From positions 1-43,082 of the forward strand of contig MHDO01000021.1 in assembly GCA_001805005.1 (NCBI GenBank): a stretch of 43,082 nucleotides of DNA. Reading direction: 5' to 3'. The DNA comes from Nitrospinae bacterium RIFCSPLOWO2_12_39_16. Lineage in GTDB: Bacteria > Nitrospinota > Nitrospinia > UBA9942. Positions 1 to 43,082 of the stretch are shown here, one piece after another. How positions within the stretch are numbered: the first letter of the stretch is position 1; each line of letters begins with the position of its first letter. Below the pieces are notes generated by a model. The model had not been told where the DNA came from, searched no databases, and saw only the letters and a program-made list of their open reading frames with translations. The translations under genes and the position numbers were made by a program.

Positions 1-648
1 TAACCTAACTGTATCAAGACTTGCCTCGCTCTGCTTTACCTGTGCCAGAGAGGTTTTATATTGGGCTTCTGCGGCATTTAACTGGGCAATGTTTGAATCG
101 TGCATTGCCTCCAGAGACTTAAGCTGGGCAACCTGTGAGTCGTAACTGTACTGACTGCTATCCATATCCTTTTGGCTGGCAAGCCCTTCTTCCCAGAGTC
201 TTTTAATCCTGTCAAGGTTTATCCTGACATCTGCTACGGCAATCCGTGCCTTGTCTATATCTGCCTTTGAGGCATTAAGCCGTGCCCTGAGGTTTTCTAT
301 ATTTGCCCTTGCATTCTCAACACTTGCCTTTGCAGACTCAAGGTTTGCCTCTGCATGTCTCACTTTGGTTGTGAATTGTGCAGGGTCTATCTCTGCTATT
401 ATCTGACCCTTTTTAACAGGTGAGTTGAAGTCCACATAAATGTTTTTAATAGTCCCTGATACCTGAGTTCCCACTAAAACTGTGGTTACCGCATTTACGG
501 TGCCTGTGGCAGTAACAGTTGCCTCAATATCCCCTCTCGTGACCTTGTCGGTTTTGAATTTTGGCTCATTATTTTTATCTTTGAATGAGACAAACGCAAT
601 TGTGCCGCTTATCAATATAATTACAATAACAATAAGTAATTTCTTCAT
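1..648 (-). CDS. HlyD/MacA-family efflux periplasmic adaptor subunit, N-terminal 216 aa (rest of gene lies left of the window)
   Basis: Absent from the ORF track because it runs off the window. Own translation of the minus strand from ATG 648-646: MKKLLIVIVIILISGTIAFVSFKDKNNEPKFKTDKVTRGDIEATVTATGTVNAVTTVLVGTQVSGTIKNIYVDFNSPVKKGQIIAEIDP, followed by an Ala/Asn-rich coiled coil. Membrane anchor + lipoyl-like hairpin + coiled coil is the membrane-fusion-protein layout. Confidence 0.85.
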   Translation of the reverse strand, partial: MKKLLIVIVIILISGTIAFVSFKDKNNEPKFKTDKVTRGDIEATVTATGTVNAVTTVLVGTQVSGTIKNIYVDFNSPVKKGQIIAEIDPAQFTTKVRHAEANLESAKASVENARANIENLRARLNASKADIDKARIAVADVRINLDRIKRLWEEGLASQKDMDSSQYSYDSQVAQLKSLEAMHDSNIAQLNAAEAQYKTSLAQVKQSEASLDTVRL

Positions 649-679
649 ATCATGAAAGGGTCTGCCCTTGTGTAGGCGG

Positions 680-1159
680 CTATTTATTTATGTCTTTATC
701 ACGATTTCCCTTAAATCTCTCCTTCATCATCTCTGTAAACTTTTTGTACTGCTCAGGGGTGAGAATCTTTCGCATCCCGATGATACCTTCCAGACGGTTT
801 TCTTCTTCTTTCATTCTCAGGGTTTTGATATCGCTGTGTATCGCCCTAACCTTGCCTTCGTCAAAATCGGCTTTCTGCAGTTCTTTACGCAGTTCTTCCA
901 TCTTTCCGCGAATTTGCTCGTGTAATTCCTTTGTTTCGGCAAAGTGCTTTTTGCGATGCTCTTTAATTTTTGCCCTCTGCTCCTCGCTTAGACCAAGCTG
1001 CTCTTGAATCTTTTCCATCCTTTTTTCCATCATAGCATGGCGATCAGGGTCGGCGTCATCATGTGGGCCGTGAGCCAAAGCTTTTGTCTGCAGGACAAAA
1101 ACAGCAGTTACTATAACCACTGCCATGAGCAAATGGTTTTGAATATATTTCATTTCCAC
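680..1159 (-). CDS. Periplasmic Spy/CpxP-family (LTxxQ motif) stress protein
   Basis: Signal peptide MEMKYIQNHLLMAVVIVTAVFVLQTKALA. His-rich mature N-terminus HGPHDDADPDRH. Helical Lys/Glu-rich body with LSEEQ and ILTPEQYKKF (LTxxQ-type) motifs. SD AAGGAGGTG lies 7 nt upstream of GTG 1159. Confidence 0.7.
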   Translation of the reverse strand: MEMKYIQNHLLMAVVIVTAVFVLQTKALAHGPHDDADPDRHAMMEKRMEKIQEQLGLSEEQRAKIKEHRKKHFAETKELHEQIRGKMEELRKELQKADFDEGKVRAIHSDIKTLRMKEEENRLEGIIGMRKILTPEQYKKFTEMMKERFKGNRDKDINK

Positions 1160-1249
1160 CTTATTTCACCTCCTTTTACTTAAGGGCATTGACTACAGAT
1201 TTACCTGACAAAAAAATCAAAAAAACTTAAACAAACAACTCTATAAATT

Positions 1250-1594
1250 TTAAAAAATTTCCTTGTTAATCCATACTTTCTCTAAACTTACCTTCCCTCC
1301 CCCTTTTGCAAGAATGAAGATAAATGATGCAAAATACACCAATGCCAACTCTCCTTTATTCATTATGGGTATCCATCCATGGGGGAGATGTGCGGTGATG
1401 AAGGCACCTGCCATTACAATACTGCTTGCAAACGCAGCAAGTCGGGTCAATAGTCCAGCAGCTATCAAAAGCCCGCCGAAAAACTCGATTATTCCGACAA
1501 ACCACATTAGAGAAAACATTGATACCGATGCCTTTGCACCAAACAGCCCAAACAGTTTTTGTGCCCCATGCTCAAAAAAGAGCAATCCTACCAT
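1250..1594 (-). CDS. DoxX-family membrane protein (5' end apparently displaced by a -1 frameshift; full gene probably 1250..1653)
   Basis: FFRIMVGLLFFEHGAQKLFGLFG plus three further TM helices is the DoxX signature. The in-frame upstream sequence YFYVFFRI continues the first helix but has no start codon. A strong SD (GGAGGTGA) + ATG at 1653 is in the +1 register and joins through an A7 tract (1625-1631). Confidence 0.8.
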   Translation of the reverse strand: MVGLLFFEHGAQKLFGLFGAKASVSMFSLMWFVGIIEFFGGLLIAAGLLTRLAAFASSIVMAGAFITAHLPHGWIPIMNKGELALVYFASFIFILAKGGGKVSLEKVWINKEIF

Positions 1595-1710
1595 AATGCG
1601 AAAAAAGACATAGAAGTACTCATGTTTTTTTCTAACAAGTTATAGTATATCATTTTAAAATCACCTCCTTAATTTTAGTTTCAATTAAAAAAATGGCTTT
1701 CTTCTCATTT

Positions 1711-1737
1711 TAGACAAAAGAAAATGCAAAAAGTTCC
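1711..1737 (-). promoter_or_regulatory. Candidate ECF-sigma-dependent promoter upstream of DoxX
   Basis: Minus strand reads GGAACTT-TTTGCATTTTCTTTT-GTCTA (AAC-N17-GTC). Nearly identical to the site in front of the ECF sigma gene. About 50 nt upstream of SD+ATG 1653. Confidence 0.55.
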
Positions 1738-1741
1738 CCTC

Positions 1742-2245
1742 TCATAAAAAATACTTCTCGATCTCCGTTCCGTAACCTTCCTCTTCCTCTGTTGTTGTGC
1801 TGGATAACTCATCTATGATAGAGGCAAGATATTGTATTGACTCATCGGATGTTGTATTTTTGACTGTCTGATTTTGACCGACGGGATTAAGAAACACAAC
1901 TGCAGCCACAACGATAACGGCAACTATAGCTGATGCTAAAGCCATCCTGACCGCAAAGATATTTTTAAATGAAGAAGCTAATTCAGACAAAAAACCTGCT
2001 CCGGCTGCTGTTTTTTCTTCAGAAATAATCTCTTCTTTTATCCTCTGCCAGATCTTCTCATGGGAAAGGGATAGTTTTGGTGCATTTTTAAATGGCTCAA
2101 CCGTGCTTTCCATGGCAATCTCCATAAACTCTTTACAGTAAACACAAGAGGATAAATGAGCTTCTGCTTCCCTCCTGTTTTGTTCATTCATCATACCGTC
2201 TAAATAATCGGTCAATAAAACTTCCTGTATTTCTTTACATTTCAT
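1742..2245 (-). CDS. Anti-sigma factor, zf-HC2 type, single-pass membrane protein
   Basis: N-terminal MKCKEIQEVLLTDYLDG...AHLSSCVYCKEF (H-x3-C-x2-C zinc motif). Central TM ALASAIVAVIVVAAVVFL. Sits immediately downstream of the ECF sigma gene. Confidence 0.8.
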   Translation of the reverse strand: MKCKEIQEVLLTDYLDGMMNEQNRREAEAHLSSCVYCKEFMEIAMESTVEPFKNAPKLSLSHEKIWQRIKEEIISEEKTAAGAGFLSELASSFKNIFAVRMALASAIVAVIVVAAVVFLNPVGQNQTVKNTTSDESIQYLASIIDELSSTTTEEEEGYGTEIEKYFL

Positions 2246-2260
2246 ATTGAGCCACCTCTT

Positions 2261-2313
2261 TACCCCGTTACACCCAGAATGCCCCGCACTTCAGGACAGG
2301 GTGTAACGGGGTA
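2261..2313 (-). promoter_or_regulatory. Perfect 15-bp inverted repeat spanning the sigma stop codon, just upstream of the anti-sigma SD
   Basis: TACCCCGTTACACCC (2261-2275) and GGGTGTAACGGGGTA (2299-2313) are exact reverse complements separated by 23 nt. The sigma stop (2291-2293) lies in the loop. Confidence 0.6.
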
Positions 2314-2848
2314 TACTTAATGACATCATTGCTTCCCTTGCACGTTTAATGCGGCTGCGAACTGTGTTAATGGGAATATTCAGATTTTCAGCGATCTCCT
2401 GATAACTCAAGCCCTCAAGATTTCTAAGAACGATACATGCCCTCTGGTCGGGATTCAGGGCATCTAAAAGTCTGGCTATCATTTTTTTATTTTCCTGGTT
2501 TTTGATTGCATCTTCATCCTCCGGAGGAGAATGTGCAACCGCTTTATCATTGCCATGCTCAAGTATCTGTCTGAACTCTCTTGATAGCTTTTTTGCATGG
2601 TTAATCGCGGTATTGATAGCAATTCGGTAAATCCATGTTTTTAATGCTGATTCACCGCGAAAGGTTTTAAGGTTCCTGTAGATGGTCATAAAGACCTCCT
2701 GTGCCACATCTTCGGCATCGTCGGTATGCTTGACAATACGAAGCACCACATTAGCCACAAATTCAAAATATTCTCTATATATGGACTCAAAGGCTTTAAT
2801 ATCACCTTTGGCTGCCTTATTGACTATATCCCCGGATATTTCACTCAT
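2291..2848 (-). CDS. ECF-type RNA polymerase sigma-70 family factor
   Basis: 185 aa. Region 2 (DAEDVAQEVFMTIYRNLKTFRGESALKTWIYRIAINTAINHAKK) and region 4 (ACIVLRNLEGLSYQEIAENLNIPINTVRSRIKRAREAM) are typical ECF sigma. Confidence 0.9.
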   Translation of the reverse strand: MSEISGDIVNKAAKGDIKAFESIYREYFEFVANVVLRIVKHTDDAEDVAQEVFMTIYRNLKTFRGESALKTWIYRIAINTAINHAKKLSREFRQILEHGNDKAVAHSPPEDEDAIKNQENKKMIARLLDALNPDQRACIVLRNLEGLSYQEIAENLNIPINTVRSRIKRAREAMMSLSIPRYTLS

Positions 2849-2862
2849 GGCTCATTATTTAT

Positions 2863-2890
2863 TAGACAACAAACAAAATCAAAAAGTTCC
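2863..2890 (-). promoter_or_regulatory. Candidate autoregulatory ECF-sigma promoter
   Basis: Minus strand reads GGAACTT-TTTGATTTTGTTTGTT-GTCTA (AAC-N18-GTC), 15 nt upstream of the sigma start codon. Shares GGAACTTTTTG and TTGTCTAA with the site at 1711-1737. Confidence 0.5.
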
Positions 2891-2894
2891 AAAA

Positions 2895-3004
2895 GGATAT
2901 TATAAAACCACAGAAAACACTGAAGGCACAGAAAAAACCGGTTAAAAATAAATATTTTAATTCAGTGTCTTCAGTGCTTCAGTGGTTTAAATCAGGTCTT
3001 TGTT
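2895..3004 (+). repeat. Gene-boundary hairpin element, copy 1 (CACTGAAG-type arms)
   Basis: 5' GGATATTATAAAACCAC. Left arm 2905-2933 and right arm 2961-2988 match 24/29 as reverse complements. 3' GTGGTTTAAATCAGGTCTTTGTT abuts the antiporter stop. Confidence 0.75.
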
Positions 3005-4145
3005 ATTCCGAATCTAAGATATCTTCCGAGTGAAGAGGCATAAACCATTTCTGTGCAACGAAGGTTGGAATCACCGCACTCGCAATAAGCACACCTGTCA
3101 AAACAGAATACTGCACCTGATTTATAAAACCTGAATTTAAGCCGAATACACTTGCGATTAACCCGAATGTTAAGCCTGTGCTCATTAAAAGTGTTGTATA
3201 AATATTTCCACTGGGAATATATCTCTTTGCAAGGAAGTAAACACCAATAAATTTCATCAATTGTTTTATTACAAAAAAGGCAATGAAAAGCCCGAAAGCT
3301 GACATAATCAATGGAAATGAGACCTTTAAGCCCCCGACAATGAAAAAGAGGGGGGTGATAATTGCAAAGGAAACAGTTCTTAACCTGTTCTTTACGACCT
3401 TCGTCCCGGATGTCTCAGTAAAATGTTTTGACATCATTAGTCCCAAAACGAATGCCGGCAGTATTGCATGCCCCTCTCCTAAATTTGCGAAATAGATGAA
3501 TATCAGTAACAGGAGAAAAATATATTTTATCTCAGGCTCAATTACCTTGTTTTTTAATTTCGGGTTATCAAAGACCTGATGGGAAAATCGGGTTGCCAGT
3601 ATTATTACAAATATGGAAATTATAATAAAGATGAATGTAAATAAGTTTGGTTTTATAAATATGACACTCAATGTAAGTGCAACCCACATATTTGTTATAA
3701 AGGTAGATGCCATGATCAATTTGCCAATCTCTGTTTTTGAAAGATTCGTTTCTATAAGAACTGAGTAAACTACGGCGATAGAGGTTTCTGATAGGGCGGT
3801 AGCGACAATCAAAGATGCAGGAAGGCTCCAGCCTATAACATAGTATGTGTAAAGGAATGCCCCGATAAAAGGAATTAAAAAGGAAAATGCACCAATAAGA
3901 AAGCTCTCTTTAAATTTATCCCTCATTAATCGTGTGTCAATCTCGGCACCTGCCAAAAAGGTTAAAATAATTCCGCCGAAGTTTGCCAGATATAGCATCC
4001 ACTCTTCAGTCTTAAGCCCCAGATTTCCAGAGACAGCCCCTAAAAGAATCTCTATTATTGCTACTGATATACCAATTCTTAATGAAATAAGGCTTGAGAA
4101 AAAGACTAATAAGCCAACAATTAGTGGGGTAAAATCCGCCTTCAA
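3003..4145 (-). CDS. Cation:proton antiporter (Na+/H+ exchanger family, CPA2-like)
   Basis: 380 aa, about 11-12 TM helices, FLAGAEID motif. TTG start at 4145 is supported by SD GGGAGG 6 nt upstream. Confidence 0.85.
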   Translation of the reverse strand: MKADFTPLIVGLLVFFSSLISLRIGISVAIIEILLGAVSGNLGLKTEEWMLYLANFGGIILTFLAGAEIDTRLMRDKFKESFLIGAFSFLIPFIGAFLYTYYVIGWSLPASLIVATALSETSIAVVYSVLIETNLSKTEIGKLIMASTFITNMWVALTLSVIFIKPNLFTFIFIIISIFVIILATRFSHQVFDNPKLKNKVIEPEIKYIFLLLLIFIYFANLGEGHAILPAFVLGLMMSKHFTETSGTKVVKNRLRTVSFAIITPLFFIVGGLKVSFPLIMSAFGLFIAFFVIKQLMKFIGVYFLAKRYIPSGNIYTTLLMSTGLTFGLIASVFGLNSGFINQVQYSVLTGVLIASAVIPTFVAQKWFMPLHSEDILDSE

Positions 4146-4238
4146 GATTAACCTCCCTTTTTTGAAATTTGTAGGAGTTATCAGCCATTAAGGCGGTTAA
4201 AGGTGAACTCCATCACCTCCTTTTAAGAAAGGGGCTTT

Positions 4239-4790
4239 TTAAAGTATCATTGCTAACTTTTTGGATATTTCCTCTTTTGTCAGCATACCTATGAAACTGT
4301 CTTTCACAAGGCCGTTTCTATCTATGAAGAAGCTCATTGGTATTCCAAATACCCTATAGGCATCGCTGGTAGTTCCGTCAATATCCAGTAAGATTGGGTA
4401 TGTCATCTTATAATCCTTTGCAAATTTAGATACCTTTGATTCATTTTCCTTTATGTTGACCCCGAGGATTACAAGCCCATTATCCTTATTTTCATCATAA
4501 CCTTTCTGGAGGTCGGGTATCTCCTCTCTGCAGGGGTGGCACCATGTTGCCCAGAAATTAATTATAACCGCCTTCCCCTTAAAACTGCTTAACTTTACAT
4601 CATTGCCGTTTAAGTCCTTCAATGTGAAATCCTGTGCAGGTTTTGGTTCGGAGGCTTGAGATTTTTTTTCTTCCTGTGAAATATCTGCTGATTTATTGCT
4701 ATCACAATTAAACGGCATGATAATCAATAATAGAAAGGCAAGAATTAATTTTAAACTTTGAATTTTGAACTTTGAGCTTTTATTATTCAT
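4239..4790 (-). CDS. TlpA/ResA-like periplasmic thiol:disulfide oxidoreductase (canonical WCHPC)
   Basis: FWATWCHPCREEIPDL thioredoxin-fold CXXC, signal anchor LILAFLLLIIMPF. ATG at 4790 overlaps the upstream stop (ATGA, 4787-4790) and has SD GGAGGG 6 nt upstream. The track start at 4823 is less likely. Confidence 0.85.
   Translation of the reverse strand: MNNKSSKFKIQSLKLILAFLLLIIMPFNCDSNKSADISQEEKKSQASEPKPAQDFTLKDLNGNDVKLSSFKGKAVIINFWATWCHPCREEIPDLQKGYDENKDNGLVILGVNIKENESKVSKFAKDYKMTYPILLDIDGTTSDAYRVFGIPMSFFIDRNGLVKDSFIGMLTKEEISKKLAMIL
4747..4781. repeat. Heptanucleotide array AATTTTG/AACTTTG x5
   Basis: AATTTTA AACTTTG AATTTTG AACTTTG AGCTTTT. Encodes SSKFKIQSLKLI of TlpA. Confidence 0.85.
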
Positions 4791-5608
4791 ATTCCCTCCG
4801 GATATACAATGGGTAAATCCCACCTGAATATTCTATCATCTTTTGTAGCCAGATTTCTTATTATCAGCTCAAAATATTCTGCCTTATCATCGAGTATCTC
4901 TTTTTTAAATTTTACTATCCCCTCCCTGTGATGCTTATCCCATGCCTCAAACCTCAGCTCCCATCCTTTATTTGCAGGATATTCTTTATTATTTACCCTC
5001 AGGTAGGATAATTCATCCAGAGGATAATTCTCAAGCCTGCCGTCATGAACATTTAAACTTATTATAAATACTATGTTATTTTCAACATCATATTTTTTTA
5101 TCAGGTCAGGTGCACCTATAGATTTAAGGTATTCGGATGTGGTGTATGTAATATCAGCATATACATCTCCATATCCCATATCATTCCTCCATAAGAGCCT
5201 TTGAATCTGTTTTACTATTCTATAAGGCAGATTAGACTGCGGGACTGGATAGGTTTCTTTTAAATAATTTGTTATAACATCTGCCTCTTTACTGGTCATC
5301 TCAACCCCTTTTTCCGCCCTCATCCTGTCCACTACCTCTATCCACCCTGCAGGGGGGAGAAGGACCATTTTTATAACCTCATCCCCGTGGCATTTGCGGT
5401 AACATTTTTGCTGATACAATACCCTCGCCTCTTTTTCGCTCAAATTTTTTATTATGGAGTGTTTGAACATAAATAGCTTTGTTAAACTGTAAACATAATC
5501 AATATCATCCTTAATGCCAGAACCTTCGGAGATTGCAAATAGGATTGCCGGTATGGAAATGGAGGTGGCTATAAGAAAAACAATAGAAATTTTTTTAAAT
5601 AATTTCAT
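4787..5608 (-). CDS. Secreted hypothetical protein with a CX3CH (CYRKCH) putative haem c-type site
   Basis: Signal/anchor MKLFKKISIVFLIATSISIPAILFA. QQKCYRKCHGDEVIKMVLLPPAGWIEVVDRMRAEKGVEMTSKEADVITNYLKETY resembles single-haem binding domains followed by a W..v.RM...g..ls..ea..i..YL helix pair. The motif was verified codon by codon at 5387-5404. Confidence 0.6.
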   Translation of the reverse strand: MKLFKKISIVFLIATSISIPAILFAISEGSGIKDDIDYVYSLTKLFMFKHSIIKNLSEKEARVLYQQKCYRKCHGDEVIKMVLLPPAGWIEVVDRMRAEKGVEMTSKEADVITNYLKETYPVPQSNLPYRIVKQIQRLLWRNDMGYGDVYADITYTTSEYLKSIGAPDLIKKYDVENNIVFIISLNVHDGRLENYPLDELSYLRVNNKEYPANKGWELRFEAWDKHHREGIVKFKKEILDDKAEYFELIIRNLATKDDRIFRWDLPIVYPEGI

Positions 5609-5650
5609 TAATAAAAATCTGTGAAAATCTGTGGTTAAGTTATGTTTTTA
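5609..5650 (+). repeat. Gene-boundary element, right half only
   Basis: AAAATCTGTG x2 then GTGGTTAAGTTATGTTTTTATTC. Lies between the FGE-fold stop and the start of the next gene. Confidence 0.55.
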
Positions 5651-6466
5651 TTCTTTGTAGTCCATCACACATCTGAATCCGTAATCATTAGACTCCATAT
5701 CAGGGCTTTCACCGAGTCTTACAGCGCTTCGGGTGCTGACTGCCGGGCTTAACCATGAGCCCCCTTTAATAACCCTAAGCTCTTTTTCCTTGTCATACCA
5801 TGTATCTGTCCATTCCCAAACATTCCCTGCCATATCATGGACACCATAAGGACTCTTACCCTCTTTATATTTATCCACCTCTGTTGTGCCTCCAAATGTT
5901 ATAGAACCTGATGTCTCCTGTGCAAACTGTCCTACCCTGGCACTCCCGCCCAATCCAGATTCATATGAGTTGCACATTAATGTATCAAATTCATTGCCCC
6001 ACGGATATATCCTTCCATCTGTCCCCCTCGCAGCCTTTTCCCACTCTTCCTCGGTTGGGAGTCTCTTTCCTGCAGATTTGCAGTATTCATTTGACTTATC
6101 CCATTTTATGTTTACTACAGGGTGTCTTGCCCTGTCTGATGGAAAACTATGGTTTGGGTCAAATTTTTTATAGTCAGCATTTGTTACCTCATGGATGTCT
6201 ATATAGAATGGTGGAAGGTTAATTTTCTTCTTAGGTTCTTCATCAGAATACCACTTTGACTTACCGCCTAACTTTTTGACTGTATCTTCTATTTCTGAAG
6301 TATCACTCCCCATTATAAACTCACCGGCAGGTATCAGAACCATCCCTTCCTGGGTTAAGGGAGATTCTGCCGATATTGCAAATTGCAAATTGCAAATTGC
6401 AAAAGTCAAAGTTATACCTAAAAAATATTTTGCTTTAAGTATTTTTCTGTGTAAATCTGTGTTCAT
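5648..6466 (-). CDS. FGE-sulfatase (SUMF1/EgtB/PvdO) fold protein, secreted, lacking the FGE catalytic Cys pair
   Basis: MVLIPAGEFIMGS, YIDIHEVTNADYKKF, AGKRLPTEEEWEKAARGTDGRIYPWGN, GNVWEWT, RVIKGGSWLS, GFRCV. No Cys between GGSW and GFRC. The N-terminus is encoded by repeat DNA, so the start is uncertain. Confidence 0.85.
   Translation of the reverse strand: MNTDLHRKILKAKYFLGITLTFAICNLQFAISAESPLTQEGMVLIPAGEFIMGSDTSEIEDTVKKLGGKSKWYSDEEPKKKINLPPFYIDIHEVTNADYKKFDPNHSFPSDRARHPVVNIKWDKSNEYCKSAGKRLPTEEEWEKAARGTDGRIYPWGNEFDTLMCNSYESGLGGSARVGQFAQETSGSITFGGTTEVDKYKEGKSPYGVHDMAGNVWEWTDTWYDKEKELRVIKGGSWLSPAVSTRSAVRLGESPDMESNDYGFRCVMDYKE
6375..6402. repeat. Heptanucleotide array ATTGCAA x4
   Basis: Exact 4 x 7 nt. 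Encodes FAICNLQFAI in the FGE-fold protein N-terminus. Confidence 0.9.
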
Positions 6467-6497
6467 CTGTGGTTAATTAGGTTTTTGTTTTTCCTTT
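6444..6497 (+). repeat. Gene-boundary element, right half only; 3' terminus forms the CcmH-like C-terminus
   Basis: TTTCTGTG TAAATCTGTG TTCATCTGTG GTTAATTAGGTTTTTGTTTTTCCT. The last 21 nt are identical to 41498-41518. Confidence 0.7.
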
Positions 6498-6950
6498 TTC
6501 TAAAAAATCCAGCACCCCTGTTATTATTAGATATAATACACCTGACCATACGAAGACAAGGGCAATGAAAAGGGCTATATCACTTATCGGATAGCCCCCC
6601 CTTGTGATTTGATACCATTTTCCATGTATTCTCTGCAGTGGTGTAAGCATTGACTCTTTTCCAAACCGCTTAAAAAAGTATCCCTCAATCTCATCCTTGC
6701 CTGCACCTGCCATCAGCCTTTTTCCTATCATATCCTTCCATTCCATTCCGCAGCTCATATGACAGTCTTCAAGGACCATCGGGCATTCACACGGGCAGGC
6801 AATGTTATGGGATATGCCCATCACAGTATCCGCAGCAGCAGAAGGCCAGAAGACATATTTTATAACAGAGAAGATAATTATAATTGATAAAGATAGAAGG
6901 AATATTTTTATTTTCATCTTGAAATTAATGAAATTATAAAATTTAGCCAC
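6477..6950 (-). CDS. CcmH/NrfF-like membrane-anchored protein with atypical Cys cluster
   Basis: IACPCECPMVLEDCHMSCGMEWKDMIGKRLMAGAGKDEIEGYFFKRFGKESMLTP followed by a TM helix. The layout matches CcmH (Cys motif, then an i..mv..G.sd.eI..yfv.rYG..vl..P helix), but the usual LRCxxC is replaced. The start may be ATG 6917 (MKIKIFLL) rather than GTG 6950. Confidence 0.55.
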   Translation of the reverse strand: MAKFYNFINFKMKIKIFLLSLSIIIIFSVIKYVFWPSAAADTVMGISHNIACPCECPMVLEDCHMSCGMEWKDMIGKRLMAGAGKDEIEGYFFKRFGKESMLTPLQRIHGKWYQITRGGYPISDIALFIALVFVWSGVLYLIITGVLDFLEKGKTKT

Positions 6951-7094
6951 AGACTTTCACGGACTAAAATATTAAAAAAACAATAATTAGGAGAAAGGGG
7001 GCATTTTCTTTTTTTCCTAATTTCTCCATTTCTCCTTAATCTTTTTATTTGTTTTTGGTCTGTGCGAGTCTGTGGCTAATCAATCTTTGTTCTT
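6921..7094 (+). repeat. Gene-boundary hairpin element with G5/C5 core
   Basis: 5' GAAATTATAAAATTTAGCCACAGACTTTCACGGACT. Core AGGAGAAAGGGGG...TTCTCCTTAATCTTTT. Right arm GGTCTGTGCGAGTCTGTGGCTAATCAATCTTTGTTCTT. Confidence 0.8.
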
Positions 7095-7882
7095 AATCTG
7101 CGTATAATTACAAATGCAATTAATATTACAATGCCTATACCGAGCAGCCATATCCCTTTTCTCCTTTCAATCAAGTCCTGTTTTGACATTGCAGAGAATT
7201 TTATATCTACGGAAGGCATAGTATCATCTTTAGCATATTTAATCTTAAATCTTACATCCTGTCCACCTTTTATATCCTTGAAAGTATAGTTATAATAATT
7301 TAAATCCTTCTTATTGACCTTGCTCATTGGCTCTGGTGAAAGCTTAAATTCTGTTGACCTCAGTGGCTCCTGAATGCTTACCTCAAGTGTATCTATCGGG
7401 TATATTAGTTTTATAATATATTCAAAGTCCCTAAGAAATCTGCCCGATTTTATATTAAACGGAGAGTATTTAAAATCTATGAAGAAATCGGCGTATGGAA
7501 GCTTTACGGATGTCTCGTTGTATTCGCCCTTATTAACAATATTATATAGCTGGCAAAAGTGCTGTCCCCCAGGAGAGAGGCTGCATACATCTGTTAGTTT
7601 TGTTACACCCTTTGGCAATGTAAATGTCACCTGATTTGGAAAGGCATCTTTATCGGCAAATTTCCCTTCATATACCACAAGGACATCAGATGATTCATAT
7701 TCAGGCATTATTGAAACCTTCATTCTACCTATTTTAAGGTCAGAAGCATTAGAAACAGTGACGAGTGACAAGTGACAAGTGACCAGTAAAAATAAAAAAC
7801 CACTGATTGCTGACCACTGACCACTGACCACTCTCTTCTGTCCTCTGTCTTCTGTCTTCTGTCTTCTGTCTTCAGTGTTCAT
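7076..7882 (-). CDS. Hypothetical exported protein with C-terminal membrane anchor
   Basis: Long ORF in an operonic position. N-terminal region RRQKTEDRGQKR + FLFLLVTCHLSLVTVSNA-SD resembles a signal peptide, but it is encoded by heptamer arrays. Beta-rich body, C-terminal TM IWLLGIGIVILIAFVII + RRLR. ATG 7882 is preceded by GGGGTGG. Confidence 0.6.
   Translation of the reverse strand: MNTEDRRQKTEDRGQKRVVSGQWSAISGFLFLLVTCHLSLVTVSNASDLKIGRMKVSIMPEYESSDVLVVYEGKFADKDAFPNQVTFTLPKGVTKLTDVCSLSPGGQHFCQLYNIVNKGEYNETSVKLPYADFFIDFKYSPFNIKSGRFLRDFEYIIKLIYPIDTLEVSIQEPLRSTEFKLSPEPMSKVNKKDLNYYNYTFKDIKGGQDVRFKIKYAKDDTMPSVDIKFSAMSKQDLIERRKGIWLLGIGIVILIAFVIIRRLRTKID
7757..7876. repeat. Three adjacent heptanucleotide tandem arrays
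   Basis: AGTGACN x4 (7757-7787), CACTGAC-type x4 (7801-7832), CTTCTGT-type x6 (7835-7876). Confidence 0.9.
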
Positions 7883-8567
7883 GTAATAACCACCCCACAA
7901 GGTAACTTTTATATATTGTCATCCAGTTTGCCAATATCAGGATTGACATGGTGATAAGTAGCCCGCCGCTGATACGCTGGACTATATTTCTAATATTTTT
8001 TAAGCCGTCAACAGATAAGGTTTTTGAAATTGTAAGTCCTGCAATACTAAATGCAGTGGAGATGCCGAGAGAATAAAAACTGAGCATCACTGTCCCCCTA
8101 TATACTGTTTCAGATGACTTGGTAAGGTTGTAAATAGATGTCAGGGTTGGTGTTACACAGGGTTGATACGCCATTGCAAAGGAAAATCCAATTAAAAGCC
8201 CGCCAAATCTCCTATAGTATTTCCCTTTGTCTTCAGCTATACGAAATAGTCCGATAAAGTAAAGACCCATTAACAAGAGAAATACACCGCCAAATTGATT
8301 TAAGATAGTTAAATATCCGAAAATTATATTACTGATGGATGTAGCAGAAGCACCCAAAATTATATAACCTGCCATAAATCCTATAAGACACAATATACCC
8401 CCTGTAATTATATCTGATAACGCCTCTACCCATTTTCTATCCCCGATTTCTATCATTGTCAGCCCTATGATATAAGCCAAGAAAAATGGTGTCACCTGAA
8501 AGAGACAGAAAAACCAAATAGAGAAGAAGTTATGCAGACCGCCTATATATGCTTCAAAAATAGTCAT
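7872..8567 (-). CDS. CcdA/DsbD-family cytochrome c biogenesis thiol-reductant transporter
   Basis: 231 aa, six TM helices, with Cys in TM1 (FFCLFQVTPFF) and TM4 (YQPCVTPTL), as in the CcdA C..P pattern. Confidence 0.75.
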   Translation of the reverse strand: MTIFEAYIGGLHNFFSIWFFCLFQVTPFFLAYIIGLTMIEIGDRKWVEALSDIITGGILCLIGFMAGYIILGASATSISNIIFGYLTILNQFGGVFLLLMGLYFIGLFRIAEDKGKYYRRFGGLLIGFSFAMAYQPCVTPTLTSIYNLTKSSETVYRGTVMLSFYSLGISTAFSIAGLTISKTLSVDGLKNIRNIVQRISGGLLITMSILILANWMTIYKSYLVGWLLHEH

Positions 8568-8571
8568 AAAA

Positions 8572-8613
8572 GTCAGAAGTCAGAAGACAGATTTTCTGTT
8601 CTCTGTCCTCTGA
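8572..8613. repeat. Inverted heptamer arrays forming an intercistronic hairpin
   Basis: GTCAGAA GTCAGAA GACAGA - ttt - TCTGTTC TCTGTCC TCTGA. Spans the thioredoxin-fold stop, 5 nt from the CcdA start. Confidence 0.75.
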
Positions 8614-9241
8614 TTTTTTCTATCCTTTCCGAGATTTCTTCATATTTTTTTAATTTACCAACAAAGATAGAATCTATCTTTCCTTCTTTATTGATAAAAA
8701 TCGTAGTTGGAGTCGTTGCCACTCCATAGCCCCTTGCGACTTCCTGTTTTAAGTCAAACCCTGCAGGGAATTTGAGTTTATGCTTGTCTAAAAATTTAGA
8801 CAGGTCTGTTTCATTATCCTGAATACCTATGCCTATTAAGTTAACTCCGCTGAATTCTTCAGATGCCTGTTTCAGAAATTGTGCAGATGCATTGGAGCAT
8901 GGGCACCAGTTTGCATAGAAAAACATTACCATTGGCTTCCCATCCCCGCCTGAACCCTCGTGATGATGGGCATGGTTAGGGGAAAAGTTGAATGTTTTGC
9001 CATCTACCAATTTTAGGGAAAAATTTGGGGCTTTATCTCCTACCTTGAGGAGCGTTATTGGAGGGGTATAATTTAATATACCCCTTAAAACAAGGGCAAC
9101 AGCAACAAGGATTACAATTTTGTTAATCTGAAATGATTCACTTATTGGTGCCCCTCTTTCAATGGAGGTGTCCACTTTCTGCTCCAAGTCCTTCACTCTG
9201 GTATGTTCCTTTAACTTTAGTTCCGCTCTTTCTAAGGGCAT
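8573..9241 (-). CDS. Thioredoxin-fold (TlpA/redoxin-like) protein with CXC active site (WCPC) and His-rich insert
   Basis: VMFFYANWCPCSNASAQF read directly from the DNA (tgg tgc cca tgc). HAHHHEGSGGDGK lies just upstream. TM anchor IVILVAVALVL. cis-Pro region GVATTPTTIFI. The 5' end overlaps the upstream ORF by 83 nt, so the start is uncertain. Confidence 0.8.
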   Translation of the reverse strand: MPLERAELKLKEHTRVKDLEQKVDTSIERGAPISESFQINKIVILVAVALVLRGILNYTPPITLLKVGDKAPNFSLKLVDGKTFNFSPNHAHHHEGSGGDGKPMVMFFYANWCPCSNASAQFLKQASEEFSGVNLIGIGIQDNETDLSKFLDKHKLKFPAGFDLKQEVARGYGVATTPTTIFINKEGKIDSIFVGKLKKYEEISERIEKIRGQRTENLSSDF

Positions 9242-9710
9242 ATTCTATTTTCCTTTTTTCTATTGGTGTATTAGAGAGGTCAATCAAAATTTTGTTATTA
9301 CCAATCAGTTTTAACAGGTCATCTTTTCTGAAATCCCCTTCCCAGTTTCCAACCCATGCATTCCATGTCTGAACAATAGCAGATGCCTGATAATCTGTAA
9401 TATCAAAAAATTTCTTGTGAGGCTCCCTTGCCCTGTACTCTTCAAGGAATTTTCGCATGTGCGGGACTACTGCTATAAAGGGTGGTCCGCACCTGTGGCA
9501 ATATTTTAAAATCCTTTCCGTGTCATGGCACTGCGTGCATTTCTCTGTAGCCAATGCCTTTGCATCATCAGGGGAGTATTCCATATACCCCCTTGCCTTT
9601 ATCTCTTCGGTTATCTTTTTGCCAATACTATTGGGAACAGCCATCACCAGTGTGAACCCTGCAAGGATTACAACAAATATACTTATAAAAATTATAGTTT
9701 TCTTTTTCAT
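9159..9710 (-). CDS. Membrane-anchored c-type cytochrome (one CXXCH)
   Basis: Signal anchor MKKKTIIFISIFVVILAGFTLVMA. CTQCHD haem motif, plus a second Cys pair KYCHRCGPP. Confidence 0.7.
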   Translation of the reverse strand: MKKKTIIFISIFVVILAGFTLVMAVPNSIGKKITEEIKARGYMEYSPDDAKALATEKCTQCHDTERILKYCHRCGPPFIAVVPHMRKFLEEYRAREPHKKFFDITDYQASAIVQTWNAWVGNWEGDFRKDDLLKLIGNNKILIDLSNTPIEKRKIEYALRKSGTKVKGTYQSEGLGAESGHLH

Positions 9711-9753
9711 GTTATACCCCCCTTTAAACCTGACTTATTGTTTACTATAATAT

Positions 9754-9762
9754 ATTATAACA
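9754..9762 (-). promoter_or_regulatory. Candidate extended -10 promoter (TGTTATAAT) for the minus-strand redox/cytochrome cluster
   Basis: Plus-strand ATTATAACA is TGnTATAAT on the minus strand, about 45 nt upstream of ATG 9710. RBS AAAGGGGGG lies in between. Confidence 0.35.
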
Positions 9763-9866
9763 GAATGATATGTGAATTTAACAGATTATTTAGCTGCTGC
9801 CCCTCCCCTTATTTAAGGAGAGGCAGCAACTTGTTGAGGGAAGGAGGGAAAAAGACTAATTAACTC

Positions 9867-9898
9867 GTTTAAATATTTAAACAAATAATTATTTGTTT
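9867..9898. promoter_or_regulatory. Two overlapping perfect palindromes in the divergent control region
   Basis: GTTTAAATATTTAAAC (9867-9882, 16 bp) and AAACAAATAATTATTTGTTT (9879-9898, 20 bp) are each exactly self-complementary. Confidence 0.4.
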
Positions 9899-9936
9899 TT
9901 ATTCCCAAAGATGTTATTTTTCTTATATATTAAATT

Positions 9937-9951
9937 TGGTATGTAGTTTGC
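9937..9951 (+). promoter_or_regulatory. Sigma-54-like -24/-12 motif (TGGTAT-N5-TTGC), doubtful
   Basis: TGGTATGTAGTTTGC has correct GG-N10-GC spacing. However, the GC is only 21 nt from ATG 9972, so the predicted TSS would remove the SD. Confidence 0.25.
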
Positions 9952-9971
9952 TTTTCTAAAGGAGAAAAAAG

Positions 9972-11408
9972 ATGGATGAGGATATGAATAAAATTATTAT
10001 CATAGATGATGATGAGTCTATCTGTAAGACATTGGAGCTCCATCTAAAGAGAAACGGATACGATGTCAGTTTTGCACATACAGGTGGTGAGGGGATAAAG
10101 ATGGTAAGCGAGAATGAACCCCAGATTGTCATACTTGATATAAGGCTTCCTGATACAGATGGGATTGAGGTTTTAAGGCAGCTTAAATCTATAGACAATA
10201 ATAAATATATAATCATGATTACAGCATTTCAGGATATGGAGACTACAATAAAGGCTATGCAGGAAGGGGCTTTTGAGTATATCCATAAGCCCATAAGCAT
10301 AGATGAATTGGACAGGGCAGTGGATAATGCAGTGAGGAGCCTTAAGATACTTACAGGGGAAAGGGAAGAGACCATAAAGATACCGAAGATGAATGTTGGC
10401 GAGGGGAAGATAATCGGAAAGAGCAAGATTATGAAAGAGATATTCAAGACAATCGGTGTTGTCTCTCAGAGCAGGACAACTGTCCTGATTGAAGGGGAGA
10501 GCGGGACAGGGAAGGAGTTAATAGCGAAGGCTATCCATTTTAATAGTCCGTATAAGGGGTATCCGTTTATATCCATCAATTGTTCCGCCCTTGTAGAGAC
10601 ACTCCTTGAGAGCGAGCTTTTCGGGCATGAAAAGGGGGCGTTTACAGGGGCTTTATACCGTAAAGACGGAAAATTTACACTTGCCAATAACGGCACGCTT
10701 TTCATGGATGAGATTGGAGAGATGAGTTTAAATCTACAGACAAAACTTCTAAGAGTCCTGCAGGAGAGGGAGTTTGAGAGGGTGGGGGGGAAGGAGAAGA
10801 TAAAGACAAATGTGAGGGTCATAACAGCCACGAATAAAAAACTTGATAATCTGGTGAAACAGGGAAAATTCAGGGAAGACCTTTATTACAGGCTGAAGGT
10901 GGTAACTATTGATGTCCCCCCGTTGAGGGAGAGAAAGGAAGATATACCGTTGCTTGTGGAATATATGATTAACAAAGTGAATAATGACCTTAGTAGAAAT
11001 GTGAGGAAAATATCAAATAAGGCACTTGAACTTTTACTGAATAATCCGTGGGTTGGAAATGTCAGGGAGCTTGAAAATGTAATTACAAGGGCTATTCTTC
11101 TTTCAAGAGAGGATAGGCTCGGCGAAGAGCATTTTACCCTGTTTTTAAAGGGGGATACAGGCAAACCAATAGAACATAAATTAGTGGTGGATGCTAATGG
11201 AGTGCGTGGGCATGAAATAAAAGATGATTCGTTAAATGACATTGAGAAGATACACATAGCGAAGGTGTTGAATTTTACAAACTGGCATAAGGGGAAGGCT
11301 TGTGAAATTCTTGGAATAACAAGGCCAAGATTGGAGAGGAAGATAAGAAAATATGACATTAAATCAGTGGAAAAAATATCAGAAAAAATATCAGAAAAAA
11401 TAACTTGA
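9972..11408 (+). CDS. Sigma-54-dependent response regulator (REC - AAA+ - Fis-type HTH), NtrC family
   Basis: REC (IIIIDDDES...ILDIRLPDTDG). Walker [15 protein letters not shown] loop in [16 protein letters not shown]-terminal HTH KACEILGITRPRLERKIRKY. SD AAGGAG 7 nt upstream of the ATG. Confidence 0.95.
   Translation: MDEDMNKIIIIDDDESICKTLELHLKRNGYDVSFAHTGGEGIKMVSENEPQIVILDIRLPDTDGIEVLRQLKSIDNNKYIIMITAFQDMETTIKAMQEGAFEYIHKPISIDELDRAVDNAVRSLKILTGEREETIKIPKMNVGEGKIIGKSKIMKEIFKTIGVVSQSRTTVLIEGESGTGKELIAKAIHFNSPYKGYPFISINCSALVETLLESELFGHEKGAFTGALYRKDGKFTLANNGTLFMDEIGEMSLNLQTKLLRVLQEREFERVGGKEKIKTNVRVITATNKKLDNLVKQGKFREDLYYRLKVVTIDVPPLRERKEDIPLLVEYMINKVNNDLSRNVRKISNKALELLLNNPWVGNVRELENVITRAILLSREDRLGEEHFTLFLKGDTGKPIEHKLVVDANGVRGHEIKDDSLNDIEKIHIAKVLNFTNWHKGKACEILGITRPRLERKIRKYDIKSVEKISEKISEKIT
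11364..11402 (+). repeat. 12-nt tandem repeat TCAGAAAAAATA x2 plus one 15-nt variant unit (3 units)
   Basis: Encodes the C-terminal SVEKISEKISEKIT tail of the sigma-54 activator. Confidence 0.85.
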
Positions 11409-11514
11409 CTTTTATTTTGAGTGTGGATAGTATTACCACTCATTGGCAGAGCTATAAAATTTTACTAATAACAAATTTCAAAAGGCGGGATAGATTTAAA
11501 ATACCGTCAAAGTA

Positions 11515-11562
11515 TTGAACATTTTGTTTGAATGAAATATAGCATATAAATAAAATGTTCAA
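11515..11562. promoter_or_regulatory. 11-bp perfect inverted repeat, candidate enhancer (UAS) for the sigma-54 activator
   Basis: TTGAACATTTT (11515-11525) and AAAATGTTCAA (11552-11562) are separated by 26 nt. The centre lies about 105 nt upstream of the -24 element. Confidence 0.35.
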
Positions 11563-11644
11563 GCAAAAAGGTGCTCTTTGGTTTTGTAAGTAAGTATATA
11601 GTTGATTTTTCAAATAGAAAAATGGCTTTATATAGTAAGTATTG

Positions 11645-11660
11645 TGGTATAAGGATTGCA
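11645..11660 (+). promoter_or_regulatory. Candidate sigma-54 promoter for the secreted cytochrome c gene
   Basis: TGGTATAAGGATTGCA has GG (11646-11647) and GC (11658-11659) separated by 10 nt with a TTGCA -12 box. It lies 157 nt upstream of ATG 11817 and directly downstream of a sigma-54 activator gene. Confidence 0.5.
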
Positions 11661-11816
11661 ATTATTCCACTTAATGTTGAATTATACAATAATTAAGGTT
11701 GTCATAATATAAAAATTCAAATAGAAAGGAGGTGAATGTTGGTTAGTTAGTTGTTAAATGAGGATGTTTTAGTTAATTAGGTTGGGGGAAATTATTTGAA
11801 GAGGAGGATAAAAAAT

Positions 11817-12944
11817 ATGGGCAAAGGGAAATGGATAATGTTGTTAATAGCAATTTTTACAATCAGCGTCTCTGTGGAAACGGCTATCTCTACAAAGGCA
11901 TTCGCAGCAAAGATATCTAAAGAAGAGTTGGAAAAGGCTAAGAAAGAAGGGGATCAGTCTGATGCAGCATTGGAAAAGGCGAGAGAGAGTTACGGAAGAG
12001 AGGCTGATGAGGCAAATGTTGAGTCCTTTGAGACAAAGACAACTGTAAAAGGGTCAGGTAAGTCCGTTTACGGTGTAACAGGTTTTGATTATCTAACAGG
12101 TATTGGTAAGATGGCGTCTACAGTTGAAGGGACAGAAAGTGCAAAGAACAATCCATTGGTAGGTCAGATTAACAAGAGATGGGCAACTAAATGGACTGCC
12201 AAGAGTAAGGACTTAAGTAAAGTGGGCGAATCTCGTTCTGGTTGGGCAAAAGAGACAGGAGTTACAGAGGCATGGGATAGAAAGGTAAAAGGAGCATCAA
12301 CATTGGGTGGTGATTATAACGAATGGGTAAATCAATGGAACAGCCTGACAAGACCGGAATCAGCAACAGGAGAAACCACTGTTGCAGGTGCTGACCCTGC
12401 ACAGGGTGCCCACTGGTTCAGCTTTTTCTGTGTTCACTGCCATGGATGGAGCGGAAAGGGAGATGGTCCTACAGCAGCAATGTTAGACCCAAGGCCAAGG
12501 AACCAGACCAATGGAAAATATATGAACCATGTCAGTAATCTTGAGATCTTTGCAGTTATAAAGGGTGGTGGTCCTGCAAGGAACCTTTCAGAGGCAATGC
12601 CTGCATGGGGCAATGTCCTTCAGGATCAGGACATCTGGAATGTAGTAGCATTCATGCGATCCATTGCAAAACCAACATATAATGCAAAATCAGAAGAGGG
12701 CAATGTTACAGCAGCCAATGCAAAGGATAGTTCTGAATTTAAAGACCTCAATGAACAGCTTGAACTTGAGGGCACAATGGGTGGAAGAGGCTCAGGAATG
12801 GCTGGAGGGTATAGTTCTCCTGGCGGCGGCAGATTGGCAAGCAGGCTGGTAGGAGTGAGGACAAAGGGTAGCGCAAAGGATGAATCTGCAAGGATTGGTG
12901 ATAGTGAGTTTACAAGGACTTCTGTAAAGGAGACTGATAAGTAA
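11817..12944 (+). CDS. Secreted protein with C-terminal class I c-type cytochrome domain
   Basis: Signal peptide MGKGKWIMLLIAIFTISVSVETAISTKAFA. FCVHCHGWSGKGDGP haem site and AMPAWG distal Met. SD GAGGAGG 9 nt upstream of ATG 11817 (the track TTG 11796 is less likely). Confidence 0.85.
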   Translation: MGKGKWIMLLIAIFTISVSVETAISTKAFAAKISKEELEKAKKEGDQSDAALEKARESYGREADEANVESFETKTTVKGSGKSVYGVTGFDYLTGIGKMASTVEGTESAKNNPLVGQINKRWATKWTAKSKDLSKVGESRSGWAKETGVTEAWDRKVKGASTLGGDYNEWVNQWNSLTRPESATGETTVAGADPAQGAHWFSFFCVHCHGWSGKGDGPTAAMLDPRPRNQTNGKYMNHVSNLEIFAVIKGGGPARNLSEAMPAWGNVLQDQDIWNVVAFMRSIAKPTYNAKSEEGNVTAANAKDSSEFKDLNEQLELEGTMGGRGSGMAGGYSSPGGGRLASRLVGVRTKGSAKDESARIGDSEFTRTSVKETDK

Positions 12945-12965
12945 GTAGTACTGGTTAATTAAAAA

Positions 12966-13013
12966 AACGACCACCTGGAAGCAAATAAGCGTTCAGGTGG
13001 TCGTTCTTTTTTT
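12966..13013 (+). terminator. Rho-independent terminator after the cytochrome c gene
   Basis: 12-bp perfect stem AACGACCACCTG (12966-12977) / CAGGTGGTCGTT (12994-13005), followed by CTTTTTTT. An A-run upstream makes it potentially bidirectional. Confidence 0.85.
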
Positions 13014-13024
13014 GTTTGTACCTA

Positions 13025-13053
13025 TTGACTAAGTTAAGAATATATATTATAGT
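13025..13053 (+). promoter_or_regulatory. Candidate sigma-70 promoter of the ABC-2 operon
   Basis: TTGACT (13025-13030) - 17 nt - TATAGT (13048-13053). Confidence 0.45.
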
Positions 13054-13090
13054 AAATTTAATACCCAGTTTATGGGTATTTTTTATTTTT

Positions 13091-13211
13091 ATATAGGAAA
13101 TTATAAAATTAACCACAGGTAAACACAGATGAACACTGATAGAATAAAGAAAAAAAGTTTTTATCTGTGTTAATCTGTGTCCATCTGTGGTTTCATTAGG
13201 TCTTTGTTCTT
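13091..13211 (+). repeat. Gene-boundary hairpin element (CACAGAT decamer arms), reference copy
   Basis: ATATAGGAAATTATAAAAT-TAACCACAGGTAAACACAGATGAACACTGATAG ... TTATCTGTGTTAATCTGTGTCCATCTGTGGTTTCATTAGGTCTTTGTTCTT. The arms are about 26/32 complementary. Confidence 0.85.
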
Positions 13212-13213
13212 AT

Positions 13214-14158
13214 ATGATAGAAGTAGAAAATCTTACAAAAAAATATGGCAATGCGAGGGGAATTAATGATGTCACCTTTACTGTAGAGAAGGGTGAAATC
13301 CTTGGATTTCTTGGTCCGAATGGTGCCGGCAAGACAACCACTATGAGGATTATCACCTGCTTTATGCCTGCAACAAGCGGAAAGGCGAGGGTTGCGGGTT
13401 TTGATGTCTTTGAGGATTCCCTTGAGGTTAGAAAAAGGATAGGGTATCTTCCAGAGAGTGTTCCCCTTTACACTGATATGCAGGTGCCGGTTTATCTTGA
13501 ATTTGTTGGGGGGTTAAAAGGTGTTGACAGGAGGGATATAAAGAGAAGGGTAGCTCAGGTGATGGATGACTGCGGTTTAAATGCAGTGGCAAAGAAATAT
13601 ATTGCTGAACTTTCCAAGGGTTACAGACAGAGGGTTGGGTTGGCACAGGCACTTATAAATGACCCGGAAGTTCTTATCCTTGATGAACCGACTATTGGAC
13701 TTGACCCAAAGCAGATTATAGAGATAAGGAGTCTTATAAAGGGACTTGGCGGCAAAAGGACAGTTATATTAAGCACACATATCCTGCCAGAGGTTAGTAT
13801 GACCTGTCAGAGGGTCATAATAATAAATGAAGGAAGGCTGGTGGCAGTAGATACACCACAAAACCTTACTGCCCAGCTTCAGAAATCACAGCAGTTTATA
13901 GTGAGGATTGACGGTCCGGAACAAGAGGTCCTATCGGAGATTGGAAAAATAAATACTGTATCAAGGGTTGCAGTTAAAGAGAGCGGGGCAGACGGGATTA
14001 ATTCCTATCTGGTGGAATTTAAGAAAGATTCAGATGGCGGTAAAGATATAGCTCCTGTCATTGTCAGAAAAAATTGGGCATTATATGAGATGCGTCCTAT
14101 AGGGATGAGTCTTGAGGATATATTTATTAAGCTTGTAACAGAAGAGAAGATACACTGA
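13214..14158 (+). CDS. ABC transporter ATP-binding protein (ABC-2 / GldA-like)
   Basis: Walker [10 protein letters not shown], signature LSKGYRQRV, Walker B VLILDEPT. The conventional N-terminus [12 protein letters not shown] begins at ATG 13214. The track extension is repeat-encoded. Confidence 0.95.
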
Positions 14159-14220
14159 TAACTTGCAACTTACAATCTATAACTTAGTTGTCAGTTGTCA
14201 GTTAATAGTTATTATTAATA

Positions 14221-15000
14221 ATGAAAAATTTTTATCTTATATTTCAAAAAGAACTCAGGTCATATTTTAATTCACCAATCGCCTTTGTCGTTATCACCAT
14301 ATTTCTTATAATCTCAGGGTATTTCTTTTATACTATATTTGCCACATTCAGCACCATCAGTTTCCAGGTAATGACCAATCCCATAATGGCGCAGCAGTAT
14401 AATCAGTTAAATATAACAGAGATGGTTGTCAGGCCGTTCTTTGCCAATATAAGCCTCTTCATGCTCATAATGCTGCCAATGCTTACAATGAGGATATTTT
14501 CTGAAGAGAAGAAGAGTGGAACGATAGAACTCCTGCTGACATACCCTGTAAAAGACTCTGAGGTTATACTTGGTAAATTTGCCGGTTGTATGGGGATATT
14601 TACTATAATGATTCTCCTCACCCTGCCATGTATATTTCTCATAGAATTGTTTGGTGAGCCTGAGATGGGTGTTGTATTAAGCGGCTATGTGGGGCTGTTT
14701 TTAATGGGGGCAGCGTTTATATCACTTGGGATATTTGCCTCATCCGTTACTGAGAACCAGATTGTGGCTGCCGTTGTATCCTTTGGCTTTCTGCTTATAT
14801 TCTTCATGATGGGCTATTCGGCGGGTTTTGCCAGTGAGACCATAGGAGGTATTTTAAAATATCTGTCTTTTACGCCTCACCTCTACAATTTCGCAAAAGG
14901 TGTCCTTGATACAGAGGATATCATGTATTATTTATTATTTACTCTCTTCTGCATCTTCCTGAATATGAGGTCATTGGAGTCAAAGAGATGGAGAGGATGA
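14221..15000 (+). CDS. ABC-2 type transporter permease (GldF-like)
   Basis: 259 aa, six TM helices. EEKKSGTIELLLTYPV motif typical of ABC-2 permeases. Adjacent to the ATPase. Confidence 0.85.
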   Translation: MKNFYLIFQKELRSYFNSPIAFVVITIFLIISGYFFYTIFATFSTISFQVMTNPIMAQQYNQLNITEMVVRPFFANISLFMLIMLPMLTMRIFSEEKKSGTIELLLTYPVKDSEVILGKFAGCMGIFTIMILLTLPCIFLIELFGEPEMGVVLSGYVGLFLMGAAFISLGIFASSVTENQIVAAVVSFGFLLIFFMMGYSAGFASETIGGILKYLSFTPHLYNFAKGVLDTEDIMYYLLFTLFCIFLNMRSLESKRWRG

Positions 15001-15001
15001 T

Positions 15002-16591
15002 ATGAAAACGATTACTTATATACTCGGTATTATCGGTTTAATCCTGATTTTTGCTGGCGGTATTATATATGCCATTCAGTCAACCCTTAGTATAACTGCT
15101 GCTGTTTTCCTCTGGGTGGGGCTTCTGCTCGTCCTCTTCTTTCTTTATGTAAACTTCTCTGATATAAGGAACTTTATCCTCAAGAGGTCAACCCGCTATG
15201 GGGCAAATATGGCGGTGGTCATAGTGATATTTCTGTGTGTGATTGTCCTCCTCGGTTTTATGTCTGTAAACCGCAAGAAAAGGGTTGACCTTACAAAGAC
15301 AGGCAGATATACCCTGTCAGAGCAGACAATAAAGATTTTAAAATCCCTTAAAAAAGATGTGAAGGCAGTGGCATTTTATAGAAGCGAGGAAGAAACCTAT
15401 CATGCCATGCTGAGACAGAACGCTGAGGACCTGCTCCAGGAATATTCATATCATATACCTAAATTTACCTTTAGATTCATAGACCCCGACAGGAACCCCG
15501 GGCTTGCAATGAAATATGGTGTATCTGAATACAGGATAATTCTCCTGATGGCAGGTGGTAAGCAGGAGAAGATAGGATTTGAGAGTGAGGAGAAGCTTAC
15601 AAATGCCCTTATTAAGGTAACAAGGGATGAGGTTAAAACAATATATTTTGTAAAGGGGCATGGGGAAAATGATATCTCAAGTATTCAGAAACTGGGCTAT
15701 AAGGCGGCGAAGGATGCTGTAGAAAAAGAGAATTATCTTGTAAAGGAACTGCTCCTTATGAATGAGGAGAGGGTGCCGGCGGGTGCATCAGTTGTCATTA
15801 TCTCAGGGCCAAAGAGAGATTTTTTACAGGATGAGTTAGACAAACTAAAAAAATATGTAGAAAATGGCGGGAGCCTATTGGCTATGGTTGACCCCGGGCA
15901 TCCGCTTACAATAAAAAACTTCCTTGCAGGATATGGATTTAAGGTGGGCGACGATGTAATCTTTGATACTCAGAGCCGCGTGTATGGTGCTAATGAATTA
16001 ACCCCTGTTGTATATCAATATGACAAAGACCATCCATTGACATCAGAATTTAATCTTGCAACATATTTTTATCTTGTAGGTACTGTTGATATTGAAAAGG
16101 ATAAAAAGAAAGGTCAATATCAGCTTGCCATGACAGGCCCAAACAGCTGGGCTGAAAAGGATTTAAAAAAGTGGAGCGAAACCGGAGAGGCATCTTTTGA
16201 TGAAGGTAAGGAGAAGAGGGGGCCTTTATCCATTGCTGCAGTAACAACTGTTCCTGTAAAGGGTTCATCTGACGCCGGTGTTGACGAGAGTGGAAAGCTC
16301 AAAGAAGGGAGATTTAAATTCGGCAAAATTATAGCTTTTGGTGATTCCGATTTTGCGAATAATACTAATATCAATCTTGCAGGAAATGGAGAGCTTTTTT
16401 TAAACACTATAGGATGGCTTGCCGAAGAGGCCGACCTTATATCCATAAGAAAAAGAGATGCCAAAAACACACCTGTAACCCTCACAGTTGCACAGGGAAG
16501 GGCAATTTTCTGGATACCTGTAATTGTTATACCTTCTCTGGTGCTTATCTCAGGCATTGGTATATACAGCAGAAGAAGATGGATGAGATGA
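15002..16591 (+). CDS. GldG-like ABC-transporter auxiliary protein
   Basis: N-terminal TM pair and a C-terminal TM. IIAFGDSDFANNTNINLAGNGELFLNTIGWL matches the GldG family signature region. Start is 1 nt after the permease stop. Confidence 0.8.
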   Translation: MKTITYILGIIGLILIFAGGIIYAIQSTLSITAAVFLWVGLLLVLFFLYVNFSDIRNFILKRSTRYGANMAVVIVIFLCVIVLLGFMSVNRKKRVDLTKTGRYTLSEQTIKILKSLKKDVKAVAFYRSEEETYHAMLRQNAEDLLQEYSYHIPKFTFRFIDPDRNPGLAMKYGVSEYRIILLMAGGKQEKIGFESEEKLTNALIKVTRDEVKTIYFVKGHGENDISSIQKLGYKAAKDAVEKENYLVKELLLMNEERVPAGASVVIISGPKRDFLQDELDKLKKYVENGGSLLAMVDPGHPLTIKNFLAGYGFKVGDDVIFDTQSRVYGANELTPVVYQYDKDHPLTSEFNLATYFYLVGTVDIEKDKKKGQYQLAMTGPNSWAEKDLKKWSETGEASFDEGKEKRGPLSIAAVTTVPVKGSSDAGVDESGKLKEGRFKFGKIIAFGDSDFANNTNINLAGNGELFLNTIGWLAEEADLISIRKRDAKNTPVTLTVAQGRAIFWIPVIVIPSLVLISGIGIYSRRRWMR

Positions 16592-16596
16592 AAGAG

Positions 16597-16670
16597 TTTC
16601 AAGCTTCAAGTTTCATGTTATAAATCACGATTTTCAAATCTTGCAACTTGCATCTTGCAACCTGCAACTT
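16597..16670. repeat. Heptamer arrays TTTCAAG x3 and CTTGCAA x4
   Basis: 16597-16617 and 16640-16670, between GldG-like and DUF4340-like genes. Confidence 0.8.
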
Positions 16671-16675
16671 TCGTT

Positions 16676-18040
16676 ATGAAATATTTCAAAAAAACATTTC
16701 TCTGGATAATAATCCTTGCAGCCCTTGCGGGGTATTTCTATCTCGATGTGGAGACCACAAAGAAAAAGGAGATAGAAAAAGAAGAGGCAACGAGGCTCCT
16801 TCCATTTAAACCTTCAGAGGTTTTGGAATTGGAATTGAAGAAGGATGGTAACCTAATACTCCTTCAGAGGTGGGAAGATGGATGGCGTATAGAAAAACCT
16901 ATTAAGGCAAAGGCAGACAACAAGGCGGTTGAGAAGGCATTAGACTATATAACCCAGTCAAAGAATGATGCGGAGTATGTGATGGATGAAAATCCGACAC
17001 AGGAGAGGCTTGCTGAATTTGGCCTTATAAATCCTCAGCTGGAGGTTACTTTAAGGGTTGGTAAGACTTTGAAACCCTATACACTTATATTCGGAGAGAG
17101 GGCACCGACAAAGGGAGTTGCATTTGCAATATTAAAGGGAAGCCCGAAGGTCTATAGAGTATTGGCAGATGCGAGGGCAGAGGCAGACCAGAGCTTGTAT
17201 TATTTTAGGGATAAGACAATATTTAGAACCGAACCTAACATGGTGGATAAAGTAGAAATAGTAAAAGATAATAAAAAGATTAAATGTGAACTTCCGATGG
17301 AAGAAAAAGGAAAGTGGGAAATTGTATCACCAGTAAAGGCAAGGGCGGATATGATTAAAATCATAGAAATAGTTTCAAAATTCAAGGATAGTGAAATAAA
17401 GGAGTTCATAGATGAAGAACCTAAGGACCTAAAGGCATACGGGTTGTATCCTGTTAAAACAAAGCTGTCAATTTGGCTAAGCGGAGATGAAACACCTACA
17501 GAGACAATATTTATTGGCGATAGGGATAAAAAAAAGAGGGGTTATTTTGCTAAGCTGGAGAAGAAGGACAATATATTCCTCATAGAAGAGAATATGATTG
17601 ACCTTCTGCCGGATGATGCAGAGGTATTAAGGGAAAGAAGCATACTGTTCTTTGAGGAAGAGAAGGTAAATAAGATAGAGGTAAAATATCCAGACAGAGA
17701 AATGGTTGTTGCAAAGACCCCGGATTTTGAATGGAAGGTAATAAAACCAAGAGAGGCAGATTTTGATTTTAATGTGGTTAAGGACTTTTTACAGAGAATA
17801 GGGGGCTTTAAGATAAAAGAATTTATATCAGAGGGGCATGAAGGATTAAAGACATACGGGCTTGATAGTCCTGCTATAAAACTTCTGATATGGGAAGAGG
17901 GAAATAAGACACCGCATGAGTTAAATATAGGGAGTATAAGCAGTAAAGGAGATGGGATATATGTATGGACAGGTGAGCAGGATACTGTTGTTCTTATAGA
18001 TGAGAAGATAAAGGGGGTGGTAAAAGAGAGTTTTATTTAG
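16676..18040 (+). CDS. DUF4340-like protein (usual partner of ABC-2/GldG systems)
   Basis: N-terminal anchor MKYFKKTFLWIIILAALAGYF and repeated beta-rich modules. The position directly after GldG-like is the usual synteny. The track start at 16655 is repeat-encoded. Confidence 0.65.
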   Translation: MKYFKKTFLWIIILAALAGYFYLDVETTKKKEIEKEEATRLLPFKPSEVLELELKKDGNLILLQRWEDGWRIEKPIKAKADNKAVEKALDYITQSKNDAEYVMDENPTQERLAEFGLINPQLEVTLRVGKTLKPYTLIFGERAPTKGVAFAILKGSPKVYRVLADARAEADQSLYYFRDKTIFRTEPNMVDKVEIVKDNKKIKCELPMEEKGKWEIVSPVKARADMIKIIEIVSKFKDSEIKEFIDEEPKDLKAYGLYPVKTKLSIWLSGDETPTETIFIGDRDKKKRGYFAKLEKKDNIFLIEENMIDLLPDDAEVLRERSILFFEEEKVNKIEVKYPDREMVVAKTPDFEWKVIKPREADFDFNVVKDFLQRIGGFKIKEFISEGHEGLKTYGLDSPAIKLLIWEEGNKTPHELNIGSISSKGDGIYVWTGEQDTVVLIDEKIKGVVKESFI

Positions 18041-18068
18041 TATTTTAAATTTAATTTAAAAATGTATG

Positions 18069-18203
18069 AAACCACAGATGGACACAGATTTACACAGACA
18101 AAAAATCATATAAGGGGAAAGGGGGGGGAATTTTTCTCCCCTATTCTCCAAATCCCCCTTTTCTCCTTAATCTTTTAGTTTCTGTGTTTATCTGTGGCTA
18201 ATA
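18069..18203 (+). repeat. Gene-boundary hairpin element with G8/C5 core
   Basis: AAACCACAGATGGACACAGATTTACACAGAC ... TAAGGGGAAAGGGGGGGG ... TCCCCCTTTTCTCCTTAATCTTTTAGTTTCTGTGTTTATCTGTGGCTAAT. Shares TTCTCCTTAATCTTTT and TCTGTGGCTAAT with 6921-7094. Confidence 0.8.
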
Positions 18204-18252
18204 AATAATTGGGGTTGAAAGTTTCATCAAGGCGAGACTTTAAGGAGCTAAA

Positions 18253-18897
18253 ATGAAAATTAAAAAAGTTTTTAGGGTATTGGCAGTATTTTTTTTGGCA
18301 TTAGTATTTTCAGGAATAAGCAGCATATCATCTGCCGAGGAGGCAGGCATTGGAGAAAAGTTTATAGATGCCCTTGAATCAAATAATGAACCAGAGATGA
18401 AGGCAATAGTAAAGAACAATAAAGATGATATACCCGGAGAGGTGAAGGCATTGGTTGAATATGCAATGGCGGGTGAGGCAGAACCAGACAAAAGGGACTA
18501 TTTTTTAAATATAGCCGGGGTTATGGCAACTATATATGATAAAGAGTTTAAAGATGACAGACTGCAAAAATTTGTTATTGCCAATATAAATTCCATGGAG
18601 AAGAAGGCGGAAAAGAAGACAGAAAAAAAGGCATCTTCTGCTGATAAGATAAAGGAAGAACTTGTTAATCTTGGCAAGGGTGAATGGATAGTAACGAATT
18701 TTAAGGTTGACAATGTAAACGATATAAAGGTAGAGATAGGTTTTAAGGTAAGCGGTGATTCAGCTTCAGCCAAGAATGTCTCTTTTGCAGATAGCAAGAA
18801 GGCAAAGGAGATTATATTGAAATATATACCAAATGCAAAGGGGAGGATTGACTGGATGAGCGGAGGCATGGGTATGAAGGCGGTATTGCTTGAATAA
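18253..18897 (+). CDS. Secreted hypothetical protein
   Basis: Signal peptide MKIKKVFRVLAVFFLALVFSGISSISSA. SD AAGGAG upstream. No recognisable domain. Confidence 0.6.
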   Translation: MKIKKVFRVLAVFFLALVFSGISSISSAEEAGIGEKFIDALESNNEPEMKAIVKNNKDDIPGEVKALVEYAMAGEAEPDKRDYFLNIAGVMATIYDKEFKDDRLQKFVIANINSMEKKAEKKTEKKASSADKIKEELVNLGKGEWIVTNFKVDNVNDIKVEIGFKVSGDSASAKNVSFADSKKAKEIILKYIPNAKGRIDWMSGGMGMKAVLLE

Positions 18898-19276
18898 AAG
18901 TCGTTCAGAAAAAGGTTTTTGCCATACTGTCAGAACTTTATCATTTCCCCTTTTTCTCACCTATGGATTGATATTTCCATTATTATCCTATGCTGGTGAT
19001 GCCATGTTGGGTGAAGAGTTGTTTAAAAAGAAATGTCGGCAATGCCATAAGACAACGGAGCAGGTTTTAATTGGTCCTGGCTTAAAGGATGTAACAAAAC
19101 GGAGAAGTATAGAATGGATTGAGAAATGGCTCATAGACCCTAAAAAGATACTGAATAGCGACGACCCTATAGCACAGGAACTTAAGAAAAATTTTAAGAG
19201 GGATATGCCCAAGATTCCTGAGATGTCCATTGATGAAAACAGGAAAGATATTATTGAATATTTAAAAACCCTGTAA
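18890..19276 (+). CDS. Small class I c-type cytochrome
   Basis: GEELFKKKCRQCHKTTEQVLIGPGLKDV haem site and a distal RDMPKIP Met. Signal-like LSFPLFLTYGLIFPLLSYA. The TTG start overlaps the upstream stop, so the exact start is uncertain. Confidence 0.8.
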   Translation: MNKSRSEKGFCHTVRTLSFPLFLTYGLIFPLLSYAGDAMLGEELFKKKCRQCHKTTEQVLIGPGLKDVTKRRSIEWIEKWLIDPKKILNSDDPIAQELKKNFKRDMPKIPEMSIDENRKDIIEYLKTL

Positions 19277-19278
19277 AA

Positions 19279-19390
19279 CCAGAAGAACAAAGACTTAATG
19301 AAACCACAGATTACACAGATTTTCACAGATTTCTAAAAAAATATTTTGTTTTAATCTGCGGCAATCTGCGAATATATAATTTCCTATACA
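19279..19390 (-). repeat. Gene-boundary hairpin element, inverted orientation
   Basis: The reverse complement reads TGTATAGGAAATTATATA-TTCGCAGATTGCCGCAGATT...ATCTGTGAAAATCTGTGTAATCTGTGGTTTCATTAAGTCTTTGTTCTTCTGG. It is collinear with 13091-13211. Confidence 0.8.
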
Positions 19391-19398
19391 TTCAAATA

Positions 19399-19866
19399 TC
19401 ATTCTGGTTTTGTCATTGAAGGAAGTTGTGTGTCAGGAGAATAATTATCTTTACTTGGCCAGCCGGGGTTTTTTGCTGCAGATACAGTGTGAATTGCAGC
19501 CATCTCTATTTGACGGTACTTGGTCATTAGTTCCAGTCTCTTTGATTTAATATCATTTAAGTTAGCCCCTTCTATTTTTACTTGATAAAGATTGTACCCC
19601 TTGTCGTAACCTATTATCTTTCCATTAATATTCTTAATAATATCATCAATTGTAGATTGATCTGTGCCGCCTGTAAATGTAATCATTATTACATCCTTAA
19701 CAGCCAGAAGTCCTGTCTCCTCATCTTTAATAAGGTCTTGCGGGGATGGCAGTGCAAAACTTTTTACTTCTTTATTAGGGCTTGGTGAATGCGGCTTAAA
19801 AACATAAATAGAAAGGGCGATAATCACCACACCGATGATGCTTGAAATGATGGATATTTTTTTCAT
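19399..19866 (-). CDS. Membrane-anchored hypothetical protein (small alpha/beta domain, propeptide-like)
   Basis: Anchor MKKISIISSIIGVVIIALSIYVF. VIMITFTGGTDQSTIDDIIKNINGKIIGYDKGYNLYQVKIEG resembles a beta-alpha-beta-beta prodomain fold. Weak call. Confidence 0.5.
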   Translation of the reverse strand: MKKISIISSIIGVVIIALSIYVFKPHSPSPNKEVKSFALPSPQDLIKDEETGLLAVKDVIMITFTGGTDQSTIDDIIKNINGKIIGYDKGYNLYQVKIEGANLNDIKSKRLELMTKYRQIEMAAIHTVSAAKNPGWPSKDNYSPDTQLPSMTKPE

Positions 19867-19873
19867 ACATGGT

Positions 19874-19922
19874 GGTTAAGGCCAAGGATAAGATTTATAT
19901 TCTCTTACCCTCAACCTTAACC
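19874..19922. repeat. Heptamer-based inverted repeat
   Basis: GGTTAAGGCCAAGGATAAG versus the reverse complement of CTTACCCTCAACCTTAACC (15/19 match). Confidence 0.65.
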
Positions 19923-19931
19923 TCGGTATAT

Positions 19932-20564
19932 TTATTTATCCTTTGCACATCTAAAACCAATATATTCATGCATATCGTCGGGTATACTCATAAGGGTAGA
20001 GGTTGTCTTATTTAAATCCTCACCCTCAAAATAAGAACCTCCTCTTACGATTCTGTATTGTTTTTTACTCTCCCATGCATCTACCCACTCCCATACATTA
20101 CCCGACATGTCATAAACCCCATAAGGGCTCTTCCCTTTTTCAAATGACCCAACCTTTACAGGTCCGTTCCTTCCTGCCTCGCTTGTGTTTGCCTTTTTAC
20201 CATCTAATTTATCTCCCCACGGATATATCCTTCCATCTGTCCCCCTTGCAGCCTTCTCCCACTCCTCCGCCTTAGGAATCCTCTTCCCTGCACCTTTGCA
20301 GTATTCCTCAGCATCAAAGTAAGAAATCTCAACTACAGGAAAATCCTCTTTTCCTGCAGGAAAAGTATGCTCAGATTTAAATTTCTTGAGCTGGGCATTT
20401 GTTACCTCGTATTTATCAATATAAAAATCACCTACTTCTATCTTTTTCTTATCCTCTCCATATAAAAATTTGCCCCCCGGTATTAGAACCATATCATCAG
20501 CGGCATTTGAGATTGATACAATTGCAAATACTGCAACTGCTACTAAAAAAGAAAAAAACTTCAT
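19932..20564 (-). CDS. FGE-sulfatase fold protein, secreted, Cys-less paralogue 2
   Basis: MVLIPGGKFLYGE, YIDKYEVTNAQLKKF, AGKRIPKAEEWEKAARGTDGRIYPWGD, GNVWEWV, RIVRGGSYFE, GFRCA. Confidence 0.85.
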   Translation of the reverse strand: MKFFSFLVAVAVFAIVSISNAADDMVLIPGGKFLYGEDKKKIEVGDFYIDKYEVTNAQLKKFKSEHTFPAGKEDFPVVEISYFDAEEYCKGAGKRIPKAEEWEKAARGTDGRIYPWGDKLDGKKANTSEAGRNGPVKVGSFEKGKSPYGVYDMSGNVWEWVDAWESKKQYRIVRGGSYFEGEDLNKTTSTLMSIPDDMHEYIGFRCAKDK

Positions 20565-20611
20565 ATATACACCTCCTTAAGTTTAGGGAGTTACGAAATA
20601 CCCGTTTTGTC

Positions 20612-20690
20612 ACCCTGAATTCATTTCAGGGTCTCTGATCCTGAACTTGATTCAGGATGTTATTACGAGATGCTGAAACAAGTTCAGCAT
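20612..20690 (+). repeat. Three consecutive 8-bp-stem hairpins sharing a CTGAA/TTCAG core
   Basis: ACCCTGAA-ttcat-TTCAGGGT (20612-20632), ATCCTGAA-cttga-TTCAGGAT (20638-20658), ATGCTGAA-acaag-TTCAGCAT (20670-20690). All stems are perfect. Confidence 0.8.
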
Positions 20691-20740
20691 GACATTTCAA
20701 CTTTTGGCTATTTCACAACTGCCTATAAGTTTAAATTATG

Positions 20741-20766
20741 TTGACAGTTTAAAATTGTGATATAAT
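20741..20766 (+). promoter_or_regulatory. Candidate extended -10 promoter for the binding-protein / FGE-fold / kinase operon
   Basis: TGATATAAT (20758-20766) is a perfect TGnTATAAT. TTGACA at 20741 is only 14 nt away, so it is probably not the functional -35. Confidence 0.5.
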
Positions 20767-20812
20767 ATCCAAATTAAATTCAGATTTGAGAAATATAACA
20801 CAAGGGGATAAA

Positions 20813-22129
20813 ATGTTGCAAGGAAATTATAAAAAATTTTTAATTTTTTCATTATTTATCGTTTTAATATTATCTGGCTGTAAAAAGGAAGAGGAAAAGA
20901 GTGAGATAGATTTAAAGAGGGAGCAGAGGGAAAGGGAATGGGCTGTATCTGGAGAGAAGGTTGCTACCAAGGATGTAAGTGAGAAGGTATCAGCAGAGGT
21001 TGATTTTGAAAAGAAAAGTGAGGCTCAGATTTCTGCAGAGCCTCTTAGAAAAATGAAGGTAGGTGTACTGGGGGCTGAAACAGGTGAGCTATCTGAATAT
21101 GGTCTAAAAACACTTAAGGGTGCCCAGCTTGCAGTTGATGAGATAAATACTTCAGGCGGTATTAATGGGCAGTCTGTGGAACTTGTTCATTATGATACAG
21201 GCAGCACCATGAATGGAACCCTTAGTGCGGTTGATAATCTTATAGGGGAGGGTGTAGCGGCTATTATCGGCAGCGCTACGAATGAGGTTACATTCGGTGC
21301 AACCAAGATATTGAATGACAAGCAGACTATCCTTGTCTCTGCCGGAACAAGGAGGAGGATAGGGGATTCAGGTCCGTATATGTTCAGGACTACGCTCCCT
21401 GATGATACTGCTGTTGATGAGCTTATTGCTTATTGCATTAGTAAACTTGGCATAAAAAAGTTTGCACTTTTTTCATCAGTGACCAATGATTATTCTATAA
21501 CCCTTACAGCGCTATTCAAGGGGTCAATATTAAACAAAGGAGGTGAAATAGTGGAAGATTGCTTTCTTTGGTCTGAAACTACTGCGAACATCTCCAAAGA
21601 AGACTCAAGCATAGAATCCCAGATTGGAAAGATAAAATCAAAATCTCCTGAAGCAGTTGTTTATACAGGTGACCCGGTGGAAGGAATAAAGATAATCAGA
21701 GAGATGAGAAAACAAGGCATTAAGGTGCCTTTAATAGGAGGAGAGGACCTTTACATTGATAATTTTCTGAAAGAGGGTAAGGATGCTGTTCTTGGAACGA
21801 TAGTTTATTCAGGTTTCTATGGCAATTCTAATTCTCCGCATATTAAAAAATTTGTTGAATCTTACAAGAAAAAGACAGGGGAAAATCCTAACAGGATAGC
21901 AGCTCTGGGTTATGAGGCAGTGATGATAGTGGCTGAAGCATTACAGAAAACAAAATCCATGAGGCCGTCGCATATAAGGGATTCACTGTCAGGTATAAGA
22001 GATTTTAAGGGTATAACAGGTGAGGTAAGTTTTACTGATAAAAGAGAGGTAAAAAAACATGCTTATATCTTTAAGGCTGAAAAGGAAGGGGAAAAGATTA
22101 GGTTTAATTTAATAGGAGGTGAGGGATAA
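20813..22129 (+). CDS. Periplasmic binding protein, LivJ/type-1 PBP family lipoprotein
   Basis: Lipobox LILSGC. KVGVLGAETGELSEYGLKTLKGAQLAVDEINTSGGINGQSVELVHYDT is the branched-chain amino-acid-binding family N-terminus. SD AAGGGG 6 nt before ATG 20813. Confidence 0.85.
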   Translation: MLQGNYKKFLIFSLFIVLILSGCKKEEEKSEIDLKREQREREWAVSGEKVATKDVSEKVSAEVDFEKKSEAQISAEPLRKMKVGVLGAETGELSEYGLKTLKGAQLAVDEINTSGGINGQSVELVHYDTGSTMNGTLSAVDNLIGEGVAAIIGSATNEVTFGATKILNDKQTILVSAGTRRRIGDSGPYMFRTTLPDDTAVDELIAYCISKLGIKKFALFSSVTNDYSITLTALFKGSILNKGGEIVEDCFLWSETTANISKEDSSIESQIGKIKSKSPEAVVYTGDPVEGIKIIREMRKQGIKVPLIGGEDLYIDNFLKEGKDAVLGTIVYSGFYGNSNSPHIKKFVESYKKKTGENPNRIAALGYEAVMIVAEALQKTKSMRPSHIRDSLSGIRDFKGITGEVSFTDKREVKKHAYIFKAEKEGEKIRFNLIGGEG

Positions 22130-23052
22130 TGAATAAAAAGGTTCAAGATTCAAAATTCAAGATTCAAGATGTAAGAATTTCCTTAATTTTGACTTCTTGC
22201 TTCTTACTTCTGACTTCTGTCTTCTGTCTTCTGTCCTCTGCATATTCCCATGGAGGGCATGGAGGCGGTGAAGGCAAGTCAATAGATACAGAGGCAATGG
22301 TTTATATACCCGAGGGAGAATTTATAATGGGGAGTAACGAGGATGAGCTAATGGAAATAAAGAAGGTTTATGGGAAGAGAGGCGGAATTGAGGGGTATTT
22401 ATTTGAAAAGGAAAAACCAAAAAGGAAAGTCTTTGTTAAATCCTTCTATATTGATAAATACGAAGTAACGAATGCCCAGTATAAAAAATTTATAGATGTC
22501 ACAGGACACCCTGTCCCGAGGGGATGGAATAAAGGCAAGTATCCGCCGGGAAAGGCTAATAACCCTGTCCTGTATGTGAGCTGGTATGATGCTAAGGCAT
22601 ACGCAAAATGGGCAGGAAAAAGGCTCCCAACCGAGGAGGAATGGGAGAAGGCCGCAAGAGGGACTGACGGAAGGATTTTTCCGTGGGGGAATAAATATGA
22701 CCCTGCACTTACCAGTACAGCAGAATCTATTATGGAAAATATAGAGGATGGGATCTGCAATGTAACGACAGGAATTCCTGTTGGCACTGCTAAGGGGGAT
22801 GTGAGCCCATATGGTGTCCATGACATGGGCGGCAATGTGAGAGAGTGGACAGATAGCTGGTTTATAGCTGAAAAGGGGGAGAAGGTAGTAAAGGGAGGCT
22901 CATGGGTTGACCTTTCACCTAAGGCGCGAAGTGCAAGCAGGGATGGTGTTAATCCAAAAGGGGTTAGCCATATAATAGGATTCAGGTGTGTTAGGGATTA
23001 TGAAATGACCGCCACAAATAGTGTCAGTGACAGTGTCAGAAGGCAGGGTTAG
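22129..23052 (+). CDS. FGE-sulfatase fold protein, secreted, Cys-less paralogue 3 with HGGHGGGEG motif
   Basis: MVYIPEGEFIMGS, YIDKYEVTNAQYKKF, AGKRLPTEEEWEKAARGTDGRIFPWGN, GNVREWT, KVVKGGSWVD, GFRCV. Start overlaps the binding-protein stop (TAATG). Confidence 0.85.
   Translation: MNKKVQDSKFKIQDVRISLILTSCFLLLTSVFCLLSSAYSHGGHGGGEGKSIDTEAMVYIPEGEFIMGSNEDELMEIKKVYGKRGGIEGYLFEKEKPKRKVFVKSFYIDKYEVTNAQYKKFIDVTGHPVPRGWNKGKYPPGKANNPVLYVSWYDAKAYAKWAGKRLPTEEEWEKAARGTDGRIFPWGNKYDPALTSTAESIMENIEDGICNVTTGIPVGTAKGDVSPYGVHDMGGNVREWTDSWFIAEKGEKVVKGGSWVDLSPKARSASRDGVNPKGVSHIIGFRCVRDYEMTATNSVSDSVRRQG
22142..22240. repeat. Heptamer arrays TTCAAGA x4 and CTTCTGT-type x7
   Basis: 22142-22169 and 22193-22240. 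The second array has the same unit as 7835-7876 but is read on the opposite coding strand. Confidence 0.9.
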
Positions 23053-23116
23053 TAACCAGCAATCGGTAATTTAATGACTGATACTAACAGATGACAATGA
23101 CACTAATCACTGAATT
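23052..23116 (+). repeat. Low-complexity leader ending in GACACTAATCACTGAATT-ATG
   Basis: Shares TGACACTAATCACT...GAATT(T)ATG with 35781-35809 upstream of nadD. Confidence 0.6.
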
Positions 23117-25108
23117 ATGAAAATCAATTTCCTTTCCAGAATCCAGAACAAGATATTCCTTTCCCTGATGTTAGCAGCAATCCTGCCCATCGGATACTTT
23201 GGTTACAATAGCATAAAATCCACAAGAAACTCCCTTATAGATGATACCTTAAGAAAGATGTATCTAAATGTGTTTGCTATGGGTAAGGATATGGATAATC
23301 ATTTAAAAAATGCGAAGGGTGATCTCCTTTATCTGAAATCTTCAGCACCACTGGAGTATCTTCTGGACGCTATGGAGTTTAATGACATTGCCTCTTTTAC
23401 CTACTGGAGGACCCTTCTTGAGAAAGAATTTTCCAACCTCATAGAGCAGAAGAATGTCTATTTACAGGCAGGTTTTTTGTCGCGGGATGGGGACGAGATT
23501 GTTCTTGTGGTATATGACATGAGCCGCCCTATTATACTCCCTTGGAAGAGTCTGCATAACCAGAGGGAGAGCGGGTATTTCAGGATGGCAGCCGAATTAT
23601 CCAATGGTGAGATTGCCTCTCTGCCTTTAAGGAGTTATGTGGTCAAGGGCTTAAATCTTTCAAATATTGCACTGATGCGTTATATTACACCTGTATATAA
23701 CAGGAATGGGAAATGGATGGGGATGATATATATTGATGTGATGGGGAAGCATATCTACAATACTGTGAAGATGTCTATAATGGACAGGGCATTCAAGGTT
23801 TTTCTTGTCAATAATAAAGGTTTTTATTTCTTCAATCCCGAATGGGAGGTTGAGGAGAATCTGCTGACTCCAAGTGATACACCTGAAAATATAGGTGAGG
23901 TGTATTCCAAGGAGGTTGTCTCTCAGATATTATCAGGGAAAGCAGGTGTGATTATGGATGATGATAAGAATATGTTTGCATATATGCCTGTTTTCCCAAG
24001 CGAGATGGACAAAAATTTTTACTATACGATTATTCAGATGTATCCTAAGAATCTCATCTCTGGAGGGGCAAAGGATTTTGAAAAGCTATTTTTAATTACC
24101 GTCCTTTCATCAATATTGCTGACTGTGCTCATGGGGATTATCATTTCAAAGATGCTTACAAATCCCCTCTCAAGACTCAAGAGGGGAGTTCAGTTGATTG
24201 GCAAAGGCAATTTAGACTATAGATTGGATATTAAAAGTGGAGATGAGGTTGAAGATGTAGCCGTTGAATTTAACAACATGGCAGAAAAACTTAAAAAATA
24301 CAGCCGCACTCTTGAGGAGAAGGTGGAGGAGAAGACAAAGAAGATGGAGGATTACGAAAAACAGTTGATTCACTCCGAGAAGATGGCATCACTCGGACTT
24401 CTGGCGGCGGGGGTTGCACATGAAATAAATAATCCGATAGGCATCATAGTCAACAGGATAGAGTGTTTAAAGATGGAAAATAAGAATGGTGATATTCCGG
24501 AAAAGATTGTTAAGGATCTGGACACAATGATGCACCATGCCATGAGGGTCTCAAAGATAACAGGAAACCTCCTTTCATTCTCACGGGAGTCATCGCATGA
24601 GTTTAAATCTCAGGATATAAATAAAATTTTGGAAAAGGTTTTGATGTTTGTGGAGGCTTCTATAACAGCGAAGGGCATAACTATGGAGAAATATCTTGCC
24701 ATGAGATTGCCCTTTGTATTTGGCAGCAGCGGGGGGCTGGAGCAGGTATTCTTAAATATTGTTCATAATGCAATGGATGCAACAAAAAGCGGTGGGAAAA
24801 TCAAGATTGAGACAAGATATAATGTTCAAAATTCAGAAGCAGATGGCTATTATCCAACAGGAAATGGACAAGGTAACGGAAAGTGTTTAAGTATTAACAT
24901 TTCAGATACAGGCGATGGGATACCCCATGAATACATAGGAAAAATATTTGACCCGTTCTTTACCACAAAAGAGATTGGAAAGGGGACAGGTCTTGGGCTG
25001 TCTATAAGCTACGGTATAATAAAGGAGCATGGAGGTGAGATAAGGGTAGATAGCGAGGTATCAAAGGGGACTACCTTTACAGTGTTATTACCTGTCATGG
25101 CAGAGTAG
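23117..25108 (+). CDS. Sensor histidine kinase (periplasmic Cache-like domain - TM - HAMP - HisKA - HATPase)
   Basis: TM1 IFLSLMLAAILPIGYF, about 300-aa extracytoplasmic domain, TM2, HAMP (PLSRLKRGVQLIGKGNLDYRL), H-box GVAHEINNP, N/G boxes (HNAMDAT, DTGDGI, GKGTGLGLS). Confidence 0.95.
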   Translation: MKINFLSRIQNKIFLSLMLAAILPIGYFGYNSIKSTRNSLIDDTLRKMYLNVFAMGKDMDNHLKNAKGDLLYLKSSAPLEYLLDAMEFNDIASFTYWRTLLEKEFSNLIEQKNVYLQAGFLSRDGDEIVLVVYDMSRPIILPWKSLHNQRESGYFRMAAELSNGEIASLPLRSYVVKGLNLSNIALMRYITPVYNRNGKWMGMIYIDVMGKHIYNTVKMSIMDRAFKVFLVNNKGFYFFNPEWEVEENLLTPSDTPENIGEVYSKEVVSQILSGKAGVIMDDDKNMFAYMPVFPSEMDKNFYYTIIQMYPKNLISGGAKDFEKLFLITVLSSILLTVLMGIIISKMLTNPLSRLKRGVQLIGKGNLDYRLDIKSGDEVEDVAVEFNNMAEKLKKYSRTLEEKVEEKTKKMEDYEKQLIHSEKMASLGLLAAGVAHEINNPIGIIVNRIECLKMENKNGDIPEKIVKDLDTMMHHAMRVSKITGNLLSFSRESSHEFKSQDINKILEKVLMFVEASITAKGITMEKYLAMRLPFVFGSSGGLEQVFLNIVHNAMDATKSGGKIKIETRYNVQNSEADGYYPTGNGQGNGKCLSINISDTGDGIPHEYIGKIFDPFFTTKEIGKGTGLGLSISYGIIKEHGGEIRVDSEVSKGTTFTVLLPVMAE

Positions 25109-25114
25109 ACTTTT

Positions 25115-25233
25115 TATAATTAAAATTTTAGCCACAGACTTTCACTGACTCATAAAAATCTCAAATCTCAAATTTAAAATTTCAAATCTTTTTAAGGTCT
25201 TTGTAAATCTGTGGCAAAAAGGATTTATTTTCC
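25115..25233 (+). repeat. Gene-boundary hairpin element between convergent kinase and REC genes
   Basis: TATAATTAAAATTTTAGCCACAGACTTTCACTGACT ... AAGGTCTTTGTAAATCTGTGGCAAAAAGGATTTATTTTCC. The left arm is nearly identical to that of 6944-6965. Confidence 0.75.
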
Positions 25234-25701
25234 TGAGTCATTTATAGCCCTCAAAAATTCGGCAATATTGAGTGGTTTAGATAACCACCTTGCACCTGTT
25301 TCTTGTATAAACTTTTCTGTTTCGGGTTCCATATTGCCTGTGATGAATATAACCCTACCTTTCATAGATGGGGTCTTATTGATAAGTTCCCTGTAAAACT
25401 CTATCCCATCCATTACAGGCATATTTATATCGCTTATTATCAGATCATATCGGGCACTCTCTATCATCTTTAAGCCCTCAAGACCATTTGTGGCTGTTTT
25501 GACTTCATAGTCATAGTCGGTCAGCATGTTTGCAATGAAACCAAGGATAGAAGTATCGTCATCAATTGCGAGTATGGTTCTTTTCATCTTTCTTTCCTCC
25601 TTATAAAAGACAAACCCGCAGTATGGACATGGAGATGGTTCATGAATGCTTGCTGTATATGAAGGCTTCTTACATTCCGGACATACCACTTCTTCTGCCA
25701 T
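25225..25701 (-). CDS. Single-domain response regulator (REC) with N-terminal C4 zinc ribbon
   Basis: CPECKK-x16-CPYCG, then REC (ILAIDDD...LIISDINMPVMDG...SKP). There is also an internal SD AAGGAGG + ATG (25587). Confidence 0.85.
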   Translation of the reverse strand: MAEEVVCPECKKPSYTASIHEPSPCPYCGFVFYKEERKMKRTILAIDDDTSILGFIANMLTDYDYEVKTATNGLEGLKMIESARYDLIISDINMPVMDGIEFYRELINKTPSMKGRVIFITGNMEPETEKFIQETGARWLSKPLNIAEFLRAINDSGK

Positions 25702-25725
25702 TTTATCCTCTTCTATCTATGTTTG

Positions 25726-26028
25726 TTATACGAAGACAGGCCTTTGTAGTCTGAATATCATTTTACCATTCTTACCACCATGCCCCTCTATAATCCCATC
25801 CATGATGGCAAGCCCATATCTTTCAAGAGAATTCATCATGGACTTTAGTTCAGCAGAATCAAGACTTTTTCCATTTGCCCTCTCTATCTGCTCAAGCTCT
25901 ATTCTTTCAGGCGCATCTGTGTCTGTAGAGTTTACAAGGAGCAGAATATATAATTTTAGCTCACTATTCTTTAGAAGGGAAAAATATTTTGAGGTGCTGA
26001 GTCCTCTTAGAAACCCTATTTTGTCCAT
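25726..26028 (-). CDS. Hypothetical small protein, possibly winged-helix
   Basis: MDKIGFLRGLSTSKYFSLLKNSELKLYILLLVNS...LEQIERANGKSLDSAELKSMMNSLERYGLA. Sits 24 nt upstream of the REC gene. The track N-terminus (MSWWLFNFLY) is repeat-encoded. Confidence 0.5.
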   Translation of the reverse strand: MDKIGFLRGLSTSKYFSLLKNSELKLYILLLVNSTDTDAPERIELEQIERANGKSLDSAELKSMMNSLERYGLAIMDGIIEGHGGKNGKMIFRLQRPVFV

Positions 26029-26126
26029 GTATAGAAAATTAAATAGCCACCAAGACACAAAGGCGCAAAGGAATAAAGAATAATTTTTTCTTTGAGTCTT
26101 CGAGTCTTTGAGGCAGGTATTTGTCC
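26024..26126 (+). repeat. Gene-boundary hairpin element, AAGACACAAAGG subfamily, copy 1
   Basis: TCCATGTATAGAAAATTAAATAGCCACCAAGACACAAAGGCGCAAAGGAATAAAGAATAATTTTTTCTTTGAGTCTTCGAGTCTTTGAGGCAGGTATTTGTCC. Confidence 0.8.
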
Positions 26127-26142
26127 ATATTTATTATTGGTT

Positions 26143-26171
26143 AAAATAGGACAAATATTCTATATTGTCAA
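26143..26171 (-). promoter_or_regulatory. Candidate sigma-70 promoter for the small-protein / Zn-ribbon-REC operon
   Basis: Minus strand reads TTGACA-N17-TATTTT. The spacer contains one arm of the 9-bp inverted repeat TATTTGTCC / GGACAAATA (26118-26126 / 26149-26157). Confidence 0.4.
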
Positions 26172-26207
26172 GCAAAAAAGGATAATATTATTTTGCCTAT
26201 CTTCTCA

Positions 26208-26236
26208 TTGACAATGAAATAGAAAAGGGATATTTT
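26208..26236 (+). promoter_or_regulatory. Candidate sigma-70 promoter for the XRE regulator gene
   Basis: TTGACA (26208-26213) - 17 nt - TATTTT (26231-26236). A mirror image of the divergent promoter 37 nt away. Confidence 0.4.
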
Positions 26237-26271
26237 GAATTGTGCTAAGAGCAGTTCCTGATGTAAAAGAA

Positions 26272-26709
26272 ATGATAAAAAAACAGATAGGAAAAAGGTT
26301 GCGGGATTTGAGGCAGAGGAAGGGGCTTACCCAGAAGGGCATGGCTAAAATGGCAGGAGTGGACTACACCTATATAGGGAAGATAGAACGGGGTGAACAA
26401 CTCCCCTCCTTAAATGTTCTTATTAGATTTGCCGAGTGTCTTTCTTTGCCACTTGACCGCTTCTTTATGGATGAAGCCACATGGAGATTGGTCAGCCTTG
26501 CACCAAAAGATGTTTATGAAAGTATGCAGAGAGAAAATCTCTGGGAGTTGTTAAGGTTATTGGAAGGAGTTCCAGAGGAGGATATCTCTCTCTTGACAGA
26601 AATATCGCGTGTCTTAAGAAGACACAGGGAAGTCAGTGTGACAAGAAAAGAAGGTCTGCCAATGGTGGCAGAATCACAGGCGGGATATAAAAAGAGGAAT
26701 AAAAAGTAA
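26272..26709 (+). CDS. XRE-family helix-turn-helix transcriptional regulator
   Basis: IGKRLRDLRQRKGLTQKGMAKMAGVDYTYIGKIERGEQLPSLNVLIRFAECL is a classic HTH_3 domain. ATG 26272 is preferred because the predicted promoter would place the TSS at about 26243. Confidence 0.85.
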   Translation: MIKKQIGKRLRDLRQRKGLTQKGMAKMAGVDYTYIGKIERGEQLPSLNVLIRFAECLSLPLDRFFMDEATWRLVSLAPKDVYESMQRENLWELLRLLEGVPEEDISLLTEISRVLRRHREVSVTRKEGLPMVAESQAGYKKRNKK

Positions 26710-26888
26710 GCGTAAAATACTAATTTCCATTTATCCGACAAATCTGCCACACTTCCCGAAGAGCGCTCACCATCAGTTAAATTTCGCTGGATGTGAAAGT
26801 TATTGACGCCACATTTTAAATTTCCTGCTTCCACCCTCACCATCTCTTGGGTTATACTATAAAATCATAATTCAATTTAGAAAAGGTG

Positions 26889-29633
26889 ATGAGAAAATTA
26901 ATCCTATTCCTCTTTTTTGCCTCAGGCATAAGCGGGCTTATTTATGAGATAGTCTGGACAAGGGTTTTTACCCTTCTTTTCGGCAATACAACCTATGCCA
27001 TAAGTACCGTCCTTACCACCTTTATGGCAGGGCTTGCCGCAGGGAGTTTTATATTCGGGAGGATTGCAGATAAAATTCAGAATTCAGATTCCGCAATCCG
27101 CAATCCACAATCCGCAATCTTAATCAAATCCCCTCTCATGCTTTATGCGATCCTTGAACTGTGCATAGGCATCTCTGCCCTTGGTGTCCCGTTTTTAATA
27201 AATATATCAGACAGTTTTTACATTTCAATTCTTGGAAATATTACACCCTCAGCTTTTTCTTCTAACGTTATAAGATTTTTTATCTCTTTTTTTATACTCT
27301 TTGTCCCTACCACACTTATGGGAGGGACACTCCCTATATTGAGCAGATTTTTTATTCATAAAATAGAGGAATTGGGATGGAATGTAGCCATTATCTATGC
27401 TGTCAATACATTGGGGGCAGTTATTGGATGCTTCATAACAGGCTATATGTTAATAGCAACTATTGGTGTTAAAAATACAACCCTATTGGCTGTGTTTATA
27501 AATATTGCAGTAGGGATTGTGGCATTAATAGTCAGCAGTCGTCAGTCAGCAGTCAGCAGCCAGGAATTAGAAGCAAGAAGCAAGAAGCAAGAAGACAAAA
27601 GACAAAAGACAAAAACTCCTGAACCCCTGAACTCTTCAACTCCAAAACTCCTGTTACTTTTCTTCTTCGGCCTCTCAGGATTTACATCGCTATCTTATGA
27701 AATACTATGGACAAGGGCATTTTCTCTTATATTTTATTCAACAGTATATCTATTCAGCAATATATTGACTGTGTTTTTAATTGGCATAGCCATAGGGAGT
27801 CTTATCTTTACAAAACTTTTAAAGTGGCGGCAGGATATGGACTTGATAAGGGTATTCGGCATTATAGAATTTTTAATAGGAGCATGTGCCTTATTGAGTA
27901 TAATATTTTTCCAGTGGCTGTCATCTGGTATTAATAATATCAGCTCATTATTTAATGATATGACATGGCAGAAGAATATACTTATAACCTTCGTTATTAA
28001 TCTGATAGTAATGATAATACCAACACTTCTTATGGGGCTGACCTTTCCCCTTATTGGAAGGCTCTACACAGATAATTTGAATTTTTTGGGGAGAAAGATA
28101 GGGGATGTATATTCTGTAAATACCATAGGGAGTATTATTGGTTCTTTTATGGCAGGTTTTATACTCATTCCATTTCTTGGTGTGCAAAAAAGCATTTTGT
28201 TTGTTTCATTTATAAATCTAATAATAGGAATTATTATTATTTCTAAGAGTCCTACCGGGATAAATGGGCTTAAATGGTCAGGCATGGTTTCTGCTATTAT
28301 GATTTTAGCCGTATTCGGAAAGATTGCAACGGCAGGTGTCAATATGGGGATTGGCTATAGTATTAATGGGAATATAATTTTTTCAAAAGAGGATGTAAGC
28401 GGAACAGTAAAGGTAATAGAAGATGACATCACCCGTTTTCGGACACTGATGGTAAATAACTATTCCCTTGCCACAAGCGGCGATGTAGCTGTGAGATTTG
28501 GTCATATACCATTGCTCCTCCATAATAAACCTGATGATGTCCTTGTTATATCACTCGGTTCAGGTATAACAGTCGGTGCCGTTGGACAGCATCCTGTTAA
28601 GAATATTGAGTGTGTTGAGATAGTCCCGGGTGTTGTGGATGCGGCAGGGCTTTTTGAGAAGGAAAATCATAATATATTAAAAGACCCGAGACTTAGGCTT
28701 ACTATATGGGATGGGAGAAACTATATACTCATGACAAAGAATAAATACGATATAATCATATCAGACCTCTTTCAGCCTGACAGTGCAGGGACAGGCAATC
28801 TCTATTCAAAGGAGCATTATCAGAATAGCAAGGACAGATTGAAAGATGGTGGTTTAATGGCACAGTGGCTTCCGCTATACCAGCTTTCAACAGAAGATTT
28901 GAAGGTCATAATGGCTACATTTTCAAAAGTTTTCCCTCATGTTACTGTCTGGTATGGAGATATAAACAGCGTTAAGCCGACACTCCTCCTCCTTGGCTCA
29001 GAGTCCCCTTTGAAGATAGATATGGAACAATTGCAGGATAAGATGAGGCAGGAAGGTGTGATTTCTGATATTGTAGAGAGAGATAACCCATTTGCCTTTA
29101 TGAGTTTTTTTATAATGGATGAGAAAGGTGTTTCAAAATTTACAGAAGGAGCAGAATTAAATATAGATGATAAGCCGTATATTGAATTCTCGGCACCCAA
29201 ATATATATGGAGGCGCTCAGAGTCTGCAGTTCAGAACTTCAGAGAATTGAGTAAGTTCAGGGAATTACCCACTTCAATCCTCCCAACTCCCAACTCCCAA
29301 CTCCTAACTTATTTTAAAGGGAGAGGGCATATAATAGAAGGCAGGTTGTATCACTCTGAGAATTTATTTGATAGAGAGATTGAGGAATATAGAATGGCAG
29401 AGATGGAGAACCCATTTGACCCATATCTTGGATTTGCCTATTTTGAGGCTGGATATGAATATTATGTAAAGGGGATGTATAAAGATGCAGTATCTATTTT
29501 TGAAAGGGGAAGGGCTATAAACAGGGATTTAAAAGAGATGCAATTCTATCTTGCAAAGTCCTATTATAAACTTGGGATGCAGAGAGAATATGAGGAGATA
29601 TTGAGACAGAATCCAGATTTTATCAAAAAATAA
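26889..29633 (+). CDS. Fused polytopic membrane / spermidine-synthase-like (aminopropyl- or methyltransferase fold) / TPR protein
   Basis: About 14 TM helices in two blocks. VISLGSGITVGA (GxGxG) and YDIIISDLFQPDSAGTGNLYSKEHYQ resemble spermidine synthase motifs. The C-terminal helical repeats are TPR-like. Confidence 0.8.
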   Translation: MRKLILFLFFASGISGLIYEIVWTRVFTLLFGNTTYAISTVLTTFMAGLAAGSFIFGRIADKIQNSDSAIRNPQSAILIKSPLMLYAILELCIGISALGVPFLINISDSFYISILGNITPSAFSSNVIRFFISFFILFVPTTLMGGTLPILSRFFIHKIEELGWNVAIIYAVNTLGAVIGCFITGYMLIATIGVKNTTLLAVFINIAVGIVALIVSSRQSAVSSQELEARSKKQEDKRQKTKTPEPLNSSTPKLLLLFFFGLSGFTSLSYEILWTRAFSLIFYSTVYLFSNILTVFLIGIAIGSLIFTKLLKWRQDMDLIRVFGIIEFLIGACALLSIIFFQWLSSGINNISSLFNDMTWQKNILITFVINLIVMIIPTLLMGLTFPLIGRLYTDNLNFLGRKIGDVYSVNTIGSIIGSFMAGFILIPFLGVQKSILFVSFINLIIGIIIISKSPTGINGLKWSGMVSAIMILAVFGKIATAGVNMGIGYSINGNIIFSKEDVSGTVKVIEDDITRFRTLMVNNYSLATSGDVAVRFGHIPLLLHNKPDDVLVISLGSGITVGAVGQHPVKNIECVEIVPGVVDAAGLFEKENHNILKDPRLRLTIWDGRNYILMTKNKYDIIISDLFQPDSAGTGNLYSKEHYQNSKDRLKDGGLMAQWLPLYQLSTEDLKVIMATFSKVFPHVTVWYGDINSVKPTLLLLGSESPLKIDMEQLQDKMRQEGVISDIVERDNPFAFMSFFIMDEKGVSKFTEGAELNIDDKPYIEFSAPKYIWRRSESAVQNFRELSKFRELPTSILPTPNSQLLTYFKGRGHIIEGRLYHSENLFDREIEEYRMAEMENPFDPYLGFAYFEAGYEYYVKGMYKDAVSIFERGRAINRDLKEMQFYLAKSYYKLGMQREYEEILRQNPDFIKK
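27075..27116. repeat. Six heptamers (ATTCAGA x2, ATCCGCA-type x4) inside the fusion-protein CDS
   Basis: 42 nt = 14 codons, encoding IQNSDSAIRNPQSAI. Confidence 0.85.
27530..27650. repeat. About 120-nt run with 7-nt periodicity inside the fusion-protein CDS
   Basis: AGTCAGC-type x5, AAGCAAG x3, AAGACAA x3, then degenerate CTGAACC-type units. Encodes SSRQSAVSSQELEARSKKQEDKRQKTKTPEPLNSSTPK. Confidence 0.85.
29275..29309. repeat. Heptamer array CCCAACT x3 plus variants
   Basis: CAATCCT CCCAACT CCCAACT CCCAACT CCTAACT. Encodes ILPTPNSQLLT. Confidence 0.85.
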
Positions 29634-29694
29634 ACTTATAACTAACGACAAATAATAGTTGTAAGTTGTTAGTTGTCCGTTGTATGTTAATTTT

Positions 29695-31098
29695 ATGTCG
29701 GATACAATTCTCGTAATAGATGATGAGATGGATATGCTTGAGAACTGCTCCAGGATTTTGAAAAATCTTGGGTGTGAGTGTATTACTGCCTCAAACGGTG
29801 AGGAGGCTATAAAGATTGTAAGAGAGAAACTGCCTGATTTGATTATAACAGACCTAAAGATGCCGGGTAAAAGCGGTCTTGAATTACTAAAGGAGATAAA
29901 GGGTGAGAATCCCGACGGTATTGTAGTTTTATTTACTGCCTTTGCAACCATAGAATCCGCAGTTGATGCAGTAAAGAGCGGTGCCTTTGATTATCTGCAA
30001 AAACCCTTTACTGCAGACCAGTTGAAGATTACAGTAGAAAGGGCTCTTACACAGAAGAGGCTTGCAGAGGAGAATAAAAATTTAAAAAAGCAGCTATATG
30101 ACCATTTCAAGTTTGATAATATCATCGGGCAGAGTCAGAAAATTAAGGATGTCCTCGATATGGTCAGGAGGGTGTCAAAGACAGAATCCAATATCCTATT
30201 ATTGGGTGAGAGCGGAACAGGGAAGGAATTGATTGCACGTTCTATTCATGCAAATAGCGAGCGGGCAGGGATGCCTTTTGTCCCTGTAGATTGTGCATCT
30301 CTGCCGGAGAATCTGCTTGAGTCTGAACTGTTCGGCCATGAAAAGGGTTCATTTACAGGTGCCCATGCATCAAGGCAGGGTATGTTTGAGACTGCAAATG
30401 GCGGGACAATATTCCTTGATGAGATAGGCGAGCTTACACCAAATCTTCAGGCAAAGCTTCTAAGGGTATTGCAGGAGAGGCAGGTCAGGAGGGTTGGGGG
30501 CAGGAACCTCATAGATATTGATATAAGGGTAATATCCGCTACAAATAAAGACCTTGAAGGTGCTATAAAAGAAAAGGAGTTCAGGGAGGACCTGTTTTTC
30601 AGGTTGAATGTCATTTCCATTACACTCCCCCCTTTAAGGGAAAGGATAGATGATATACCGCTTCTCTGTAATTTCTTTATAAAAAATGACCAAGTTGCCG
30701 GTAAAAAGCATATTAAAGAAATATCTCAGGCTGCAATAGAAATACTAAAAAAGTATAGCTGGCCCGGAAATATAAGGGAATTACAGAATGTTATTGAAAG
30801 GGGAGTCTCCCTTTCTGATGGAGGTTATATAACCGCTAATGACCTTCCTGATAATATTAAGGCTCAGGGACATCTCCCTCAATCTCTCATACCTGCACAA
30901 GCAGACTTTGTTAAGGGGGAACAGGGTCTTTCTTTTAAAGATGCAAAGAAGGAATGGCTCTCATCTTTTGAGAAGGATTATCTTATTGAACTTTTAAAGA
31001 AAAATAGCAATAATATAACAAAGGCAGCGGAGAAGGCAGGTATTCCAAGAATGACAATCTACAGGATGATGAAAAAGTATAATTTGAAGGTTGATTGA
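29695..31098 (+). CDS. Sigma-54-dependent response regulator, NtrC family (no adjacent kinase)
   Basis: REC (ILVIDDE...[12 protein letters not shown]), [24 protein letters not shown]-terminal [23 protein letters not shown]. Confidence 0.95.
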
Positions 31099-31190
31099 GT
31101 TTGTTTAGGGACAATTTTTTATACTATCATTTTTCAGAAAATAATGTCAGAAAATAGTGTTGTCAGCCGAAAAAGTCTGCCGAAAAAGTC

Positions 31191-31220
31191 TTGACATATA
31201 AATAAAAATCATGATATTTT
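31191..31220 (+). promoter_or_regulatory. Candidate sigma-70 promoter of rplU-rpmA
   Basis: TTGACA (31191-31196) - 18 nt - TATTTT with TG at 31212-31213 (TGaTATTTT). Preceded by direct repeats GCCGAAAAAGTCT x2 and TCAGAAAATA x2 (31134-31191). Confidence 0.5.
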
Positions 31221-31228
31221 ATACATAA

Positions 31229-31247
31229 GCCCACGAAAATCGTGGGC
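31229..31247 (+). promoter_or_regulatory. 5' leader hairpin of the rplU transcript
   Basis: GCCCACGA-AAA-TCGTGGGC is an 8-bp perfect stem, about 5 nt after the predicted TSS and 90 nt before ATG 31337. Confidence 0.4.
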
Positions 31248-31336
31248 ATTGTAGTTTATAGCAAAATAGACCTCCACACTCACCTGTCTCGTTAGGGGAG
31301 GAAGGAGGTTTTTAATTATGGATGGAGGATTATATC

Positions 31337-31837
31337 ATGTATGCAGTAGTTAAGACAGGCGGTAAACAGTATAAGGTATCATTAGGAGAGACTGTAAGGT
31401 TTGAAAAGGTAAAAGGGGGTAAAGGGGATAGGGTCAGTTTTGATAATGTCCTCATGGTTAATGATAAAGAGGCTAACTTTGGAAAGCCCGAAATAAAAGG
31501 GATGCCGGTTATCGGTGAGATAGTTGAGCAGGGCAATTCAAAGAAGATTCGTATTGTTAAGAAGAAAAGGAGAAAAAATTACAGGAAGACACAGGGGCAC
31601 AGGCAGCCATTTACCTCTGTAAAGATAATCTCAATTGGCGGAAATGCTGCAGTATCAGGGGCTGTAACTTATGCAGCTTCAGGAACGATTACTAATGCTG
31701 CTTCCGGGACAATCAGCGGAGCTGCTTCCGGTGCAATCACCGGTGCAACTTCAGGGACAGTAACAAAGACAGCGAAAAAGAAGACAACAAAGACTACTAA
31801 AACTGCTAAAACTGCAAAAACTAAAGGTTCTAAATAG
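31337..31837 (+). CDS. rplU: 50S ribosomal protein L21 with about 66-aa repetitive Lys-rich C-terminal extension
   Basis: MYAVVKTGGKQYKVSLGETVRFEKV...GHRQPFTSVKIISI is a complete L21 (about 100 aa). The ORF then continues through 4 x 24-nt repeats (AASGTITN) and KTAKT repeats to the stop at 31837. Confidence 0.9.
   Translation: MYAVVKTGGKQYKVSLGETVRFEKVKGGKGDRVSFDNVLMVNDKEANFGKPEIKGMPVIGEIVEQGNSKKIRIVKKKRRKNYRKTQGHRQPFTSVKIISIGGNAAVSGAVTYAASGTITNAASGTISGAASGAITGATSGTVTKTAKKKTTKTTKTAKTAKTKGSK
31646..31768 (+). repeat. 24-nt tandem repeats (x4, plus a 27-nt variant) in the rplU extension
   Basis: Units at 31673, 31697, 31721 and 31745 encode AASGTITN / AASGTISG / AASGAITG / ATSGTVTK. Confidence 0.85.
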
Positions 31838-31863
31838 TGTATTAAATTTTTTGGAGGTAGATT

Positions 31864-32116
31864 ATGGCACATAAAAAGGGTCAGGGCAGCACATCTAATG
31901 GAAGAGACAGTATTGGAAAAAGGCTTGGCGTTAAGAGATACGGGGGTCAGATAGTTTCTGCCGGCAGCATTATTGTAAGACAGAGAGGAACAAAGTTTTA
32001 TCCCGGAGAGAATGTCGGGCTTGGTGTAGACTACACTATATTTGCAAAGATAGATGGTGTTGTGAAGTTTGAGAGAAAGGGCAGAGACAAGAAGCTGGTA
32101 AGTGTATATGCAGTAT

Positions 32117-32118
<2 letters not shown>
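31864..32118 (+). CDS. rpmA: 50S ribosomal protein L27
   Basis: [29 protein letters not shown]...[15 protein letters not shown] is a near-consensus L27. Confidence 0.95.
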
Positions 32119-33206
<1,088 letters not shown>

Positions 33207-33207
33207 G

Positions 33208-34335
33208 GTGAATAGAAAAAAAGTATTAAAAAAAGTCAGTAGGATTGTAATTAAGATTGGAAGCGGGGTTCTTACCACTCCTGACAGAAGTGGACTTGAT
33301 GATACTGTCATAGAAGAAATTACCCGGCAGGTTTCAACCCTCCATAAATCAGGACATGAAACGATTCTTGTTTCATCAGGTGCTATTGCTGCAGGGGTGA
33401 AGGAATTAAACCTTAAAAAAACTCCAGTGGATATACCTCACAAGCAGGCTGCAGCAGCAATCGGTCAAAGCCATCTGATTGGAAAATATGAAAGGTATTT
33501 CAAGAGGGAAGGGCTTAATGTAGCCCAGATTCTCCTTACCCATGATGATTTAAGCAATAGGATAAGATACCTTAATGCAAAAAACACAATTCTTACTATT
33601 CTCTCTTACAAGGTTATACCAATAATAAATGAAAATGATACTGTAGCTGTTGATGAGATAAAGTTTGGTGATAATGATACACTGTCTGCCATGGTGGCAA
33701 ACTTAATAGAGGCAGATTTGCTGATAATACTTTCAGATGTGAAGGGGTTATACAGTGCTGACCCTAAGTTAGACCCAACAGCAGAATTGATACCTGTTGT
33801 AGAGAAAATAACCAATGAGATTGAGGTAATGGCAGGCGACAGCAGATCTGCTACTGGTGTAGGCGGGATGGTGACAAAGATTCAGGCTGCAAAGAGGTTG
33901 TCTCATTCTGGAATACCAACTGTTATAGTTGATGGAAAGGTGAATGGTATAATAGAGGCTGTAATAAAAGGAGAAGAGGTTGGGACATTATTTCTGCCTG
34001 AGGAGGATAAACTTGGCAGTAAGAAATACTGGATTGCCTATACCCTTAAATCTAAGGGAAAGGTAAGGGTGGATAACGGTGCGAAGAATGTTCTTATTGC
34101 AGATGGTAAGAGCCTTTTGCCGTCAGGTATTTTAGAGATAGAAGGTAAGTTTAAGAGCGGTGATATGGTTAGCTGTATTGACAGCCGCAATAGGGAGTTT
34201 GCAAGGGGACTTGTAAATTATAGTTCAAATGAGCTAAAAAAAATTAAGGGTAAGCGCAGTTCAGAGATTGAAGAAATACTTGGATATAAGATGGTTGATG
34301 AGGCTATACACAGGGACAATCTCGTGATTCTATGA
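33208..34335 (+). CDS. proB: Glutamate 5-kinase with C-terminal PUA domain
   Basis: RIVIKIGSGVLT, VSSGAIAAG, FGDNDTLSA, and a PUA-like C-terminus (LPSGILEIEGKFKSGDMV). GTG 33208 starts 2 nt after the obg stop. The track ATG 33175 would overlap obg by 32 nt. Confidence 0.9.
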   Translation: MNRKKVLKKVSRIVIKIGSGVLTTPDRSGLDDTVIEEITRQVSTLHKSGHETILVSSGAIAAGVKELNLKKTPVDIPHKQAAAAIGQSHLIGKYERYFKREGLNVAQILLTHDDLSNRIRYLNAKNTILTILSYKVIPIINENDTVAVDEIKFGDNDTLSAMVANLIEADLLIILSDVKGLYSADPKLDPTAELIPVVEKITNEIEVMAGDSRSATGVGGMVTKIQAAKRLSHSGIPTVIVDGKVNGIIEAVIKGEEVGTLFLPEEDKLGSKKYWIAYTLKSKGKVRVDNGAKNVLIADGKSLLPSGILEIEGKFKSGDMVSCIDSRNREFARGLVNYSSNELKKIKGKRSSEIEEILGYKMVDEAIHRDNLVIL

Positions 34336-34348
34336 AAGTATAAAATCT

Positions 34349-34455
34349 CTGGAACACTAATTACACGAATATACGAATGGCACGAATAAAAACTAAAATT
34401 TTTTCTGTTATCAACTATTGGTGTAATTAGTCCATTCGTGTTATTCGTGTTCAGG
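34349..34455 (+). repeat. Inverted arrays of ACGAAT-type units between proB and proA
   Basis: GAACAC..CACGAATATACGAATGG (left) versus CCATTCGTGTTATTCGTGTTC (right). Also TAATTACAC / GTGTAATTA. Confidence 0.6.
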
Positions 34456-34475
34456 TTTTTGTTTATTTTAATTCT

Positions 34476-35726
34476 ATGAAAGAGAAAATTTTAAAAATTG
34501 CACAGAAGGCAAAGGCTGCTTCAAGGAAGCTGTCCAACATTTCTACAAAGATTAAAAATGATTCTCTGATAGCAATGGCAGATTTGTTGGAGGAGAGAAC
34601 CAGTTTTATTGTTGAAGCCAATTTAAAAGACATAAAATATGCAAAGGGAAAAAAGCTCTCTCCAGCAATGATAGACCGTCTTACTTTGAATGCTGCGAGG
34701 ATAAAGGATATGTCAAAGGGTTTAAGGGAGATAGTGGCGCTACCTGACCCTGTAGGTGAGGTTGTCAGGATGTGGAGGAGGCCTAATGGCCTTCAGATAG
34801 GTAAGATACGGACACCGCTTGGTGTTATAGGAATAATATATGAATCAAGACCAAATGTAACTGCAGATGCCGCATCACTATGTATAAAATCAGGTAATGC
34901 AGTGATTTTAAGGGGTGGCTCAGAGGCAATAAACTCAAATATAGCAATTGCAAAGGTTCTCTCAGAGGGAGGGAGTTCTAAGGGACTGCCTGATAATTCC
35001 ATTCAGCTTATTGATGTCCCTGAGAGAGAGGCAATATTTGAGATGCTTAAGCTGGATGCCTATATTGACCTTATCATACCGAGGGGGGGGCATAGCCTTA
35101 TCAGGAGTGTAGTTGAGAATTCTACAATACCGGTTATAAAACATGATAAAGGGTTATGCCATGTTTACATAGATAGTGAGGCGGATTTAGAAATAGGAGA
35201 GAAAATAGCCTTTAATGCTAAGGTTCAACGTCCGAGTGTGTGTAATGCGATGGAGACCCTTCTTGTCCACAAGGATGTTGCCGGTTCATTTCTGCCGTCT
35301 ATGATAAAGAGATTTAAAGATGCAAATGTTGAGATAAGGGGATGCCAGAGGACAAAGGCAATAGTTTCTGATATTAAGGATGCAACTGATGATGATTGGG
35401 ATACAGAATATTTGGATTTGATACTCTCTGTAAAGGTTGTAGATAGTATTGATGATGCAATAGAGCATATAACACGGCACGGCTCAATGCTTTCAGAGGC
35501 GATTGTAACAAAGAATTATAATAATGCATGGAAATTTTTAAGAGAGGTTGATGCAGCATCGGTCTTTGTAAATGCATCTACAAGGTTTACAGACGGCGGA
35601 CAGTTCGGGCTTGGGGCAGAGATGGGGATTAGCACGCAGAAGCTCCACTGCCGAGGTCCTATGGGATTAGAGGAACTGACATCAACCAAGTATATTGTCT
35701 TTGGAGACGGACAGATAAGGGAATAA
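34476..35726 (+). CDS. proA: Gamma-glutamyl phosphate reductase
   Basis: GVIGIIYESRPNVTADA, ILRGGSEA, catalytic Cys in PSVCNAMETLLVH. Confidence 0.95.
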   Translation: MKEKILKIAQKAKAASRKLSNISTKIKNDSLIAMADLLEERTSFIVEANLKDIKYAKGKKLSPAMIDRLTLNAARIKDMSKGLREIVALPDPVGEVVRMWRRPNGLQIGKIRTPLGVIGIIYESRPNVTADAASLCIKSGNAVILRGGSEAINSNIAIAKVLSEGGSSKGLPDNSIQLIDVPEREAIFEMLKLDAYIDLIIPRGGHSLIRSVVENSTIPVIKHDKGLCHVYIDSEADLEIGEKIAFNAKVQRPSVCNAMETLLVHKDVAGSFLPSMIKRFKDANVEIRGCQRTKAIVSDIKDATDDDWDTEYLDLILSVKVVDSIDDAIEHITRHGSMLSEAIVTKNYNNAWKFLREVDAASVFVNASTRFTDGGQFGLGAEMGISTQKLHCRGPMGLEELTSTKYIVFGDGQIRE

Positions 35727-35727
35727 A

Positions 35728-35806
35728 ACAGTGTCAGTGTCAGTGAACAGTGTCAGCAAGAATACTATCGATACTGATACTGACACTAATCACTAACACT
35801 GAATTT
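35728..35806 (+). repeat. Hexa/heptamer arrays (CAGTGT, GATACT) between proA and nadD
   Basis: CAGTGTCAGTGTCAGTGAACAGTGTCAG ... GATACTGATACTGACACTAATCACTAACACTGAATTT-ATG. Confidence 0.75.
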
Positions 35807-36493
35807 ATGCGTATAGGAATAATGGGTGGGACATTTGACCCGATACATTATGGTCATCTGAACTCTGCAGAGGAGATTGCAGAGGTTTTTAAAATGAATA
35901 GGGTGATATTTATGCCCACATTTATTCCACCCCATAAGAAGAAAGAAAAGATAACAAATGTGTATCATAGGCTGATAATGACAATGCTTGCAACACTCTC
36001 AAATCCGAGGTTTACAGTGTCGACTATTGAAATTGAAAGGGATGGATACTCATACACAATTGATACAGTAAACGAACTGAGAAATAGTTTTAATAAGGGT
36101 TCAGTAAAAAATAAGTTTTATTTTATTGTAGGGGTTGATGCATTTAAAGAGATATTTACATGGAAGGATGCTGTCAGACTGCTAAAAAATTGCGATTTTA
36201 TTGTTACTACACGTCCTGGTTATATAGTGGATGACCTTTTTAATGTACTTAATGATACTGCTGCTAAAAAATATAAAAATGTAAAATTTAAGATAGACAG
36301 AAAAAATCCCTTTGGAAAATCTCCGAGATTATATATAATCGGTTCTAAACATTTTATATATCCTGTTGAAACGACTGCACTGGATATATCGTCAACAGAT
36401 ATTAGGAGAAGGGTTAAAAATGGCATGACTGTAAAATACCTCTTACCAGAATTTGTAGAGGAGTATATTAATAAAAACAGGCTTTATAAGTAA
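35807..36493 (+). CDS. nadD: Nicotinate-nucleotide adenylyltransferase
   Basis: MRIGIMGGTFDPIHYGHL (GxFxPxHxGH) and a C-terminal ISSTDIR motif. The track extension (MSARILSILILTLITNTEF) is repeat-encoded. Confidence 0.9.
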   Translation: MRIGIMGGTFDPIHYGHLNSAEEIAEVFKMNRVIFMPTFIPPHKKKEKITNVYHRLIMTMLATLSNPRFTVSTIEIERDGYSYTIDTVNELRNSFNKGSVKNKFYFIVGVDAFKEIFTWKDAVRLLKNCDFIVTTRPGYIVDDLFNVLNDTAAKKYKNVKFKIDRKNPFGKSPRLYIIGSKHFIYPVETTALDISSTDIRRRVKNGMTVKYLLPEFVEEYINKNRLYK

Positions 36494-36504
36494 GGAGACA
36501 AAAA

Positions 36505-36882
36505 CTGAAATTAAAAGATAAGGCATTTTTAAGTTATAGTGCTGCGGTTAATAAAAAGGCTTTGGATATTGTTGTCTATGATATAAGGGGATTATCTTCT
36601 ATTGCCGATATATTTATGATATGCAGCGGCACATCGTCCCGTCAGGTTCAGGCAATTGCCGATGCCATAATGGAGGAGATGGATAATAGGGGCATCAGGT
36701 GTCATCATATAGAGGGTTATGAAAGCGGGAGATGGGTTCTTTTGGATTATAACGATGTAATTATCCATATTTTTTATGAGGAGACACGAAGGTTTTATGG
36801 TCTTGAGAGATTGTGGGGTGATGCCCCTGCTATAGTTTTTGATTCATCAATTAAGAAGGTTCATGATGCGGCGAAAAATTGA
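36505..36882 (+). CDS. rsfS: Ribosomal silencing factor RsfS (Iojap family); probable non-ATG start
   Basis: KKALDIVVYDIRGLSSIADIFMICSGTSSRQVQAIADAI...WVLLDYNDVIIHIF...YGLERLWGDA. The family alignment needs about 19 residues upstream of TTG 36562. SD AAGGAG (36492-36497) sits 7 nt before CTG 36505. Confidence 0.8.
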   Translation: MKLKDKAFLSYSAAVNKKALDIVVYDIRGLSSIADIFMICSGTSSRQVQAIADAIMEEMDNRGIRCHHIEGYESGRWVLLDYNDVIIHIFYEETRRFYGLERLWGDAPAIVFDSSIKKVHDAAKN

Positions 36883-36910
36883 GCTTAAAGAAAGGAGTTA
36901 AAAGGGAGAT

Positions 36911-37279
36911 ATGAAAAAGGATAGGTTAAAATATTTTAAGAAAAAGCTGTTGGATATAAGAAAGGAATTGGTTGGAGAGGTGGAAAAGAGTAGGCAGTAT
37001 AGCCATGAAGAGGTTGATGGTGATGTGCCTGATATAAATGATGATGCCAGCAGAACCTATTCCCGTCAGGTGATATTGGAGCTTGGTGAAAGGGAGAGGG
37101 AGCAGATAAAAGAGGTTGATGAGGCGATTGAGAGGATTGAGAATGGAGAATATGGTTTTTGTATTGAATGCGGTGAAGAGATATCTGAGAAACGATTAGA
37201 GTTGATTCCTTATGCGAAGTGGTGTGTTGACTGTAAGGAAAAGCTGGAATCAAAAGGGAAAAATCAGCAATCAATGTGA
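36911..37279 (+). CDS. DksA/TraR-family C4 zinc-finger protein
   Basis: Coiled-coil N-terminus, then CIECGEEISEKRLELIPYAKWCVDCKE (C-x2-C-x17-C-x2-C). Confidence 0.85.
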   Translation: MKKDRLKYFKKKLLDIRKELVGEVEKSRQYSHEEVDGDVPDINDDASRTYSRQVILELGEREREQIKEVDEAIERIENGEYGFCIECGEEISEKRLELIPYAKWCVDCKEKLESKGKNQQSM

Positions 37280-37301
37280 CAGCAGAAGATTAATTTGATT
37301 A

Positions 37302-38669
37302 TTATTCTTCGTTTTTAGATACGATATTGTAAGCCTTAAGTTTTTCCCAGAGATTTTTTCTGCTTATACCCAATATTTTGGCAGCCTTTATCCTGTTCCA
37401 GTTCGTCTTTTCCAATACCTTCATGAGGTGGGTCATTTCAGTTTTTGATATGACCTCTTTTAATGAAGGTATATCTTCATTCCTGAGCGAGATAAACCCG
37501 TCCTTTTCTACCGCCATCACAATATCATATGCATTAATTGTATCACCTGCAGAGAGCGCCACTGACCTCTCAATGATATTTTCTAATTCCCTGACATTTC
37601 CCGGGAAATCGTAGTCCATCAGACATTTTAATGCCTCTGGTGTGATTTCTACGAGCTTGCCCAGCTTTTCATTAAACCTTTTTATAAAATAATCTACGAG
37701 GAGCGGGATATCCTCTTTTCTCTCTCTCAATGGTGGTATATGGATTGGTATGACCTTTAATCGGTAATAAAGGTCTTCACGAAATTCTCCGTCCTCAATC
37801 GCTTTTTCAAGATTCTTTCTGGCTGCCGATATTATGCGTACATCTACCTTAATTGTCTCCTCGCCGCCAACCCTTTCAAATTCACTCTCCTGTATAGCCC
37901 TCAGAAGTTTTACCTGTATGGACATAGGGATTTCTCCAATTTCGTCAAGGAATATAGTTCCGTCTTTTGCCATCTCAAACCTTCCATACCTTCTCTTTAT
38001 GGCACCTGTGAAAGACCCCTTCTCATGGCCAAAGAGCTCGCTTTCAAGGAGCGTCTCAGGGAGTGCAGCACAGCTAACCTTTATAAATGGGTTCTTTGCC
38101 CTCTTACTTTTAAGGTGGATTATATTTGCAACAAGCCCCTTACCTGTTCCGCTCTCTCCTGTGATTAGTATATTTGAATCTACCTTGGATACCCTTTCTA
38201 TTAAATCAAACACCCCCTGCATCATATTACTTTTGCCGATTATATTTAGGAGAGAGTGGTCATCGCACTGATTTTTAAGTGCAGCATAATCATTCTTCAG
38301 TATTTGATAGTCTATTATCTTTTTTATTCTAAAAATCAGGTCATCTGTATGGAAGGGCTTTGTTATGTAGTCATAGGCACCAAATTTTATTATCCCTACT
38401 GCATCCTCTATGTTGCCAAAGGCTGTTATCATTATTACCTCCGTATTGGGATAATAATTCTTTACCTCTTTAAGCACATCAATGCCGTTAATTTTTGGCA
38501 GCCTTATATCAGATATGACAATATCAAAATTGTTTTTTTTAATGAGATTTAATCCCTCCTGGCCGTCTTCGGCTGCGGTCACAGGCCAGCCCATCTTCTT
38601 AAGGCTGTCAGATATGGTGATTCTGAGTATCTCATCGTCTTCTATTAATAGTATGTTTGGATTGAACAT
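37302..38669 (-). CDS. Sigma-54-dependent response regulator, NtrC family
   Basis: REC (ILLIEDDE...VISDIRLPKINGI), [45 protein letters not shown]. Lies 10 nt downstream of the kinase gene. Confidence 0.95.
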   Translation of the reverse strand: MFNPNILLIEDDEILRITISDSLKKMGWPVTAAEDGQEGLNLIKKNNFDIVISDIRLPKINGIDVLKEVKNYYPNTEVIMITAFGNIEDAVGIIKFGAYDYITKPFHTDDLIFRIKKIIDYQILKNDYAALKNQCDDHSLLNIIGKSNMMQGVFDLIERVSKVDSNILITGESGTGKGLVANIIHLKSKRAKNPFIKVSCAALPETLLESELFGHEKGSFTGAIKRRYGRFEMAKDGTIFLDEIGEIPMSIQVKLLRAIQESEFERVGGEETIKVDVRIISAARKNLEKAIEDGEFREDLYYRLKVIPIHIPPLRERKEDIPLLVDYFIKRFNEKLGKLVEITPEALKCLMDYDFPGNVRELENIIERSVALSAGDTINAYDIVMAVEKDGFISLRNEDIPSLKEVISKTEMTHLMKVLEKTNWNRIKAAKILGISRKNLWEKLKAYNIVSKNEE

Positions 38670-38679
38670 ATAAAAACTG

Positions 38680-41307
38680 TCAATTGACTGATGGTATTTG
38701 TTTTTTTGGTATAGTAATAGTAAAAGTAGTCCCTCTGTTTATCTCACTCTGAACCTCTATTCTTCCCCCAAGCCTTTCTATTATGCCATAGCTGACAGAC
38801 AGACCGAGCCCTGTTCCTGTCCCAACATCTTTAGTTGTAAAGAACGGGTCAAATATCCTGCTCAAGTTCTCTTGCGGGATGCCTATTCCGGTATCCGATA
38901 TAGCCACAACAAGCTCATCTCTTTCTTCCATACTTTTTATTGTCAGGATGCCGCCGCTGTCAGTAATTGCCTGTATTGCATTGATAATTACATTAAGAAT
39001 GACCTGCTGTAAATGGTTATAATCCAGTATAAATTTTTTGCTGTTCGTATTTAAGTCAAGTTTTAATTCTAAATTTCTCTCCTTTATTTTATATTCAACC
39101 AGTTTCAGAGTTTCTGTAATTATCTCGTCAAGGTTGTGCGGGGAGAATTCAAATTGGTGCTCCTTTGCAAAATCAAGCAGATTTCTTATAACAGATTCTA
39201 TTCTATTTAGCCCCTTTTCCAAAAGGGGGATGTATTTCTTTCTGACATCCTCATCATTTCCATCAGTATTTAGCGTCCTTACACAATTTTGCATTCCCCC
39301 CAATGGATTATTTATTTCATGGGCTATTCCTGTTGCCAGCTGTCCTATTGCAGCGAGCTTCTCTGTCCTGTTCATCTGATGTTGTATCCTCTTCTGTTCT
39401 GTAATATCCCTTGCGATTCCAAGCAGGTCTGTTATATTGCCACTTTCATCTTTTAGGGGTGACGAGCTTATAACTACATTCCTTATTTCACCCTTCTTAT
39501 TTGAAATTTCAACCTCGTATATCTGTTTTATGCCGTCTTTTATTGACCTATTGAACCTTTTACCTTCATGTCTTGGTGCGAGGATACTGAATATTGACTG
39601 CCCTATAAGTTCATCCTTTTTATAGCCCCAGTCTTCAATCTTCTGATTCAGGTAAGTGAATGTTCCATCCCTGTTTACTATATATATGACATCATTGGCA
39701 TTCTCTAAAAGGTTCTGCAGGTAATCCTTTGTCTCTTTAATCTCCTTTGTCCTGTCTTCAATCATTTTCTCCAGATGCTCACTGTATTCCTTTAATTCTT
39801 TCTCCATCTTCTTTTTGACTGTAACATCCCTTACGACCATTACTGAGCCTATAGTTTTTTCTCCTGACTTTATAGATGTGGCAACTATCTCAGCTGTCTT
39901 TTCGCCTATTGTGGATGTTGTAAACCAAGGCATCTTATCAGGTTGTTTTATTAATTCTCCCACCCTCTCAGGTTTCCCGTGACAGGGGAATATACTCTTT
40001 CCAAGGATATGTTTTTTGTTTACATCAAGTATTTCCTCAGCAGTAGGATTTACAATTATGACCTTATTTTCCTCATCTGCCACAATAATCCCATCCCCTA
40101 CACTAAGCAGTATGCTTTCTAATGTATTCTTTTCCTCTGACAATTCGCTGTAAAGCCCTGTCAATCTTCCAGCCATCTTGTTAAATTCTATTGCCAGAGA
40201 GGAAATTTCATCACCGGTATCTATGCTCAGCCTGTGCTCAAAATTCCCCTTTCCTATGAGTTCTGCCCCCTCTTTAAGGAGGAGTATAGGCTTTCCGATT
40301 TTATTCGCCGCATATATGCCGAGTGTAGAAAGGATTGCCACCATAATAATGCCGCTTAATAAGACAAGGAGTAAGAGTCTGTTAATAGGAGAGTAGGTTT
40401 CATCAGGGTGCTGCCTCACGAAGATAAACCATTTCTTCTTGCCAAAACTCATGTCAAAATCGTATGTAAGTTTGACAGGTGCAAAACCGATTATAGAATC
40501 TATTCCGCCGTGTGCATCATCCGCCGCCACTGCCCACCCAGGCTCATTGCTGATTATCAAATTCATCAGGGACTTGTCAATTGAGTGGCTCCTTGGCGGG
40601 AATATGGGGCACATTATAATTGACCCTTCAGAATCCACTAAATTAGCATGTCCGGTTTCATCAATCTGGACATCTGATATTATCTTATAAAGAGTATCTA
40701 TCTTTAAAATTGCTTTAATAATGCCAGTCGTGTTTCCATCTTCTATTAGCGGGATAACCATAGTGATTAGAGGCTTTCCATCTTTATCATCAAAATAGAC
40801 ATCACTTAAATATACTTTATTACTTTTGCCGGAAAGTATATCTTTAACCACATCTTCATCATCTTGAAATATGGGTTTGTTCTGGTTTTTAGTATCGGAA
40901 GTAGCTACTAGAATTCCATTTTTATCGGTTACATAAATTACTATGTATTCTTCCTTATTATGGTTTTTAAACTGCCTTAGATGTTCAGATGCCTGATTGC
41001 CCATAATCCCCTCTTGCCCCCCTTTATCAAAGGGGGGTTGGGGGGATTTAACTGCATCTCTTATATCAGGAGAAAATGTAAGATTGTGAAGCTCATCTAT
41101 CTCCCTATGTAATATGATATTGACCTTATCAGCAGTCTCTTTTGCAATCTCTTTAAAGTTTGCACCTATGGAATTTCTTATAACCTTAGTGCTGCCGATT
41201 GATATTAGAAATATTCCGAGGACTAAGGGGAGAAGCCCCACTATAACCATTGTGGAGACAAGGTTTCGCCTGATACTCTTTTTTCTGAAATTTTCTAATA
41301 TGTTCAT
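38680..41307 (-). CDS. Sensor histidine kinase (Cache-like periplasmic domain - HAMP - 2 x PAS - HisKA - HATPase)
   Basis: TM1 VIVGLLPLVLGIFLISIG, about 290-aa external domain, TM2, HAMP (PILLLKEGAELIGKGNFEHRL), two PAS-like modules, H-box GIAHEINNPL, G boxes DTGIGI / GTGLGLS. Confidence 0.95.
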   Translation of the reverse strand: MNILENFRKKSIRRNLVSTMVIVGLLPLVLGIFLISIGSTKVIRNSIGANFKEIAKETADKVNIILHREIDELHNLTFSPDIRDAVKSPQPPFDKGGQEGIMGNQASEHLRQFKNHNKEEYIVIYVTDKNGILVATSDTKNQNKPIFQDDEDVVKDILSGKSNKVYLSDVYFDDKDGKPLITMVIPLIEDGNTTGIIKAILKIDTLYKIISDVQIDETGHANLVDSEGSIIMCPIFPPRSHSIDKSLMNLIISNEPGWAVAADDAHGGIDSIIGFAPVKLTYDFDMSFGKKKWFIFVRQHPDETYSPINRLLLLVLLSGIIMVAILSTLGIYAANKIGKPILLLKEGAELIGKGNFEHRLSIDTGDEISSLAIEFNKMAGRLTGLYSELSEEKNTLESILLSVGDGIIVADEENKVIIVNPTAEEILDVNKKHILGKSIFPCHGKPERVGELIKQPDKMPWFTTSTIGEKTAEIVATSIKSGEKTIGSVMVVRDVTVKKKMEKELKEYSEHLEKMIEDRTKEIKETKDYLQNLLENANDVIYIVNRDGTFTYLNQKIEDWGYKKDELIGQSIFSILAPRHEGKRFNRSIKDGIKQIYEVEISNKKGEIRNVVISSSPLKDESGNITDLLGIARDITEQKRIQHQMNRTEKLAAIGQLATGIAHEINNPLGGMQNCVRTLNTDGNDEDVRKKYIPLLEKGLNRIESVIRNLLDFAKEHQFEFSPHNLDEIITETLKLVEYKIKERNLELKLDLNTNSKKFILDYNHLQQVILNVIINAIQAITDSGGILTIKSMEERDELVVAISDTGIGIPQENLSRIFDPFFTTKDVGTGTGLGLSVSYGIIERLGGRIEVQSEINRGTTFTITIPKKQIPSVN
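41005..41048. repeat. G/C-tract nested palindromic element inside the kinase CDS
   Basis: AATCCCCTCTTGCCCCCCTTTATCAAAGGGGGGTTGGGGGGATT. Inner stem CCCCCCTTT/AAAGGGGGG. Encodes SPQPPFDKGGQEGI. Confidence 0.8.
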
Positions 41308-41399
41308 GAAATTATATAGCCGCTAAGACACAAAGGCACAAACTAATAAAGAATAATTTTTTCTTAGGGTCTTCGAGTCTTAGTGGCATGTTTTTGTTC
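41303..41399 (+). repeat. Gene-boundary hairpin element, AAGACACAAAGG subfamily, copy 2
   Basis: TTCATGAAATTATATAGCCGCTAAGACACAAAGGCACAAACTAATAAAGAATAATTTTTTCTTAGGGTCTTCGAGTCTTAGTGGCATGTTTTTGTTC. The CAT at 41305-41307 is the kinase start codon. Confidence 0.8.
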
Positions 41400-41520
41400 A
41401 TGTATAGGAAATTATAAAATCTTTAGCCACCAAGACACAAAGGCTCAAAGAAATAGGGAATAATTTTTACTTAGTGTCTTCGTGTCTTTGTGGCAAAAAT
41501 TAGGTTTTTGTTTTTCCTAT
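41397..41520 (+). repeat. Gene-boundary hairpin element, AAGACACAAAGG subfamily, copy 3 (head-to-tail with copy 2)
   Basis: TTCATGTATAGGAAATTATAAAATCTTTAGCCACCAAGACACAAAGGCTCAAAG...CTTAGTGTCTTCGTGTCTTTGTGGCAAAAATTAGGTTTTTGTTTTTCCT. The 3' terminus encodes the deacetylase C-terminus. Confidence 0.85.
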
Positions 41521-42546
41521 AAGGCTTTTTAAATGAAATACTACCGACTCCCCTAATGCCTCAAGGTTATATCCACCCTCAAGAACAGATACAATTCTCC
41601 CTTTACAGACCTTATCTGAAGCCTCACAAATAATATCTGTTAGTTTGCCGAATCCTTCGGATGTAATATTCATTGAACCAAGGGGGTCGTTTATATGTGC
41701 ATCAAAACCTGCAGAAATCATAATCAAATCCGGTTTATAATTGATTATCTTAGGATAAATCCTTTTTTTAAAGAGAGAAATATATTCCTTATCACCCTGC
41801 CCATGAGGCAGAGGTAAATTCATTGTAAAACCTTTTCCATCTCCATTTCCAGTCTCGTCAGACCTGCCAGTGCCTGGAAATAGGTATTCCTGATGAAGGC
41901 TTACATAAAAGACAGCAGGATCATTATAGAATGCGTTCTGTGTGCCGTTGCCATGATGAACATCCCAGTCTATGATAAAGACCCTTTTTACATTATACAT
42001 TTTTTGGGCATACTTTGCACCGATTGCAATATTATTAAAAAGGCAGAATCCCATTGCCCTGTCCCTTTCAGCATGGTGTCCGGGCGGCCTTACAGCACAA
42101 AAGACATTATTTACCCCGTTAGAAAGCCCCACCCCTTGTGGGGTGGGGACTAAAGCCCCGTCCTTTCTAACGGGGTTTATCTTTCCTTCAAATACAGCAT
42201 CTACTCCTGTTATAACCCCTCCTGCTGCGAGAAGGGCTGCATCATAAGAGTCTTCTGAAATAACAGTATCTGCATCCAATTCCCCCCTGCCCCCCTTTTC
42301 TAAAGGGGGGAGTGGGGGGATTAACTTTTCACAAGCCTCTTTAACATTGTGAATGTATTCCCTATCATGGATTAATGAAATCTGTTCAACTGTTGCAGGA
42401 ATCGGGGTGAGATTTATCAGTTTTTTTGTCAGATTCTCATTTTCTATCCACTTAATGATTGTTGTAAGACGGTTGGAATTTTCAGGATGATTGCCGGTAT
42501 TATGTTTCAGATATACAGGTGAATACACAAAACCTGTCTTTTTCAT
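41500..42546 (-). CDS. Histone deacetylase-family (AcuC/HDAH-like) zinc amidohydrolase carrying two in-frame palindromic insertions
   Basis: MKKTGFVYSPVYLKH, RPPGHHAERDRAMGFCLFNN, IDWDVHHGNGTQ, ISAGFDAH, LEGGY. ATG 42546 gives the conventional N-terminus. Confidence 0.9.
   Translation of the reverse strand: MKKTGFVYSPVYLKHNTGNHPENSNRLTTIIKWIENENLTKKLINLTPIPATVEQISLIHDREYIHNVKEACEKLIPPLPPLEKGGRGELDADTVISEDSYDAALLAAGGVITGVDAVFEGKINPVRKDGALVPTPQGVGLSNGVNNVFCAVRPPGHHAERDRAMGFCLFNNIAIGAKYAQKMYNVKRVFIIDWDVHHGNGTQNAFYNDPAVFYVSLHQEYLFPGTGRSDETGNGDGKGFTMNLPLPHGQGDKEYISLFKKRIYPKIINYKPDLIMISAGFDAHINDPLGSMNITSEGFGKLTDIICEASDKVCKGRIVSVLEGGYNLEALGESVVFHLKSLIGKTKT
42114..42175. repeat. 62-nt nested perfect palindrome inside the deacetylase CDS
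   Basis: Outer stem CCCCGTTAGAAAG / CTTTCTAACGGGG (13 bp). Inner stem CCCCACCCC / GGGGTGGGG (9 bp), loop TTGT. Confidence 0.85.
42278..42322. repeat. Second copy of the G/C-tract palindromic element, inside the deacetylase CDS
   Basis: AATTCCCCCCTGCCCCCCTTTTCTAAAGGGGGGAGTGGGGGGATT. Encodes IPPLPPLEKGGRGE in the same element frame as the kinase copy. Confidence 0.8.
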
Positions 42547-42622
42547 ATTTAAAGAGTAGCAAATGACATATAGAATCGTCAATTGTAGAACTGATTGAGG
42601 ATTAGTATAGCAGTAAATTAAA

Positions 42623-43082
42623 TCAATGCCTAAATTTCTGATGGCATGTGTTGCAATTGGTTATTAATTCTGACAGCAATACGAGTGCCTTATCACGATT
42701 GCCTGCCTTTGCAGTATCTGCAAGCTCATCAGCCTTTAAGTGAACTGCCTTGCCAAGCGGGACAAAGTCTGCCTCTCCAGCCATTTGTCCGACCAGTGAG
42801 CAGCGTTTCTCCTCTTCCTGAGTCCAGCCAAGCTTTGTCCTTGCAATAGTTGAAGCCTTGTTTAGATCATTTTGTGCAAGGGCAGCAGTTATCTCGCTTA
42901 TGGTGTCAAGGTGCTGTCTCATCATCCCTTTCTGCATGACCTTCATTGGTGCAGGTATCTTAAGCTCTGTCCTGTCATCAGTCTTTGGTCCGCCCTTTTT
43001 CATCATCATTTCATGCATCTGTGCATGTTCATCAGCAAGAGAGACTCCTGCAGTTAAAAATGTGATAGCTGCTGCAATAGAA
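42623..43082 (-). CDS. Class II (four-helix-bundle, cytochrome c'/c556-like) c-type cytochrome; N-terminus lies beyond the window end
   Basis: Single haem motif CNTCHQKFRH at the extreme C-terminus of a helical protein. The reading frame stays open to the window edge (..IAAAITFLTAGVSLADEHAQMHEMMMKK), which looks like a signal peptide. Confidence 0.7.
   Translation of the reverse strand, partial: SIAAAITFLTAGVSLADEHAQMHEMMMKKGGPKTDDRTELKIPAPMKVMQKGMMRQHLDTISEITAALAQNDLNKASTIARTKLGWTQEEEKRCSLVGQMAGEADFVPLGKAVHLKADELADTAKAGNRDKALVLLSELITNCNTCHQKFRH

Follow-up and report, generated by a model that had tools for sequence, protein, structure and literature searches.

The eight genes at 4239-9710 of the window (the whole 43,082-nucleotide stretch of DNA analysed here) most likely encode helpers that build or supply the copper enzyme L-NosZ, as opposed to a stand-alone haem-maturation system, and we judge it reasonably probable that they are the Nitrospinota arrangement of an accessory set for clade III L-NosZ. 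Homology, conserved motifs, synteny, gene fusions and the physical linkage of such genes to L-nosZ, Sco1 and PCuAC are the direct basis of this reading; the biochemical steps of the model, set out at the end, we infer.

In the ORF list, eight minus-strand ORFs (g1-g8, Table 1) fill this span, bearing out the co-oriented layout described in the initial annotation, and identical metagenome contigs carry the same gene calls. The ATGA overlap at 4787-4790 is real, the minus strand reading CCG GAG GGA ATA TGA with ATGAATAAT across it. The 11-nt overlap proposed at 7872-7882 (...CAT GAA CAC TGA versus ATGAACACTGAAGAC) holds provided that g4 starts at the ATG at 7882; the N-terminus read from this codon (MNTEDRRQKTEDRGQK..SGQW) resembles translated repeat DNA, and the true start is therefore uncertain. 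For g2 the start is ambiguous between ATG 9241 and GTG 9175, of which GTG is called on the identical contigs. The "boundary elements" noted in the gaps are present, and are copies of the short repeat CCACAGA (14 in the window versus 3.9 expected).

Table 1. Genes of the cluster and neighbouring features in the window.
Feature	Coordinates	Strand	Description	Basis
g1	9159..9710	-	Membrane-anchored; CTQCH (CXXCH) then YCHRC (CXXC), invariant Met	
g2	8573..9175	-	Membrane-anchored thioredoxin-fold protein, CXC active site (WCPC)	Redoxin-fold profile matches
g3	7872..8567	-	CcdA-like polytopic membrane thiol-electron transporter	Weak DsbD_TM match and Cys motifs
g4	7076..7882	-	Periplasmic double beta-sandwich protein, C-terminal membrane anchor, invariant CSLSxxGxHFC	
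g5	6477..6950	-	CcmH-fold protein, five invariant Cys (CPCECPMVLEDCHMSC), two membrane segments	
g6	5648..6466	-	Secreted FGE-fold protein without catalytic Cys pair; closest solved relative pFGE/SUMF2	
g7	4787..5608	-	Membrane-anchored; helical cytochrome-c-like domain with CX3CH (CYRKCH), Ig-like C-terminal domain with DKHH	
g8	4239..4790	-	TlpA/ResA-type lipoprotein thiol-disulfide oxidoreductase (WCHPC)	Redoxin-fold profiles
Response regulator	9972..11408	+	Sigma-54-dependent, divergent from cluster	Response_reg, Sigma54_activat, HTH_8
Cytochrome c	11796..12944	+	Monohaem; orthologue of cytochrome immediately 3' of L-nosZ elsewhere	Cytochrom_C
ABC region	13187..18040	+	NosFY-like ABC transporter region	Pfam
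ABC ATPase	13187-14158	+		Pfam
ABC-2 permease	14221-15000	+		Pfam
GldG-like	15002-16591	+	Auxiliary protein	Pfam
DUF4340	16655-18040	+		Pfam

That this order might be conserved in no related genome, a possibility raised at the outset, is decisively contradicted. The full g1-g8 order is kept in Nitrospinota and Nitrospirota at protein identities of 38-50%, and a six-gene core, g4-g5-g7-g8-g2-g3, recurs across several phyla, in Gallionella, Zetaproteobacteria, Sulfuricellaceae, Rhodospirillales, Chromatiales, groundwater 'Deltaproteobacteria' and others. The cysteine motifs named in the initial annotation are all present and conserved in orthologues, and in the orthologue alignments the unusual ones (WCPC, CPCxC...C...C, CX3CH and CXXCH with CXXC) are essentially invariant across phyla. 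Gene order and motifs together support the proposal of a dedicated, conserved module of non-canonical variants.

The family profile searches suggested there place g2, g8 and g6 clearly, leave g3 and g5 below cutoff, match g7 weakly and assign no family to g1 and g4. Among the thiol-relay genes, g2 scores 76 bits against AhpC-TSA and 66 bits against Redoxin, and its WCPC is kept in 55 of 57 orthologues; the His-rich insert is present here, but is unique to the protein of this window, its orthologues lacking it. The g8 product scores 113 bits against AhpC-TSA and 141 bits against the ResA model, with WCxxC in all 74 orthologues. At 19.4 bits g3 is under the DsbD_TM cutoff, which its orthologues exceed, and the CcdA-type Cys/Pro motifs xxC(L/I)xQ(I/V)xP and PC(V/I)xP occur in 51/53 and 53/53 of them, respectively. 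Of the two haem-motif genes, g1 has no relative in Pfam, NCBIfam or PDB searches, and across 11 orthologues, some from L-nosZ loci, its C58, C61, H62, C71, C74 and M85 do not vary; g7 is weakly similar to the QHNDH haem domain and SorB, with CX3CH in 60 of 62 orthologues and M96 invariant, and a fold search with its AlphaFold model (pLDDT 82) gave no match.

The g5 product scores 23.6 bits against Pfam CcmH, slightly under the cutoff of 25, and its family profile matches the CcmH structures PDB 2kw0 (E. coli; E = 8e-5) and 2hl7 (E = 5e-4). The five-Cys motif, CPCxCP(M/L)(V/I)LxDC(H/N)M(S/T)C, is found in 71 of 71 orthologues. Distant relatives from a full HMMER search, the uncharacterised CxCxC-type proteins of the CcmH family (Pfam PF03918), also have the C-x-C-x-C ... 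C pattern and, at 59-78 bits, exceed the Pfam CcmH cutoff; unlike these, g5 forms a tight, separate subfamily with its own motif and gene context: among 1.84 billion proteins searched, only 12 representatives reach E <= 1e-10, and a gap follows. To our knowledge, the sole function established for a CcmH fold is apocytochrome thioreduction, and for g5 the function of this fold favours a cytochrome-maturation alternative.

For g4, Pfam and NCBIfam searches gave no match and a fold search with its AlphaFold model (pLDDT 85) only generic ones, with 164 homologues found. The g6 product, which occurs only in the Nitrospinota/Nitrospirota arrangement, scores 180 bits against FGE-sulfatase; it was described as Cys-less, but has four Cys, of which C129 and C266 are conserved, and what is missing is the catalytic pair, no Cys aligning with C336/C341 of human FGE. 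Its best PDB match is pFGE, 1y4j. It shares with the inactive paralogues pFGE/SUMF2 and PorK/GldK an FGE fold from which the Cu-binding catalytic Cys pair is missing; unlike them, its relatives are fused to CcmH-fold (g5+g6 in L030, L032 and P0238) or cupredoxin (L021) domains, and g4+g5 fusions also occur (L064, P0242). NirV, an FGE-type paralogue, is encoded next to nirK, and g6 is likewise associated with a copper denitrification enzyme. The HGGHGGG segment attributed to the cluster lies at 22249, within a paralogous FGE-like ORF outside it.

A ~590-aa neighbour of the core scores 756 bits (cutoff 700) on NF052460 'L-NosZ', the NCBI curated model for clade III lactonase-type N2O reductase, and has the published L-NosZ motifs CX2FCX3HXEM, GXHH, PHG and GPLH. 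L-NosZ is Sec-exported, contains CuA and CuZ centres and is without the canonical NosR/D/L helpers. The enzyme was reportedly discovered only recently, He et al. 2025 (Nature 646:152) being said to be the primary paper. L-nosZ adjoins the core in 16 of 80 loci, six of which show the co-directional order g4-g5-g7-g8-g2-g3-LnosZ, and is adjacent in only 1/21 loci of the Nitrospinota/Nitrospirota type. The reverse search, from L-NosZ, finds g1 or core genes in 13 of 14 long-flank loci, a partner cytochrome c in all 14 and an ABC transporter in 11; in L-nosZ loci g1 sits between these last two, downstream of cytochrome b. Recurrent neighbours of the cluster are L-NosZ, Sco1, PCuAC, partner cytochrome c, cytochrome b and a NosFY-like ABC transporter. 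Among the loci of the forward search, Sco1 adjoins the cluster genes in 21 and PCuAC in 11, in each case together with an additional TlpA. A gene pair for Usp+PCP_red and an AhbD/NirJ2-like radical-SAM protein lies 3' of L-nosZ in high-GC loci, and eight Nitrospinota loci have it immediately upstream of g1. A copper or nickel role had been allowed for in the initial annotation; these neighbours better support the copper direction, whereas the His segments cited for it are unconserved or outside the cluster.

In the window itself, the sigma-54 response regulator, whose counterpart adjoins the cluster in 15 of 21 Nitrospinota/Nitrospirota-type loci, is likely the regulator of the cluster. The monohaem cytochrome c shares 38-43% identity (E = 1e-60 to 1e-65) with L-nosZ-adjacent cytochromes of Zetaproteobacteria and Chromatiales, and the ABC genes are 52-71% identical to those of four L-nosZ loci (L131, L135, L136, L151). 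Against the L-NosZ reading, the 43 kb contain no gene for L-NosZ, Sco1, PCuAC, cytochrome b or c37, and the proposed client is therefore not seen in this stretch. For DRJW01 (L026), nzgw271 (L023) and class 9FT-COMBO-42-15 (L021), which carry the cluster with no adjacent L-nosZ, a lactonase-type NosZ encoded elsewhere in the genome is reported (PMC11033732); canonical nos accessory genes are reported missing from clade III MAGs (PMC13477213).

A different role for the same proteins would be that a CcdA to TlpA-like to CcmH-like branch readies the CX3CH of g7 for the general haem lyase of the cell, possibly along with the CXXCH/CXXC of g1, the mature cytochromes then serving L-NosZ. We consider this unlikely, if not negligibly so. 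The g5 product is a genuine CcmH-fold homologue; g3, g8 and g5 mirror the CcdA / CcmG-ResA / CcmH trio, periplasm-facing as in System I (CcmG-CcmH) and System II (CcdA-ResA/HCF164); and g7, which accompanies g5 in nearly all loci, carries its CX3CH at the CXXCH position of the weakly similar haem domain, with the invariant Met downstream. However, unlike System I CcmH, g5 has CxCxC...C...C in place of LRCXXC, with no CXXC in the canonical register and Glu in the second-Cys column, and its five invariant Cys and Met exceed the needs of a dithiol reductase; its fusion partners are g4 and g6, not a cytochrome. Locus L014, a minimal version beside L-nosZ, reads FGE-g2-g3-g4-g5-FGE without the CX3CH protein, which is therefore not an obligate substrate, and both L014 and L042 retain g2-g3-g4-g5 beside L-nosZ without g7, g8 and g1. 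Unlike in Systems I and II, no CcmF, CcmE or CcsBA is near the cluster and it is a copper enzyme that is encoded alongside; a screen of every ORF of at least 150 aa across the 43 kb agrees with the initial annotation in finding no haem lyase, nor is one among the recurrent neighbours (~140 loci). General Ccm systems, moreover, may be able to mature CX3CH. Of the self-contained haem-maturation module first proposed, the dedicated and conserved part stands and the self-contained part does not, since L-NosZ, Sco1, PCuAC, cytochrome and ABC genes recur alongside; nothing shows that the module serves to mature a site of a protein that it encodes itself.

Less probable still is a general periplasmic copper/thiol-homeostasis or cuproenzyme-biogenesis module (Scs-like or TlpA/Sco-like) for haem-copper oxidases or other cuproproteins, the L-nosZ linkage being a chance grouping of copper-related genes. 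Microaerophiles are frequent among the carriers (Gallionella, Zetaproteobacteria, Nitrospinota), Sco1, PCuAC and TlpA occur in Gallionella-type loci with no L-nosZ within 9 kb, the window likewise has none, and metal-stress genes (ECF sigma factor, LTXXQ/Metal_resist, MacAB-like efflux) lie downstream on the same contigs. Nevertheless, L-nosZ is rare and yet stands beside the core in several unrelated lineages in operon-like co-orientation, the reverse search leads back to g1 in 13 of 14 long loci, and no oxidase subunit genes are among the recurrent neighbours. A mainly respiratory function, in which g1 and g7 are NosC1/NosC2-like carriers from a cytochrome b complex to L-NosZ and the thiol proteins do no more than protect or repair them, would fit the position of g1 in L-nosZ loci and the membrane anchor, haem motif and invariant Met of both proteins; we regard it as very improbable, since thiol or Cys-rich proteins without a redox-cofactor motif make up five of the eight products, CcdA with two thioredoxin folds is built to deliver reductant, unlike an electron chain to a terminal reductase, and the Sco1 and PCuAC neighbours indicate assembly.

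An accessory set for L-NosZ has partial precedents. TlpA reduces the CuA cysteines of CoxB and ScoI ahead of metallation (PMC6669012), and CuA assembly of NosZ requires PCuAC and SenC (PMC7558416, section 6.4). The proteobacterial form of the cluster, with the tethered reductase g8 beside Sco1 and PCuAC, resembles the TlpA-ScoI-PcuC pathway of Bradyrhizobium (CoxB CuA) and PCuAC/SenC2 of Paracoccus (NosZ CuA) (PMC6669012; PMC7558416), and the proposed client has a CX3C CuA site needing reduction before metallation. Unlike that pathway, the window is without Sco1 or PCuAC, and the CPC thioredoxin, the five-Cys CcmH-fold, beta-sandwich Cys-pair and FGE-fold proteins and the two cytochromes have no counterparts there. 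As in canonical nos systems (NosDFY, NosL and NosR/NosX in clade I; NosB/G/H/C1/C2 in clade II), cluster-type genes adjoin a NosZ-type enzyme, the ABC-2 type transporter resembles NosFY, and the membrane cytochromes and cytochrome b could parallel NosC1/C2 and NosGH; in contrast to them, profile searches found no NosD, NosL or NosR homologue, and the transporter carries the GldG-like and DUF4340 proteins in place of NosD. We know of no described nos counterpart of the thiol relay; He et al. 2025 may already list these neighbours.

In the proposed L-NosZ accessory model, all eight products would face the periplasm, tethered to the inner membrane. The CcdA-like g3 would move reducing equivalents across the membrane to g8 (TlpA-type CXXC) and g2 (CPC), which may keep cysteines reduced in the client (the metal-binding CX3C of CuA), in Sco1 and PCuAC, copper chaperones whose genes lie next to the core in Proteobacteria, and in the Cys-rich, tethered g5 and g4. 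With five Cys on a putative CcmH three-helix scaffold (g5) and a Cys pair with His (g4), these two and g6 probably work as a single physical unit, because gene fusions join them, and may hold or pass on Cu (possibly sulfide) during centre assembly. The cytochromes g1 and g7, with the partner cytochrome c, would feed electrons to the enzyme or be further clients of the thiol relay.

Eight minus-strand open reading frames, numbered g1 to g8 in transcription order, span 4239-9710 (see table), and identical metagenome contigs from aquifer samples carry the same eight gene calls. Both overlaps described in the initial annotation, ATGA at 4787-4790 and 11 nt at 7872-7882, match the sequence exactly, although the latter is uncertain because the true start of g4 is itself uncertain. 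The first approximately 25 codons of g4 (MNTEDRRQKTEDRGQKRVVSGQW; 7790-7882, minus strand) resemble translated simple-repeat DNA, and its orthologues do not conserve them. A fluoride riboswitch at 4165-4226 on the minus strand (RF01734, 63 bits, E = 2e-15), immediately 5' of an ORF of the Na+/H+-exchanger family (3003-4145), lies between g8 and the next gene and so marks off the eight-gene unit at its 3' end. Divergent from g1 is the gene of a sigma-54 response regulator; despite this neighbouring activator, inspection by eye of 9711-9971 revealed no convincing GG-N10-GC sigma-54 promoter upstream of g1, where a sigma-70-like site is present at 9776-9749. The region between the regulator gene and g1 also contains a strong hairpin (GCTGCCTCTCC-N8-GGGGAGGGGCAGCAGC, approximately 9800-9850, minus strand).

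The "boundary elements" said earlier to fill the intergenic gaps are identified here as copies of a CCACAGA repeat. This 7-mer occurs 14 times in the window against 3.9 expected (5628, 6466, 6947/7069, 13184, 18072/18191, 19304, 25132/25208 and others), predominantly at the edges of genes; many copies form inverted pairs some 75-125 bp apart, one of which flanks the 125-bp gap between g5 and g4; this distribution suggests a small intergenic repeat element. Downstream of the cluster (680-2848, minus strand) are an ECF sigma/anti-sigma pair, a DoxX protein and an LTXXQ/Metal_resist protein, followed on the identical contigs, past the window end, by a MacAB-like efflux system (contig L001, 13619-19275); together these resemble a gene set for metal or envelope stress, which may or may not be related to the cluster.

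Genes of the cluster in transcription order, with the motif or fold that characterises each product
Gene	Position	Strand	Length	Motif or fold
g1	9159-9710	-	183 aa	CTQCH + CHRC
g2	8573-9175	-	200 aa	WCPC
g3	7872-8567	-	231 aa	CcdA-like
g4	7076-7882	-	268 aa	unknown, beta-rich
g5	6477-6950	-	157 aa	CPCECPMVLEDCHMSC
g6	5648-6466	-	272 aa	FGE fold
g7	4787-5608	-	273 aa	CYRKCH
g8	4239-4790	-	183 aa	WCHPC

Profile-HMM searches, by which the family assignments of the initial annotation could be judged, confirmed the redoxin (g2, g8) and FGE (g6) folds, gave weak matches to DsbD_TM for g3 and CcmH for g5 and a faint haem-domain match for g7, and returned none for g1 and g4; NCBIfam release 20 contains no family model for g1, g4, g5 or g7. 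Both Pfam and NCBIfam assign redoxin folds to g2 and g8, the latter (Redoxin, 92 bits) being an anchored, periplasm-facing thioredoxin fold of the TlpA/ResA kind with a lipobox-like N-terminus and the WCHPC motif, WCxxC being retained in 74/74 orthologues. The thioredoxin fold is shared by g2, which has CPC (CXC) in place of WCXXC, with WCPC present in 55/57 orthologues; its His-rich insert, considered as a metal clue, was rejected as such, the orthologues having no insert. For g3 the DsbD_TM score of 19.4 bits falls below the cutoff of 27.1, orthologues at loci L012 and L015 have the Pfam match, and the CcdA/DsbD-type pair of proline-adjacent cysteines is found, one in each of two transmembrane helices (C21 in FFCLFQVTP, 51/53 orthologues; C137 in QPCVTP, 53/53).

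With no match in Pfam or NCBIfam, g4 is defined by the invariant motif CSLSxxGxHFC. Comparison with the PDB of AlphaFold models for g4 (pLDDT 85) and g7 (pLDDT 82) gave only generic, functionally uninformative matches of beta-sandwich or Ig-like type (ERAP N-domain, ribophorin and Fab, at TM about 0.25-0.45). The g5 product scores 23.6 bits against Pfam CcmH (PF03918, cutoff 25), its orthologues exceed the cutoff, and the family profile matches the solved CcmH structures 2kw0 (E = 7.8e-5) and 2hl7 (E = 5e-4), which establishes homology to the three-helix CcmH fold. The LRCXXC active-site dithiol is absent; the aligned motif is ACPCEC, in which the first Cys aligns and the second canonical column is occupied by Glu, and three more invariant Cys follow, all five being present in 71/71 orthologues. 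A HMMER search of 1.84 billion representatives recovered only 12 proteins at E <= 1e-10. The next matches, separated from these by a gap, are other members of the CcmH family, CxCxC patterns being present in some of them too. Within the window and the recurrent neighbour families, g5 is not partnered by CcmF, CcmE or CcmG genes, and no haem lyase was found in those families or, in agreement with the initial annotation, anywhere in the 43-kb window. In databases g5 bears the name "cytochrome c-type biogenesis protein CcmH"; it is without the CcmH active-site motif and occurs in the copper-enzyme company described below.

Pfam and NCBIfam agree on the FGE fold of g6, whose closest relative of solved structure is pFGE, an inactive paralogue. 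Previously described as Cys-less, g6 does contain cysteines and is without only the catalytic Cys pair of FGE: in the alignment with FGE chain 31dc_A, KGGSYMSH...YRYRCAAR stands opposite KGGSWLSP...TRSAVR, with no Cys in g6 there, and this stretch of FGE is the one that we take to hold human C336/C341, the Cu(I)-binding catalytic pair. Fusions of g4 with g5 (locus L064, 8980-9993, 337 aa; entry P0242) and of g5 with g6 (L030, 5658-6881, 407 aa; L032, 9712-10938; entry P0238) indicate that g4, g5 and g6 form one physical unit, and a 558-aa fusion of a multi-TM region, Cupredoxin_1 and g6 (L021, 1863-3539) provides a copper connection for g6. Two more FGE-sulfatase-fold paralogues are encoded in the window, at 19932-20564 (minus strand) and 22129-23052 (plus strand). 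The HGGHGGG segment once ascribed to the cluster is located near the N-terminus of the second of these, at 22249, and was rejected as a metal clue for the cluster since it lies outside it; the gene follows a Peripla_BP_6 gene (20786-22129), and the same pairing of binding protein and FGE is found after the cluster in the Gallionella locus L092. In ten Gallionella-type loci (L074, 10242-10820, and nine others) an AhpD/CMD-fold protein with WCAFC, scoring below cutoff (136 bits) against the NCBIfam "GroundWater_YciW" (seleno)protein model, is encoded between g5 and g7.

Two products are candidate cytochromes. Orthologues of g1 have an invariant CXXCH, YCxRC and an invariant Met, with no Pfam or NCBIfam fold or family match and only chance antibody matches for the g1 profile in the PDB. 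In g7, CX3CH replaces CXXCH in 60/62 orthologues, a downstream Met is invariant, and the QHNDH haem domain is matched only weakly (E = 0.06; 19 bits, cutoff 25). Homologues of g7 are rare, with only 17 among 5.8 billion sequences, and the source, named for a few of them, is Nitrospinae/Nitrospinota; g4 and g5 have 164 and 100 homologues, respectively.

Gene order proved to be conserved, the eight genes occurring in the same order at loci whose orthologues are 38-50% identical, and sequence comparison indicates that the odd motifs of g1-g5 and g7 are under strong constraint. Scanning one genome per species with a g4 alignment identified 80 loci, which orthologue HMMs assigned to two arrangements: g1-g2-g3-g4-g5-g6-g7-g8 in Nitrospinota and Nitrospirota, and a core of six genes lacking g1 and g6, g4-g5-g7-g8-g2-g3, in Gallionella, Zetaproteobacteria, Sulfuricellaceae, Rhodospirillales, Chromatiales, Sedimenticola and groundwater "Deltaproteobacteria". 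The remaining ORFs of these loci were clustered to identify recurrent neighbours, many short "conserved" clusters being discarded as antisense artefacts. Among these neighbours are the copper chaperones Sco1, at 21 loci, and PCuAC, at 11 and together with an extra TlpA. Cytochrome b and a cytochrome b/c fusion recur as well, as do a sigma-54 regulator and an ABC-2 transporter that comes with a GldG-like auxiliary protein. Also found repeatedly are a Usp+PCP_red protein, a radical-SAM protein that is AhbD/NirJ2-like and a beta-propeller-cupredoxin protein of approximately 590 aa. This last protein scores 756 bits (cutoff 700) against NCBIfam NF052460, the model for L-NosZ, the clade III lactonase-type nitrous-oxide reductase, and has the family-defining motif set. 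Its gene, L-nosZ, adjoins the core in 16 of the 80 loci, co-directionally in six groundwater loci (g4-g5-g7-g8-g2-g3-LnosZ) and divergently in Zetaproteobacteria and Chromatiales. Lactonase-type NosZ has been described from assemblies DRJW01 and nzgw271 and from class 9FT-COMBO-42-15 (PMC11033732), which correspond to our loci L026, L023 and L021.

The association also holds in reverse. An L-NosZ alignment searched against metagenome contigs yielded 60 loci, among which the layout [Sco1, PCuAC] g4 g5 g7 g8 g2 g3 - L-nosZ - c37 - cytochrome b ... partner cytochrome c - g1 - ABC ATPase - ABC permease - auxiliary protein recurs. Fourteen of them extend 6 kb or more upstream and 8 kb or more downstream of L-nosZ; of these long loci, 13 have g genes (g1 in 13, core genes in 5), all 14 have the partner cytochrome c and 11 have the ABC transporter. 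The product of 11796-12944 in the window shares 38-43% identity (E about 1e-60) with the cytochromes beside L-nosZ, and those of 13187-16591 share 52-71% with the ABC genes found at L-nosZ loci, so that the partner cytochrome c and the NosFY-like ABC transporter (13187-18040 in full) lie beside the cluster here too. An HMM built from 13 L-NosZ sequences found no L-NosZ in the six-frame translation of the 43 kb, and Sco1, PCuAC, cytochrome b and c37 were likewise not found in the window, which, given the partner cytochrome c and ABC genes, therefore comprises accessory modules but neither L-nosZ nor c37 nor cytochrome b. In a test for the same organism, none of the L-nosZ metagenome contigs matched the window, none having its 38.9% GC (the lowest, L131, has 40.9%), and the closest orthologues of the window modules on L-nosZ contigs are only 41-69% identical.

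Two further gene sets were observed around these loci. The Usp+PCP_red protein and its partner, an AhbD/NirJ2-like radical-SAM/SPASM + PCP_red protein, are encoded with the cluster (L011, 2648-5702; L012, 1-2323; L028, L037, L039, L041, L043, L049; L076/L077, 424-5455) and also with L-nosZ, downstream of which they occur at L101, L102, L106, L114 and others; in Zetaproteobacteria a HemY-like protoporphyrinogen oxidase joins the pair. These hint at a tetrapyrrole-modifying step in the cluster/L-nosZ system. In other Nitrospinota a four-gene set comprising a PAS histidine kinase, an approximately 950-aa fusion of URO-D, ferredoxin and the corrinoid reductive activase RACo, a B12-binding protein and a sigma-54 regulator flanks the cluster at 12 loci (e.g. 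L007, 11470-17592; L009, 15020-20891; L012, 8127-12737; L016, 12395-18435). Because N2O oxidises cob(I)alamin, this set might be a corrinoid-based N2O or redox sensor, an idea that is pure speculation.

In copper-centre assembly, Sco1 and PCuAC can load copper only after TlpA has reduced the CoxB CuA cysteines and those of ScoI (PMC6669012); for canonical NosZ, CuA depends on PCuAC and SenC, and CuZ on NosL and NosDFY (PMC7558416). The CuA motif of L-NosZ is CX3C, and the protein is annotated as Sec-type (PMC11033732); exposure of its cysteines to the oxidising periplasm would follow. On the strength of this exposure and of the TlpA precedent we propose a relay in which the CcdA-like g3 would feed g8 and g2, which would in turn maintain the reduced state of the client, of the copper chaperones and of the Cys-rich g4 and g5; g4, g5 and g6 would hold or transfer copper, and possibly sulfide, and g1, g7 and the partner cytochrome c would be electron carriers or further clients.

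The five-Cys constellation of g5, its fusion partners, the lack of a lyase among the neighbours and the g7-less version beside L-nosZ in L014 are difficult to accommodate if the cluster serves cytochrome maturation, the reading originally put forward, which nevertheless keeps some weight given the invariant CX3CH of g7 and the CcmH fold of g5, for which we know of no role beyond apocytochrome reduction. General copper/thiol homeostasis, or a purely electron-transfer role, fits less well. The thiol-to-copper relay can be taken further: membrane-tethered g4-g5(-g6), reduced by CcdA through the CPC thioredoxin and TlpA, might constitute a new copper (and possibly sulfide) assembly machine that, in clade III N2O reducers, builds CuZ/CuA of L-NosZ in place of the missing NosL/NosD/NosR, with a CcmH three-helix scaffold taken over from haem biology to carry Cu(I)/sulfur on five Cys. 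In this specific form we regard the proposal as tentative and rather unlikely.

L-NosZ, whose recognition as a third and widespread N2O reductase family reportedly dates only from 2025, is already known, as is the periplasmic thiol-reductant-plus-chaperone design for copper centres. The component set g1-g8 as such is not represented in Pfam or NCBIfam, and a literature search that excluded the primary L-NosZ paper (He et al. 2025) returned no description of these accessory proteins. Clade III hosts are reported to be without the canonical nos accessory genes (PMC13477213), and these missing helpers raise the question of how CuA and CuZ of L-NosZ are built and how the enzyme is wired to the respiratory chain. 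The cluster offers a concrete, conserved candidate set, predicted to comprise CcdA, two thioredoxin folds, a five-Cys CcmH-fold protein, a Cys-pair beta-sandwich, an FGE-fold protein and two cytochromes, and its presence suggests that the groundwater Nitrospinota of the window, which itself lacks L-nosZ, may reduce N2O.

Follow-up and report, generated by a model that had tools for sequence, protein, structure and literature searches.

The nearest described counterparts of the haem domain reported here are haem domain 1 of the QHNDH alpha subunit (PF09098; structures 1JJU and 1JMX), SorB (2BLF_B) and the C-terminal domain of cytochrome cz, or PscC (3A9F). The first has a layout of about 65 residues, in which a helix leads into a Cys..Cys-His motif, a loop, a W..V.RM helix and a final helix of the form G..l...E...I..YL; its motif is CXXCH, and in QHNDH two such domains in tandem are followed by the beta-barrel domains of an amine dehydrogenase. 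SorB and the PscC domain, which likewise carry CXXCH, are small mono-haem class-I domains that exchange electrons one at a time with a partner: a molybdoenzyme for SorB and the photosynthetic reaction centre for PscC. A variant motif having one extra residue between the haem cysteines, CX3CH, is an accepted but rare haem c motif, for which ImcH, certain CymA homologues (PMC6295460) and a branch of MtrA homologues (bioRxiv 10.1101/2025.05.29.656830) serve as examples. In these proteins the extra residue is conserved by lineage, and the variant occurs as a single site within multihaem cytochromes whose ligation is mostly bis-His (or His/Cys). Other non-standard motifs are served by dedicated maturation factors: NrfEFG for CXXCK and CcsA1 for CX15CH (PMC3601427).

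Here we describe a gene of uncultured Nitrospinota whose product, P0001, joins a single CX3CH domain, carrying its sole predicted haem in a His/Met class-I-type setting, to an unrelated beta-sandwich with a His triad. The gene lies on a stretch of 43,082 nt, termed the window, and encodes 273 residues on the minus strand (4787..5608, stop included; ORF list and translation). A preliminary description of this DNA had recognized a CX3CH motif from the minus-strand codons, and our reading of the reverse complement at 5404-5387 (tgt tac cgc aaa tgc cac) returned the same C-Y-R-K-C-H, with flanking residues in agreement with those quoted, at residues 69-74 (5387..5404); its remark that CX3CH haem c sites exist but are rare accords with the examples cited above for that motif. 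The protein begins with a hydrophobic helix (residues 1-26, 5531..5608; helical at residues 2-26 in the AF2 model), and alignment showed a hydrophobic N-terminus in all homologues. The basic start of this segment, MKLFKK, fits an N-in orientation that would leave the remainder of the protein outside. Export to a periplasm-facing position is accordingly predicted, as the earlier term "secreted protein" implied, but the helix may be a membrane anchor instead of a signal peptide, and in that case the product would be tethered rather than secreted. We conclude that the ORF probably encodes a two-domain, periplasm-facing protein, anchored or secreted, with a predicted CX3CH haem c site, and that this site is most likely of the rare but known haem c type, in a periplasmic protein not previously characterised.

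Residues ~55-125 (5234..5446) correspond to a small class-I cytochrome c domain of the QHNDH-alpha/SorB/PscC type, as judged from Pfam, profile and structure matches. Against PF09098 in Pfam, P0001 by itself scored 19.3 bits (E 9.5e-4), below the gathering cut-off of 25.2, over profile positions 7-69 of 167; two homologues (P0009 and P0013) carry precomputed matches to the same family. A profile of the domain family (alignment A3), which includes CXXCH relatives, clearly matched haem domains in the PDB: 1JJU_A, the QHNDH alpha haem domain 1 (E 5e-17), 1JMX_A (1.9e-14), SorB (2BLF_B; 2.4e-8) and cytochrome cz (3A9F; 3.8e-6). The P0001 model superposes on 3A9F (VIA-align Z 7.5, 68 residues) and on 2BLF (Z 7.3). 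The helix pair said to follow the motif, W..V.RM...G....EA..I..YL, is borne out, and homologues keep both Cys, the His and the Met of "RM". This residue, M96 (within V-D-R-M; 5321..5323), falls, when the A3 profile is aligned to 1JJU, 2BLF and 3A9F, on the Met of their RM/KM sequence, and its conservation makes it the predicted distal axial ligand. The AF2 loop after the motif, residues 71-90, has low confidence (pLDDT 57-64), as expected of an apo model. P0001 contains one haem domain of ~70 aa, with neither the di-haem tandem nor the QHNDH beta-barrel domains; TIGR03908 reached 20 bits where 274 are required, no qhp genes occur near the CX3CH gene, and the partners of SorB and PscC are both absent here. 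The profile matches and superposition thus support the proposal of a single-haem domain in which CX3CH replaces CXXCH. A Cys-Xn-Cys-His motif in which n is 3 rather than 2, its place in the fold and the conserved distal Met are together the sequence features of a c-type cytochrome, and we infer covalent haem attachment from them.

Alignment of homologues, recommended in the preliminary description, revealed the Cys-His pattern and its unusual spacing in every orthologue and full-length homologue. Orthologues with 37-92% identity are encoded at 24 genome loci. Among locus-derived orthologues, C-x3-C-H occurs in 27 of 27 and CXXCH in none of the 27; protein searches extended the pattern to all 26 full-length two-domain homologues, at identities down to 24%. 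The interior of the motif varies (CYRQ, CYRK, CYRR, CNRG, CVGR, CYKR, CYRA) around an invariant spacing, and M96 is invariant within the CX3CH family. In A3 it falls in the same columns as CXXCH in 12 related domains, differing by the insertion of one residue; whichever motif type is present, the two Cys, the His, W89 and L116 never vary, and conservation is at least 90% at L64 and M96. Two changes of motif type suffice to explain the domain tree, which places 29 of the 31 CX3CH domains together, indicating that the extra residue arose long ago and was retained thereafter. An ancestral CXXCH would then have gained one residue between its cysteines early in the history of the family and kept it since.

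The C-terminal ~140 residues (~135-270; 4799..5206) form a Cys-less beta-sandwich in the AF2 model (pLDDT mostly 85-96). The preliminary description had found this beta-rich remainder to hold no recognisable domain, and we concur: neither Pfam nor NCBIfam gave a match, a feature search of the ESM Atlas yielded no name, and fold matches were of a generic Ig-like kind (Z no higher than 7.9). The whole model, run through Foldseek against the PDB, likewise gave nothing beyond generic immunoglobulin matches. The domain is marked by a His triad. H188, in a "TH" motif (5045..5047), is invariant in one alignment (A1) and nearly so in two others (A2 and A6); H226-H227, the "HH" of a conserved (S)HHR(S)G motif (4928..4933), are invariant in two alignments and at least 90% conserved in another. 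Elsewhere the domain stands alone or is fused to other domains. Its genes adjoin DsbD_TM genes at two loci (L008 and L041), relatives P0064, P0118 and P0161 are N-terminally fused to DsbD_TM, and an Atlas cluster containing the domain has 935 members, 86% of them with DsbD_TM. We therefore regard it as a widespread extracytoplasmic family, as yet without a name, that has a functional link to membrane proteins of the CcdA/DsbD type. The N-terminal fusions recall the architecture of DsbD and ScsB, in which an Ig-like domain in the periplasm is attached to the DsbD transmembrane domain. Unlike nDsbD, the C-terminal domain has an invariant His triad and no cysteines, and cannot for that reason relay electrons by thiol-disulfide exchange; the family lacks any conserved cysteine, and its identification as an nDsbD-like thiol relay was dropped.

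The CX3CH gene belongs to an operon of eight genes, all on the minus strand, whose order recurs in about 20 species-level Nitrospinota-type metagenome-assembled genomes. The first gene (9159..9710) encodes an anchored cytochrome with a domain of the same small family, bearing CTQCH and a conserved CxRC pair (hhalign against A3: 95.5% probability, E 1.6e-8). It is followed by genes for a membrane-anchored thioredoxin-fold protein (8573..9241), with a W-C-P-C-S (CXC) site present in 21 orthologues, and a divergent CcdA-like membrane protein (7872..8567; PF02683, 19.4 bits), in which both transmembrane cysteines, C21 and C137, are conserved; a canonical DsbD_TM is encoded elsewhere in the genome (contig C121). 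The fourth product (7076..7900), of 274 aa, is a beta-sandwich with a C-terminal transmembrane segment and a ribophorin-I/Ost1-like fold (model pLDDT 84.5; VIA-align Z 14.1 to 6S7O_E and 13.0 to 6C26_1), with an invariant C-SLSP-x-G-x-HF-C motif (alignment A8); within the phylum its gene (8 of 120 genomes) and the CX3CH gene (7 of 120) keep to the same genomes. Next are a divergent CcmH paralogue (6477..6950; PF03918, 23.6 bits), whose motif CPCECPMVLEDCHMSC occurs in 24 of 24 orthologues, and an accessory member with the FGE-sulfatase fold (5648..6466; PF03781, 6.6e-53, and synteny), missing from one locus (L009) and, as its sequence shows, lacking the Cys pair of FGE. The CX3CH gene is followed by the last, for a TlpA-like lipoprotein thioredoxin with a WCxPC site (4239..4790; Pfam AhpC-TSA/Redoxin), which gave a weak SCO1-SenC match, the only one seen. 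The ATG of this last gene shares bases with the CX3CH stop codon (ATGA at 4790-4787), and where the locus is reduced to two genes (L007 and L020) it is the sole operon partner left. Co-folding of the haem and TlpA-like domains returned an ipSAE of 0.08. A sigma-54 pattern scan found no site for the minus-strand operon, the sites lying on the plus strand (9937-9952 and 11645-11660). The operon may serve either a thiol reduction dedicated to unusual cytochromes or the handling of metals.

The same genome has full System I, with CcmE, CcmF and CcmH on contig C13 and CcmA, CcmB and CcmC on contig C74. As a route to the mature protein, we suggest that the CX3CH protein would be exported and C69 and C73 kept reduced, the likely agents being the TlpA-like protein, translationally coupled and encoded downstream, together with the CcdA-like and CcmH-like paralogues of the operon, which may assume this role as proposed from gene neighbourhood. 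CcmABC and CcmEFH would form the thioethers from both cysteines to the haem vinyls, with H74 serving as proximal and M96 as distal axial ligand. The haem domain would then act as a one-electron relay tethered to the beta-sandwich and its triad of H188, H226 and H227.

As a wider interpretation, advanced tentatively and with the odds against it, the CX3CH protein could be the haem subunit of a new periplasmic machine that couples thiol/disulfide chemistry to one-electron haem transfer. Its other parts would be the divergent CcdA, the CPC thioredoxin, the CcmH paralogue, the ribophorin-like anchored beta-sandwich and the FGE-fold protein without cysteines, with the His-triad domain serving to dock the haem domain on the CcdA-type membrane protein. 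Such a machine might be reserved for the thio-reduction and maturation of non-standard cytochromes, or it might be a cytochrome-linked redox system for thiols or a metal (Cu), the latter loosely comparable to the Mia40(CPC)-Erv1-cytochrome c relay.

A narrower possibility, which we likewise think doubtful, keeps the haem c and makes the CcdA-like, thioredoxin-like and CcmH-like proteins a dedicated thio-reduction branch strictly needed by the CX3CH site and by the cytochrome with CXXCH and CXXC. NrfEFG and CcsA1 are precedents for factors dedicated to atypical motifs (PMC3601427), and NrfF, like the operon product, is a CcmH paralogue whose gene lies alongside that of a cytochrome with such a motif. 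The three operon genes are extra, divergent copies beside housekeeping ones, among them the CcmH on contig C13, and their strict synteny and co-occurrence, the ATGA overlap and the persistence of that gene pair alone are consistent with such a commitment. The cluster, however, unlike NrfEFG or CcsA1, encodes no haem lyase paralogue (CcmF/NrfE or CcsA), having additional CcdA-like and thioredoxin-like genes instead: matches to PF01578 fall on contigs C13, C74, C17 and C71 only, with none in the window, and the genome has single copies of CcmF and CcmC and a HemX-like gene, at a completeness of 73% that bears both on this inventory and on the missing lyase. A NapC/NirT-type protein of the same genome (contig C97) starts with a CX3CH site, CSSQCH, outside the operon, and a dedicated branch would leave the FGE-like and ribophorin-like proteins and the His-triad domain without a role. 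The suggestion that CX3CH sites often need special handling is plausible in view of the operon, but this second cytochrome lies outside it. The Ccm system of E. coli, moreover, tolerates some changes in Cys spacing. Studies of such changes in haem motifs have given results described as "mixed" (PMC4158909).

Loss of haem offers an explanation that we judge improbable, in which C69, C73, H74 and M96 form a thiol-redox or metal (e.g. Cu) site akin to the CX3C-plus-His of Sco or to CuA, and the operon is a periplasmic copper or thiol-stress system. A Cys2-His-Met ligand set could in principle bind copper, and several neighbours are suggestive: orthologues of the 274-aa protein have His/Met tails of the MDHSKM type, the CPC thioredoxin-fold protein bears a His-rich insert, a stand-alone C-domain gene adjoins an HMA-domain gene, and the TlpA-like partner is always retained. 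In Bradyrhizobium TlpA reduces the copper sites of Sco and CoxB. The CcmH-like protein, with five Cys as well as His and Met, was also considered as an operon-specific metal site, but this was dropped when the housekeeping CcmH proved to have the same Cys pattern, a lineage trait. The domain itself argues against this explanation, since its haem signature residues, including the Met and the His after the second Cys, are all kept at the positions of CXXCH relatives, and CX3C sits in a helical class-I cytochrome c fold, unlike the thioredoxin fold of Sco or the cupredoxin fold of CuA. As in haem sites, the second Cys is followed immediately by the His, which in CuA lies three residues beyond. 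Finally, a chance motif without function can be dismissed: the bare pattern is not beyond chance in this 1.88-Mb genome (42 C-x3-C-H in six-frame ORFs of at least 60 aa, the same as C-x4-C-H, against 233 C-x2-C-H), and its significance rests on conservation and position, but invariance in 27 orthologues and 26 database homologues to 24% identity, at the homologous CXXCH position, already contradicts such an origin.

Under the reading we prefer, in which this two-domain protein carries a haem c site of a known, though rare, type, the family extends CX3CH from its usual occurrence, mostly as an odd single site inside multihaem cytochromes, to what is predicted to be a simple mono-haem His/Met domain. 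It provides a clean natural case, every member having the extra residue and sequence relatives having CXXCH, and hence a convenient system in which to ask how that residue affects haem geometry and redox potential, and whether System I needs help in maturing such a site. Through it a widespread His-triad beta-sandwich that has no name, and that is often fused to CcdA/DsbD membrane domains, becomes linked to a redox cofactor, the predicted haem; this gives an initial clue to what the domain, and the conserved eight-gene operon of Nitrospinota, may do.

On the minus strand, the codons tgt tac cgc aaa tgc cac at 5404-5387 translate directly to C-Y-R-K-C-H, residues 69-74 of the 273-aa product of the ORF at 4787..5608; the codons and the flanking residues confirm the motif as quoted in the preliminary description. 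Counts over all six-frame ORFs of at least 60 aa in the 1.88-Mb genome gave 42 occurrences each of C-x3-C-H and C-x4-C-H, most of them in non-coding frames, and 233 of C-x2-C-H. A bare C-x3-C-H is unremarkable, so the case for this one rests on its position and its conservation. A word-indexed search retrieved 17 full-length homologues (38-94% identity), whose sources, where named, are mostly labelled Nitrospinae or Nitrospinota; in the alignment of these homologues C69, C73, H74 and M96 are invariant. When 1.8 billion cluster representatives were searched exhaustively with HMMER, further two-domain members emerged at greater distance, with identity down to 24%. The homologue alignment proposed earlier as a check upholds the motif: C-x3-C-H is present in 26 of 26 full-length two-domain proteins, none of which has CXXCH, and in 24 loci drawn from species-representative genomes C-x3-C-H is likewise found throughout. 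Across 27 locus orthologues, all of which keep the motif, the inner tripeptide takes seven forms (YRQ, YRK, YRR, NRG, VGR, YKR and YRA) and the spacing between the cysteines is constant at three residues.

Searched alone, the protein scored 19.3 bits against PF09098, the haem-binding region of the quinohaemoprotein amine dehydrogenase (QHNDH) alpha subunit, below the 25.2-bit cut-off, and gave weak NCBIfam matches to QH_alpha and SorB. Many proteins in the exhaustive search, either small and single-domain or cytochromes with several repeats, align to residues ~55-125 only and carry canonical CXXCH. An alignment of such small domains from CX3CH proteins and CXXCH relatives (A3) revealed a common layout of ~65 residues (helix, Cys/Cys-His site, loop, W..V.RM, G..(I/L)T..EA..I..YL), the CX3CH proteins being marked by one inserted residue between the cysteines. 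Among its 17 sequences Cys, Cys, His, Trp and one Leu are invariant and the "RM" Met is at least 90% conserved. The single-haem domain originally proposed, for which an HMM comparison had been advised, found support when the A3 profile was run against solved structures: it matched haem domain 1 of QHNDH alpha (1JJU_A, E 5e-17), QHNDH alpha in 1JMX_A (E 1.9e-14), SorB (2BLF_B, E 2.4e-8), cytochrome cz (3A9F, E 3.8e-6) and PscC (7UEA_C, E 2.9e-5). In the AlphaFold model (mean pLDDT 82.9), residues 53-120 superpose on 3A9F (Z 7.5, 68 residues) and 2BLF (Z 7.3); confidence is low in the loop past the motif (residues 71-90), as would be anticipated when a haem protein is modelled in the absence of its cofactor. 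The protein is nonetheless distinct from the QHNDH alpha family proper, falling below the Pfam cut-off, being mono-haem and having a different C-terminus.

C69-x3-C73-H74 resembles a haem c attachment site, and the c-type cytochrome features that can be checked from sequence and model were found. Homology leads us to conclude that haem c is probably attached to C69 and C73 and ligated axially by H74 and M96. Sequence and model show a hydrophobic helix at residues 2-26 after a basic N-terminus, consistent with either export or membrane anchoring in the N-in/C-out orientation. The genome encodes System I maturation on two contigs: C13 has CcmE, CcmF, CcmH and a CcmI-like gene, and C74 has CcmA/B/C; ResB was not found in this 73% complete genome. 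CX3CH is listed as an accepted, rare haem c motif (PMC11492766), with examples in ImcH and some CymA homologues (PMC6295460) and in one branch of MtrA (bioRxiv 10.1101/2025.05.29.656830). Beyond the window, the same genome has a NapC/NirT-type tetrahaem protein of 182 aa (contig C97:1637-2185, plus strand) whose first site, CSSQCH, lies beside the TM helix and is followed by CADCH, CERCH and CLNCH, resembling descriptions of ImcH and some CymA homologues.

In a maximum-likelihood tree of 81 small cytochrome domains of both motif types, two changes of motif suffice and one group holds 29 of the 31 CX3CH domains, so that the insertion looks old and appears to have been retained throughout divergence of the family. 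Two domains fall outside this group: one belongs to an unresolved member of the family, and the other is the middle repeat of P0107, a PscC-like membrane cytochrome with three domains of the family. The CARRCH site of that repeat (residues 221-297) probably acquired its extra residue independently.

The remainder of the protein, initially described as beta-rich and without a recognisable domain, is a confidently modelled beta-sandwich (residues ~135-270) for which no Pfam or NCBIfam family was found. Its structural matches are generic Ig-like, the best, Z 7.9 (3FJV) and 7.8 (CrdA), lying inside the method's stated noise range. This C-terminal domain has a wide distribution; over 100 cluster representatives match only this part of the protein, typically lipoproteins or anchored proteins of 150-230 aa. 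In the family alignments no cysteine is conserved, whereas the pattern T-H ... W ... (S)HHR(S)G ... ER.F.W.LP is almost invariant; its histidines correspond here to H188, H226 and H227. In other phyla the domain is encoded immediately upstream of a DsbD_TM/CcdA gene (loci L008 and L041, L041:6001-7336) or fused to DsbD_TM (P0064, P0118, P0161); of the 935 members of an Atlas cluster bearing it, 86% have DsbD_TM. The architecture recalls nDsbD-tmDsbD, although the domain lacks the redox cysteines of nDsbD. Elsewhere its gene adjoins that of an HMA-domain membrane protein (L042), or it adjoins or is fused to a beta-propeller (L010, P0052, P0057).

The CX3CH gene is seventh of eight co-directional minus-strand genes (4239-9710). 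The first (9159-9710) encodes an anchored protein that belongs to the small cytochrome domain family too (hhalign 95.5%) and has canonical CTQCH; a conserved Y-C-x-R-C-G-P-P pair (CxRC) eight residues on makes an adjacent disulfide or Cys ligand possible. The second (8573-9241) is a thioredoxin-fold protein with a W-C-P-C-S (CXC) active site, seen in 21 orthologues; this genome's copy has a His-rich insert, NHAHHHEGSGGDG, absent from four orthologues aligned alongside. Third comes a divergent CcdA-like protein, in which both TM cysteines are kept, and fourth a 274-aa beta-sandwich plus TM protein (7076-7900) of ribophorin-I/Ost1-like fold (luminal domain plus TM, Z 14.1 and 13.0), whose family has an invariant C-SLSP-x-G-x-HF-C motif. 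The N-domain of M1 aminopeptidases is a further structural match (Z ~10-11.6). Several orthologues of the 274-aa protein (L023:5876-6775, L030:4493-5314, L035:5871-6785, L003:5946-6794) open with MDHSKM-type His/Met-rich repeats, typical of periplasmic copper-binding proteins. The fifth gene (6477-6950) encodes a CcmH paralogue with the motif CPCECPMVLEDCHMSC. Textbook CcmH has LRCxxC; both this copy and the housekeeping CcmH (C13:4547-5110, minus strand) instead have CxCxC-x6-C-x3/4-C, and because the housekeeping protein shares the five-Cys pattern it looks like a lineage-wide variant. A Cys-less FGE-fold protein is sixth, and the eighth, a TlpA-like lipoprotein, starts at its own ATG overlapping the stop codon of the CX3CH gene (ATGA). 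The genome has canonical counterparts of the CcdA-like, CcmH-like and thioredoxin-like genes at other places, which makes the operon's versions additional copies.

Some 20 species-level MAGs keep this gene order, at 37-92% identity; the FGE gene is missing from one distant locus, and two loci retain only the CX3CH-TlpA pair. Among 120 genomes of the same GTDB phylum, the CX3CH gene occurs in seven and the 274-aa gene in the same seven plus one incomplete relative, counts that involve only three genera and hence kin that are not independent. The operon's immediate downstream flank encodes a Spy/CpxP/ZraP-like periplasmic protein together with an ECF sigma/anti-sigma pair (680-1159, 1742-2848, minus strand), which suggests an envelope-stress neighbourhood. 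A GldG-like ABC transporter (ABC2_membrane_2/ABC_transp_aux/DUF4340; 13187-18040, plus strand) lies near the operon in the window, a close relative and the distant locus L009 (L009:1-2141, L001:1-2113). Two sigma-54-like sites, TGGTAT-N5-TTGC on the plus strand, a number not above chance (shuffle mean 1.2), lie just upstream of an NtrC-type activator gene (9937-9952; gene 9972-11408) and upstream of a cytochrome c gene at 11796 (11645-11660). The CX3CH motif as such is already known; new are the extra residue fixed across a family of mono-haem His/Met domains (haem and ligands predicted), the fusion of a predicted haem domain to an unnamed domain linked to CcdA-type proteins, and the strict operon context.

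On one reading, the operon would be a thio-reduction route (CcdA to Trx to CcmH-like) dedicated to its two unusual cytochromes, with precedent in NrfEFG and CcsA1 (PMC3601427), but it contains no lyase paralogue and a second CX3CH cytochrome is encoded outside it. A second reading is metal handling, the metal probably being copper, to which point the MDHSKM-type tails on orthologues of the 274-aa protein, the His-rich insert in the CPC thioredoxin, the His triad of the C-terminal domain and its HMA neighbour in Chloroflexi. That metal handling should extend to the predicted haem site, its Cys2-His-Met set binding a metal instead, is improbable, because all haem-domain signatures are retained on a class-I cytochrome fold. 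More tentatively than haem attachment itself, the operon may represent a new periplasmic machine coupling thiol/disulfide chemistry to one-electron haem transfer, which, if true, would be of greater interest than the haem-site variant alone.

Follow-up and report, generated by a model that had tools for sequence, protein, structure and literature searches.

Heptanucleotide tandem arrays as frame-locked leaders of predicted exported proteins in a Nitrospinota lineage

Comparison with distant homologues shows that, in Nitrospinae bacterium RIFCSPLOWO2_12_39_16, tandem arrays of seven-nucleotide units stand in place of the ordinary signal peptides of predicted exported proteins, and the sequence evidence indicates that these arrays are translated and frame-locked. 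Comparison with close relatives further shows that array units and copy numbers are exchanged between them. The analyzed stretch (contig MHDO01000021.1, positions 1 to 43,082 of the forward strand; 43,082 nucleotides, hereafter the window) contains three classes of arrays: translated N-terminal arrays, in-frame loop or linker arrays, and non-coding arrays between genes. We consider it likely that they are lineage-specific heptanucleotide repeats, that is, a tolerated and fast-evolving filler that is kept in frame by selection.

Judged from its open reading frame, Pfam and its homologues, the focal gene (7076..7882, minus strand) encodes a conserved, predicted exported protein that has a membrane anchor at its C terminus and matches no Pfam family. 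Its predicted start, the ATG at 7882, rests on a weak Shine-Dalgarno sequence (GGTGG) and on the frame lock described below, and the gene overlaps its upstream neighbor by 11 nt. Three arrays, all read on the minus strand, lie in its leader. The first (7835..7876; about six units, sense AGACAGA; TRF and a lag-7 identity of 0.91) is read as an RQKTEDR heptad and would form the charged n-region (codons 3–16), as had been correctly deduced in the original prediction from the complementary strand of a CTTCTGT array. Its last, imperfect unit contains the TGA stop (7872–7874) of the upstream gene, and the array is also found in G002 and G003, two of the three same-genus genomes (G001–G003, labelled Nitrospinota) used for comparison. 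The second (7801..7832; about 4.5 units, sense GGTCAGT, lag-7 identity 0.80) is read as VVSGQWS and is longer than its G002 counterpart by exactly 21 nt, or three units. The third (7757..7787; about 4.4 units, sense GTCACTT, lag-7 identity 0.92) is read as LVTCHLS, the hydrophobic core of the predicted signal peptide, and is followed by a non-repeat, predicted cleavage region, VSNA/SD. At the position of this third array, a CTCATTG array is present in G002, G003 and G004 and a CTTCTGT array in G007, and array-built leaders occupy the focal position in five genomes of family f1. Distant homologues, 13 in number, came from Nitrospirae, Gallionella, Burkholderiales and further groups as well as from other Nitrospinota families, and at the array position every one of them has an ordinary Sec or lipoprotein signal peptide that lacks 7-nt periodicity; in orthologues and distant homologues alike, the signal peptide directly precedes a conserved GRMKV(S/T)IMPEY block.

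Of the about 21 natural focal-gene alleles compared, 19 have distinct leaders. These leaders fall into 13 length classes of 38–62 codons, and each of them keeps the frame set by the conserved ATG; frameshifted alleles numbered zero among the about 21. The distance from the conserved ATG to an internal GTG is 10, 17 or 25 codons, with the step from 10 to 17 being exactly three units. The alleles join one middle module to various hydrophobic modules, and the GGTCAGT (VVSGQWS) module is paired with different partner modules. The sole stop-carrying allele, L106 (on a 914-nt contig), has an in-frame TGA within its n-region array, so that its translation would need to begin at the GTG immediately preceding the hydrophobic core, which suggests that the focal n-region arrays may be dispensable. 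Two sequences called from an internal Met, P0019 and P0020, were rejected as ‘off’ alleles, because one of them can be read in frame starting at the upstream ATG and an assembly gap interrupts the other. The orthologue L104 has an intact in-frame leader, yet its gene was called from an internal Met.

In total, four predicted exported proteins in the window, with starts at 4790, 6466, 7882 and 22129, carry translated N-terminal arrays. A Sec-type (type I) signal peptide starts with a positively charged n-region, continues with a hydrophobic core (about 10–20 residues) and has small residues at positions -3 and -1, and by inspection this shape was recognizable in all four leaders (with, for example, the cleavage regions VSNA/SD and AISA/ES). 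At 6375..6402 (minus strand), four ATTGCAA units identified by lag-7 identity and translation form the hydrophobic core of the leader of an FGE-sulfatase-domain protein (5648..6466; Pfam); this array is retained in G002 and G003, and at the same locus in G001 an ordinary hydrophobic core is followed by another array (CTTCAGC). An imperfect array at 4747..4781 (minus strand; lag-7) with AAAGTTC-like sense units supplies the K-rich n-region (codons 4–15) of a TlpA-like thioredoxin (4239..4790; Pfam), has a GGAGGG Shine-Dalgarno sequence and an ATG upstream of it, and shows a length difference of -3 nt in both G002 and G003. The leader of another FGE-sulfatase-domain protein (22129..23052, plus strand) holds two arrays within 22142..22240, seen in the translation and in orthologues, namely four TTCAAGA units (charged, codons 5–14) and seven CTTCTGT-type units (hydrophobic, codons 22–37). 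They lie downstream of a conserved AGGAGGTGA Shine-Dalgarno sequence and ATG, and their length differs by +18 nt in G002, -15 nt in G003 and -27 nt in G001, with different units in each. The peptides quoted in the original prediction (VTCHLSLVT, FAICNLQFA and the CTTCTGT-derived hydrophobic run at 22193–22240) were all reproduced by translation. Its broader statement, that the arrays encode parts of signal peptides, tails and linkers, holds for the four leaders, for loops in one long gene and for C-terminal tails, but not for 16597–16670, 32154–32190 and 8572–8613.

The frame lock became apparent when array lengths were compared between the window and G001–G003. All nine non-zero length differences in coding clusters were multiples of three (-3, -3, -21, -12, +18, -15, -27, +9 and +9), as against 2 of 13 in intergenic clusters (Fisher's exact p about 1e-4 by our own arithmetic, with relatives that are not independent). 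Shine-Dalgarno sequences are in line with translation: among 66 genes with N-terminal arrays, the best match of at least 5 nt lay upstream of the arrays in 26 and downstream in 2, at a background rate of 10.6% at internal codons and a rate of 42% for ordinary genes. Moreover, the encoded peptides are sorted by position. Arrays starting at most 12 codons from the start had a mean hydropathy of -1.26 and a net charge of +0.97 per heptad, while later N-terminal arrays had a mean hydropathy of +1.06, with 31 out of 49 being hydrophobic (early versus late, p = 8.6e-9); for mid-ORF arrays the mean was -0.71 and only 3 out of 85 were hydrophobic.

In-frame arrays of the second class lie in a fused membrane/spermidine-synthase gene (26886..29633, plus strand; 915 aa, identity by Pfam). 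At 27075..27119, two ATTCAGA and four ATCCGCA units form an in-frame insertion of about 18 aa in a loop between membrane helices, which is unchanged in length across G001–G003 and, according to the alignment, missing in G005 (genus g3) and in four genomes of other families. The region 27530..27619 consists of three adjoining arrays (AGTCAGC, AAGCAAG and AAGACAA), which, as seen from lag-7 identity and alignment, encode a hydrophilic central loop; the corresponding sequence in G002 and G003 is unrelated and longer by 9 nt. Finally, four CTCCCAA-type units at 29275..29309 were aligned to a linker ahead of the C-terminal helical region and are of constant length across G001–G003.

The non-coding arrays are often inverted pairs that form strong hairpins and may provide a gene with its start codon, its stop or its tail. 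One such pair, at 8572..8613 (minus strand), is an intergenic hairpin (RNA fold -20.4 kcal/mol, z -4.4) from which a thioredoxin-like ORF (8573..9241) takes its final ~12 codons and its stop, and the pair differs in length by +11, +11 and +35 nt in relatives; a 43-nt copy of the 8566–8620 hairpin, 95% identical, is present on contig C14. Another pair, at 32115..32190 (plus strand), consists of CTCATAG-like and CTATGAG units around a T7 loop and folds into a strong hairpin (-45.3 kcal/mol, z -9.2). It overlaps the upstream stop, its last unit contains the obg start codon (32184), and it shows length differences of -1, +1 and -41 nt and is absent in G001. Upstream of a DUF4340 gene, two non-coding arrays (TTTCAAG and CTTGCAA; 16597..16670, plus strand) vary in length by +16 and -41 nt in relatives while the sequence ATG-AAA-TAT-TTC is conserved, so that the true start is the ATG at 16676 and the TTG at 16655 in the program-made list of open reading frames is spurious. 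The refuting scenario of the original prediction, with true starts downstream and the arrays being 5' UTR, applies to some arrays, namely to 16597–16670, which precedes the conserved ATG, to 32154–32190, a hairpin arm whose sole contribution is the obg start, and to 8572–8613, an intergenic hairpin. Genome-wide, stops on both strands were found in 14 out of 24 strictly intergenic arrays (15% expected), and 9 of 41 adjacent array pairs were inverted complements with at most one mismatch and about 22 with at most two, compared with an expectation of ~9% by our own estimate.

Period-7 calls were made with TRF and a lag-7 identity check on the 17 arrays that had originally been listed as having a strict 7-nt period, and 15 of them were confirmed. 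The region 19874..19922 is an imperfect palindrome between two genes (lag-7 identity 0.38, no TRF report), and 35728..35800 is an intergenic spacer with a 6-nt array, CAGTGT x4.5, at 35729–35756 (lag-7 identity 0.21, TRF period 6). Since lag-7 identity spans 0.69–1.00 among the 15 confirmed arrays, several are imperfect rather than strict. Four further period-7 arrays had been overlooked (14186–14203, 25156–25189, 29657–29688 and 32115–32148). Counting arrays of at least three copies, the window has 12 at period 7 and 0–1 at each of the other periods between 4 and 10, and none at period 7 remained after shuffling (100 mononucleotide and 100 block shuffles). The whole genome contains 248 such arrays built from 101 different units, versus 43, 8, 23, 22 and 2 arrays at periods 4, 5, 6, 8 and 9, respectively. 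These are therefore head-to-tail heptanucleotide simple-sequence repeats, present at many loci and longer and more frequent than expected by chance or from other periods. No Rfam family matched any array, a fluoride riboswitch being the sole match in the window. All units are connected through single-base steps, from which nothing can be concluded because, with 101 units, chance percolation gives nearly the same network.

Genome-wide gene calls came from our own home-made caller, and array position classes are therefore approximate: 87 of the 248 arrays were N-terminal, 85 mid-ORF and about 50 intergenic or upstream of the first possible start. By the same approximate calls, ~70% of the arrays lie inside open reading frames and 26 lie upstream of the first possible start, mostly within a few codons of it. 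Describing their use as coding N-termini as ‘systematic’ was an overstatement, given that an array with at least three copies was found in only about 8% (53/653) of the genes that encode an N-terminal hydrophobic segment. Array density is 13–43 per 100 kb in genera g1–g3 of family f1 and 0–4 per 100 kb in the fourth genus of f1 and in six other families. Loss of mismatch repair was rejected as the cause, as MutS (PF00488) and MutL (PF01119) are present here and in 6 out of 7 other genomes of the family. Within the literature library that was searched, there was no paper joining Nitrospinota, groundwater and tandem repeats and, for heptamer repeats with signal peptides, nothing beyond the known systems compared below.

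We propose that 7-nt repeats of 3–8 copies, built from 101 units, arise and turn over fast in one groundwater Nitrospinota family and would persist wherever the encoded sequence is tolerated. Between genes any unit would be allowed, such that units with stops on both strands would concentrate there and many inverted pairs would form hairpins. Within genes, only stop-free units with a frame-preserving total length at loosely constrained sites would persist. Purine-rich units right after the start codon would yield K/R-rich n-regions, pyrimidine-rich units about 15–35 codons in would yield L/F/C/S-rich hydrophobic cores, and hydrophilic units would end up in loops, linkers and tails. Together with the non-repeat cleavage region, n-region and core would constitute a Sec-type signal peptide that is presumably removed after export, and we infer that the array-led proteins are exported and cleaved. 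The arrays probably originated by replication slippage followed by homogenization or recombination. Where one array has replaced another, the two units sometimes disagree at 3 of 7 positions throughout (GTCACTT and CTCATTG, for instance), a pattern explained better by recombination than by point mutations followed by homogenization.

A more speculative extension, which we put forward only tentatively, is that complementary heptamer arrays serve as a ready source of new and replacement export signals, whereby intergenic hairpins are captured as Sec leaders and swapped between alleles or genes, with the hairpin possibly tuning translation. If an inverted pair were read from its purine-rich arm, that arm would encode a K/R-rich n-region and its pyrimidine-rich complement a hydrophobic core. 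Orthologues of the focal gene show both states, namely two hairpin-type leaders (z -7.2 and -7.8) and the non-pairing leader of the window (z +0.4). An alternative to local slippage, in which the arrays would be the arms of small hairpin cassettes that move or recombine and leaders would be traded among genes and alleles as modules, seems possible though rather doubtful to us. The excess of inverted complements among adjacent arrays, the second copy of the 8566–8620 hairpin, the reuse of one middle module with different hydrophobic modules and the two strongly folding orthologue leaders all speak for it. However, the four leaders in the window match the rest of the genome only within the arrays (23–48 nt), without shared flanks or target duplications, and the idea of shared cassettes was rejected for them as the similarity ends with the arrays. 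Neighboring variants also differ by single bases that are homogenized within an array (TTCAAGA, TACAAGA and TTTCAAA at one site), which fits local turnover. Cassette exchange and local turnover are not mutually exclusive.

It is unlikely that the arrays are binding sites or RNA structures that regulate translation or transcript stability. The intergenic inverted arrays do fold far better than shuffled sequences and abut start and stop codons, and a comparable role has been proposed for Beggiatoaceae TAACTGA repeats just upstream of start codons. Yet a single protein recognizing 101 units is hard to envisage, and arrays are gained, lost and replaced at the same junction between close relatives. 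Moreover, the coding leaders of the window fold no better than shuffles (z -0.25 to +0.56), which includes the leaders at 7745–7885 and 22125–22245, and the same is true of the loop at 27525–27625.

The original prediction had suggested that the arrays could be contingency loci, at which gain or loss of one unit by slipped-strand mispairing would shift the frame and switch exported proteins on or off. The unit length is indeed not a multiple of three, the arrays lie in the 5' coding region right after the start codon, and there are published precedents in Neisseria opa (CTCTT in the leader) and E. coli K1 neuO (AAGACTC after the ATG). We nevertheless regard this as improbable and infer that the arrays have no switching role, since no allele of the focal gene is frameshifted despite 19 leaders and the G001–G003 orthologues are all in frame. 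In addition, the arrays are short (3–8 units) and often imperfect, and such arrays are likewise present in intergenic regions and in the loops encoded by housekeeping genes. Unit numbers were also checked in Logan contigs from four public runs of other metagenomes, in which breaks and raised depth were frequent at arrays; contigs bridging 8572–8613, 16597–16670 and 22142–22240 had no gaps and no 7-nt indels, which is weak evidence against switching, as rare variants are dropped from contigs and invisible in them. Short-read contigs end at arrays. The last alternative, namely that all arrays are non-coding 5' leaders or spacers, with starts downstream and frames that stay open only because a stop-free unit has no stop in any of the three frames, is correct for 16597–16670, 32115–32190 and 8572–8613 and for the 26 arrays upstream of a first possible start, and the stop in L106 also speaks for it, but as a general explanation it is highly improbable and already refuted by the signal peptide that distant homologues need exactly at the array site, the frame lock in 9/9 coding clusters and 19 natural leaders, the upstream Shine-Dalgarno sites, the hydropathy sorted along the leader and the in-frame loop insertion inside a 915-aa gene.

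Heptamer repeats were previously known, while dozens of leaders rewritten by rapidly turning-over 7-nt units differ from the systems to which we compared them. Canonical STRR units of heterocystous cyanobacteria are CCCCAGT, TTGGTCA and CAACAGT, of which only CAACAGT is present here (four arrays). The originally proposed comparison with STRRs is apt only as a resemblance; the taxon, here Nitrospinota, and most units differ, and ~70% of the arrays described here lie within open reading frames and are sorted by encoded product. As far as can be judged from the summary of Mrazek et al. 2007 in PMC4679880, heptanucleotide long simple-sequence repeats, including the cyanobacterial STRRs, share the tandem 7-nt units, the many loci per genome, the sporadic phylogeny and 7 as the favored period. 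In marine Beggiatoaceae, cyanobacteria and Bacteroidetes, direct repeats of TAACTGA (PMC4679880) likewise form heptamer arrays at gene junctions, often a few nucleotides from a start or over an upstream stop, and a few of them are translated at protein ends. That system, however, is largely confined to intergenic regions and relies on what is essentially a single unit, which has stops in every frame of one strand, whereas exact TAACTGA arrays are absent from this genome (10 come within one mismatch), which has 101 units, many stop-free units in coding sequence and, by approximate gene calls, only about 50 of 248 arrays between genes or upstream of a first start.

A translated counterpart is the poly-psi motif of E. 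coli K1 neuO, a phage-borne AAGACTC VNTR of 2–93 copies with measured high-frequency switching (PMC3046976). There, too, a 7-nt unit right after the start codon is translated as a purine-rich-encoded, charged and polar heptad (RLKTQDS versus RQKTEDR here), and full-length protein results only from frame-keeping totals. In contrast, neuO is a single gene whose heptads stay on a cytoplasmic enzyme, while here hundreds of loci with 3–8 copies and 101 units were found, which encode predicted cleavable export signals and for which no out-of-frame allele was found. In Neisseria opa, the sequence encoding the leader peptide contains CTCTT repeats, which are a proven switch operating at about 1e-3 per generation (PMC3960869). 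Their unit is likewise not a multiple of three and is translated as the hydrophobic part of a signal peptide, but it is a pentamer in a surface-adhesin family of a host-adapted pathogen, as opposed to ordinary periplasmic and redox proteins with no evidence of switching. RPE and RU-2 elements are selfish or neutral repeat DNA carried in frame and tolerated at protein peripheries, similar to the frame-preserving loop insertion at 27075–27119, and RU-2 takes the place of an unrelated signal peptide found in homologues. These are dispersed, fixed-sequence elements of 100–170 nt and single cases, whereas the present units are 7 nt long, turn over rapidly and build dozens of leaders; palindromic, fixed-sequence elements are also not seen here, as coding arrays in the window fold no better than shuffles and share only arrays with other loci. 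Lastly, tandem repeats of Borg elements create intrinsically disordered protein regions (PMC9879509). By the description in its abstract, which reports disordered regions and does not mention signal peptides, that system shares the fast-evolving tandem repeats that pervade one lineage and add new peptide segments.

These arrays have practical consequences. They break short-read contigs, and gene callers misplace starts at them, as illustrated by L104, which was called from an internal Met, and by spurious TTG starts inside arrays. They also caution that a repeat whose unit is not a multiple of three is not automatically a phase-variation switch when located in a 5' coding region. Furthermore, the alleles join widely differing leaders to a single mature protein and so offer a natural collection with which the requirements for an export signal could be tested. 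The arrays show how loosely signal peptides, loops and tails are constrained, with whole n-regions and hydrophobic cores rewritten by 7-base repeats from one near relative to another while the usual shape of the signal is kept.

The 7-nt period of the original prediction was recovered, by TRF and lag-7 identity, for 15 of the 17 arrays it had listed, several of them imperfect rather than strict; there is no period-7 array at 19874-19922, an imperfect palindrome, or at 35728-35800, which contains a 6-nt array. Twelve arrays of at least three copies have period 7 in the window, against 0–1 at other periods and none in shuffled sequence. Genome-wide (source MAG of 1.88 Mb, 73% complete, 38.8% G+C) we counted 248 period-7 arrays, compared with at most 43 at each other period from 4 to 12; they span 21–54 nt and comprise 101 distinct units. 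Placed against gene calls from a home-made caller (1972 genes, 89% coding), 87 arrays lie within the first 60 codons past the first possible start, 85 deeper in ORFs, 35 at or over stop codons, 26 upstream of the first possible start and 24 are strictly intergenic.

Three minus-strand arrays (7757-7787, 7801-7832 and 7835-7876) separate the stop codon of a DsbD_TM-like gene (TGA 7872-7874) from the conserved body of the gene downstream, which encodes a conserved exported protein (7076..7882). An ATG at 7882, placed so that the two genes share 11 nt, opens a frame across all three arrays. All 13 distant homologues (other Nitrospinota families, Nitrospirae, Gallionella, Burkholderiales and others) have an ordinary signal peptide, of Sec or lipoprotein type, immediately ahead of an invariant GRMKV(S/T)IMPEY block, and none of the 13 has 7-nt periodicity. 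A signal peptide is thus required at precisely the position of the arrays, which settles that the ATG-7882 frame is real and bears out the prediction that these arrays encode one. Within the window's family, five genomes have this signal built from arrays: its charged part consists of RQKTEDR, RSQKSEV or GGGGCAA-type units and its hydrophobic core reads LVTCHLS (window), LLIAHCS (same-genus genomes G002 and G003, comparison genome G004) or LSSVFCL (comparison genome G007), while the cleavage region, VSNA/SD in the window, lies outside the repeats.

A protein-collection search returned 21 close homologues (66–98% identity, from many metagenomes), among which we found no frameshifted allele of this gene. 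The 19 distinct leaders, counted from the conserved ATG, fall into 13 length classes of 38–62 codons, are in frame without exception and are assemblies of differing modules. Given that the distance from this ATG to an internal GTG is 10, 17 or 25 codons, with the step from 10 to 17 corresponding to exactly three units, the sequences argue that translation would initiate at the ATG rather than the GTG. Three homologues are annotated from internal starts: L104, whose frame is intact from the upstream ATG; L105, with an assembly gap; and L106, a 914-nt contig with an in-frame TGA within an array. The L104 gene call skips the whole in-frame leader, setting the start at an internal Met; its hydrophobic core (within 1050-1195) is a TTACTTC array of 9 units. 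In L106 (1-111) and the protein P0009, an additional non-heptamer insert, translated PEACPEQSRRV, sits amid the n-region arrays and looks like another small repeat element translated in frame.

At every array cluster, the window was aligned with syntenic DNA (87–90% identical) from three genomes of its genus, which are deposited as groundwater 'Nitrospinota bacterium' MAGs. Length differences at coding clusters were -3 and -3 nt (4747-4781), -21 and -12 nt (7757-7873), +18, -15 and -27 nt (22142-22235), +9, +9 and 0 nt (27530-27614) and all 0 (27075-27119 and 29280-29304), whereas intergenic clusters gave +11, +11, +35, -4, +42, +16, -41, +41, +45, +110, 0, -1, +1 and -41 nt. Thus, 9/9 non-zero coding differences are divisible by 3 compared to 2/13 intergenic ones (Fisher's exact p ~1e-4 by our own arithmetic, with relatives that are not independent). 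The coding frame is preserved even at outright swaps of units and copy numbers; at 22142, the four genomes carry TTCAAGA, TACAAGA or TTTCAAA units, or only ~1.5 copies. The arrays had been proposed to be contingency loci, in which unit gain or loss switches expression by phase variation, and their anatomy fits published switches, as neuO, with an AAGACTC repeat 2 nt past the ATG and ON only at multiples of three (PMC3046976), and opa, with a CTCTT repeat in the leader (PMC3960869), share a repeat in the 5' coding region. However, no out-of-frame allele was found anywhere in the comparison, and the suggested check for unit-number polymorphism found no 7-nt indel in contigs of four other metagenomes where these bridged arrays, rare variants being visible only in raw reads. 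We therefore regard such switching as improbable and favor translated arrays that are held in frame.

Genome-wide patterns also carry signs of translation. Of the 66 genes with N-terminal arrays, 26 have their best Shine-Dalgarno match (at least 5 nt) upstream of the arrays and 2 have it downstream (rates are 10.6% for the internal-codon background and 42% for ordinary genes); in the window, GGAGGG precedes ATG 4790 and AGGAGGTGA precedes ATG 22129. Early N-terminal arrays encode polar, positive residues and later ones hydrophobic residues (p = 8.6e-9, early vs late), mid-ORF arrays encode hydrophilic residues, and 14/24 strictly intergenic arrays have units with stops on both strands versus 15% expected. 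An N-terminal hydrophobic segment is present in 53/65 genes with N-terminal arrays versus 653/1818 genes overall. Calling the use as coding N-termini 'systematic' is nevertheless too strong, since only ~8% of genes with such a segment carry N-terminal arrays.

Linkers and tails are array-encoded as well, as had been anticipated. Within a 915-aa fused membrane/spermidine-synthase protein (26886..29633), array 27075-27119 forms an ~18-aa in-frame insertion between membrane helices, which is missing in genus g3 of the window's family and in other families and replaced by other array-encoded inserts in genera g4 and g2; arrays 27530-27619 encode its hydrophilic central loop. The last ~12 codons and stop of a thioredoxin-like ORF (8573..9241) are supplied by the 8572-8613 hairpin (fold of 8566-8620, z -4.4), and its relatives carry different tails. 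Use as a coding N-terminus, which stands for the 7757-7876 leader, fails for arrays 16597-16670, located upstream of a conserved ATG (16676) that renders the listed TTG 16655 start spurious. At 32115-32190, two inverted arrays flank a T7 loop (-45.3 kcal/mol, z -9.2), and the last unit contains the obg start codon; G001, a same-genus genome, is without this pair. Neighboring arrays are inverted complements well above chance. The coding leaders of the window give RNA folds no stronger than those of shuffled sequence; two orthologue leaders of the 7076..7882 gene are strong hairpins (z -7.2 and -7.8), in both of which a purine-rich n-region arm pairs with a pyrimidine-rich hydrophobic arm.

The window holds further elements. 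A full-length fluoride riboswitch (4165-4226, minus strand; Rfam RF01734, 63.3 bits) lies immediately 5' of a multi-pass membrane ORF (3003..4145). A second repeat class, CACAGA-containing decamers of 10-nt period, occurs at gene boundaries (5614-5633, 6446-6471, with ATG 6466 inside it, 13110-13189, 18073-18098 and 19305-19333), and copies are spread throughout the relatives' genomes. A perfect 12-nt repeat (GAAAAAATATCA, x2.8; 11370-11402) sits at the end of ORF 9972..11408, and a 9-nt repeat (GATGGCGGG, x3.4; 32286-32316) lies within obg (32184..33206). Twenty public sediment, soil and groundwater runs (16 studies) contain DNA near-identical to the window; Logan contigs from four runs (X2, X6, X17 and X19; window 4001-24000) both break and gain 5- to 20-fold in depth at array/decamer bins, since different loci have repeat words in common.

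Heptanucleotides are the commonest long-simple-repeat class in several bacterial genomes, according to the mention of Mrazek et al. 2007 in PMC4679880, gene junctions carry TAACTGA arrays in Beggiatoaceae, cyanobacteria and Bacteroidetes (PMC4679880), and one signal peptide derived from a MITE is known from Yersinia. Our literature search found no account of many heptamer units translated on a large scale as n-regions, hydrophobic cores, loops and tails, nor of such leaders undergoing rapid frame-locked replacement. Arrays number 13–43 per 100 kb in three of the family's genera, against 0–4 per 100 kb in the fourth and in six other families (small samples throughout). Loss of mismatch repair was rejected as the cause, since MutS and MutL are present. 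The MutL ORF (639 aa; contig C145 of the same genome) itself carries heptamer arrays at 6507-6545 and 6696-6730 (RSQKTED- and KSEIRNQ-type), just 3' of its DNA_mis_repair domain (6141-6503) and probably in a flexible linker; housekeeping genes are therefore affected too. As to origin, single-base unit variants homogenized within an array speak for local slippage with turnover, and the wholesale replacement of units, like the mosaic leaders, speaks for recombination in addition; both processes may have shaped the arrays.

Follow-up and report, generated by a model that had tools for sequence, protein, structure and literature searches.

Results

The stretch of DNA analysed here, referred to as the window, comprises 43,082 nucleotides of contig MHDO01000021.1 from Nitrospinae bacterium RIFCSPLOWO2_12_39_16. 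Its gene content is that of an ordinary chromosome and includes two-component systems, sigma-54 activators, cytochromes c, an ABC transporter and the gene series rplU-rpmA-obg-proB-proA. The G+C content is about 39%, and the genes use Shine-Dalgarno sites. Among genome records, Nitrospinota MAGs are the nearest, and the same 20 kb is present at 99.2-100% identity in ten metagenome contigs (L001-L010) from groundwater of the Rifle aquifer. The Shine-Dalgarno sites and the Nitrospinota naming of the related genome records ruled out the idea of a Bacteroidetes promoter or terminator. A replication origin at about 10 kb, considered as the cause of the GC-skew flip, was also ruled out, as the gene found there encodes a sigma-54 activator and not DnaA. 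A scan of the window with Rfam 15 at the gathering score gave a fluoride riboswitch (4165-4226) as the sole match.

The intergenic regions contain repeated hairpin elements that form one family, with twelve copies in the window, or about one per 3.5 kb. Alignment of the oriented copies revealed a common plan, in which a long imperfect hairpin, built of units of about 10 nt, is flanked by a conserved 5' end and a conserved 3' end. The initial annotation had proposed this plan for eleven copies, and the alignment confirmed it. All eleven were found at the coordinates given there, but a twelfth copy (34329-34472, + strand), built of CACGAAT units and located between proB and proA, had been overlooked. 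Close relatives of this copy occur in four other Nitrospinota MAGs.

In the copy at 13091, the left end (TTATATAGGAAATTATAAAAT, 13089-13109, + strand), which is of the oriIS type discussed below, follows the T-run of a terminator-like host hairpin (13060-13090). The long imperfect hairpin (13111-13192, + strand) has arms at 13111-13144 and 13159-13192, which contain three CACAGAT-type units each, about 10 nt apart, and are 82% complementary. The right end (TTTCATTAGGTCTTTGTTC, 13191-13209, + strand), of the terIS type, has the tetranucleotide GTTC at its end.

Nine of the other copies are likewise oriented on the + strand. The copy at 2895-3005 has a degenerate left end (GGATATTATAAAAC), a hairpin of CACTGAAG units and the right end AGGTCTTTGTTA, and overlaps the stop codon of a minus-strand Na+/H+ exchanger gene. 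Two copies are truncated, one to a right arm of ATCTGTG units and a decayed right end, without an origin end (5609-5653), the other to the right arm and the right end (6444-6490). In the latter, gene 5648-6466 takes its N-terminus (MNTDLHRK) from the CACAGAT units of the right arm, and the stop codon of gene 6477-6950 lies in the right end. The copy listed initially at 6921-7094 and delimited here to 6925-7092, with the left end TTAATGAAATTATAAAAT and the right end ...AATCTTTGTTC, has outer arms of CACAGAC units and a nested G/C-rich inner hairpin. The copy at 25115-25233 has degenerate ends and lies between convergent genes, and the copy at 26026-26126 is built of AAGACACAAAGG-type units. Two further copies form a head-to-tail pair. 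The first (41302-41399) has the left end GTTC/ATG..AAATTATATAG (here and below, a slash marks the boundary of an element) and the right end ...ATGTTTTTGTTC; on the minus strand, the ATG of its left end serves as the start codon of the histidine-kinase gene 38680-41307. The second (41400-41513) has a perfect 19-nt origin end straight after the GTTC of the first, and its right end contains the stop codon of gene 41500-42582. Altogether, right ends contain the ends of three minus-strand genes, and two of these finish with GKTKT before the stop codon.

The remaining two copies are inverted (- strand). One of them, listed initially at 19279-19390 and delimited here to 19285-19392, lies between convergent genes and is canonical, with two mismatches in the left end and the right end AAGTCTTTGTTC. 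The other (18066-18210), with arms of CACAGAT units and a nested G/C-rich inner hairpin, had been described as having deviant termini; the ends are decayed, but the copy also has to be read in the inverted orientation. The resulting tally of 10 + against 2 - among the 12 copies is irrespective of gene strand. Co-oriented copies were also found within loci L062, L085 and L094.

The two separate termini of the earlier description are real ends, but at head-to-tail copies they form one contiguous junction. This junction reads ...TTTGTTC/ATGTATAGGAAATTATAAAAT, with the boundary between 41399 and 41400, and is also present in L021, L094 and L130. Copies 13091, 19279, 41303 and 6921 finish with ...TTTGTTC 3' of the hairpin, and the remaining window copies finish with GTTT or GTTA or have decayed ends. 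As a separate observation, hairpins of repeat units without recognisable ends are present at 32105-32200, 35728-35806, 19862-19934, 14159-14220 and 29634-29679.

Both ends are enriched in the window. The 5' end GTATAGGAAATTATAAAAT, with up to 3 mismatches, was matched 3 times, against 0.05 expected from shuffles. The 3' end AGGTYTTTGTTC, when 2 mismatches at most were allowed, had 24 matches where 9.7 were expected, and 24 was reached in none of 100 shuffles. The claim of conserved termini is thus upheld, and so is that of arm complementarity above shuffled controls, since the nine full copies folded with z-scores of -3.1 to -9.5 relative to shuffles. The "right halves" at 5609 and 6444 do not fold (z about 0). 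Of the two strands, the one that runs from origin to termination end is folded slightly more stably in 16 of 22 copies (p about 0.04, for copies that are not independent), which lends weak support to folding as single-stranded DNA.

The initial annotation had considered intercistronic RNA modules and also small transcription units, for which TATAAAAT would provide the -10 box. More generally, the elements might be gene-boundary modules under host selection, acting as RNA (terminator, processing or stability hairpins) or as promoters, with mobility being ancient or incidental. The hairpins are indeed very stable, start or stop codons of several genes come from element ends, and one promoter-like site (6960-6933, minus strand) uses the TATAAT of an origin end. 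The elements are also stable in the population, as inside them the ten population contigs differ by only one 7-nt indel (the gain of a unit) and one SNP. However, orientation is independent of transcription and six copies are antisense to flanking genes, which agrees with the earlier remark that elements occur in either orientation and leaves the RNA modules without support. None of the Rfam 15 families matched any element hairpin (covariance models, gathering score). A scan for intrinsic terminators called no element hairpin, and even a lax terminator pattern fitted none of them; a real terminator-like hairpin is that at 13060-13090, upstream of copy 13091. A sigma-70 promoter made up of TTGTAT and TATAAAAT was rejected by inspection and scans, because the spacing is only 9 nt and the reverse strand has no -35 element. 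With no hairpin called as a terminator and a promoter-like site at one copy only, the proposal of small transcription units found no support. Furthermore, the presence of elements varies between related genomes, and elsewhere the same ends enclose a transposase gene (see below). We regard selection by the host as an improbable explanation for the family. Exaptation of individual copies is likely, and it is compatible with an IS91-type origin of the elements.

In order to find the ends outside the window, an exact search for the 18-mer TATAGGAAATTATAAAAT was carried out with one genome per species, and at least 120 matches were obtained. About half of the matches listed were chance occurrences in A+T-rich DNA. 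The others shared a context, in which T-rich DNA, in many cases the tail of a terminator hairpin, is followed by (T/A)TG and the 18-mer. These matches were found in Bacillaceae (Pontibacillus, Virgibacillus, Neobacillus, Siminovitchia, Priestia and others) and, beyond this family, in Clostridium, Desulfobacterales, other deltaproteobacterial MAGs, a Thermodesulfovibrionia MAG and several Nitrospinota MAGs. The ends are thus not restricted to this genome, being present in Bacillaceae, Clostridium, Desulfobacterota and several Nitrospinota MAGs. Closed genomes in which the family occurs include Priestia megaterium S2 (CP051128) and genomes of Radiobacillus and Lentibacillus. A scan of viral contigs for the motif gave 6 matches, all attributable to chance and located in giant-virus contigs of very high A+T content.

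In individual genomes of Bacillaceae, dispersed copies start at about TATAGG and finish with TTTTGTTC(TT) or ...GCGCTTTTGTTC(TT), and their flanks are unrelated. Between the ends, these copies consist of long imperfect hairpins that may include optional modules, and no target duplication was evident in multi-copy alignments. Because dispersed copies share their ends and have unrelated flanks, the "termini" of the initial annotation are the two ends of a mobile element. Except in tandem pairs, origin ends are preceded mostly by the tetranucleotides TTTA or TTTG, and not by GTTC or CTTG.

Reference ends were taken from plasmid records of ISCR1 (L131), IS91 (L164) and a tandem IS1294-like element (L165), read on the strand complementary to the transposase genes. 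The IS1294-like junction (E. coli) consists of a GC hairpin followed by GTG GTTC/ACGTATAGGAAATTGAAAAACC, and the window junction at 41397 reads GTTC/ATGTATAGGAAATTATAAAATC. When window positions 41400-41420 and 13089-13109 were compared, the IS1294-like ACGTATAGGAAATTGAAAAACC and the window sequence ATGTATAGGAAATTATAAAA were identical at 17 of 20 positions. The IS91 junction reads CTTG/ATCGATAGGAATTTAAAT or CTTG/ATCGATAGGAATTTAAATCCCC, and the origin end of ISCR1, for which a 22-bp oriIS has been given (PMC13023784), reads /GGGTATAGGAAGTATAAACCAC; both have a GTATAGGAA..TAAA core in common with the window origin end. Judged by sequence, the 5' end (A/T)TGTATAGGAAATTATAAAAT of the window elements is the origin end (oriIS) of the IS91/IS1294/ISCR family, and the 3' end ...TTTGTTC is the termination end (terIS), in which a subterminal hairpin is followed by a GTTC cleavage tetranucleotide.

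Members of the IS91 family make no target duplication and use the target tetranucleotides CTTG/GTTC, with a T at position 2; their ter palindrome lies beside GTTC or CTCG, so that 5'-CTTG, 5'-GTTC and 5'-CTCG are target/ter cleavage sites, and the active intermediate is a bottom-strand ssDNA circle (PMC13181058). These published features fit the elements, for target duplication as far as the Bacillaceae alignments and one empty site with blurred borders show. A Xer/dif- or FRT-like site had also been considered on account of the TGTATA spacer and of GTATAGGAA, which occurs in FRT, but there is neither a dyad nor a recombinase, and the IS91 match supersedes this candidate.

A MITE-like system had been among the options of the initial annotation, which is correct in the sense that the elements are dispersed, non-autonomous and mobile. 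If they were classical MITEs of a DDE cut-and-paste transposon, the heptamers would be subterminal transposase-binding sites in inverted arrays, and the direct heptamers of the left arm, their inverse in the right arm and the spacing by a helical turn do resemble such arrays. However, the outer ends TATAGGAAATTATAAAAT and TTTGTTC are unrelated and are not inverted repeats of each other, and no target duplication was seen in the Bacillaceae alignments or at the one empty site, the borders of which are blurred. Moreover, the heptamers vary between subfamilies while the outer ends are constant, and these outer ends are those of a rolling-circle element. A DDE origin is therefore very hard to sustain.

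A tblastn search with the ISCR1 transposase matched two Bacillaceae loci, and a plasmid tblastn with the same query was dominated by enterobacterial ISCR. The two loci, in Siminovitchia fortis (L124) and Pontibacillus (L063), contain complete 1.6-kb elements that have these ends and encode a protein of 410-414 aa. The proteins match the NCBIfam IS91 family transposase model NF033538 (291 bits, cutoff 125) and the Pfam families Y2_Tnp and Zn_Tnp_IS91 (PF04986, PF14319). In S. fortis, a preceding mini element finishes with ...TTTGTTC; it is followed by the left end GTTC/TTGTATAGGAAATTATAAAAT (an exact 18-mer), 75 nt with TGTGGATAAC, and the gene for the 410-aa protein. On the 3' side of this gene are a small zinc-ribbon ORF and the right end, a GC hairpin plus TTTTGTTC. 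The layout in Pontibacillus is the same, including the right end, with a slightly variant left end (GTTC/TTGTCTAGGAAACTATAAAC).

Among 20 further autonomous copies from metagenomes, both ends were recognisable in 16 and only the left end in three; in the last one, the left end was very degenerate and the right end doubtful. In the 16 copies, the left end reads T[ACT]TAGGAAATTAT..., and the right end is a GC hairpin with TTTTGTTC or a sequence close to it. A more distant clade from anaerobic digesters has similar ends. Short derivatives that bear these ends and no transposase gene occur in Bacillaceae, Clostridium, Desulfobacterota and Nitrospinota. In a deltaproteobacterial MAG (L021), a transposase-bearing copy with the exact 18-mer is immediately preceded by a mini element of 94 nt, and an internally deleted copy is present in Clostridium (L073).

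In agreement with the initial annotation, no transposase was found in the window by tblastn with two IS91-family transposases (E up to 1). The nine Nitrospinota loci (about 58 kb) contain no IS91-family transposase by tblastn either, and when metagenomes and proteins were searched with the Bacillaceae transposase, only relatives of the Firmicutes type and no Nitrospinota partner were obtained. The lack of a transposase inside the element is expected of a non-autonomous derivative, and MAGs often lose IS copies. Since neither the window nor the Nitrospinota loci encode a transposase, mobilisation in trans is inferred.

The initial annotation had also raised REP/BIME-like elements and had suggested a search for a RAYT/IS200-type transposase. 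REP or REPIN sequences spread by a RAYT, an IS200/IS605-like Y1 transposase, would share with the window elements the long imperfect hairpins in intergenic DNA and the absence of a transposase nearby, and the GTGG/CCAC at the hairpin foot recalls the GT[AG]G of REPs. However, the asymmetric ends match ori and ter of the IS91 family and not REP, and the autonomous relatives with the same ends encode a Y2 IS91 transposase and not a Y1 enzyme. In addition, no protein recurred beside the 18-mer across 120 loci among the matches listed. The suggested search was thus aimed at the right kind of enzyme, of the HUH type, but at the wrong family, and we consider a REP/RAYT identity highly unlikely.

A comparison within Nitrospinota showed that the elements have moved in the window's own lineage. 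Locus L112, from a related Nitrospinota MAG, is orthologous to window positions 24305-26870 at 88-92% identity. Element 25115-25233 is missing from the orthologous site, a single empty site whose borders are blurred by divergence, and the site corresponding to 26024 contains a different core, 97% identical to the window copy 13092-13208.

Cores differ between subfamilies. The units of the Nitrospinota subfamilies are variants of CACRRAK (CACAGAT, CACTGAA, CACGAAT, CACGGAT, CACAGAG and CACAAAG), spaced at about one helical turn, with mismatches mostly in the 3-nt spacers between units. A change of unit between subfamilies is mirrored in the opposite arm and in every unit. However, within the CACGAAT subfamily (five genomes) the arms are simply conserved, and a compensatory change was seen in only 1 of 35 pairs; the population contigs L001-L010 are too similar (99.2-100%) for covariation analysis. 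The earlier statement that units differ and yet stay complementary thus applies between subfamilies and not within this one. As arms are mirrored between subfamilies and conserved within the CACGAAT subfamily, the apparent covariation is a contrast between lineages, and distinct master copies fit it as well as structural selection does. Selection for a hairpin and not for a sequence, as proposed initially, is plausible, given that IS91-family ends include a subterminal palindrome, but what speaks for it is the contrast between subfamilies and not covariation within a lineage.

Discussion

The ends, the autonomous relatives and the traces of movement make it very probable that the window elements are non-autonomous, MITE-like derivatives of IS91-family rolling-circle insertion sequences (HUH, Y2). 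The repeated elements are thus an explicable family of selfish DNA and not a new regulatory system.

By analogy with IS91, a Y2 transposase supplied in trans would nick the + strand at the 5' border of the origin end, where this end is preceded by a T-rich or GTTC-type tetranucleotide. The + strand would then be displaced as far as the hairpin and the GTTC of the termination end, and joining of the ends would produce a single-stranded circle. Such a circle would enter single-stranded target DNA elsewhere, behind a similar tetranucleotide and without duplicating the target. The cleavage sites in such a scheme would be GTTC/(A/T)TGTATAGG and the position after ...TTTGTTC, and the hairpin would act as the subterminal palindrome that brings both ends together in ssDNA. 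Insertion has typically occurred behind terminator T-runs, such as that of the hairpin at 13060-13090, or behind the GTTC of other copies, which explains the positions at gene boundaries and the head-to-tail pairs. An enzyme that acts on one strand would account for the common orientation of 10 of the 12 copies, which is unrelated to the direction of the genes, and cores would be free to differ between subfamilies if only the pairing of the hairpin is constrained. The helical-turn spacing of the heptamer units is not accounted for by known IS91 biology.

The window elements resemble canonical IS91-family members in the GTATAGGAA(A)TT..AAA origin-end sequence on the transferred strand, in a termination end made of a palindrome and then GTTC, and in the lack of inverted terminal repeats and, as far as the Bacillaceae alignments and the single blurred empty site show, of target duplication. 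They also share the T-rich or GTTC-type target tetranucleotide and the head-to-tail tandems at GTTC/ (PMC13181058). They differ in that they encode no transposase and have an interior that is only a 70-140-nt hairpin of repeat units, and in that the window targets are mostly terminator T-runs (TTTA/TTTG). Canonical and Bacillaceae elements have a short GC hairpin directly before GTTC, which is absent from the Nitrospinota right ends; the spacer from the hairpin foot to GTTC is about 15 nt in the window copies, compared to 4 nt in the IS1294-like element and 3-4 nt in Bacillaceae. In the Bacillaceae clade, unlike in IS91, IS1294 and ISCR1, the transposase gene is on the opposite strand, so that it is read from origin to termination, on the same strand as 5'-TATAGG. 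With their decayed ends, several window copies would no longer be able to move.

A close precedent is mini-IS801 of Pseudomonas syringae (229-679 nt), derivatives of which were mobilised in vivo (PMC3189936). Like the window elements, these derivatives lack a transposase, keep the origin end, finish with a ter-like tetranucleotide and depend on mobilisation in trans. However, they arise sporadically, as one-ended products of a single IS in a single species (PMC3189936), whereas the window family is structured (origin end, hairpin, termination end), has many subfamilies, reaches about one copy per 3.5 kb and extends over several phyla. REP/REPIN-RAYT and IS200/IS605-derived palindromic elements are also abundant intergenic hairpins thought to be moved as ssDNA by an HUH enzyme in trans, but the enzyme is of the Y1 class, the end signals are different, and REPINs, as symmetric doublets, lack the asymmetric ori and ter ends.

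Non-autonomous Helitrons of eukaryotes are comparable as well, being rolling-circle elements with asymmetric ends and no target duplication that rely on an HUH enzyme in trans. Their 3' subterminal hairpin is kept in structure and not in sequence, and their gene order (5' end, gene, 3' hairpin) resembles that of the autonomous Bacillaceae copies. Unlike the window elements, they are eukaryotic, use a Rep-helicase fusion enzyme and have the end motifs 5' TC and 3' CTRR, so that the likeness is one in the manner of working and not in membership.

The IS91 family and one-ended mini products such as mini-IS801 are already known (PMC3189936). In the literature searched, which was incomplete and did not include ISfinder and TnPedia, we found no description of a structured family of mini elements made up of origin, hairpin and terminus, of a family spread across Firmicutes, Desulfobacterota and Nitrospinota, or of a clade with an inverted transposase gene, and the motif string occurred in no paper. 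It is conceivable, though we lean against it, that the elements are more than simple IS91-type debris and represent an undescribed class of "designed" rolling-circle mini-transposons spread across phyla. In such a class, the long hairpin may be the working part, folding the excised strand so that the cleavage sites meet, and the CACRRAK heptamers could determine the specificity of recognition by co-evolving transposases or by a host single-strand-binding factor. If this were true, the density in Nitrospinota and the supply of codons to neighbouring genes would amount to partial domestication, and the "Bacillaceae-1 sRNA" of Rfam would be a cargo module of the element family and not a free-standing RNA gene. 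At least this one curated RNA motif, Bacillaceae-1, may belong to a transposon.

Elements of the IS91 family and ISCR elements are known above all for moving resistance and virulence genes in proteobacteria, and the recognition of their ends is poorly understood. The 19-nt origin end described here is nearly unchanged between E. coli plasmids, Bacillaceae, Desulfobacterota and Nitrospinota, and the natural minimal units of origin, hairpin and termination end, of about 35-150 nt, are ready substrates for studying how a Y2 transposase recognises its element, starts and stops. For genome annotation, the findings mean that several gene starts and stops in the window are read from element ends. They also explain the dense hairpin repeats of uncultured groundwater bacteria, which could be mistaken for regulatory RNAs.

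Element ends and palindromes in coding sequence

The ends of the transposase-less IS91-type elements reach into the genes beside them. At 6477-6490, 41500-41513, 7076-7092, 41305-41307 and 6444-6466, they provide codons to the adjoining genes. Right ends hold the C-termini of three proteins, which read GKTKT and stop in two cases and RTKID and stop in the third. The ATG of the left-end junction GTTC|ATG is the start codon of the histidine kinase, and the gene at 5648-6466 begins with MNTDLHRK, an N-terminus derived from CACAGAT units.

Two genes of the window also contain, in frame, a palindrome rich in G and C (CCCCCCnnCCCCCCTTT..AAAGGGGGGnnGGGGGG) that spans about 45 nt (41004-41050 and 42278-42322). 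It is read as ..SPQPPFDKGGQEG.. in the histidine kinase and as ..IPPLPPLEKGGRGE.. in the deacetylase-like gene, and is reminiscent of palindromic elements whose insertion sites lie in coding sequence. Related inner hairpins, likewise rich in G/C, occupy the loops of elements 6921 and 18069 and are also present outside the window, at L094 1144-1236.

Variation and related hairpins in the window

In a comparison of ten near-identical population contigs, the sole indel within any element was the gain of a 7-nt unit (CTCAAAT) in a single variant (L003), at window position 25155 in the loop of element 25115-25233.

Intergenic hairpins of tandem 7-nt units that lack recognisable ori or ter ends were located at 32105-32200, 35728-35806, 19862-19934, 14159-14220 and 29634-29679. 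They may be decayed element copies or a distinct repeat type. According to folding computations, the hairpin 3' of rpmA folds much better in the transcribed strand (-48.9 versus -24.1 kcal/mol). Upstream of a Na+/H+ exchanger-family gene (3003-4145, minus strand), positions 4165-4226 of the minus strand hold a fluoride riboswitch that scores 63 bits (Rfam RF01734).

Arrangements in other lineages

Three anaerobic digester contigs (L159-L161) contain a more distant IS91-family element with 1-4 tandem 35-nt units (ATGTTAAGGAAATTATGGTGGTTTCATATTTCTTG) upstream of the transposase gene. In form, the unit resembles a minimal element made up of an origin and a terminus. In Clostridium ganghwense and C. 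gallinarum (L013, L093, L096) the arrangement is different: the partner of the 14-mer GGAAATTATAAAAT is not a TTTGTTC end but its own inverted copy, perfect or nearly so (GGAAATTATAAAAT..ATTTTATAATTTCC).

The Rfam motif Bacillaceae-1 (RF01690) was matched in five Bacillaceae loci (L030 3269-3332, L099 2148-2214, L063 3075-3141, L066 7157-7221 and L025 7504-7569). All matches are in the same orientation and sit 100-260 nt into the mini elements, as an optional internal module. The Bacillaceae-1 motif may be cargo of a transposon, rather than a free-standing sRNA gene.

Follow-up and report, generated by a model that had tools for sequence, protein, structure and literature searches.

Two minus-strand genes of the window, by which we mean the whole 43,082-nt stretch of contig MHDO01000021.1 analysed here, each carry one copy of a short-form G/C-tract hairpin element. 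The first gene (38680..41307) was identified by domain search as a dCache_1-HAMP-PAS-HisKA-HATPase histidine kinase. The second (41500..42546), assigned from domain search and the starts of its orthologues, encodes a class-II HDAC-like/AcuC-like deacetylase (PF00850); its mechanical ORF reaches a TTG at 42582, and every orthologue begins at the ATG of MKKTG or MRKTG. Copy 1 (41005..41048, minus strand) is read in the kinase as K-SPQPPFDKGGQEGI, and copy 2 (42278..42322, minus strand) is read in the deacetylase as (L)IPPLPPLEKGGRGE(L), directly before LDADT. Both sequences are present exactly as an earlier note on this DNA had quoted them, and both are read in frame on the minus strand to give PP..KGG peptides, as it had proposed. 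The two copies share 39 identical positions in a 46-column alignment, that is 85% identity where about 80% had been claimed, and both fold as the nested hairpins described, with DNA minimum free energies of −16.6 and −17.4 kcal/mol (z of −3.3 and −3.5, with 0 of 200 shuffles folding as well). The kinase copy shows slight decay, one of its arms being CCCCTC.

The two copies were also said to use the same element frame, which turned out to be wrong. The core C-run begins at codon position 1 in the kinase (CCC CCC TTT GAT AAA GGG GGG) and at codon position 3 in the deacetylase (C CCC CCT TTA GAA AAG GGG GG). The likeness of the two peptides comes from the core itself, which gives PP(F/L)xKGG in either of two frames. 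Both elements are foreign to the coding style of the window, in whose genes CCC accounts for 15% of the proline codons and GGG for 26% of the glycine codons. Seven of the 21 C6+/G6+ runs of the window fall in the 89 nt of the two copies; a shuffled window has about four such runs over its whole length. Both copies match a loose core pattern for which the chance expectation over the window is 0.01 matches. A hairpin at 39209-39230 in the kinase gene was considered as a further copy and rejected, being built of native LLEKG codons. The Rfam scan of the window gave no match at the elements, its sole match being a fluoride riboswitch at 4165-4226.

The kinase copy corresponds to residues 87-101, inside the periplasmic Cache sensor domain (dCache_1, residues 42-281). 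A protein search with this sensor domain found only six relatives, at 29-40% identity, and the length of the loop varies among them; in the metagenome contig search with the deacetylase, the best relative was 52% identical. In the AlphaFold2 model the two inserts, residues 91-101 and 134-155, are coil with pLDDT below 50. Both window copies lie in variable loops that are predicted to be disordered.

The deacetylase site of the short form is empty (ACET-GIxS-LDADT) in P0007-P0010, whose deacetylases are 81-87% identical to the window protein, in L001 and in all distant homologues, and the insertion is common to the window, L127, L126 and L330. The kinase copy is identical in L330 and shares both its junctions and its GAT loop with the copy in L125, and the segment is swapped for unrelated sequence in L001, L002, L124, L329 and L331. 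When the orthologues without palindromic DNA were checked for the peptides, they were found to lack these as well, so that the segments are acquired and are not conserved protein motifs. Both window copies are acquired relative to close orthologues. No clean pair of filled and empty sites was found: in the deacetylase and the kinase, as in LeuRS and the portal gene of Haemophilus phage SuMu discussed below, the element stands in for some of the native loop. The filled sites show a net gain of 33 nt in the deacetylase, 6 nt in the kinase, 18 nt in LeuRS and 27 nt in the SuMu portal gene; the first two gains are no larger because some native loop sequence has been lost. The kinase loop of L001/L002 was considered as a decayed element and rejected, since L002/L124, L329 and L331 share a native K-S-N loop start; this start is missing from the element-bearing kinase alleles.

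The kinase copy occurs in the clade of the window and in L125, whose kinase has 75% amino acid identity, and is missing from the sister lineages of both. Simple insertion with vertical descent does not explain this distribution. Between the window and L125, 43 of the 45 nt of the copy are identical versus 74% in the flanks (p = 2e-4), with all third codon positions conserved. The deacetylase copy of the L124 type, common to L124 and L125, likewise runs against the gene-identity tree. Both patterns would suit an element that is immobile within the clade, that is carried by short gene patches which co-occurring relatives exchange through homologous recombination or gene conversion, and whose arms are kept matched by quasipalindrome template switching. 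The LeuRS genes of L090 and L248 point the same way: a 66-nt patch stands in place of 48 nt, and in otherwise ~95% identical DNA the divergence extends 8-15 nt past the element as synonymous differences, so that in this case allelic recombination of a patch, and not transposition, appears to be at work.

A further case comes from a second, unrelated palindromic insertion in the deacetylase gene (42110..42179, minus strand; element proper 42114-42175, CCCCGTTAGAAAG...CTTTCTAACGGGG). It is flanked by duplicated TTTA (TAAA in the orientation of the gene), and adds exactly 66 nt or 22 residues (NPVRKDGALVPTPQGVGLSNGV). The window shares it with P0001, P0003 and P0004; P0002, P0005, P0006 and all orthologues further away lack it. 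The P0002 deacetylase is 98% identical to that of the window, yet this insertion is missing from it and six residues adjoining the site are different, matching the allele of P0005/P0006. The same ends, ACCCCGTTA / TAACGGGGT, are found in a palindrome at 2261..2313 (no strand assigned) between the ECF sigma-factor and anti-sigma genes, which overlaps the last codons and the stop of the sigma gene. Patch exchange nevertheless meets two difficulties. The tract of high identity between the window and L125 kinases stops exactly at the right edge of the element and identity in the flank is then ~67%, and therefore there is no homology at that edge to resolve a recombination event. Moreover, exchange of patches leaves the spread of the element to many phyla and many different genes unexplained. 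As the account of the element, it is rather unlikely.

The conservation of the kinase copy, third codon positions included, so far above that of its flanks, could also mean that the hairpin or the peptide is functional and selected in place, be it as an mRNA structure, through Pro-Pro stalling that tunes translation, or as a DNA site for a host or phage protein. In Mu-like phages copies keep to fixed places, namely the Portal_Mu/Mu F junction and sites upstream of Gam and of the tail sheath gene, which fits this possibility. However, other orthologous copies decay freely, the L125 deacetylase copy having a degraded left arm and the window kinase copy itself two uncompensated changes. Close relatives function without the segments, the host genes of the family copies have no common function, and recent exchange can equally explain the kinase conservation. 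As proof of selection on the hairpin, that conservation was downgraded given the K-S-N allele pattern among the relatives, and we regard a selected function as very improbable. Function as a terminator was rejected, the elements not being terminator-like.

Sequence comparison places the window copies in the short form of a very widespread non-coding palindromic repeat family, with the consensus AAATC6-N2-4-[C6T3-nnn-A3G6]-N2-4-G6ATTT. In the long form, of 74-107 nt, two hairpins form terminal inverted repeats of ~33 nt around a variable, non-conserved spacer. A scan of one genome per species, with the 18 specified bases of the 21-nt core as query, returned at least 144 sites on at least 120 stretches, and 120 of the 144 sites listed carry the tag AAATC5+ / G5+ATTT. 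The tag lies outside the searched core, so conservation reaches beyond the query. The matches listed come from Nitrospirota, Desulfobacterota, Beta- and Gammaproteobacteria, Dehalococcoidia, Acidobacteriota, Ignavibacteria/Kapaibacterium, Planctomycetes, Elusimicrobia and Trueperaceae. The viral contigs of IMG/VR gave at least 145 sites (119 of the 145 listed being tagged), and several copies lie within one 8-kb locus in some genomes, for instance L067, L072 and L075. A BLAST search of plasmids with the 46-nt consensus gave no match, for which the low-complexity filter is possibly responsible. The earlier note was right that one palindromic module lies in frame in two unrelated genes, but missed that the module belongs to a cross-phylum family and is not local to the genome.

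Searches of the literature with the sequence words AAAGGGGGG/CCCCCCTTT and AAATCCCCCC/GGGGGGATTT and by topic turned up only general papers on MITEs, REPs and RPEs and no description of the family. It is apparently unnamed, while its kind, the coding-tolerant palindromic repeat as in the RPEs of Rickettsia, is already known.

The scans also settle the simplest objection, namely that a PP..KGG loop evolved twice independently and that the palindromy follows from codon choice. The native LLEKG codons in the kinase gene do form a small C4T4/A4G5 hairpin with no insertion. However, the palindrome of the two copies is longer than the peptide requires and uses the rare CCC codon throughout, the same 45 nt together with unsearched flanks recur in hundreds of unrelated contexts, and the chance expectation given above is far too low; the family-wide scan refutes coincidence, to which we give practically no credence.

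The two window genes are not the only ones to be read through the element. Among the matches listed for low-GC loci, 16 of 44 sites (about one third) lie inside ORFs of at least 250 residues. Pfam domains flank the in-frame copies on both sides in a radical-SAM enzyme, a CbiG-methylase fusion (with two copies), RecJ, PurL, LeuRS and a B12-radical-SAM enzyme. The intragenic copies are mostly in loops or linkers, and in comparison with the solved structures of RecJ and LeuRS the element peptide falls in an alignment gap. The portal protein of Haemophilus phage SuMu, a cultured example, contains the element and its Mannheimia phage orthologue does not. A check on the frame bias of intragenic copies showed that 44 of the 48 listed are in the two PP..KGG frames (23, 21 and 4 per frame). 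The third frame, with 4 of 48 against 22.6% expected among stop-free frames, is depleted with p = 0.009 when high-GC ORFs are included and with p = 0.09 in the reliable low-GC set, and the bias is thus modest.

The intergenic elements of the window are a different matter. The cores of the boundary elements at 6988-7045 and 18111-18170 had been taken for the same module, but in them the G-tract precedes the C-tract whichever strand is read, an order opposite to that in the coding copies, and they are embedded in larger hairpins with arms of heptamer repeats. The link of these elements to the coding copies is unproven because the order of the tracts is opposite. Of the claim that one module is both intergenic and in-frame coding, the coding part stands and the homology of the inverted-order intergenic elements is unproven. 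Words like AAATCCCCC are not enriched in the window (21 found versus 17.9 expected). Family copies in other Nitrospirota-like genomes adjoin tandem heptamers, and this adjacency is the sole, indirect tie between the intergenic elements and the family.

How the element spreads may be judged against known systems. The RPEs, as summarised from Ogata et al. (2000) in PMC10969869, are ~100-150 bp long, form ten sequence families and are confined to Rickettsia and its close relatives. They resemble the present family in being short palindromic repeats that lie in frame in unrelated functional genes, give a fold-compatible peptide and also occur between genes, and no mobilising enzyme is known for either. 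The element described here, in contrast, is 44-107 nt long, has C6/G6 tracts and occurs in many phyla and phages; it is set apart by size and host range, shows no evident relation to the RPEs in sequence, and is best seen as an analogue of the RPEs, not a member.

Closer in anatomy are the REP/BIME/REPIN-RAYT systems, which share a G/C-rich imperfect palindrome of 20-40 nt, an end tag, singlets and inverted doublets with a spacer, and no target-site duplication (PMC3337134, PMC3733652). It is conceivable that tag and hairpin are REP-like and the long form a REPIN, with a domesticated RAYT or some other HUH Y1 transposase moving both as single-stranded DNA and with the intragenic copies as accidental survivors. 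The unit here is indeed G/C-rich, imperfectly palindromic and 21-33 nt long; its 5′ tag is conserved, and it is found alone or as an inverted pair around a variable spacer. No consistent target-site duplication was found in 29 short-form copies (14 with none, 12 with one nt and 3 with two nt, which is the chance level). According to the same papers, however, REPs carry a GTAG or CGTC tag (the two superfamilies of PMC3733652), lie overwhelmingly outside genes, are inherited vertically within particular lineages, and flank a RAYT gene. The family here has the tag (A)AATC5-6, many intragenic copies and cross-phylum conservation; it is near-identical over more than 10 phyla and phages, whereas REPINs are described as vertically inherited and lineage-specific (bioRxiv 10.1101/2024.10.14.618302). 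A tblastn search with RAYT, IS608 TnpA and IS200 TnpA queries found none in 2.05 Mb of flanks of ~290 copies. We therefore consider a REP/REPIN origin doubtful.

Bacterial MITEs (Correia/NEMIS, ERIC, Anabaena) are similar in being non-autonomous, with terminal inverted repeats, hairpins, presence/absence polymorphism and occasional in-frame intragenic copies that encode peptides (PMC10969869, PMC2229807). The family would then be a deletion derivative of an insertion sequence, its ~33-nt terminal inverted repeats recognised in trans by a DDE transposase with a TA target. The long form has such repeats, the short form is a nested palindrome, relatives differ by presence and absence, and the L127 deacetylase copy can be read as TA|ATC6...G6AAT|TA, the only copy readable as a TA duplication. 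MITEs usually have a target-site duplication and ends shared with a resident insertion sequence, neither of which was found here; the 29 short-form copies have no duplication of fixed length. No pair of ends encloses an ORF, a search for ends 300-4000 nt apart around one having found only neighbouring small elements, and when ORFs beside half elements were clustered (~2 Mb, 8-20-kb pieces per genome), no transposase recurred and Mu-like phage structural genes appeared instead. A classical MITE is thus improbable. The GC clusters of yeast mitochondria and the double-hairpin elements of fungal mtDNA offer another parallel, being short G/C-rich palindromic or double-hairpin elements in an A/T-rich genome, with an obscure mechanism of mobility and some in-frame copies in protein genes such as VAR1; they are organellar, eukaryotic and unrelated in sequence. 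TAACTGA-type tandem heptamers, mostly intergenic and apparently common to distant lineages in Beggiatoaceae and cyanobacteria (PMC4679880), resemble the heptamer arms near family copies (RecJ in L027) and in the intergenic hairpins of the window, but are direct repeats without a G/C-tract hairpin core, so the relation is one of analogy only.

Taken together, we think it likely that the window copies are acquired short-form members of the family, tolerated in loops and spread without target-site duplication. Tolerance would follow if the element hardly disturbs translation. Whichever strand is read, no stop is forced in two of the three frames, and these open frames would give Pro-Pro-(Phe/Leu)-x-Lys-Gly-Gly with flanking Pro/Gly, that is, a flexible, turn-forming and hydrophilic loop. 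Purifying selection would then spare copies that fall in permissive surface loops or inter-domain linkers, in an open frame and with a net change divisible by three. The weakest step of this explanation is the spread. The 5′ tag with hairpin, the singlets and inverted doublets and the lack of a target-site duplication point to a hairpin-recognising single-strand mechanism (HUH/RAYT- or IS200/IS605-like) or a recombinational one acting in trans, rather than to a DDE transposase. Copies occur in phages, which could take the family from host to host, and in the clade of the window alleles with and without the element also seem to be swapped in short recombination patches. A more far-reaching version can be offered only tentatively: a phage-borne double-hairpin G/C-tract family, pre-adapted to translation, may have colonised many phyla and may persist in essential genes (LeuRS, RecJ, PurL, phage portal), inserting at, or replacing loops at, AAATC-like sites without duplication, in a hairpin-directed or homing-like manner that would bring the same copy to one and the same codon in lineages with no more than 75% identity.

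Palindromic repeats read in frame tend to be regarded as a curiosity of Rickettsia, and the family described here behaves in the same way over many phyla and in phages, its sequence being conserved to the point that a 21-nt pattern recovers it everywhere. Pro/Gly loops of 10-27 residues arise from it repeatedly in conserved enzymes, and in metagenome-assembled genomes they will mislead alignments, structure prediction and the calling of orthologues. The lack of target duplication together with the patchy, junction-identical distribution hints at a mechanism of mobilisation or exchange that is not yet understood, and the portal gene of Haemophilus phage SuMu provides a tractable system in which to study the movement of such DNA and the reasons for its tolerance. 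If the phage-borne, pre-adapted reading is true, the family would show selfish DNA persisting in a new way and would, in general, supply proteins with variation in their loops.

Both palindromes lie where, and with the sequences that, the earlier note reported, on the minus strand at 41005–41048 within a kinase gene (38680..41307) and at 42278–42322 within a deacetylase gene (41500..42546), and they are identical in 39 of 46 alignment columns (85%). As single strands, both fold as a nested hairpin, in which a C6/G6 outer stem is separated by a small internal loop from a C6T3/A3G6 inner stem capped by a 3-nt loop, at DNA fold energies of -16.6 and -17.4 kcal/mol (z-scores of -3.3 and -3.5, respectively); none of 200 shuffles folded as well as either copy. 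A loose core pattern finds both copies, with a chance expectation of 0.01 matches, and they contain 7 of the 21 C6+/G6+ runs counted in the window, against about four expected over its whole length after base-shuffling.

The kinase (dCache_1-HAMP-PAS-HisKA-HATPase, 875 aa, minus strand) carries the element as residues 87–101, within the Cache domain, and the second copy lies in the long minus-strand ORF of the deacetylase (PF00850). The translations agree with those given before, whereas the claim that both copies are read in one element frame fails: the core begins on the first base of a codon in the kinase and on the third in the deacetylase. The two peptides are alike because C6T3...A3G6 gives PP(F/L)xKGG in both frames used. 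The element's codons are unusual for the genome, CCC being 15% of Pro codons and GGG 26% of Gly codons. The mechanical deacetylase ORF (41500–42582) begins at a TTG at 42582; every orthologue begins at an MKKTG/MRKTG ATG (window position 42546), and the 12 additional N-terminal residues are probably not translated.

Length differences among the nearest deacetylase relatives stem from two independent indels. At the first site, directly before LDADT, the relatives P0007–P0010 (81–87% identical to the window protein) and all distant homologues have an ACET-G-I-x-S loop, and the element is found in the window protein, P0001, P0002 and P0005. The window gene is longer by a net +33 nt rather than by 44–45 nt, so about 11 nt of the native loop are gone. 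The window-type copy (window, L127, L126 and L330) lies downstream of native AAAAGTT and a second type (orthologous loci L124 and L125) upstream of it; therefore, this loop was struck at least twice. The L124-type copy is common to different clades, a distribution as unexpected as that of the kinase copy. The deacetylase copy of L126 (~480–580) has a further, related palindrome, ACCTCCCCTTTTTCCCCTCCTTTAGAAGGAGGGGAAGGGGAGGT, inserted in its hairpin loop, which is likewise in frame and gives the peptide ISPLPPLTSPFSPPLEGGEGEVVKGGRGE. The other indel, at 42110–42179, is an unrelated palindromic insertion, a 62-nt element (CCCCGTTAGAAAG...CTTTCTAACGGGG; DNA hairpin z = -7.5) that with a duplicated TAAA makes exactly 66 nt, or 22 aa, and shows clean presence or absence among orthologues 82–98% identical. 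The two inserts (residues 91–101 and 134–155) are coil with pLDDT <50 in the AlphaFold2 model, and the alignment to the solved HDAC6 and HDAH structures is interrupted at both positions. A palindrome at 2261–2313, between an ECF sigma-factor gene (2291–2848) and a zf-HC2 anti-sigma gene (1742–2245), has the same ends (ACCCCGTTA/TAACGGGGT) as the 66-nt element, its right arm forming the last codons and stop of the sigma gene.

At the kinase site, orthologous locus L330 is identical to the window, L125 has a copy whose junctions and rare GAT loop match those of the window, and L001/L002/L124, L329 and L331 have unrelated sequence. The window and L125 copies are identical at 43 of 45 positions, compared with 217 of 292 in the flanks (p = 2e-4). 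Selection on the hairpin might seem proven by this identity, a reading undercut by the absence of the copy from L331 (whose kinase is 92% identical to that of L125) and from the window's sister clades. Since the element-free lineages have a native K-S-N loop start in common, the element-free loop looks ancestral, and the copy represents either two gains at identical junctions or lateral passage; in view of both, its high identity is no proof of such selection. The orthologous loop consists of four tandem octamers (TCAAGGNN) in L329 (~11250–11330) and of three tandem heptamers (CGAACCN) in L331 (~5930–6000); it appears to be a hotspot receiving different short repeats in each lineage. Elsewhere in the kinase, at 39209–39230, native LLEKG codons fold as a C4T4/A4G5 hairpin (CCCCTTTTGGAAAAGGGG) where orthologues have TCTCTCTTAGAAAAAGGA of equal length; either substitution or conversion from an element copy could have sharpened a quasi-palindrome here.

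A family scan with CCCCCCTTTNNNAAAGGGGGG, one genome per species, found at least 144 sites in at least 120 stretches. A conserved flank that the query did not specify, (A)AATC5-6 upstream at a distance of a few bases or the complementary G5-6ATT(T) downstream, is present in 120 of 144 listed sites. Hosts among the listed matches are Nitrospirota with Thermodesulfovibrionales, many Desulfobacterota, Beta- and Gammaproteobacteria (including cultured Chromatium okenii, Thiorhodococcus, Lysobacter and a Pasteurellaceae isolate), Pelotalea, Geobacter, Dehalococcoidia, Acidobacteriota, Methylomirabilota, Ignavibacteria/Kapaibacterium, Planctomycetes, Elusimicrobia, Schekmanbacteria and Trueperaceae. 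IMG/VR viral contigs hold at least 145 sites, with the flank tag in 119 of 145 listed. The canonical long form (74–107 nt) is AAATC6-NN-[C6T3 nnn A3G6]-spacer-[C5-6T3 nnn A3G5-6]-N2-5-G5-6ATTT, whose spacer is unconserved, whose two hairpin loops are complementary and whose two cores double as direct repeats. Both copies in the window belong to the short form, a single hairpin with both ends. Two loci with flanks in common, L057 and L075, have the short form in one and the long form in the other, which fits a deletion between the cores as the source of the short form.

Among the listed scan matches in loci of ≤50% GC, stop-free ORFs of ≥250 aa contain 16 of the 44 sites. Pfam domains flank the element on either side in a radical-SAM enzyme (L007), a CbiG-methylase fusion with two copies (L011), RecJ (L027), PurL/FGAR amidotransferase (L050), the LeuRS editing domain (L090) and a B12-radical-SAM enzyme (L106). 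Against a solved structure, the RecJ copy adds 27 residues directly after the DHH motif; the LeuRS copy occupies a loop that is shorter in the T. thermophilus LeuRS structure. A cultured example is Haemophilus phage SuMu (NC_019455; L332 1680–1700), with AKSPLAPLFQRGEDY within the annotated portal gene; the portal of Mannheimia phage vB_MhM_3927AP2, 84% identical, has a loop nine residues shorter. In Mu-like phages (L332 and IMG/VR loci L131, L134, L156, L203, L133, L159, L178, L200 and L225), the element sits at fixed places, namely the 3′ part of the Portal_Mu gene beside Mu F, and directly upstream of Gam and of the tail sheath gene. The 48 intragenic copies read as PPFxKGG (23), PPLxKGG (21) or PLxxRG (4), the last frame making up 22.6% of stop-free frames (p = 0.009 overall; p = 0.09 in the reliable low-GC subset). 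An orthologous MalT-like/TPR regulator gene has G/C-tract copies in both L125 (3381–3450) and L331 (3447–3530), in the latter as two adjacent copies of a C5TCTTT...AAAGAG5 variant, and seems to be another repeated host gene.

As to mobility, no target-site duplication was found among 29 short-form copies, nor any pair of family ends with an ORF between, nor a transposase recurring beside half elements; approximate RAYT, IS608 and IS200 TnpA queries gave 0 matches in 2.05 Mb of flanks. In every filled/empty comparison the native loop is partly replaced rather than purely inserted into, with net changes of +33 nt (deacetylase), +6 nt (kinase), +18 nt (LeuRS) and +27 nt (SuMu portal). LeuRS loci L090 and L248 have flanks ~95% identical and differ in a 66-nt patch that includes synonymous sites 8–15 nt past the element; the patch resembles an imported divergent allele, and P0002 has the same mosaic pattern beside the 66-nt element. 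Native sequence at the left junction is often AAATC, as in the kinase and LeuRS natives, and these few cases suggest a target preference or use of microhomology.

The earlier note had also placed the coding module in the cores of two intergenic boundary elements. These elements (6943–7079 and 18078–18203) are large hairpins with CACAGA-type heptamer-repeat arms and AAGGAGAAAG5+ ... C5TTTTCTCCTT cores, G-tract first on both strands. This tract order is opposite to that of the coding copies, and therefore the two are not superimposable. One indirect connection to the intergenic hairpins is that tandem heptamers stand immediately beside family copies in other low-GC genomes: in RecJ of L027, four GAAGTCA units precede a short form with everything in frame, and the arrangement is similar in L011, L033 and L039. 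Since heptamers adjoin family copies, and tandem heptamers and octamers fill the L331/L329 kinase loop, the link is kept as unproven, not refuted. Intergenic hairpins with tandem heptamer-like arms (CACAGAT, AGTGTCA, CATGAGC, AAGACAC...) also lie at 13114–13179, 32111–32196 and 35730–35787, with two copies in 41308–41500; two of the intergenic hairpins have the inner core TTCTCCTTAATCTTTT in common, with AAGGAG on both strands. The hairpins of this group are similar in kind to Beggiatoaceae TAACTGA heptamer repeats (PMC4679880). The 9803–9826 hairpin resembles the C4TCC...GGAGGGG subfamily of L126 and L127. A fluoride riboswitch (RF01734, 63 bits) lies at 4165–4226 (minus strand), between ORFs 3003–4145 and 4239–4823.

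No literature description or Rfam family was found for the G/C-tract element, which does not prove it nameless. In anatomy it is nearest to REP/REPIN, a tag plus hairpin occurring as singlets and inverted doublets with no duplication. It lacks the GTAG/CGTC tag that is a REP criterion (PMC3733652), and is not confined to extragenic DNA; it differs from a MITE in having no target duplication. In behaviour, the nearest are the Rickettsia palindromic elements, in-frame and tolerated palindromic repeats (PMC10969869). The element is real and more general than first thought, the shared frame and the boundary-element link being two details that are wrong or unproven. Set against their close orthologues, the kinase and the deacetylase have each acquired their segment, and coding copies are common within the family.

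Follow-up and report, generated by a model that had tools for sequence, protein, structure and literature searches.

The palindromic elements of Rickettsia (RPE) are inserted into genes in frame, adding peptide segments internally. The attC sites of integrons are imperfect hairpins in which structure is better conserved than sequence; they have short conserved ends and are found at ORF 3' ends, the stop codon often being part of them. Repeats of several other kinds are found at gene ends. In Coxiella burnetii QMITE1 and QMITE2 overlap gene 3' ends by 1-50 bp, including those of ubiB, pntAA, mutT, recN, ruvB and others, and in the Dugway strain a QMITE supplies the C-terminal residues of EnhC with the stop immediately downstream, there being differences between strains (Wachter et al. 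2018, PMC5896051). Correia or NEMIS elements of Neisseria, ERIC/IRU, YPAL/RU-2 and RUP are of about 100-200 bp, form long stem-loops and are mostly intergenic; these MITEs are often co-transcribed, can make in-frame fusions with ORFs, contribute parts of signal peptides and carry putative outward promoters, and have TA at their termini (Delihas, PMC2229807). REPs and the BIMEs built from them are abundant extragenic palindromes at gene 3' ends, linked to RAYT transposases and with a proposed part in termination or mRNA stabilisation, the single REP being 20-40 nt long, G+C-rich and marked by a GTAG or CGTC tag, and alternating in orientation within BIMEs (PMC2817692, PMC3733652). That small repeats donate C-terminal residues and a stop is already documented (Coxiella, Correia, ERIC/YPAL, RPE), and the family described here, found in a stretch of DNA of 43,082 nt (the window), is itself new. 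Its distinctive features are its modularity, with one pair of termini and many hairpin types, its nesting and tandem growth, and a recurrent identical tail.

With the QMITEs these repeats share that they are small multi-copy hairpin repeats overlapping the 3' ends of functional genes; however in a QMITE terminal inverted repeats and direct repeats are both defined and the body is conserved, whereas here the body is swappable and the inverted repeats are very short (PMC5896051). Further differences are that the same tail of 4-5 residues occurs here in at least six protein families, and that the units are associated with start codons, a link not known to be described for QMITEs. Each of the Correia, ERIC, YPAL and RUP families has one conserved sequence with a recognisable TIR and TSD (PMC2229807), whereas here termini of about 16 nt are kept and the hairpin varies, any promoter or terminator role of the present units being putative. 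As with the RPEs (also PMC2229807) palindromic repeats are tolerated in coding sequence, and inserts in the deacetylase and kinase genes described below are similar, but RPEs are internal to genes whereas the present element sits at junctions and ends the ORF. Composite and tandem arrangements recall REPs and BIMEs (PMC2817692, PMC3733652), in contrast to which the stems here are A+T-rich and of 20-30 bp, no such tag is present and tandem copies keep the same orientation. A REP/RAYT-like palindrome was dropped as an identification, the GTAG or CGTC tag being absent and the units not being G+C-rich. A hairpin with short conserved ends at ORF 3' ends is also a likeness to attC, and this assignment too was dropped, since the RYYYAAC/GTTRRRY cores are absent and the flanking genes are not cassettes but chromosomal operon genes, syntenic in five genomes.

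The units and their copies in the window

A single kind of unit is present about 13 times in the window. Read in element orientation a unit consists of a left terminus TAGGAAATTATAAAAT, a hairpin and a right terminus (A/T)TTAGGTYTTTGTTCYT, the ends being also written TAGGAAATT.../...TTTGTTCYT. The middle is an imperfect hairpin of 60-230 nt whose arms are made of tandem units of 7-10 nt, and these arms are of types mutually unrelated in sequence (CACAGAT.., GACACAAAG.., CACGAAT.., CACTGAAG..), the termini being common to all. Stems begin GCCAC or ACCAC and enclose loops of 15-130 nt, and complete units fold with z = -4.2 to -6.0 against shuffles. The two termini form short imperfect inverted repeats, TAGGAA and TTCCTA; paired as TATAGGAAA/TTTCCTATA in element H and as TATAGGAA/TTCTTATA in element B, they are complementary over about 5-9 nt, to a variable extent. 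A search of the window against Rfam matched no family to the units at the gathering score. A fluoride riboswitch at 4165-4226 is the sole Rfam match of the window.

The last 21 nt of the right terminus, AATTAGGTTTTTGTTTTTCCT, occur exactly at 6475-6495 and 41498-41518 and nowhere else in the whole window, and no further site is found there at up to three mismatches. An earlier note on this DNA had pointed out this identity, and the exact-match scan agrees, as do dinucleotide-preserving shuffles, none of 100 having two matches. Both sites end a repeat, one complete (H) and one partial (I), and so the 21-mer is indeed an element's 3' terminus as that note had it. The two copies hold minus-strand stops, seen as TTA on the plus strand at 6477-6479 and 41500-41502, and close the minus-strand ORFs 6477..6950 and 41500..42582. 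On the minus strand 41498..41518 reads AGG AAA AAC.., and the register used for coding, GGA AAA ACA AAA ACC TAA, yields GKTKT-stop; a deacetylase ends ..SLIGKTKT-stop and a CcmH-like protein ..FLEKGKTKT-stop. Both ORFs are real genes, and translations and family assignments concur that two unrelated proteins share this end. Both 21-mers are the variant AGGAA+AAA+CAAAAACC of the consensus AGGAACAAAAACC, and it is because both copies share this derived AAA insert that they are identical at 21/21 positions and carry the extra Lys of GKTKT, despite their different arm types.

Element H (41403..41521, plus strand) is complete, with left terminus TATAGGAAATTATAAAAT at 41403-41420, hairpin at 41426-41494 and right terminus AAAAATTAGGTTTTTGTTTTTCCTATA; its RNA folds with z = -4.2 on either strand, and its terminal 21-mer, on the minus strand, provides the deacetylase tail. 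In tandem with it stands element G (41308..41402, plus strand), which has a short-form right terminus ATGTTTTTGTTCATG and whose left terminus GAAATTATATA abuts the CAT of a kinase gene (41305-41307). The second 21-mer, also coding on the minus strand, ends half-element I (6437..6495, plus strand), which comprises one CACAGAT-type arm (6446-6474) and the right terminus and does not fold. Another half-element, J (5616-5655), has a degenerate terminus holding the stop of an FGE-sulfatase-family gene. Element A (6930..7095, plus strand) has a long loop or a nested insert; its left terminus is 14 nt upstream of the CcmH-like start codon, and its right terminus encodes the ..RTKID-stop of ORF 7076..7882. 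In element E (25120..25233, plus strand) a degenerate right terminus GGAAAATAA contains the stop of a REC-domain gene (..DSGK-stop). These last two protein ends had also been noted earlier and are read directly in the sequence, the TAG at 7076-7078 and the TAA at 25225-25227.

Element M (2894..3009, plus strand), with CACTGAAG-type arms, contains in its right terminus the stop (TAA, 3003-3005) of the Na+/H+ exchanger gene 3003..4145. Element F (26029..26133, plus strand) abuts with its left terminus a native start codon, the ATG at 26026-26028, which belongs to a 100-aa protein that is conserved. Two copies are oriented opposite to their neighbouring genes: element B (13095..13213, plus strand), whose right terminus stops 2 nt short of the start codon (ATG, 13214) of a gene for an ABC-transporter ATPase, and element K (34350..34475, plus strand), which has CACGAAT-type arms and a right terminus preceding the ATG of gene 34476..35726. 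On the minus strand element C (18058..18205), with degenerate termini and a long loop, lies downstream of gene 16655..18040, and element D (19283..19400) has a right terminus that begins 9 nt past the stop of a cytochrome c gene (18890..19276) and is non-coding there.

Orthologous junctions with and without a unit

The histone-deacetylase-family gene (41500..42546, minus strand) has its last five codons and stop inside element H. Its Pfam match (Hist_deacetyl, 2.3e-102) ends at residue 352 of 360, and so the tail lies outside the fold. Two in-frame palindromic insertions, at 42112-42177 and 42280-42318, are also seen in this gene, and the sensor histidine kinase gene that follows it (38680..41307, minus strand) likewise contains in-frame palindromic inserts. 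The order deacetylase, sensor kinase, sigma-54 response regulator is kept in five assemblies, and the first junction differs among them. The window has two tandem units. Locus L001 has one unit in which the terminus stop is lost, with translation continuing through the arm (..GKTNTCHKDSKTQRK), and L003 has a nested pair giving the tail GRTKT-TGA from GGAAGAACAAAGACCTGA. In L004 there is an unrelated-sequence hairpin without these termini and the protein ends ..TGK, and in L134 no element is present, the junction reading ..CTT ATG GGC GAT TAA A ATG.., so that the deacetylase ends ..LMGD and the kinase ATG comes one base after its TAA. Among the aligned orthologues seven close ones have a tail of the form G[KR]T[KN]T. 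In every deacetylase copy with this element flank whose DNA was read, the protein ends in the tail or in a read-through form of it; flank-free copies are without it.

The CcmH-like gene (6477..6917, minus strand, within ORF 6477..6950) takes its GKTKT-stop from half-element I. The Pfam match of its product is weak, and 110 homologues were found, several of which are named CcmH by their sources. Here GKTKT is unique to the window, none of 25 aligned orthologues ending so; their tails are ..KKRKIQSK, ..KKRKSSDPLE, ..KKRKTAS, ..EKRRI, ..KKKIAIS and others. In L133 this gene ends ..AAA ACC GCC TCA TGA, the TGA overlapping the FGE-sulfatase ATG (ATGA), with no element between, and in L131 the same junction holds an unrelated repeat; other junctions of this operon also differ between orthologous loci. 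For ORF 7076 the close orthologues end ..RTKT, of which the ..RTKID of the window is, as read from the alignment, a mutated form, and orthologues at or below 55% identity have unrelated basic tails. The end of the L133 orthologue of ORF 7076, ..KTKS-stop, is encoded by a motif-like AAAACAAAAAGTTAAT that no hairpin follows, and so termini and hairpins can come apart, or the motif can persist once the hairpin is gone.

The earlier note had proposed two ways of accounting for these ends, and the first, that insertion replaced native gene ends, is the one that the element-free junctions favour: L134 (..LMGD) and L133 (..KKRKTAS) end otherwise at the same places, and therefore insertion replaced what was there, with the qualification that the element-free orthologues are only 81-82% identical, so that exact breakpoints are ambiguous and gain and loss are not strictly separable. 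In the orthologue alignment that the note had called for, no CcmH-like orthologue bears GKTKT, and seven close deacetylase orthologues bear it in the form G[KR]T[KN]T. Element-free orthologues do not end in GKTKT, and the stops lie inside the 21-mer. The note's second proposal, that the elements evolved as portable stop/start junctions, is possible and is not needed for the data.

Could the tails be native, Lys/Thr-rich ends on A-rich DNA that became identical by convergence or local gene conversion with no element involved? Basic and A-rich native tails do occur, ..KKRKTAS on AAAAAGAGAAAAACC for a CcmH-like protein and ..RSKKRKTKA for ORF 7076, and the motif-like tail of L133 without its hairpin is of the kind that this explanation would expect. 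However dozens of unrelated contexts, of which many are non-coding, contain the motif together with a hairpin and then TTTTATAATTTCC, element-free orthologues end differently, no other CcmH-like orthologue has GKTKT and the deacetylase domain is complete before the tail begins. A native origin of the tails is already largely refuted and must be considered very improbable. Less probable again, to the point of being negligible, is an artefact of assembly or annotation, by chimeric joins or by true stops lying upstream. The window looks metagenome-derived and is repeat-rich, and repeats are where assemblers fail, but the same junction architecture appears with diverged sequence in independent JGI, NCBI, ENA and Logan assemblies, independently predicted orthologous proteins have the same tails, and neither ORF has an in-frame stop upstream of its 21-mer.

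Dispersal of the units and recurrence of the tail

Outside the window a scan of metagenome collections for the left terminus gave 59 loci, the majority of which belong to a single group of JGI samples. Whole H-type units, found by exact-seed search, occur near-identically in at least ten other genomic contexts, the similarity spanning from ..(A/T)GAACAAAAACCTAAT on the ..GAAC side to ..TTTTATAATTTCCTATAC on the CCTATAC side, with flanks unrelated beyond these limits. In 22 of 28 units that had been found through the right terminus and hairpin alone a TATAAT follows within 20 nt of the stem, and therefore the two termini belong together. Tandem and nested copies are common, tandem termini being contiguous (..TTAGGTYTTTGTTCATGTATAGGAAATTATAAAAT..). 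The flanks show no clean target-site duplication: TA flanks H and B, and (A/T)GAAC(AAA) stands on both sides of several copies, neither being consistent across copies. A search for the 18-nt core of the 21-mer in 185,579 representative genomes gave 67 single matches in unrelated taxa and no genome with multiple copies; with only such chance matches the source lineage is apparently absent from the representative genomes. Homologues of the window proteins point to uncultured Nitrospinota ("Nitrospinae").

The units are non-coding and below about 300 bp, have many near-identical copies and are present or absent at orthologous sites, as MITEs are. Judged from sequence, the repeat is probably a non-autonomous, multi-copy MITE/REP-like hairpin, with the 21-mer as its end, that has spread over the gene junctions of a Nitrospinota-like lineage from groundwater, a lineage that is uncultured.

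How general the tail is was addressed in 462 kb made up of the window and related loci, using the motif GAACAAARACCTAA oriented towards the downstream gene at up to two mismatches. It occurs 67 times in unique contexts, and at 27 of these an open frame of at least 70 codons ends between -45 and +40 nt. The commonest class among the 27 ORF ends is a stop at the terminus's own TAA or TGA, which eight of them use and which gives [K/R]TKT-stop. Of these, two can be discounted as spurious frames, antisense in element B and in its orthologue L112, and the other six belong to the deacetylase (window and L003), the CcmH-like protein, a Ppx/GppA phosphatase, a PAP2 phosphatase and a radical-SAM enzyme, in the last three of which the tail lies beyond the end of the Pfam domain. 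Across related contigs the tail recurs in at least six protein families, at least four of them additional to the deacetylase and CcmH-like ones. Other ORFs end a few bases before the terminus or enter it in other frames, ending ..EQKHN-stop, ..YKE-stop or ..DSE-stop. Raw counts of frame use at the terminus are 9/16 (p = 0.05, nominal); once the two spurious antisense ORFs are removed and orthologues counted once there is no significant frame bias (5-6/13, p = 0.24-0.45). The motif with its TAA or TGA is equally conserved where it is non-coding, as in elements B, D and K, and so the conservation is at the level of DNA and not of protein.

A mechanism can be proposed in which the units spread as non-autonomous mobile DNA, their mobility and its mechanism being inferred. 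Genes of this lineage are tightly packed with stops and starts adjacent or overlapping, and an insertion that survives would fill such a junction, units presumably persisting nowhere but in the tiny spacers that such operons leave. The terminus directed at the downstream gene reads A(R)GA ACA AAR ACC TAA, so that an upstream ORF entering in frame gains [R/G/K]-T-K-T and stops. Two unrelated proteins have the same tail because their ORFs enter the same terminus variant, that with the extra AAA, in frame. The other terminus (..TTTTATAATTTCCTATAC) ends on, or a few bases from, the ATG of the downstream gene. The added tail is short and basic and follows a folded domain, and is probably harmless, tolerated rather than selected. 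In the transcript the hairpin and termini are candidates for a terminator or stabiliser, and the TATAAT for a promoter yielding a near-leaderless mRNA.

Such a mechanism explains the identical C-terminal tails of unrelated proteins and many odd N-terminal extensions in the lineage, and bears on gene calling, on annotation by orthology and on what is taken to be a 'lineage-specific' terminus in metagenome-assembled genomes. To the few cases in which mobile repeats rewrite gene ends it adds an undescribed modular family for which empty and filled orthologous junctions are both known.

Start codons and predicted transcript signals

Among 87 unique left termini 35 precede an ORF of at least 70 codons. 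In 17 of the 35 the start codon is at -2 to +3 from the ..CCTAT end, giving TATAAT-N5-ATG or TATAAT-N9-ATG with no Shine-Dalgarno sequence, and in a further eight it is at +10 to +17, some of these with a Shine-Dalgarno sequence. The fixed, short spacing between TATAAT and an ATG that has no Shine-Dalgarno sequence suggests a putative promoter for a leaderless mRNA, and this spacing, as a route to asking whether the repeats re-wire operon expression, is the most interesting lead.

Whether the units supply the start codons themselves is a separate matter. The earlier note had the CATG of the terminus furnishing the starts of the kinase and of the small protein, and the terminus does adjoin both ATGs; both are however native. 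The kinase N-terminus of the window can be aligned codon for codon with that of the element-free L134 (MRISEIFRKRSIRRNL vs MNILENFRKKSIRRNL), and the 100-residue protein (25726..26028) belongs to a small family in which the start M[DNE]K[ILM], here MDKI, keeps its position down to 30-40% identity. Therefore the element abuts these starts rather than supplying them. In the window the kinase gene is no longer coupled at 1 nt to the stop of the deacetylase gene and is without a Shine-Dalgarno sequence, its ATG being kept. Only in the FGE-sulfatase-family gene (5648..6466, minus strand), which starts in the arm of element I and stops in half-element J, does the native ATG appear from the alignment to be lost and an ATG of the element arm to be in use. 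Where L131 has ATG|AAAAATAGT.. the window has CAG|AAAAATACT.., and the window ORF starts 21 nt upstream at the arm ATG (6464-6466 on the plus strand) with MNTDLHR...

Direct searches for transcript signals between 41200 and 41600 found no promoter or -35 box by a sigma-70 consensus scan and no intrinsic terminator by a consensus scan, the hairpins being too long-looped and A+T-rich for the terminator rule. On the element plus strand the hairpins are followed by UUAGGUUUUUGUUC, and it is on this strand that the RNA hairpin is the more stable in 24 of 31 units (p = 0.001; 102 vs 68 G-U pairs). The stabler RNA strand is opposite to the common direction of genes, that of the 'stop then start' reading, and 11 of 31 units, about a third, are oriented opposite to the neighbouring gene. 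This strand bias is unexplained, fitting neither a simple model of an upstream-gene terminator nor pure neutrality.

These observations bear on a selective alternative to the tolerated mobile repeat, in which the units are junction cassettes whose termini are functional signals: an in-frame stop and a terminator or insulator hairpin, then a TATAAT 5-9 nt before the ATG allowing leaderless or near-leaderless re-expression. Elements would then be retained because each restores, at whatever site it enters, a stop/start junction that works. The tight TATAAT-to-ATG spacing in 17 of 35 cases without a Shine-Dalgarno sequence, with the eight more at +10 to +17, is in keeping with this, as are the kinase ATG kept despite its lost coupling, the TATAAT kept in 22 of 28 independently ascertained units and the TAA or TGA of the right terminus kept even where non-coding. 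Against it stand the missing promoter, -35 box and intrinsic terminator at 41200-41600, the frame bias of the terminus that is not significant, the third of units that oppose their neighbouring gene and the hairpins that are stabler on the wrong strand; moreover selection against insertion outside tiny spacers would equally yield the abutment. Selection for junction function of this kind seems unlikely, while deserving far more weight than native tails. A bolder form of it is more doubtful again, namely that the units are self-contained cassettes targeting the base 5' of a start codon (typically ATG-AAC/GAC-AAA) and supply a four-codon tail and stop, an insulating or terminating hairpin and a TATAAT 5-9 nt from the native ATG that drives leaderless translation. 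Were this true, translationally coupled operons throughout the whole lineage would be being broken up by a selfish repeat into leaderless genes, each transcribed separately.

A last point about starts concerns the suggestion, made with that about CATG, that arm sequence encodes the N-termini MNTD (6466) and MNTE (7882). The former is arm-encoded, as described for the FGE-sulfatase-family gene. The latter instead precedes coding heptamer tandem repeats; the MNTE start is common to close orthologues, and the heptamer repeats after it differ between them.

Strand asymmetry and terminus-like sequence

Among 31 complete units of the junction-associated repeat, taken from the window and the related loci L003-L130 of other assemblies, the hairpin RNA is more stable on the element + strand (that reading from left to right terminus) than on its complement in 24 (Wilcoxon p = 0.001), and the same strand comparison gives 102 versus 68 G-U pairs. 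Either selection on a transcript with that strand's sequence or mutation biased between the strands could account for this excess of stability. In the related locus L133 (2440-2530) the orthologue of ORF 7076..7882 stops as ..KTKS-stop on AAAACAAAAAGTTAAT, a sequence similar to the element terminus with no hairpin after it, and this is either a remnant left by hairpin loss or a native terminus-like sequence.

Palindromes within genes and in spacers

Strongly palindromic inserts are carried in frame by the deacetylase gene (42112-42177 and 42280-42318) and by the sensor histidine kinase gene (41005-41053), and in behaviour these coding palindromes are like Rickettsia palindromic elements. The 66-nt insert of the deacetylase gene encodes NPVRKDGALVPTPQGVGLSNGV and forms an RNA hairpin of -42.5 kcal/mol; a 98%-identical orthologue is without it. 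The palindrome of about 39 nt in the same gene, C6TTTnnAAAG6, encodes PPLPPLEKGGRGE, occurs in the kinase gene too and is dispersed in the related loci L003, L004, L078, L111 and L115.

A further dispersed palindromic type, ..GTCACCCTGAATTCATTTCAGGGTCTC.. / ..GATGCTGAAACAAGTTCAGCATGAC.., lies at 20580-20700, inside the 221-nt spacer preceding gene 20786..22129. Another family, GTCATTGCGAGG...CCTCGC..CGGAATGAC, fills the CcmH-like to FGE-sulfatase junction in the related locus L131 (2950-3050) and is nested elsewhere within the loops of hairpin units (L097; loops of L075 and L123).

Heptamer repeats, similar genes and a riboswitch

Dozens of period-7 tandem repeats occur window-wide, at gene boundaries and within N-terminal coding regions (for example 7757-7880, 6375-6403, 22138-22240, 27530-27614 and 32115-32190). 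The N-terminus of ORF 7076..7882 (MNTEDRRQKTEDRGQKRVVSGQWS..) is made of CAGAAGA, CAGTGGT and GTCACTT runs; close orthologues differ here in heptamer units and copy numbers, and distant ones have ordinary signal peptides. The FGE-sulfatase signal peptide includes four copies of TGCAAAT in the window and four of CAGCCTT in L133.

Parts of this FGE-sulfatase gene (5648..6466) are 74-86% similar in nucleotide sequence to ORFs 19932..20564 and 22129..23052, the similar segments being 5984-6123, 20202-20316 and 22562-22700; the three genes, each with an FGE-sulfatase domain, would probably be paralogues. A fluoride riboswitch (4165-4226, minus strand; Rfam RF01734, 63 bits) precedes the Na+/H+ exchanger-family gene 3003..4145, on its upstream side.
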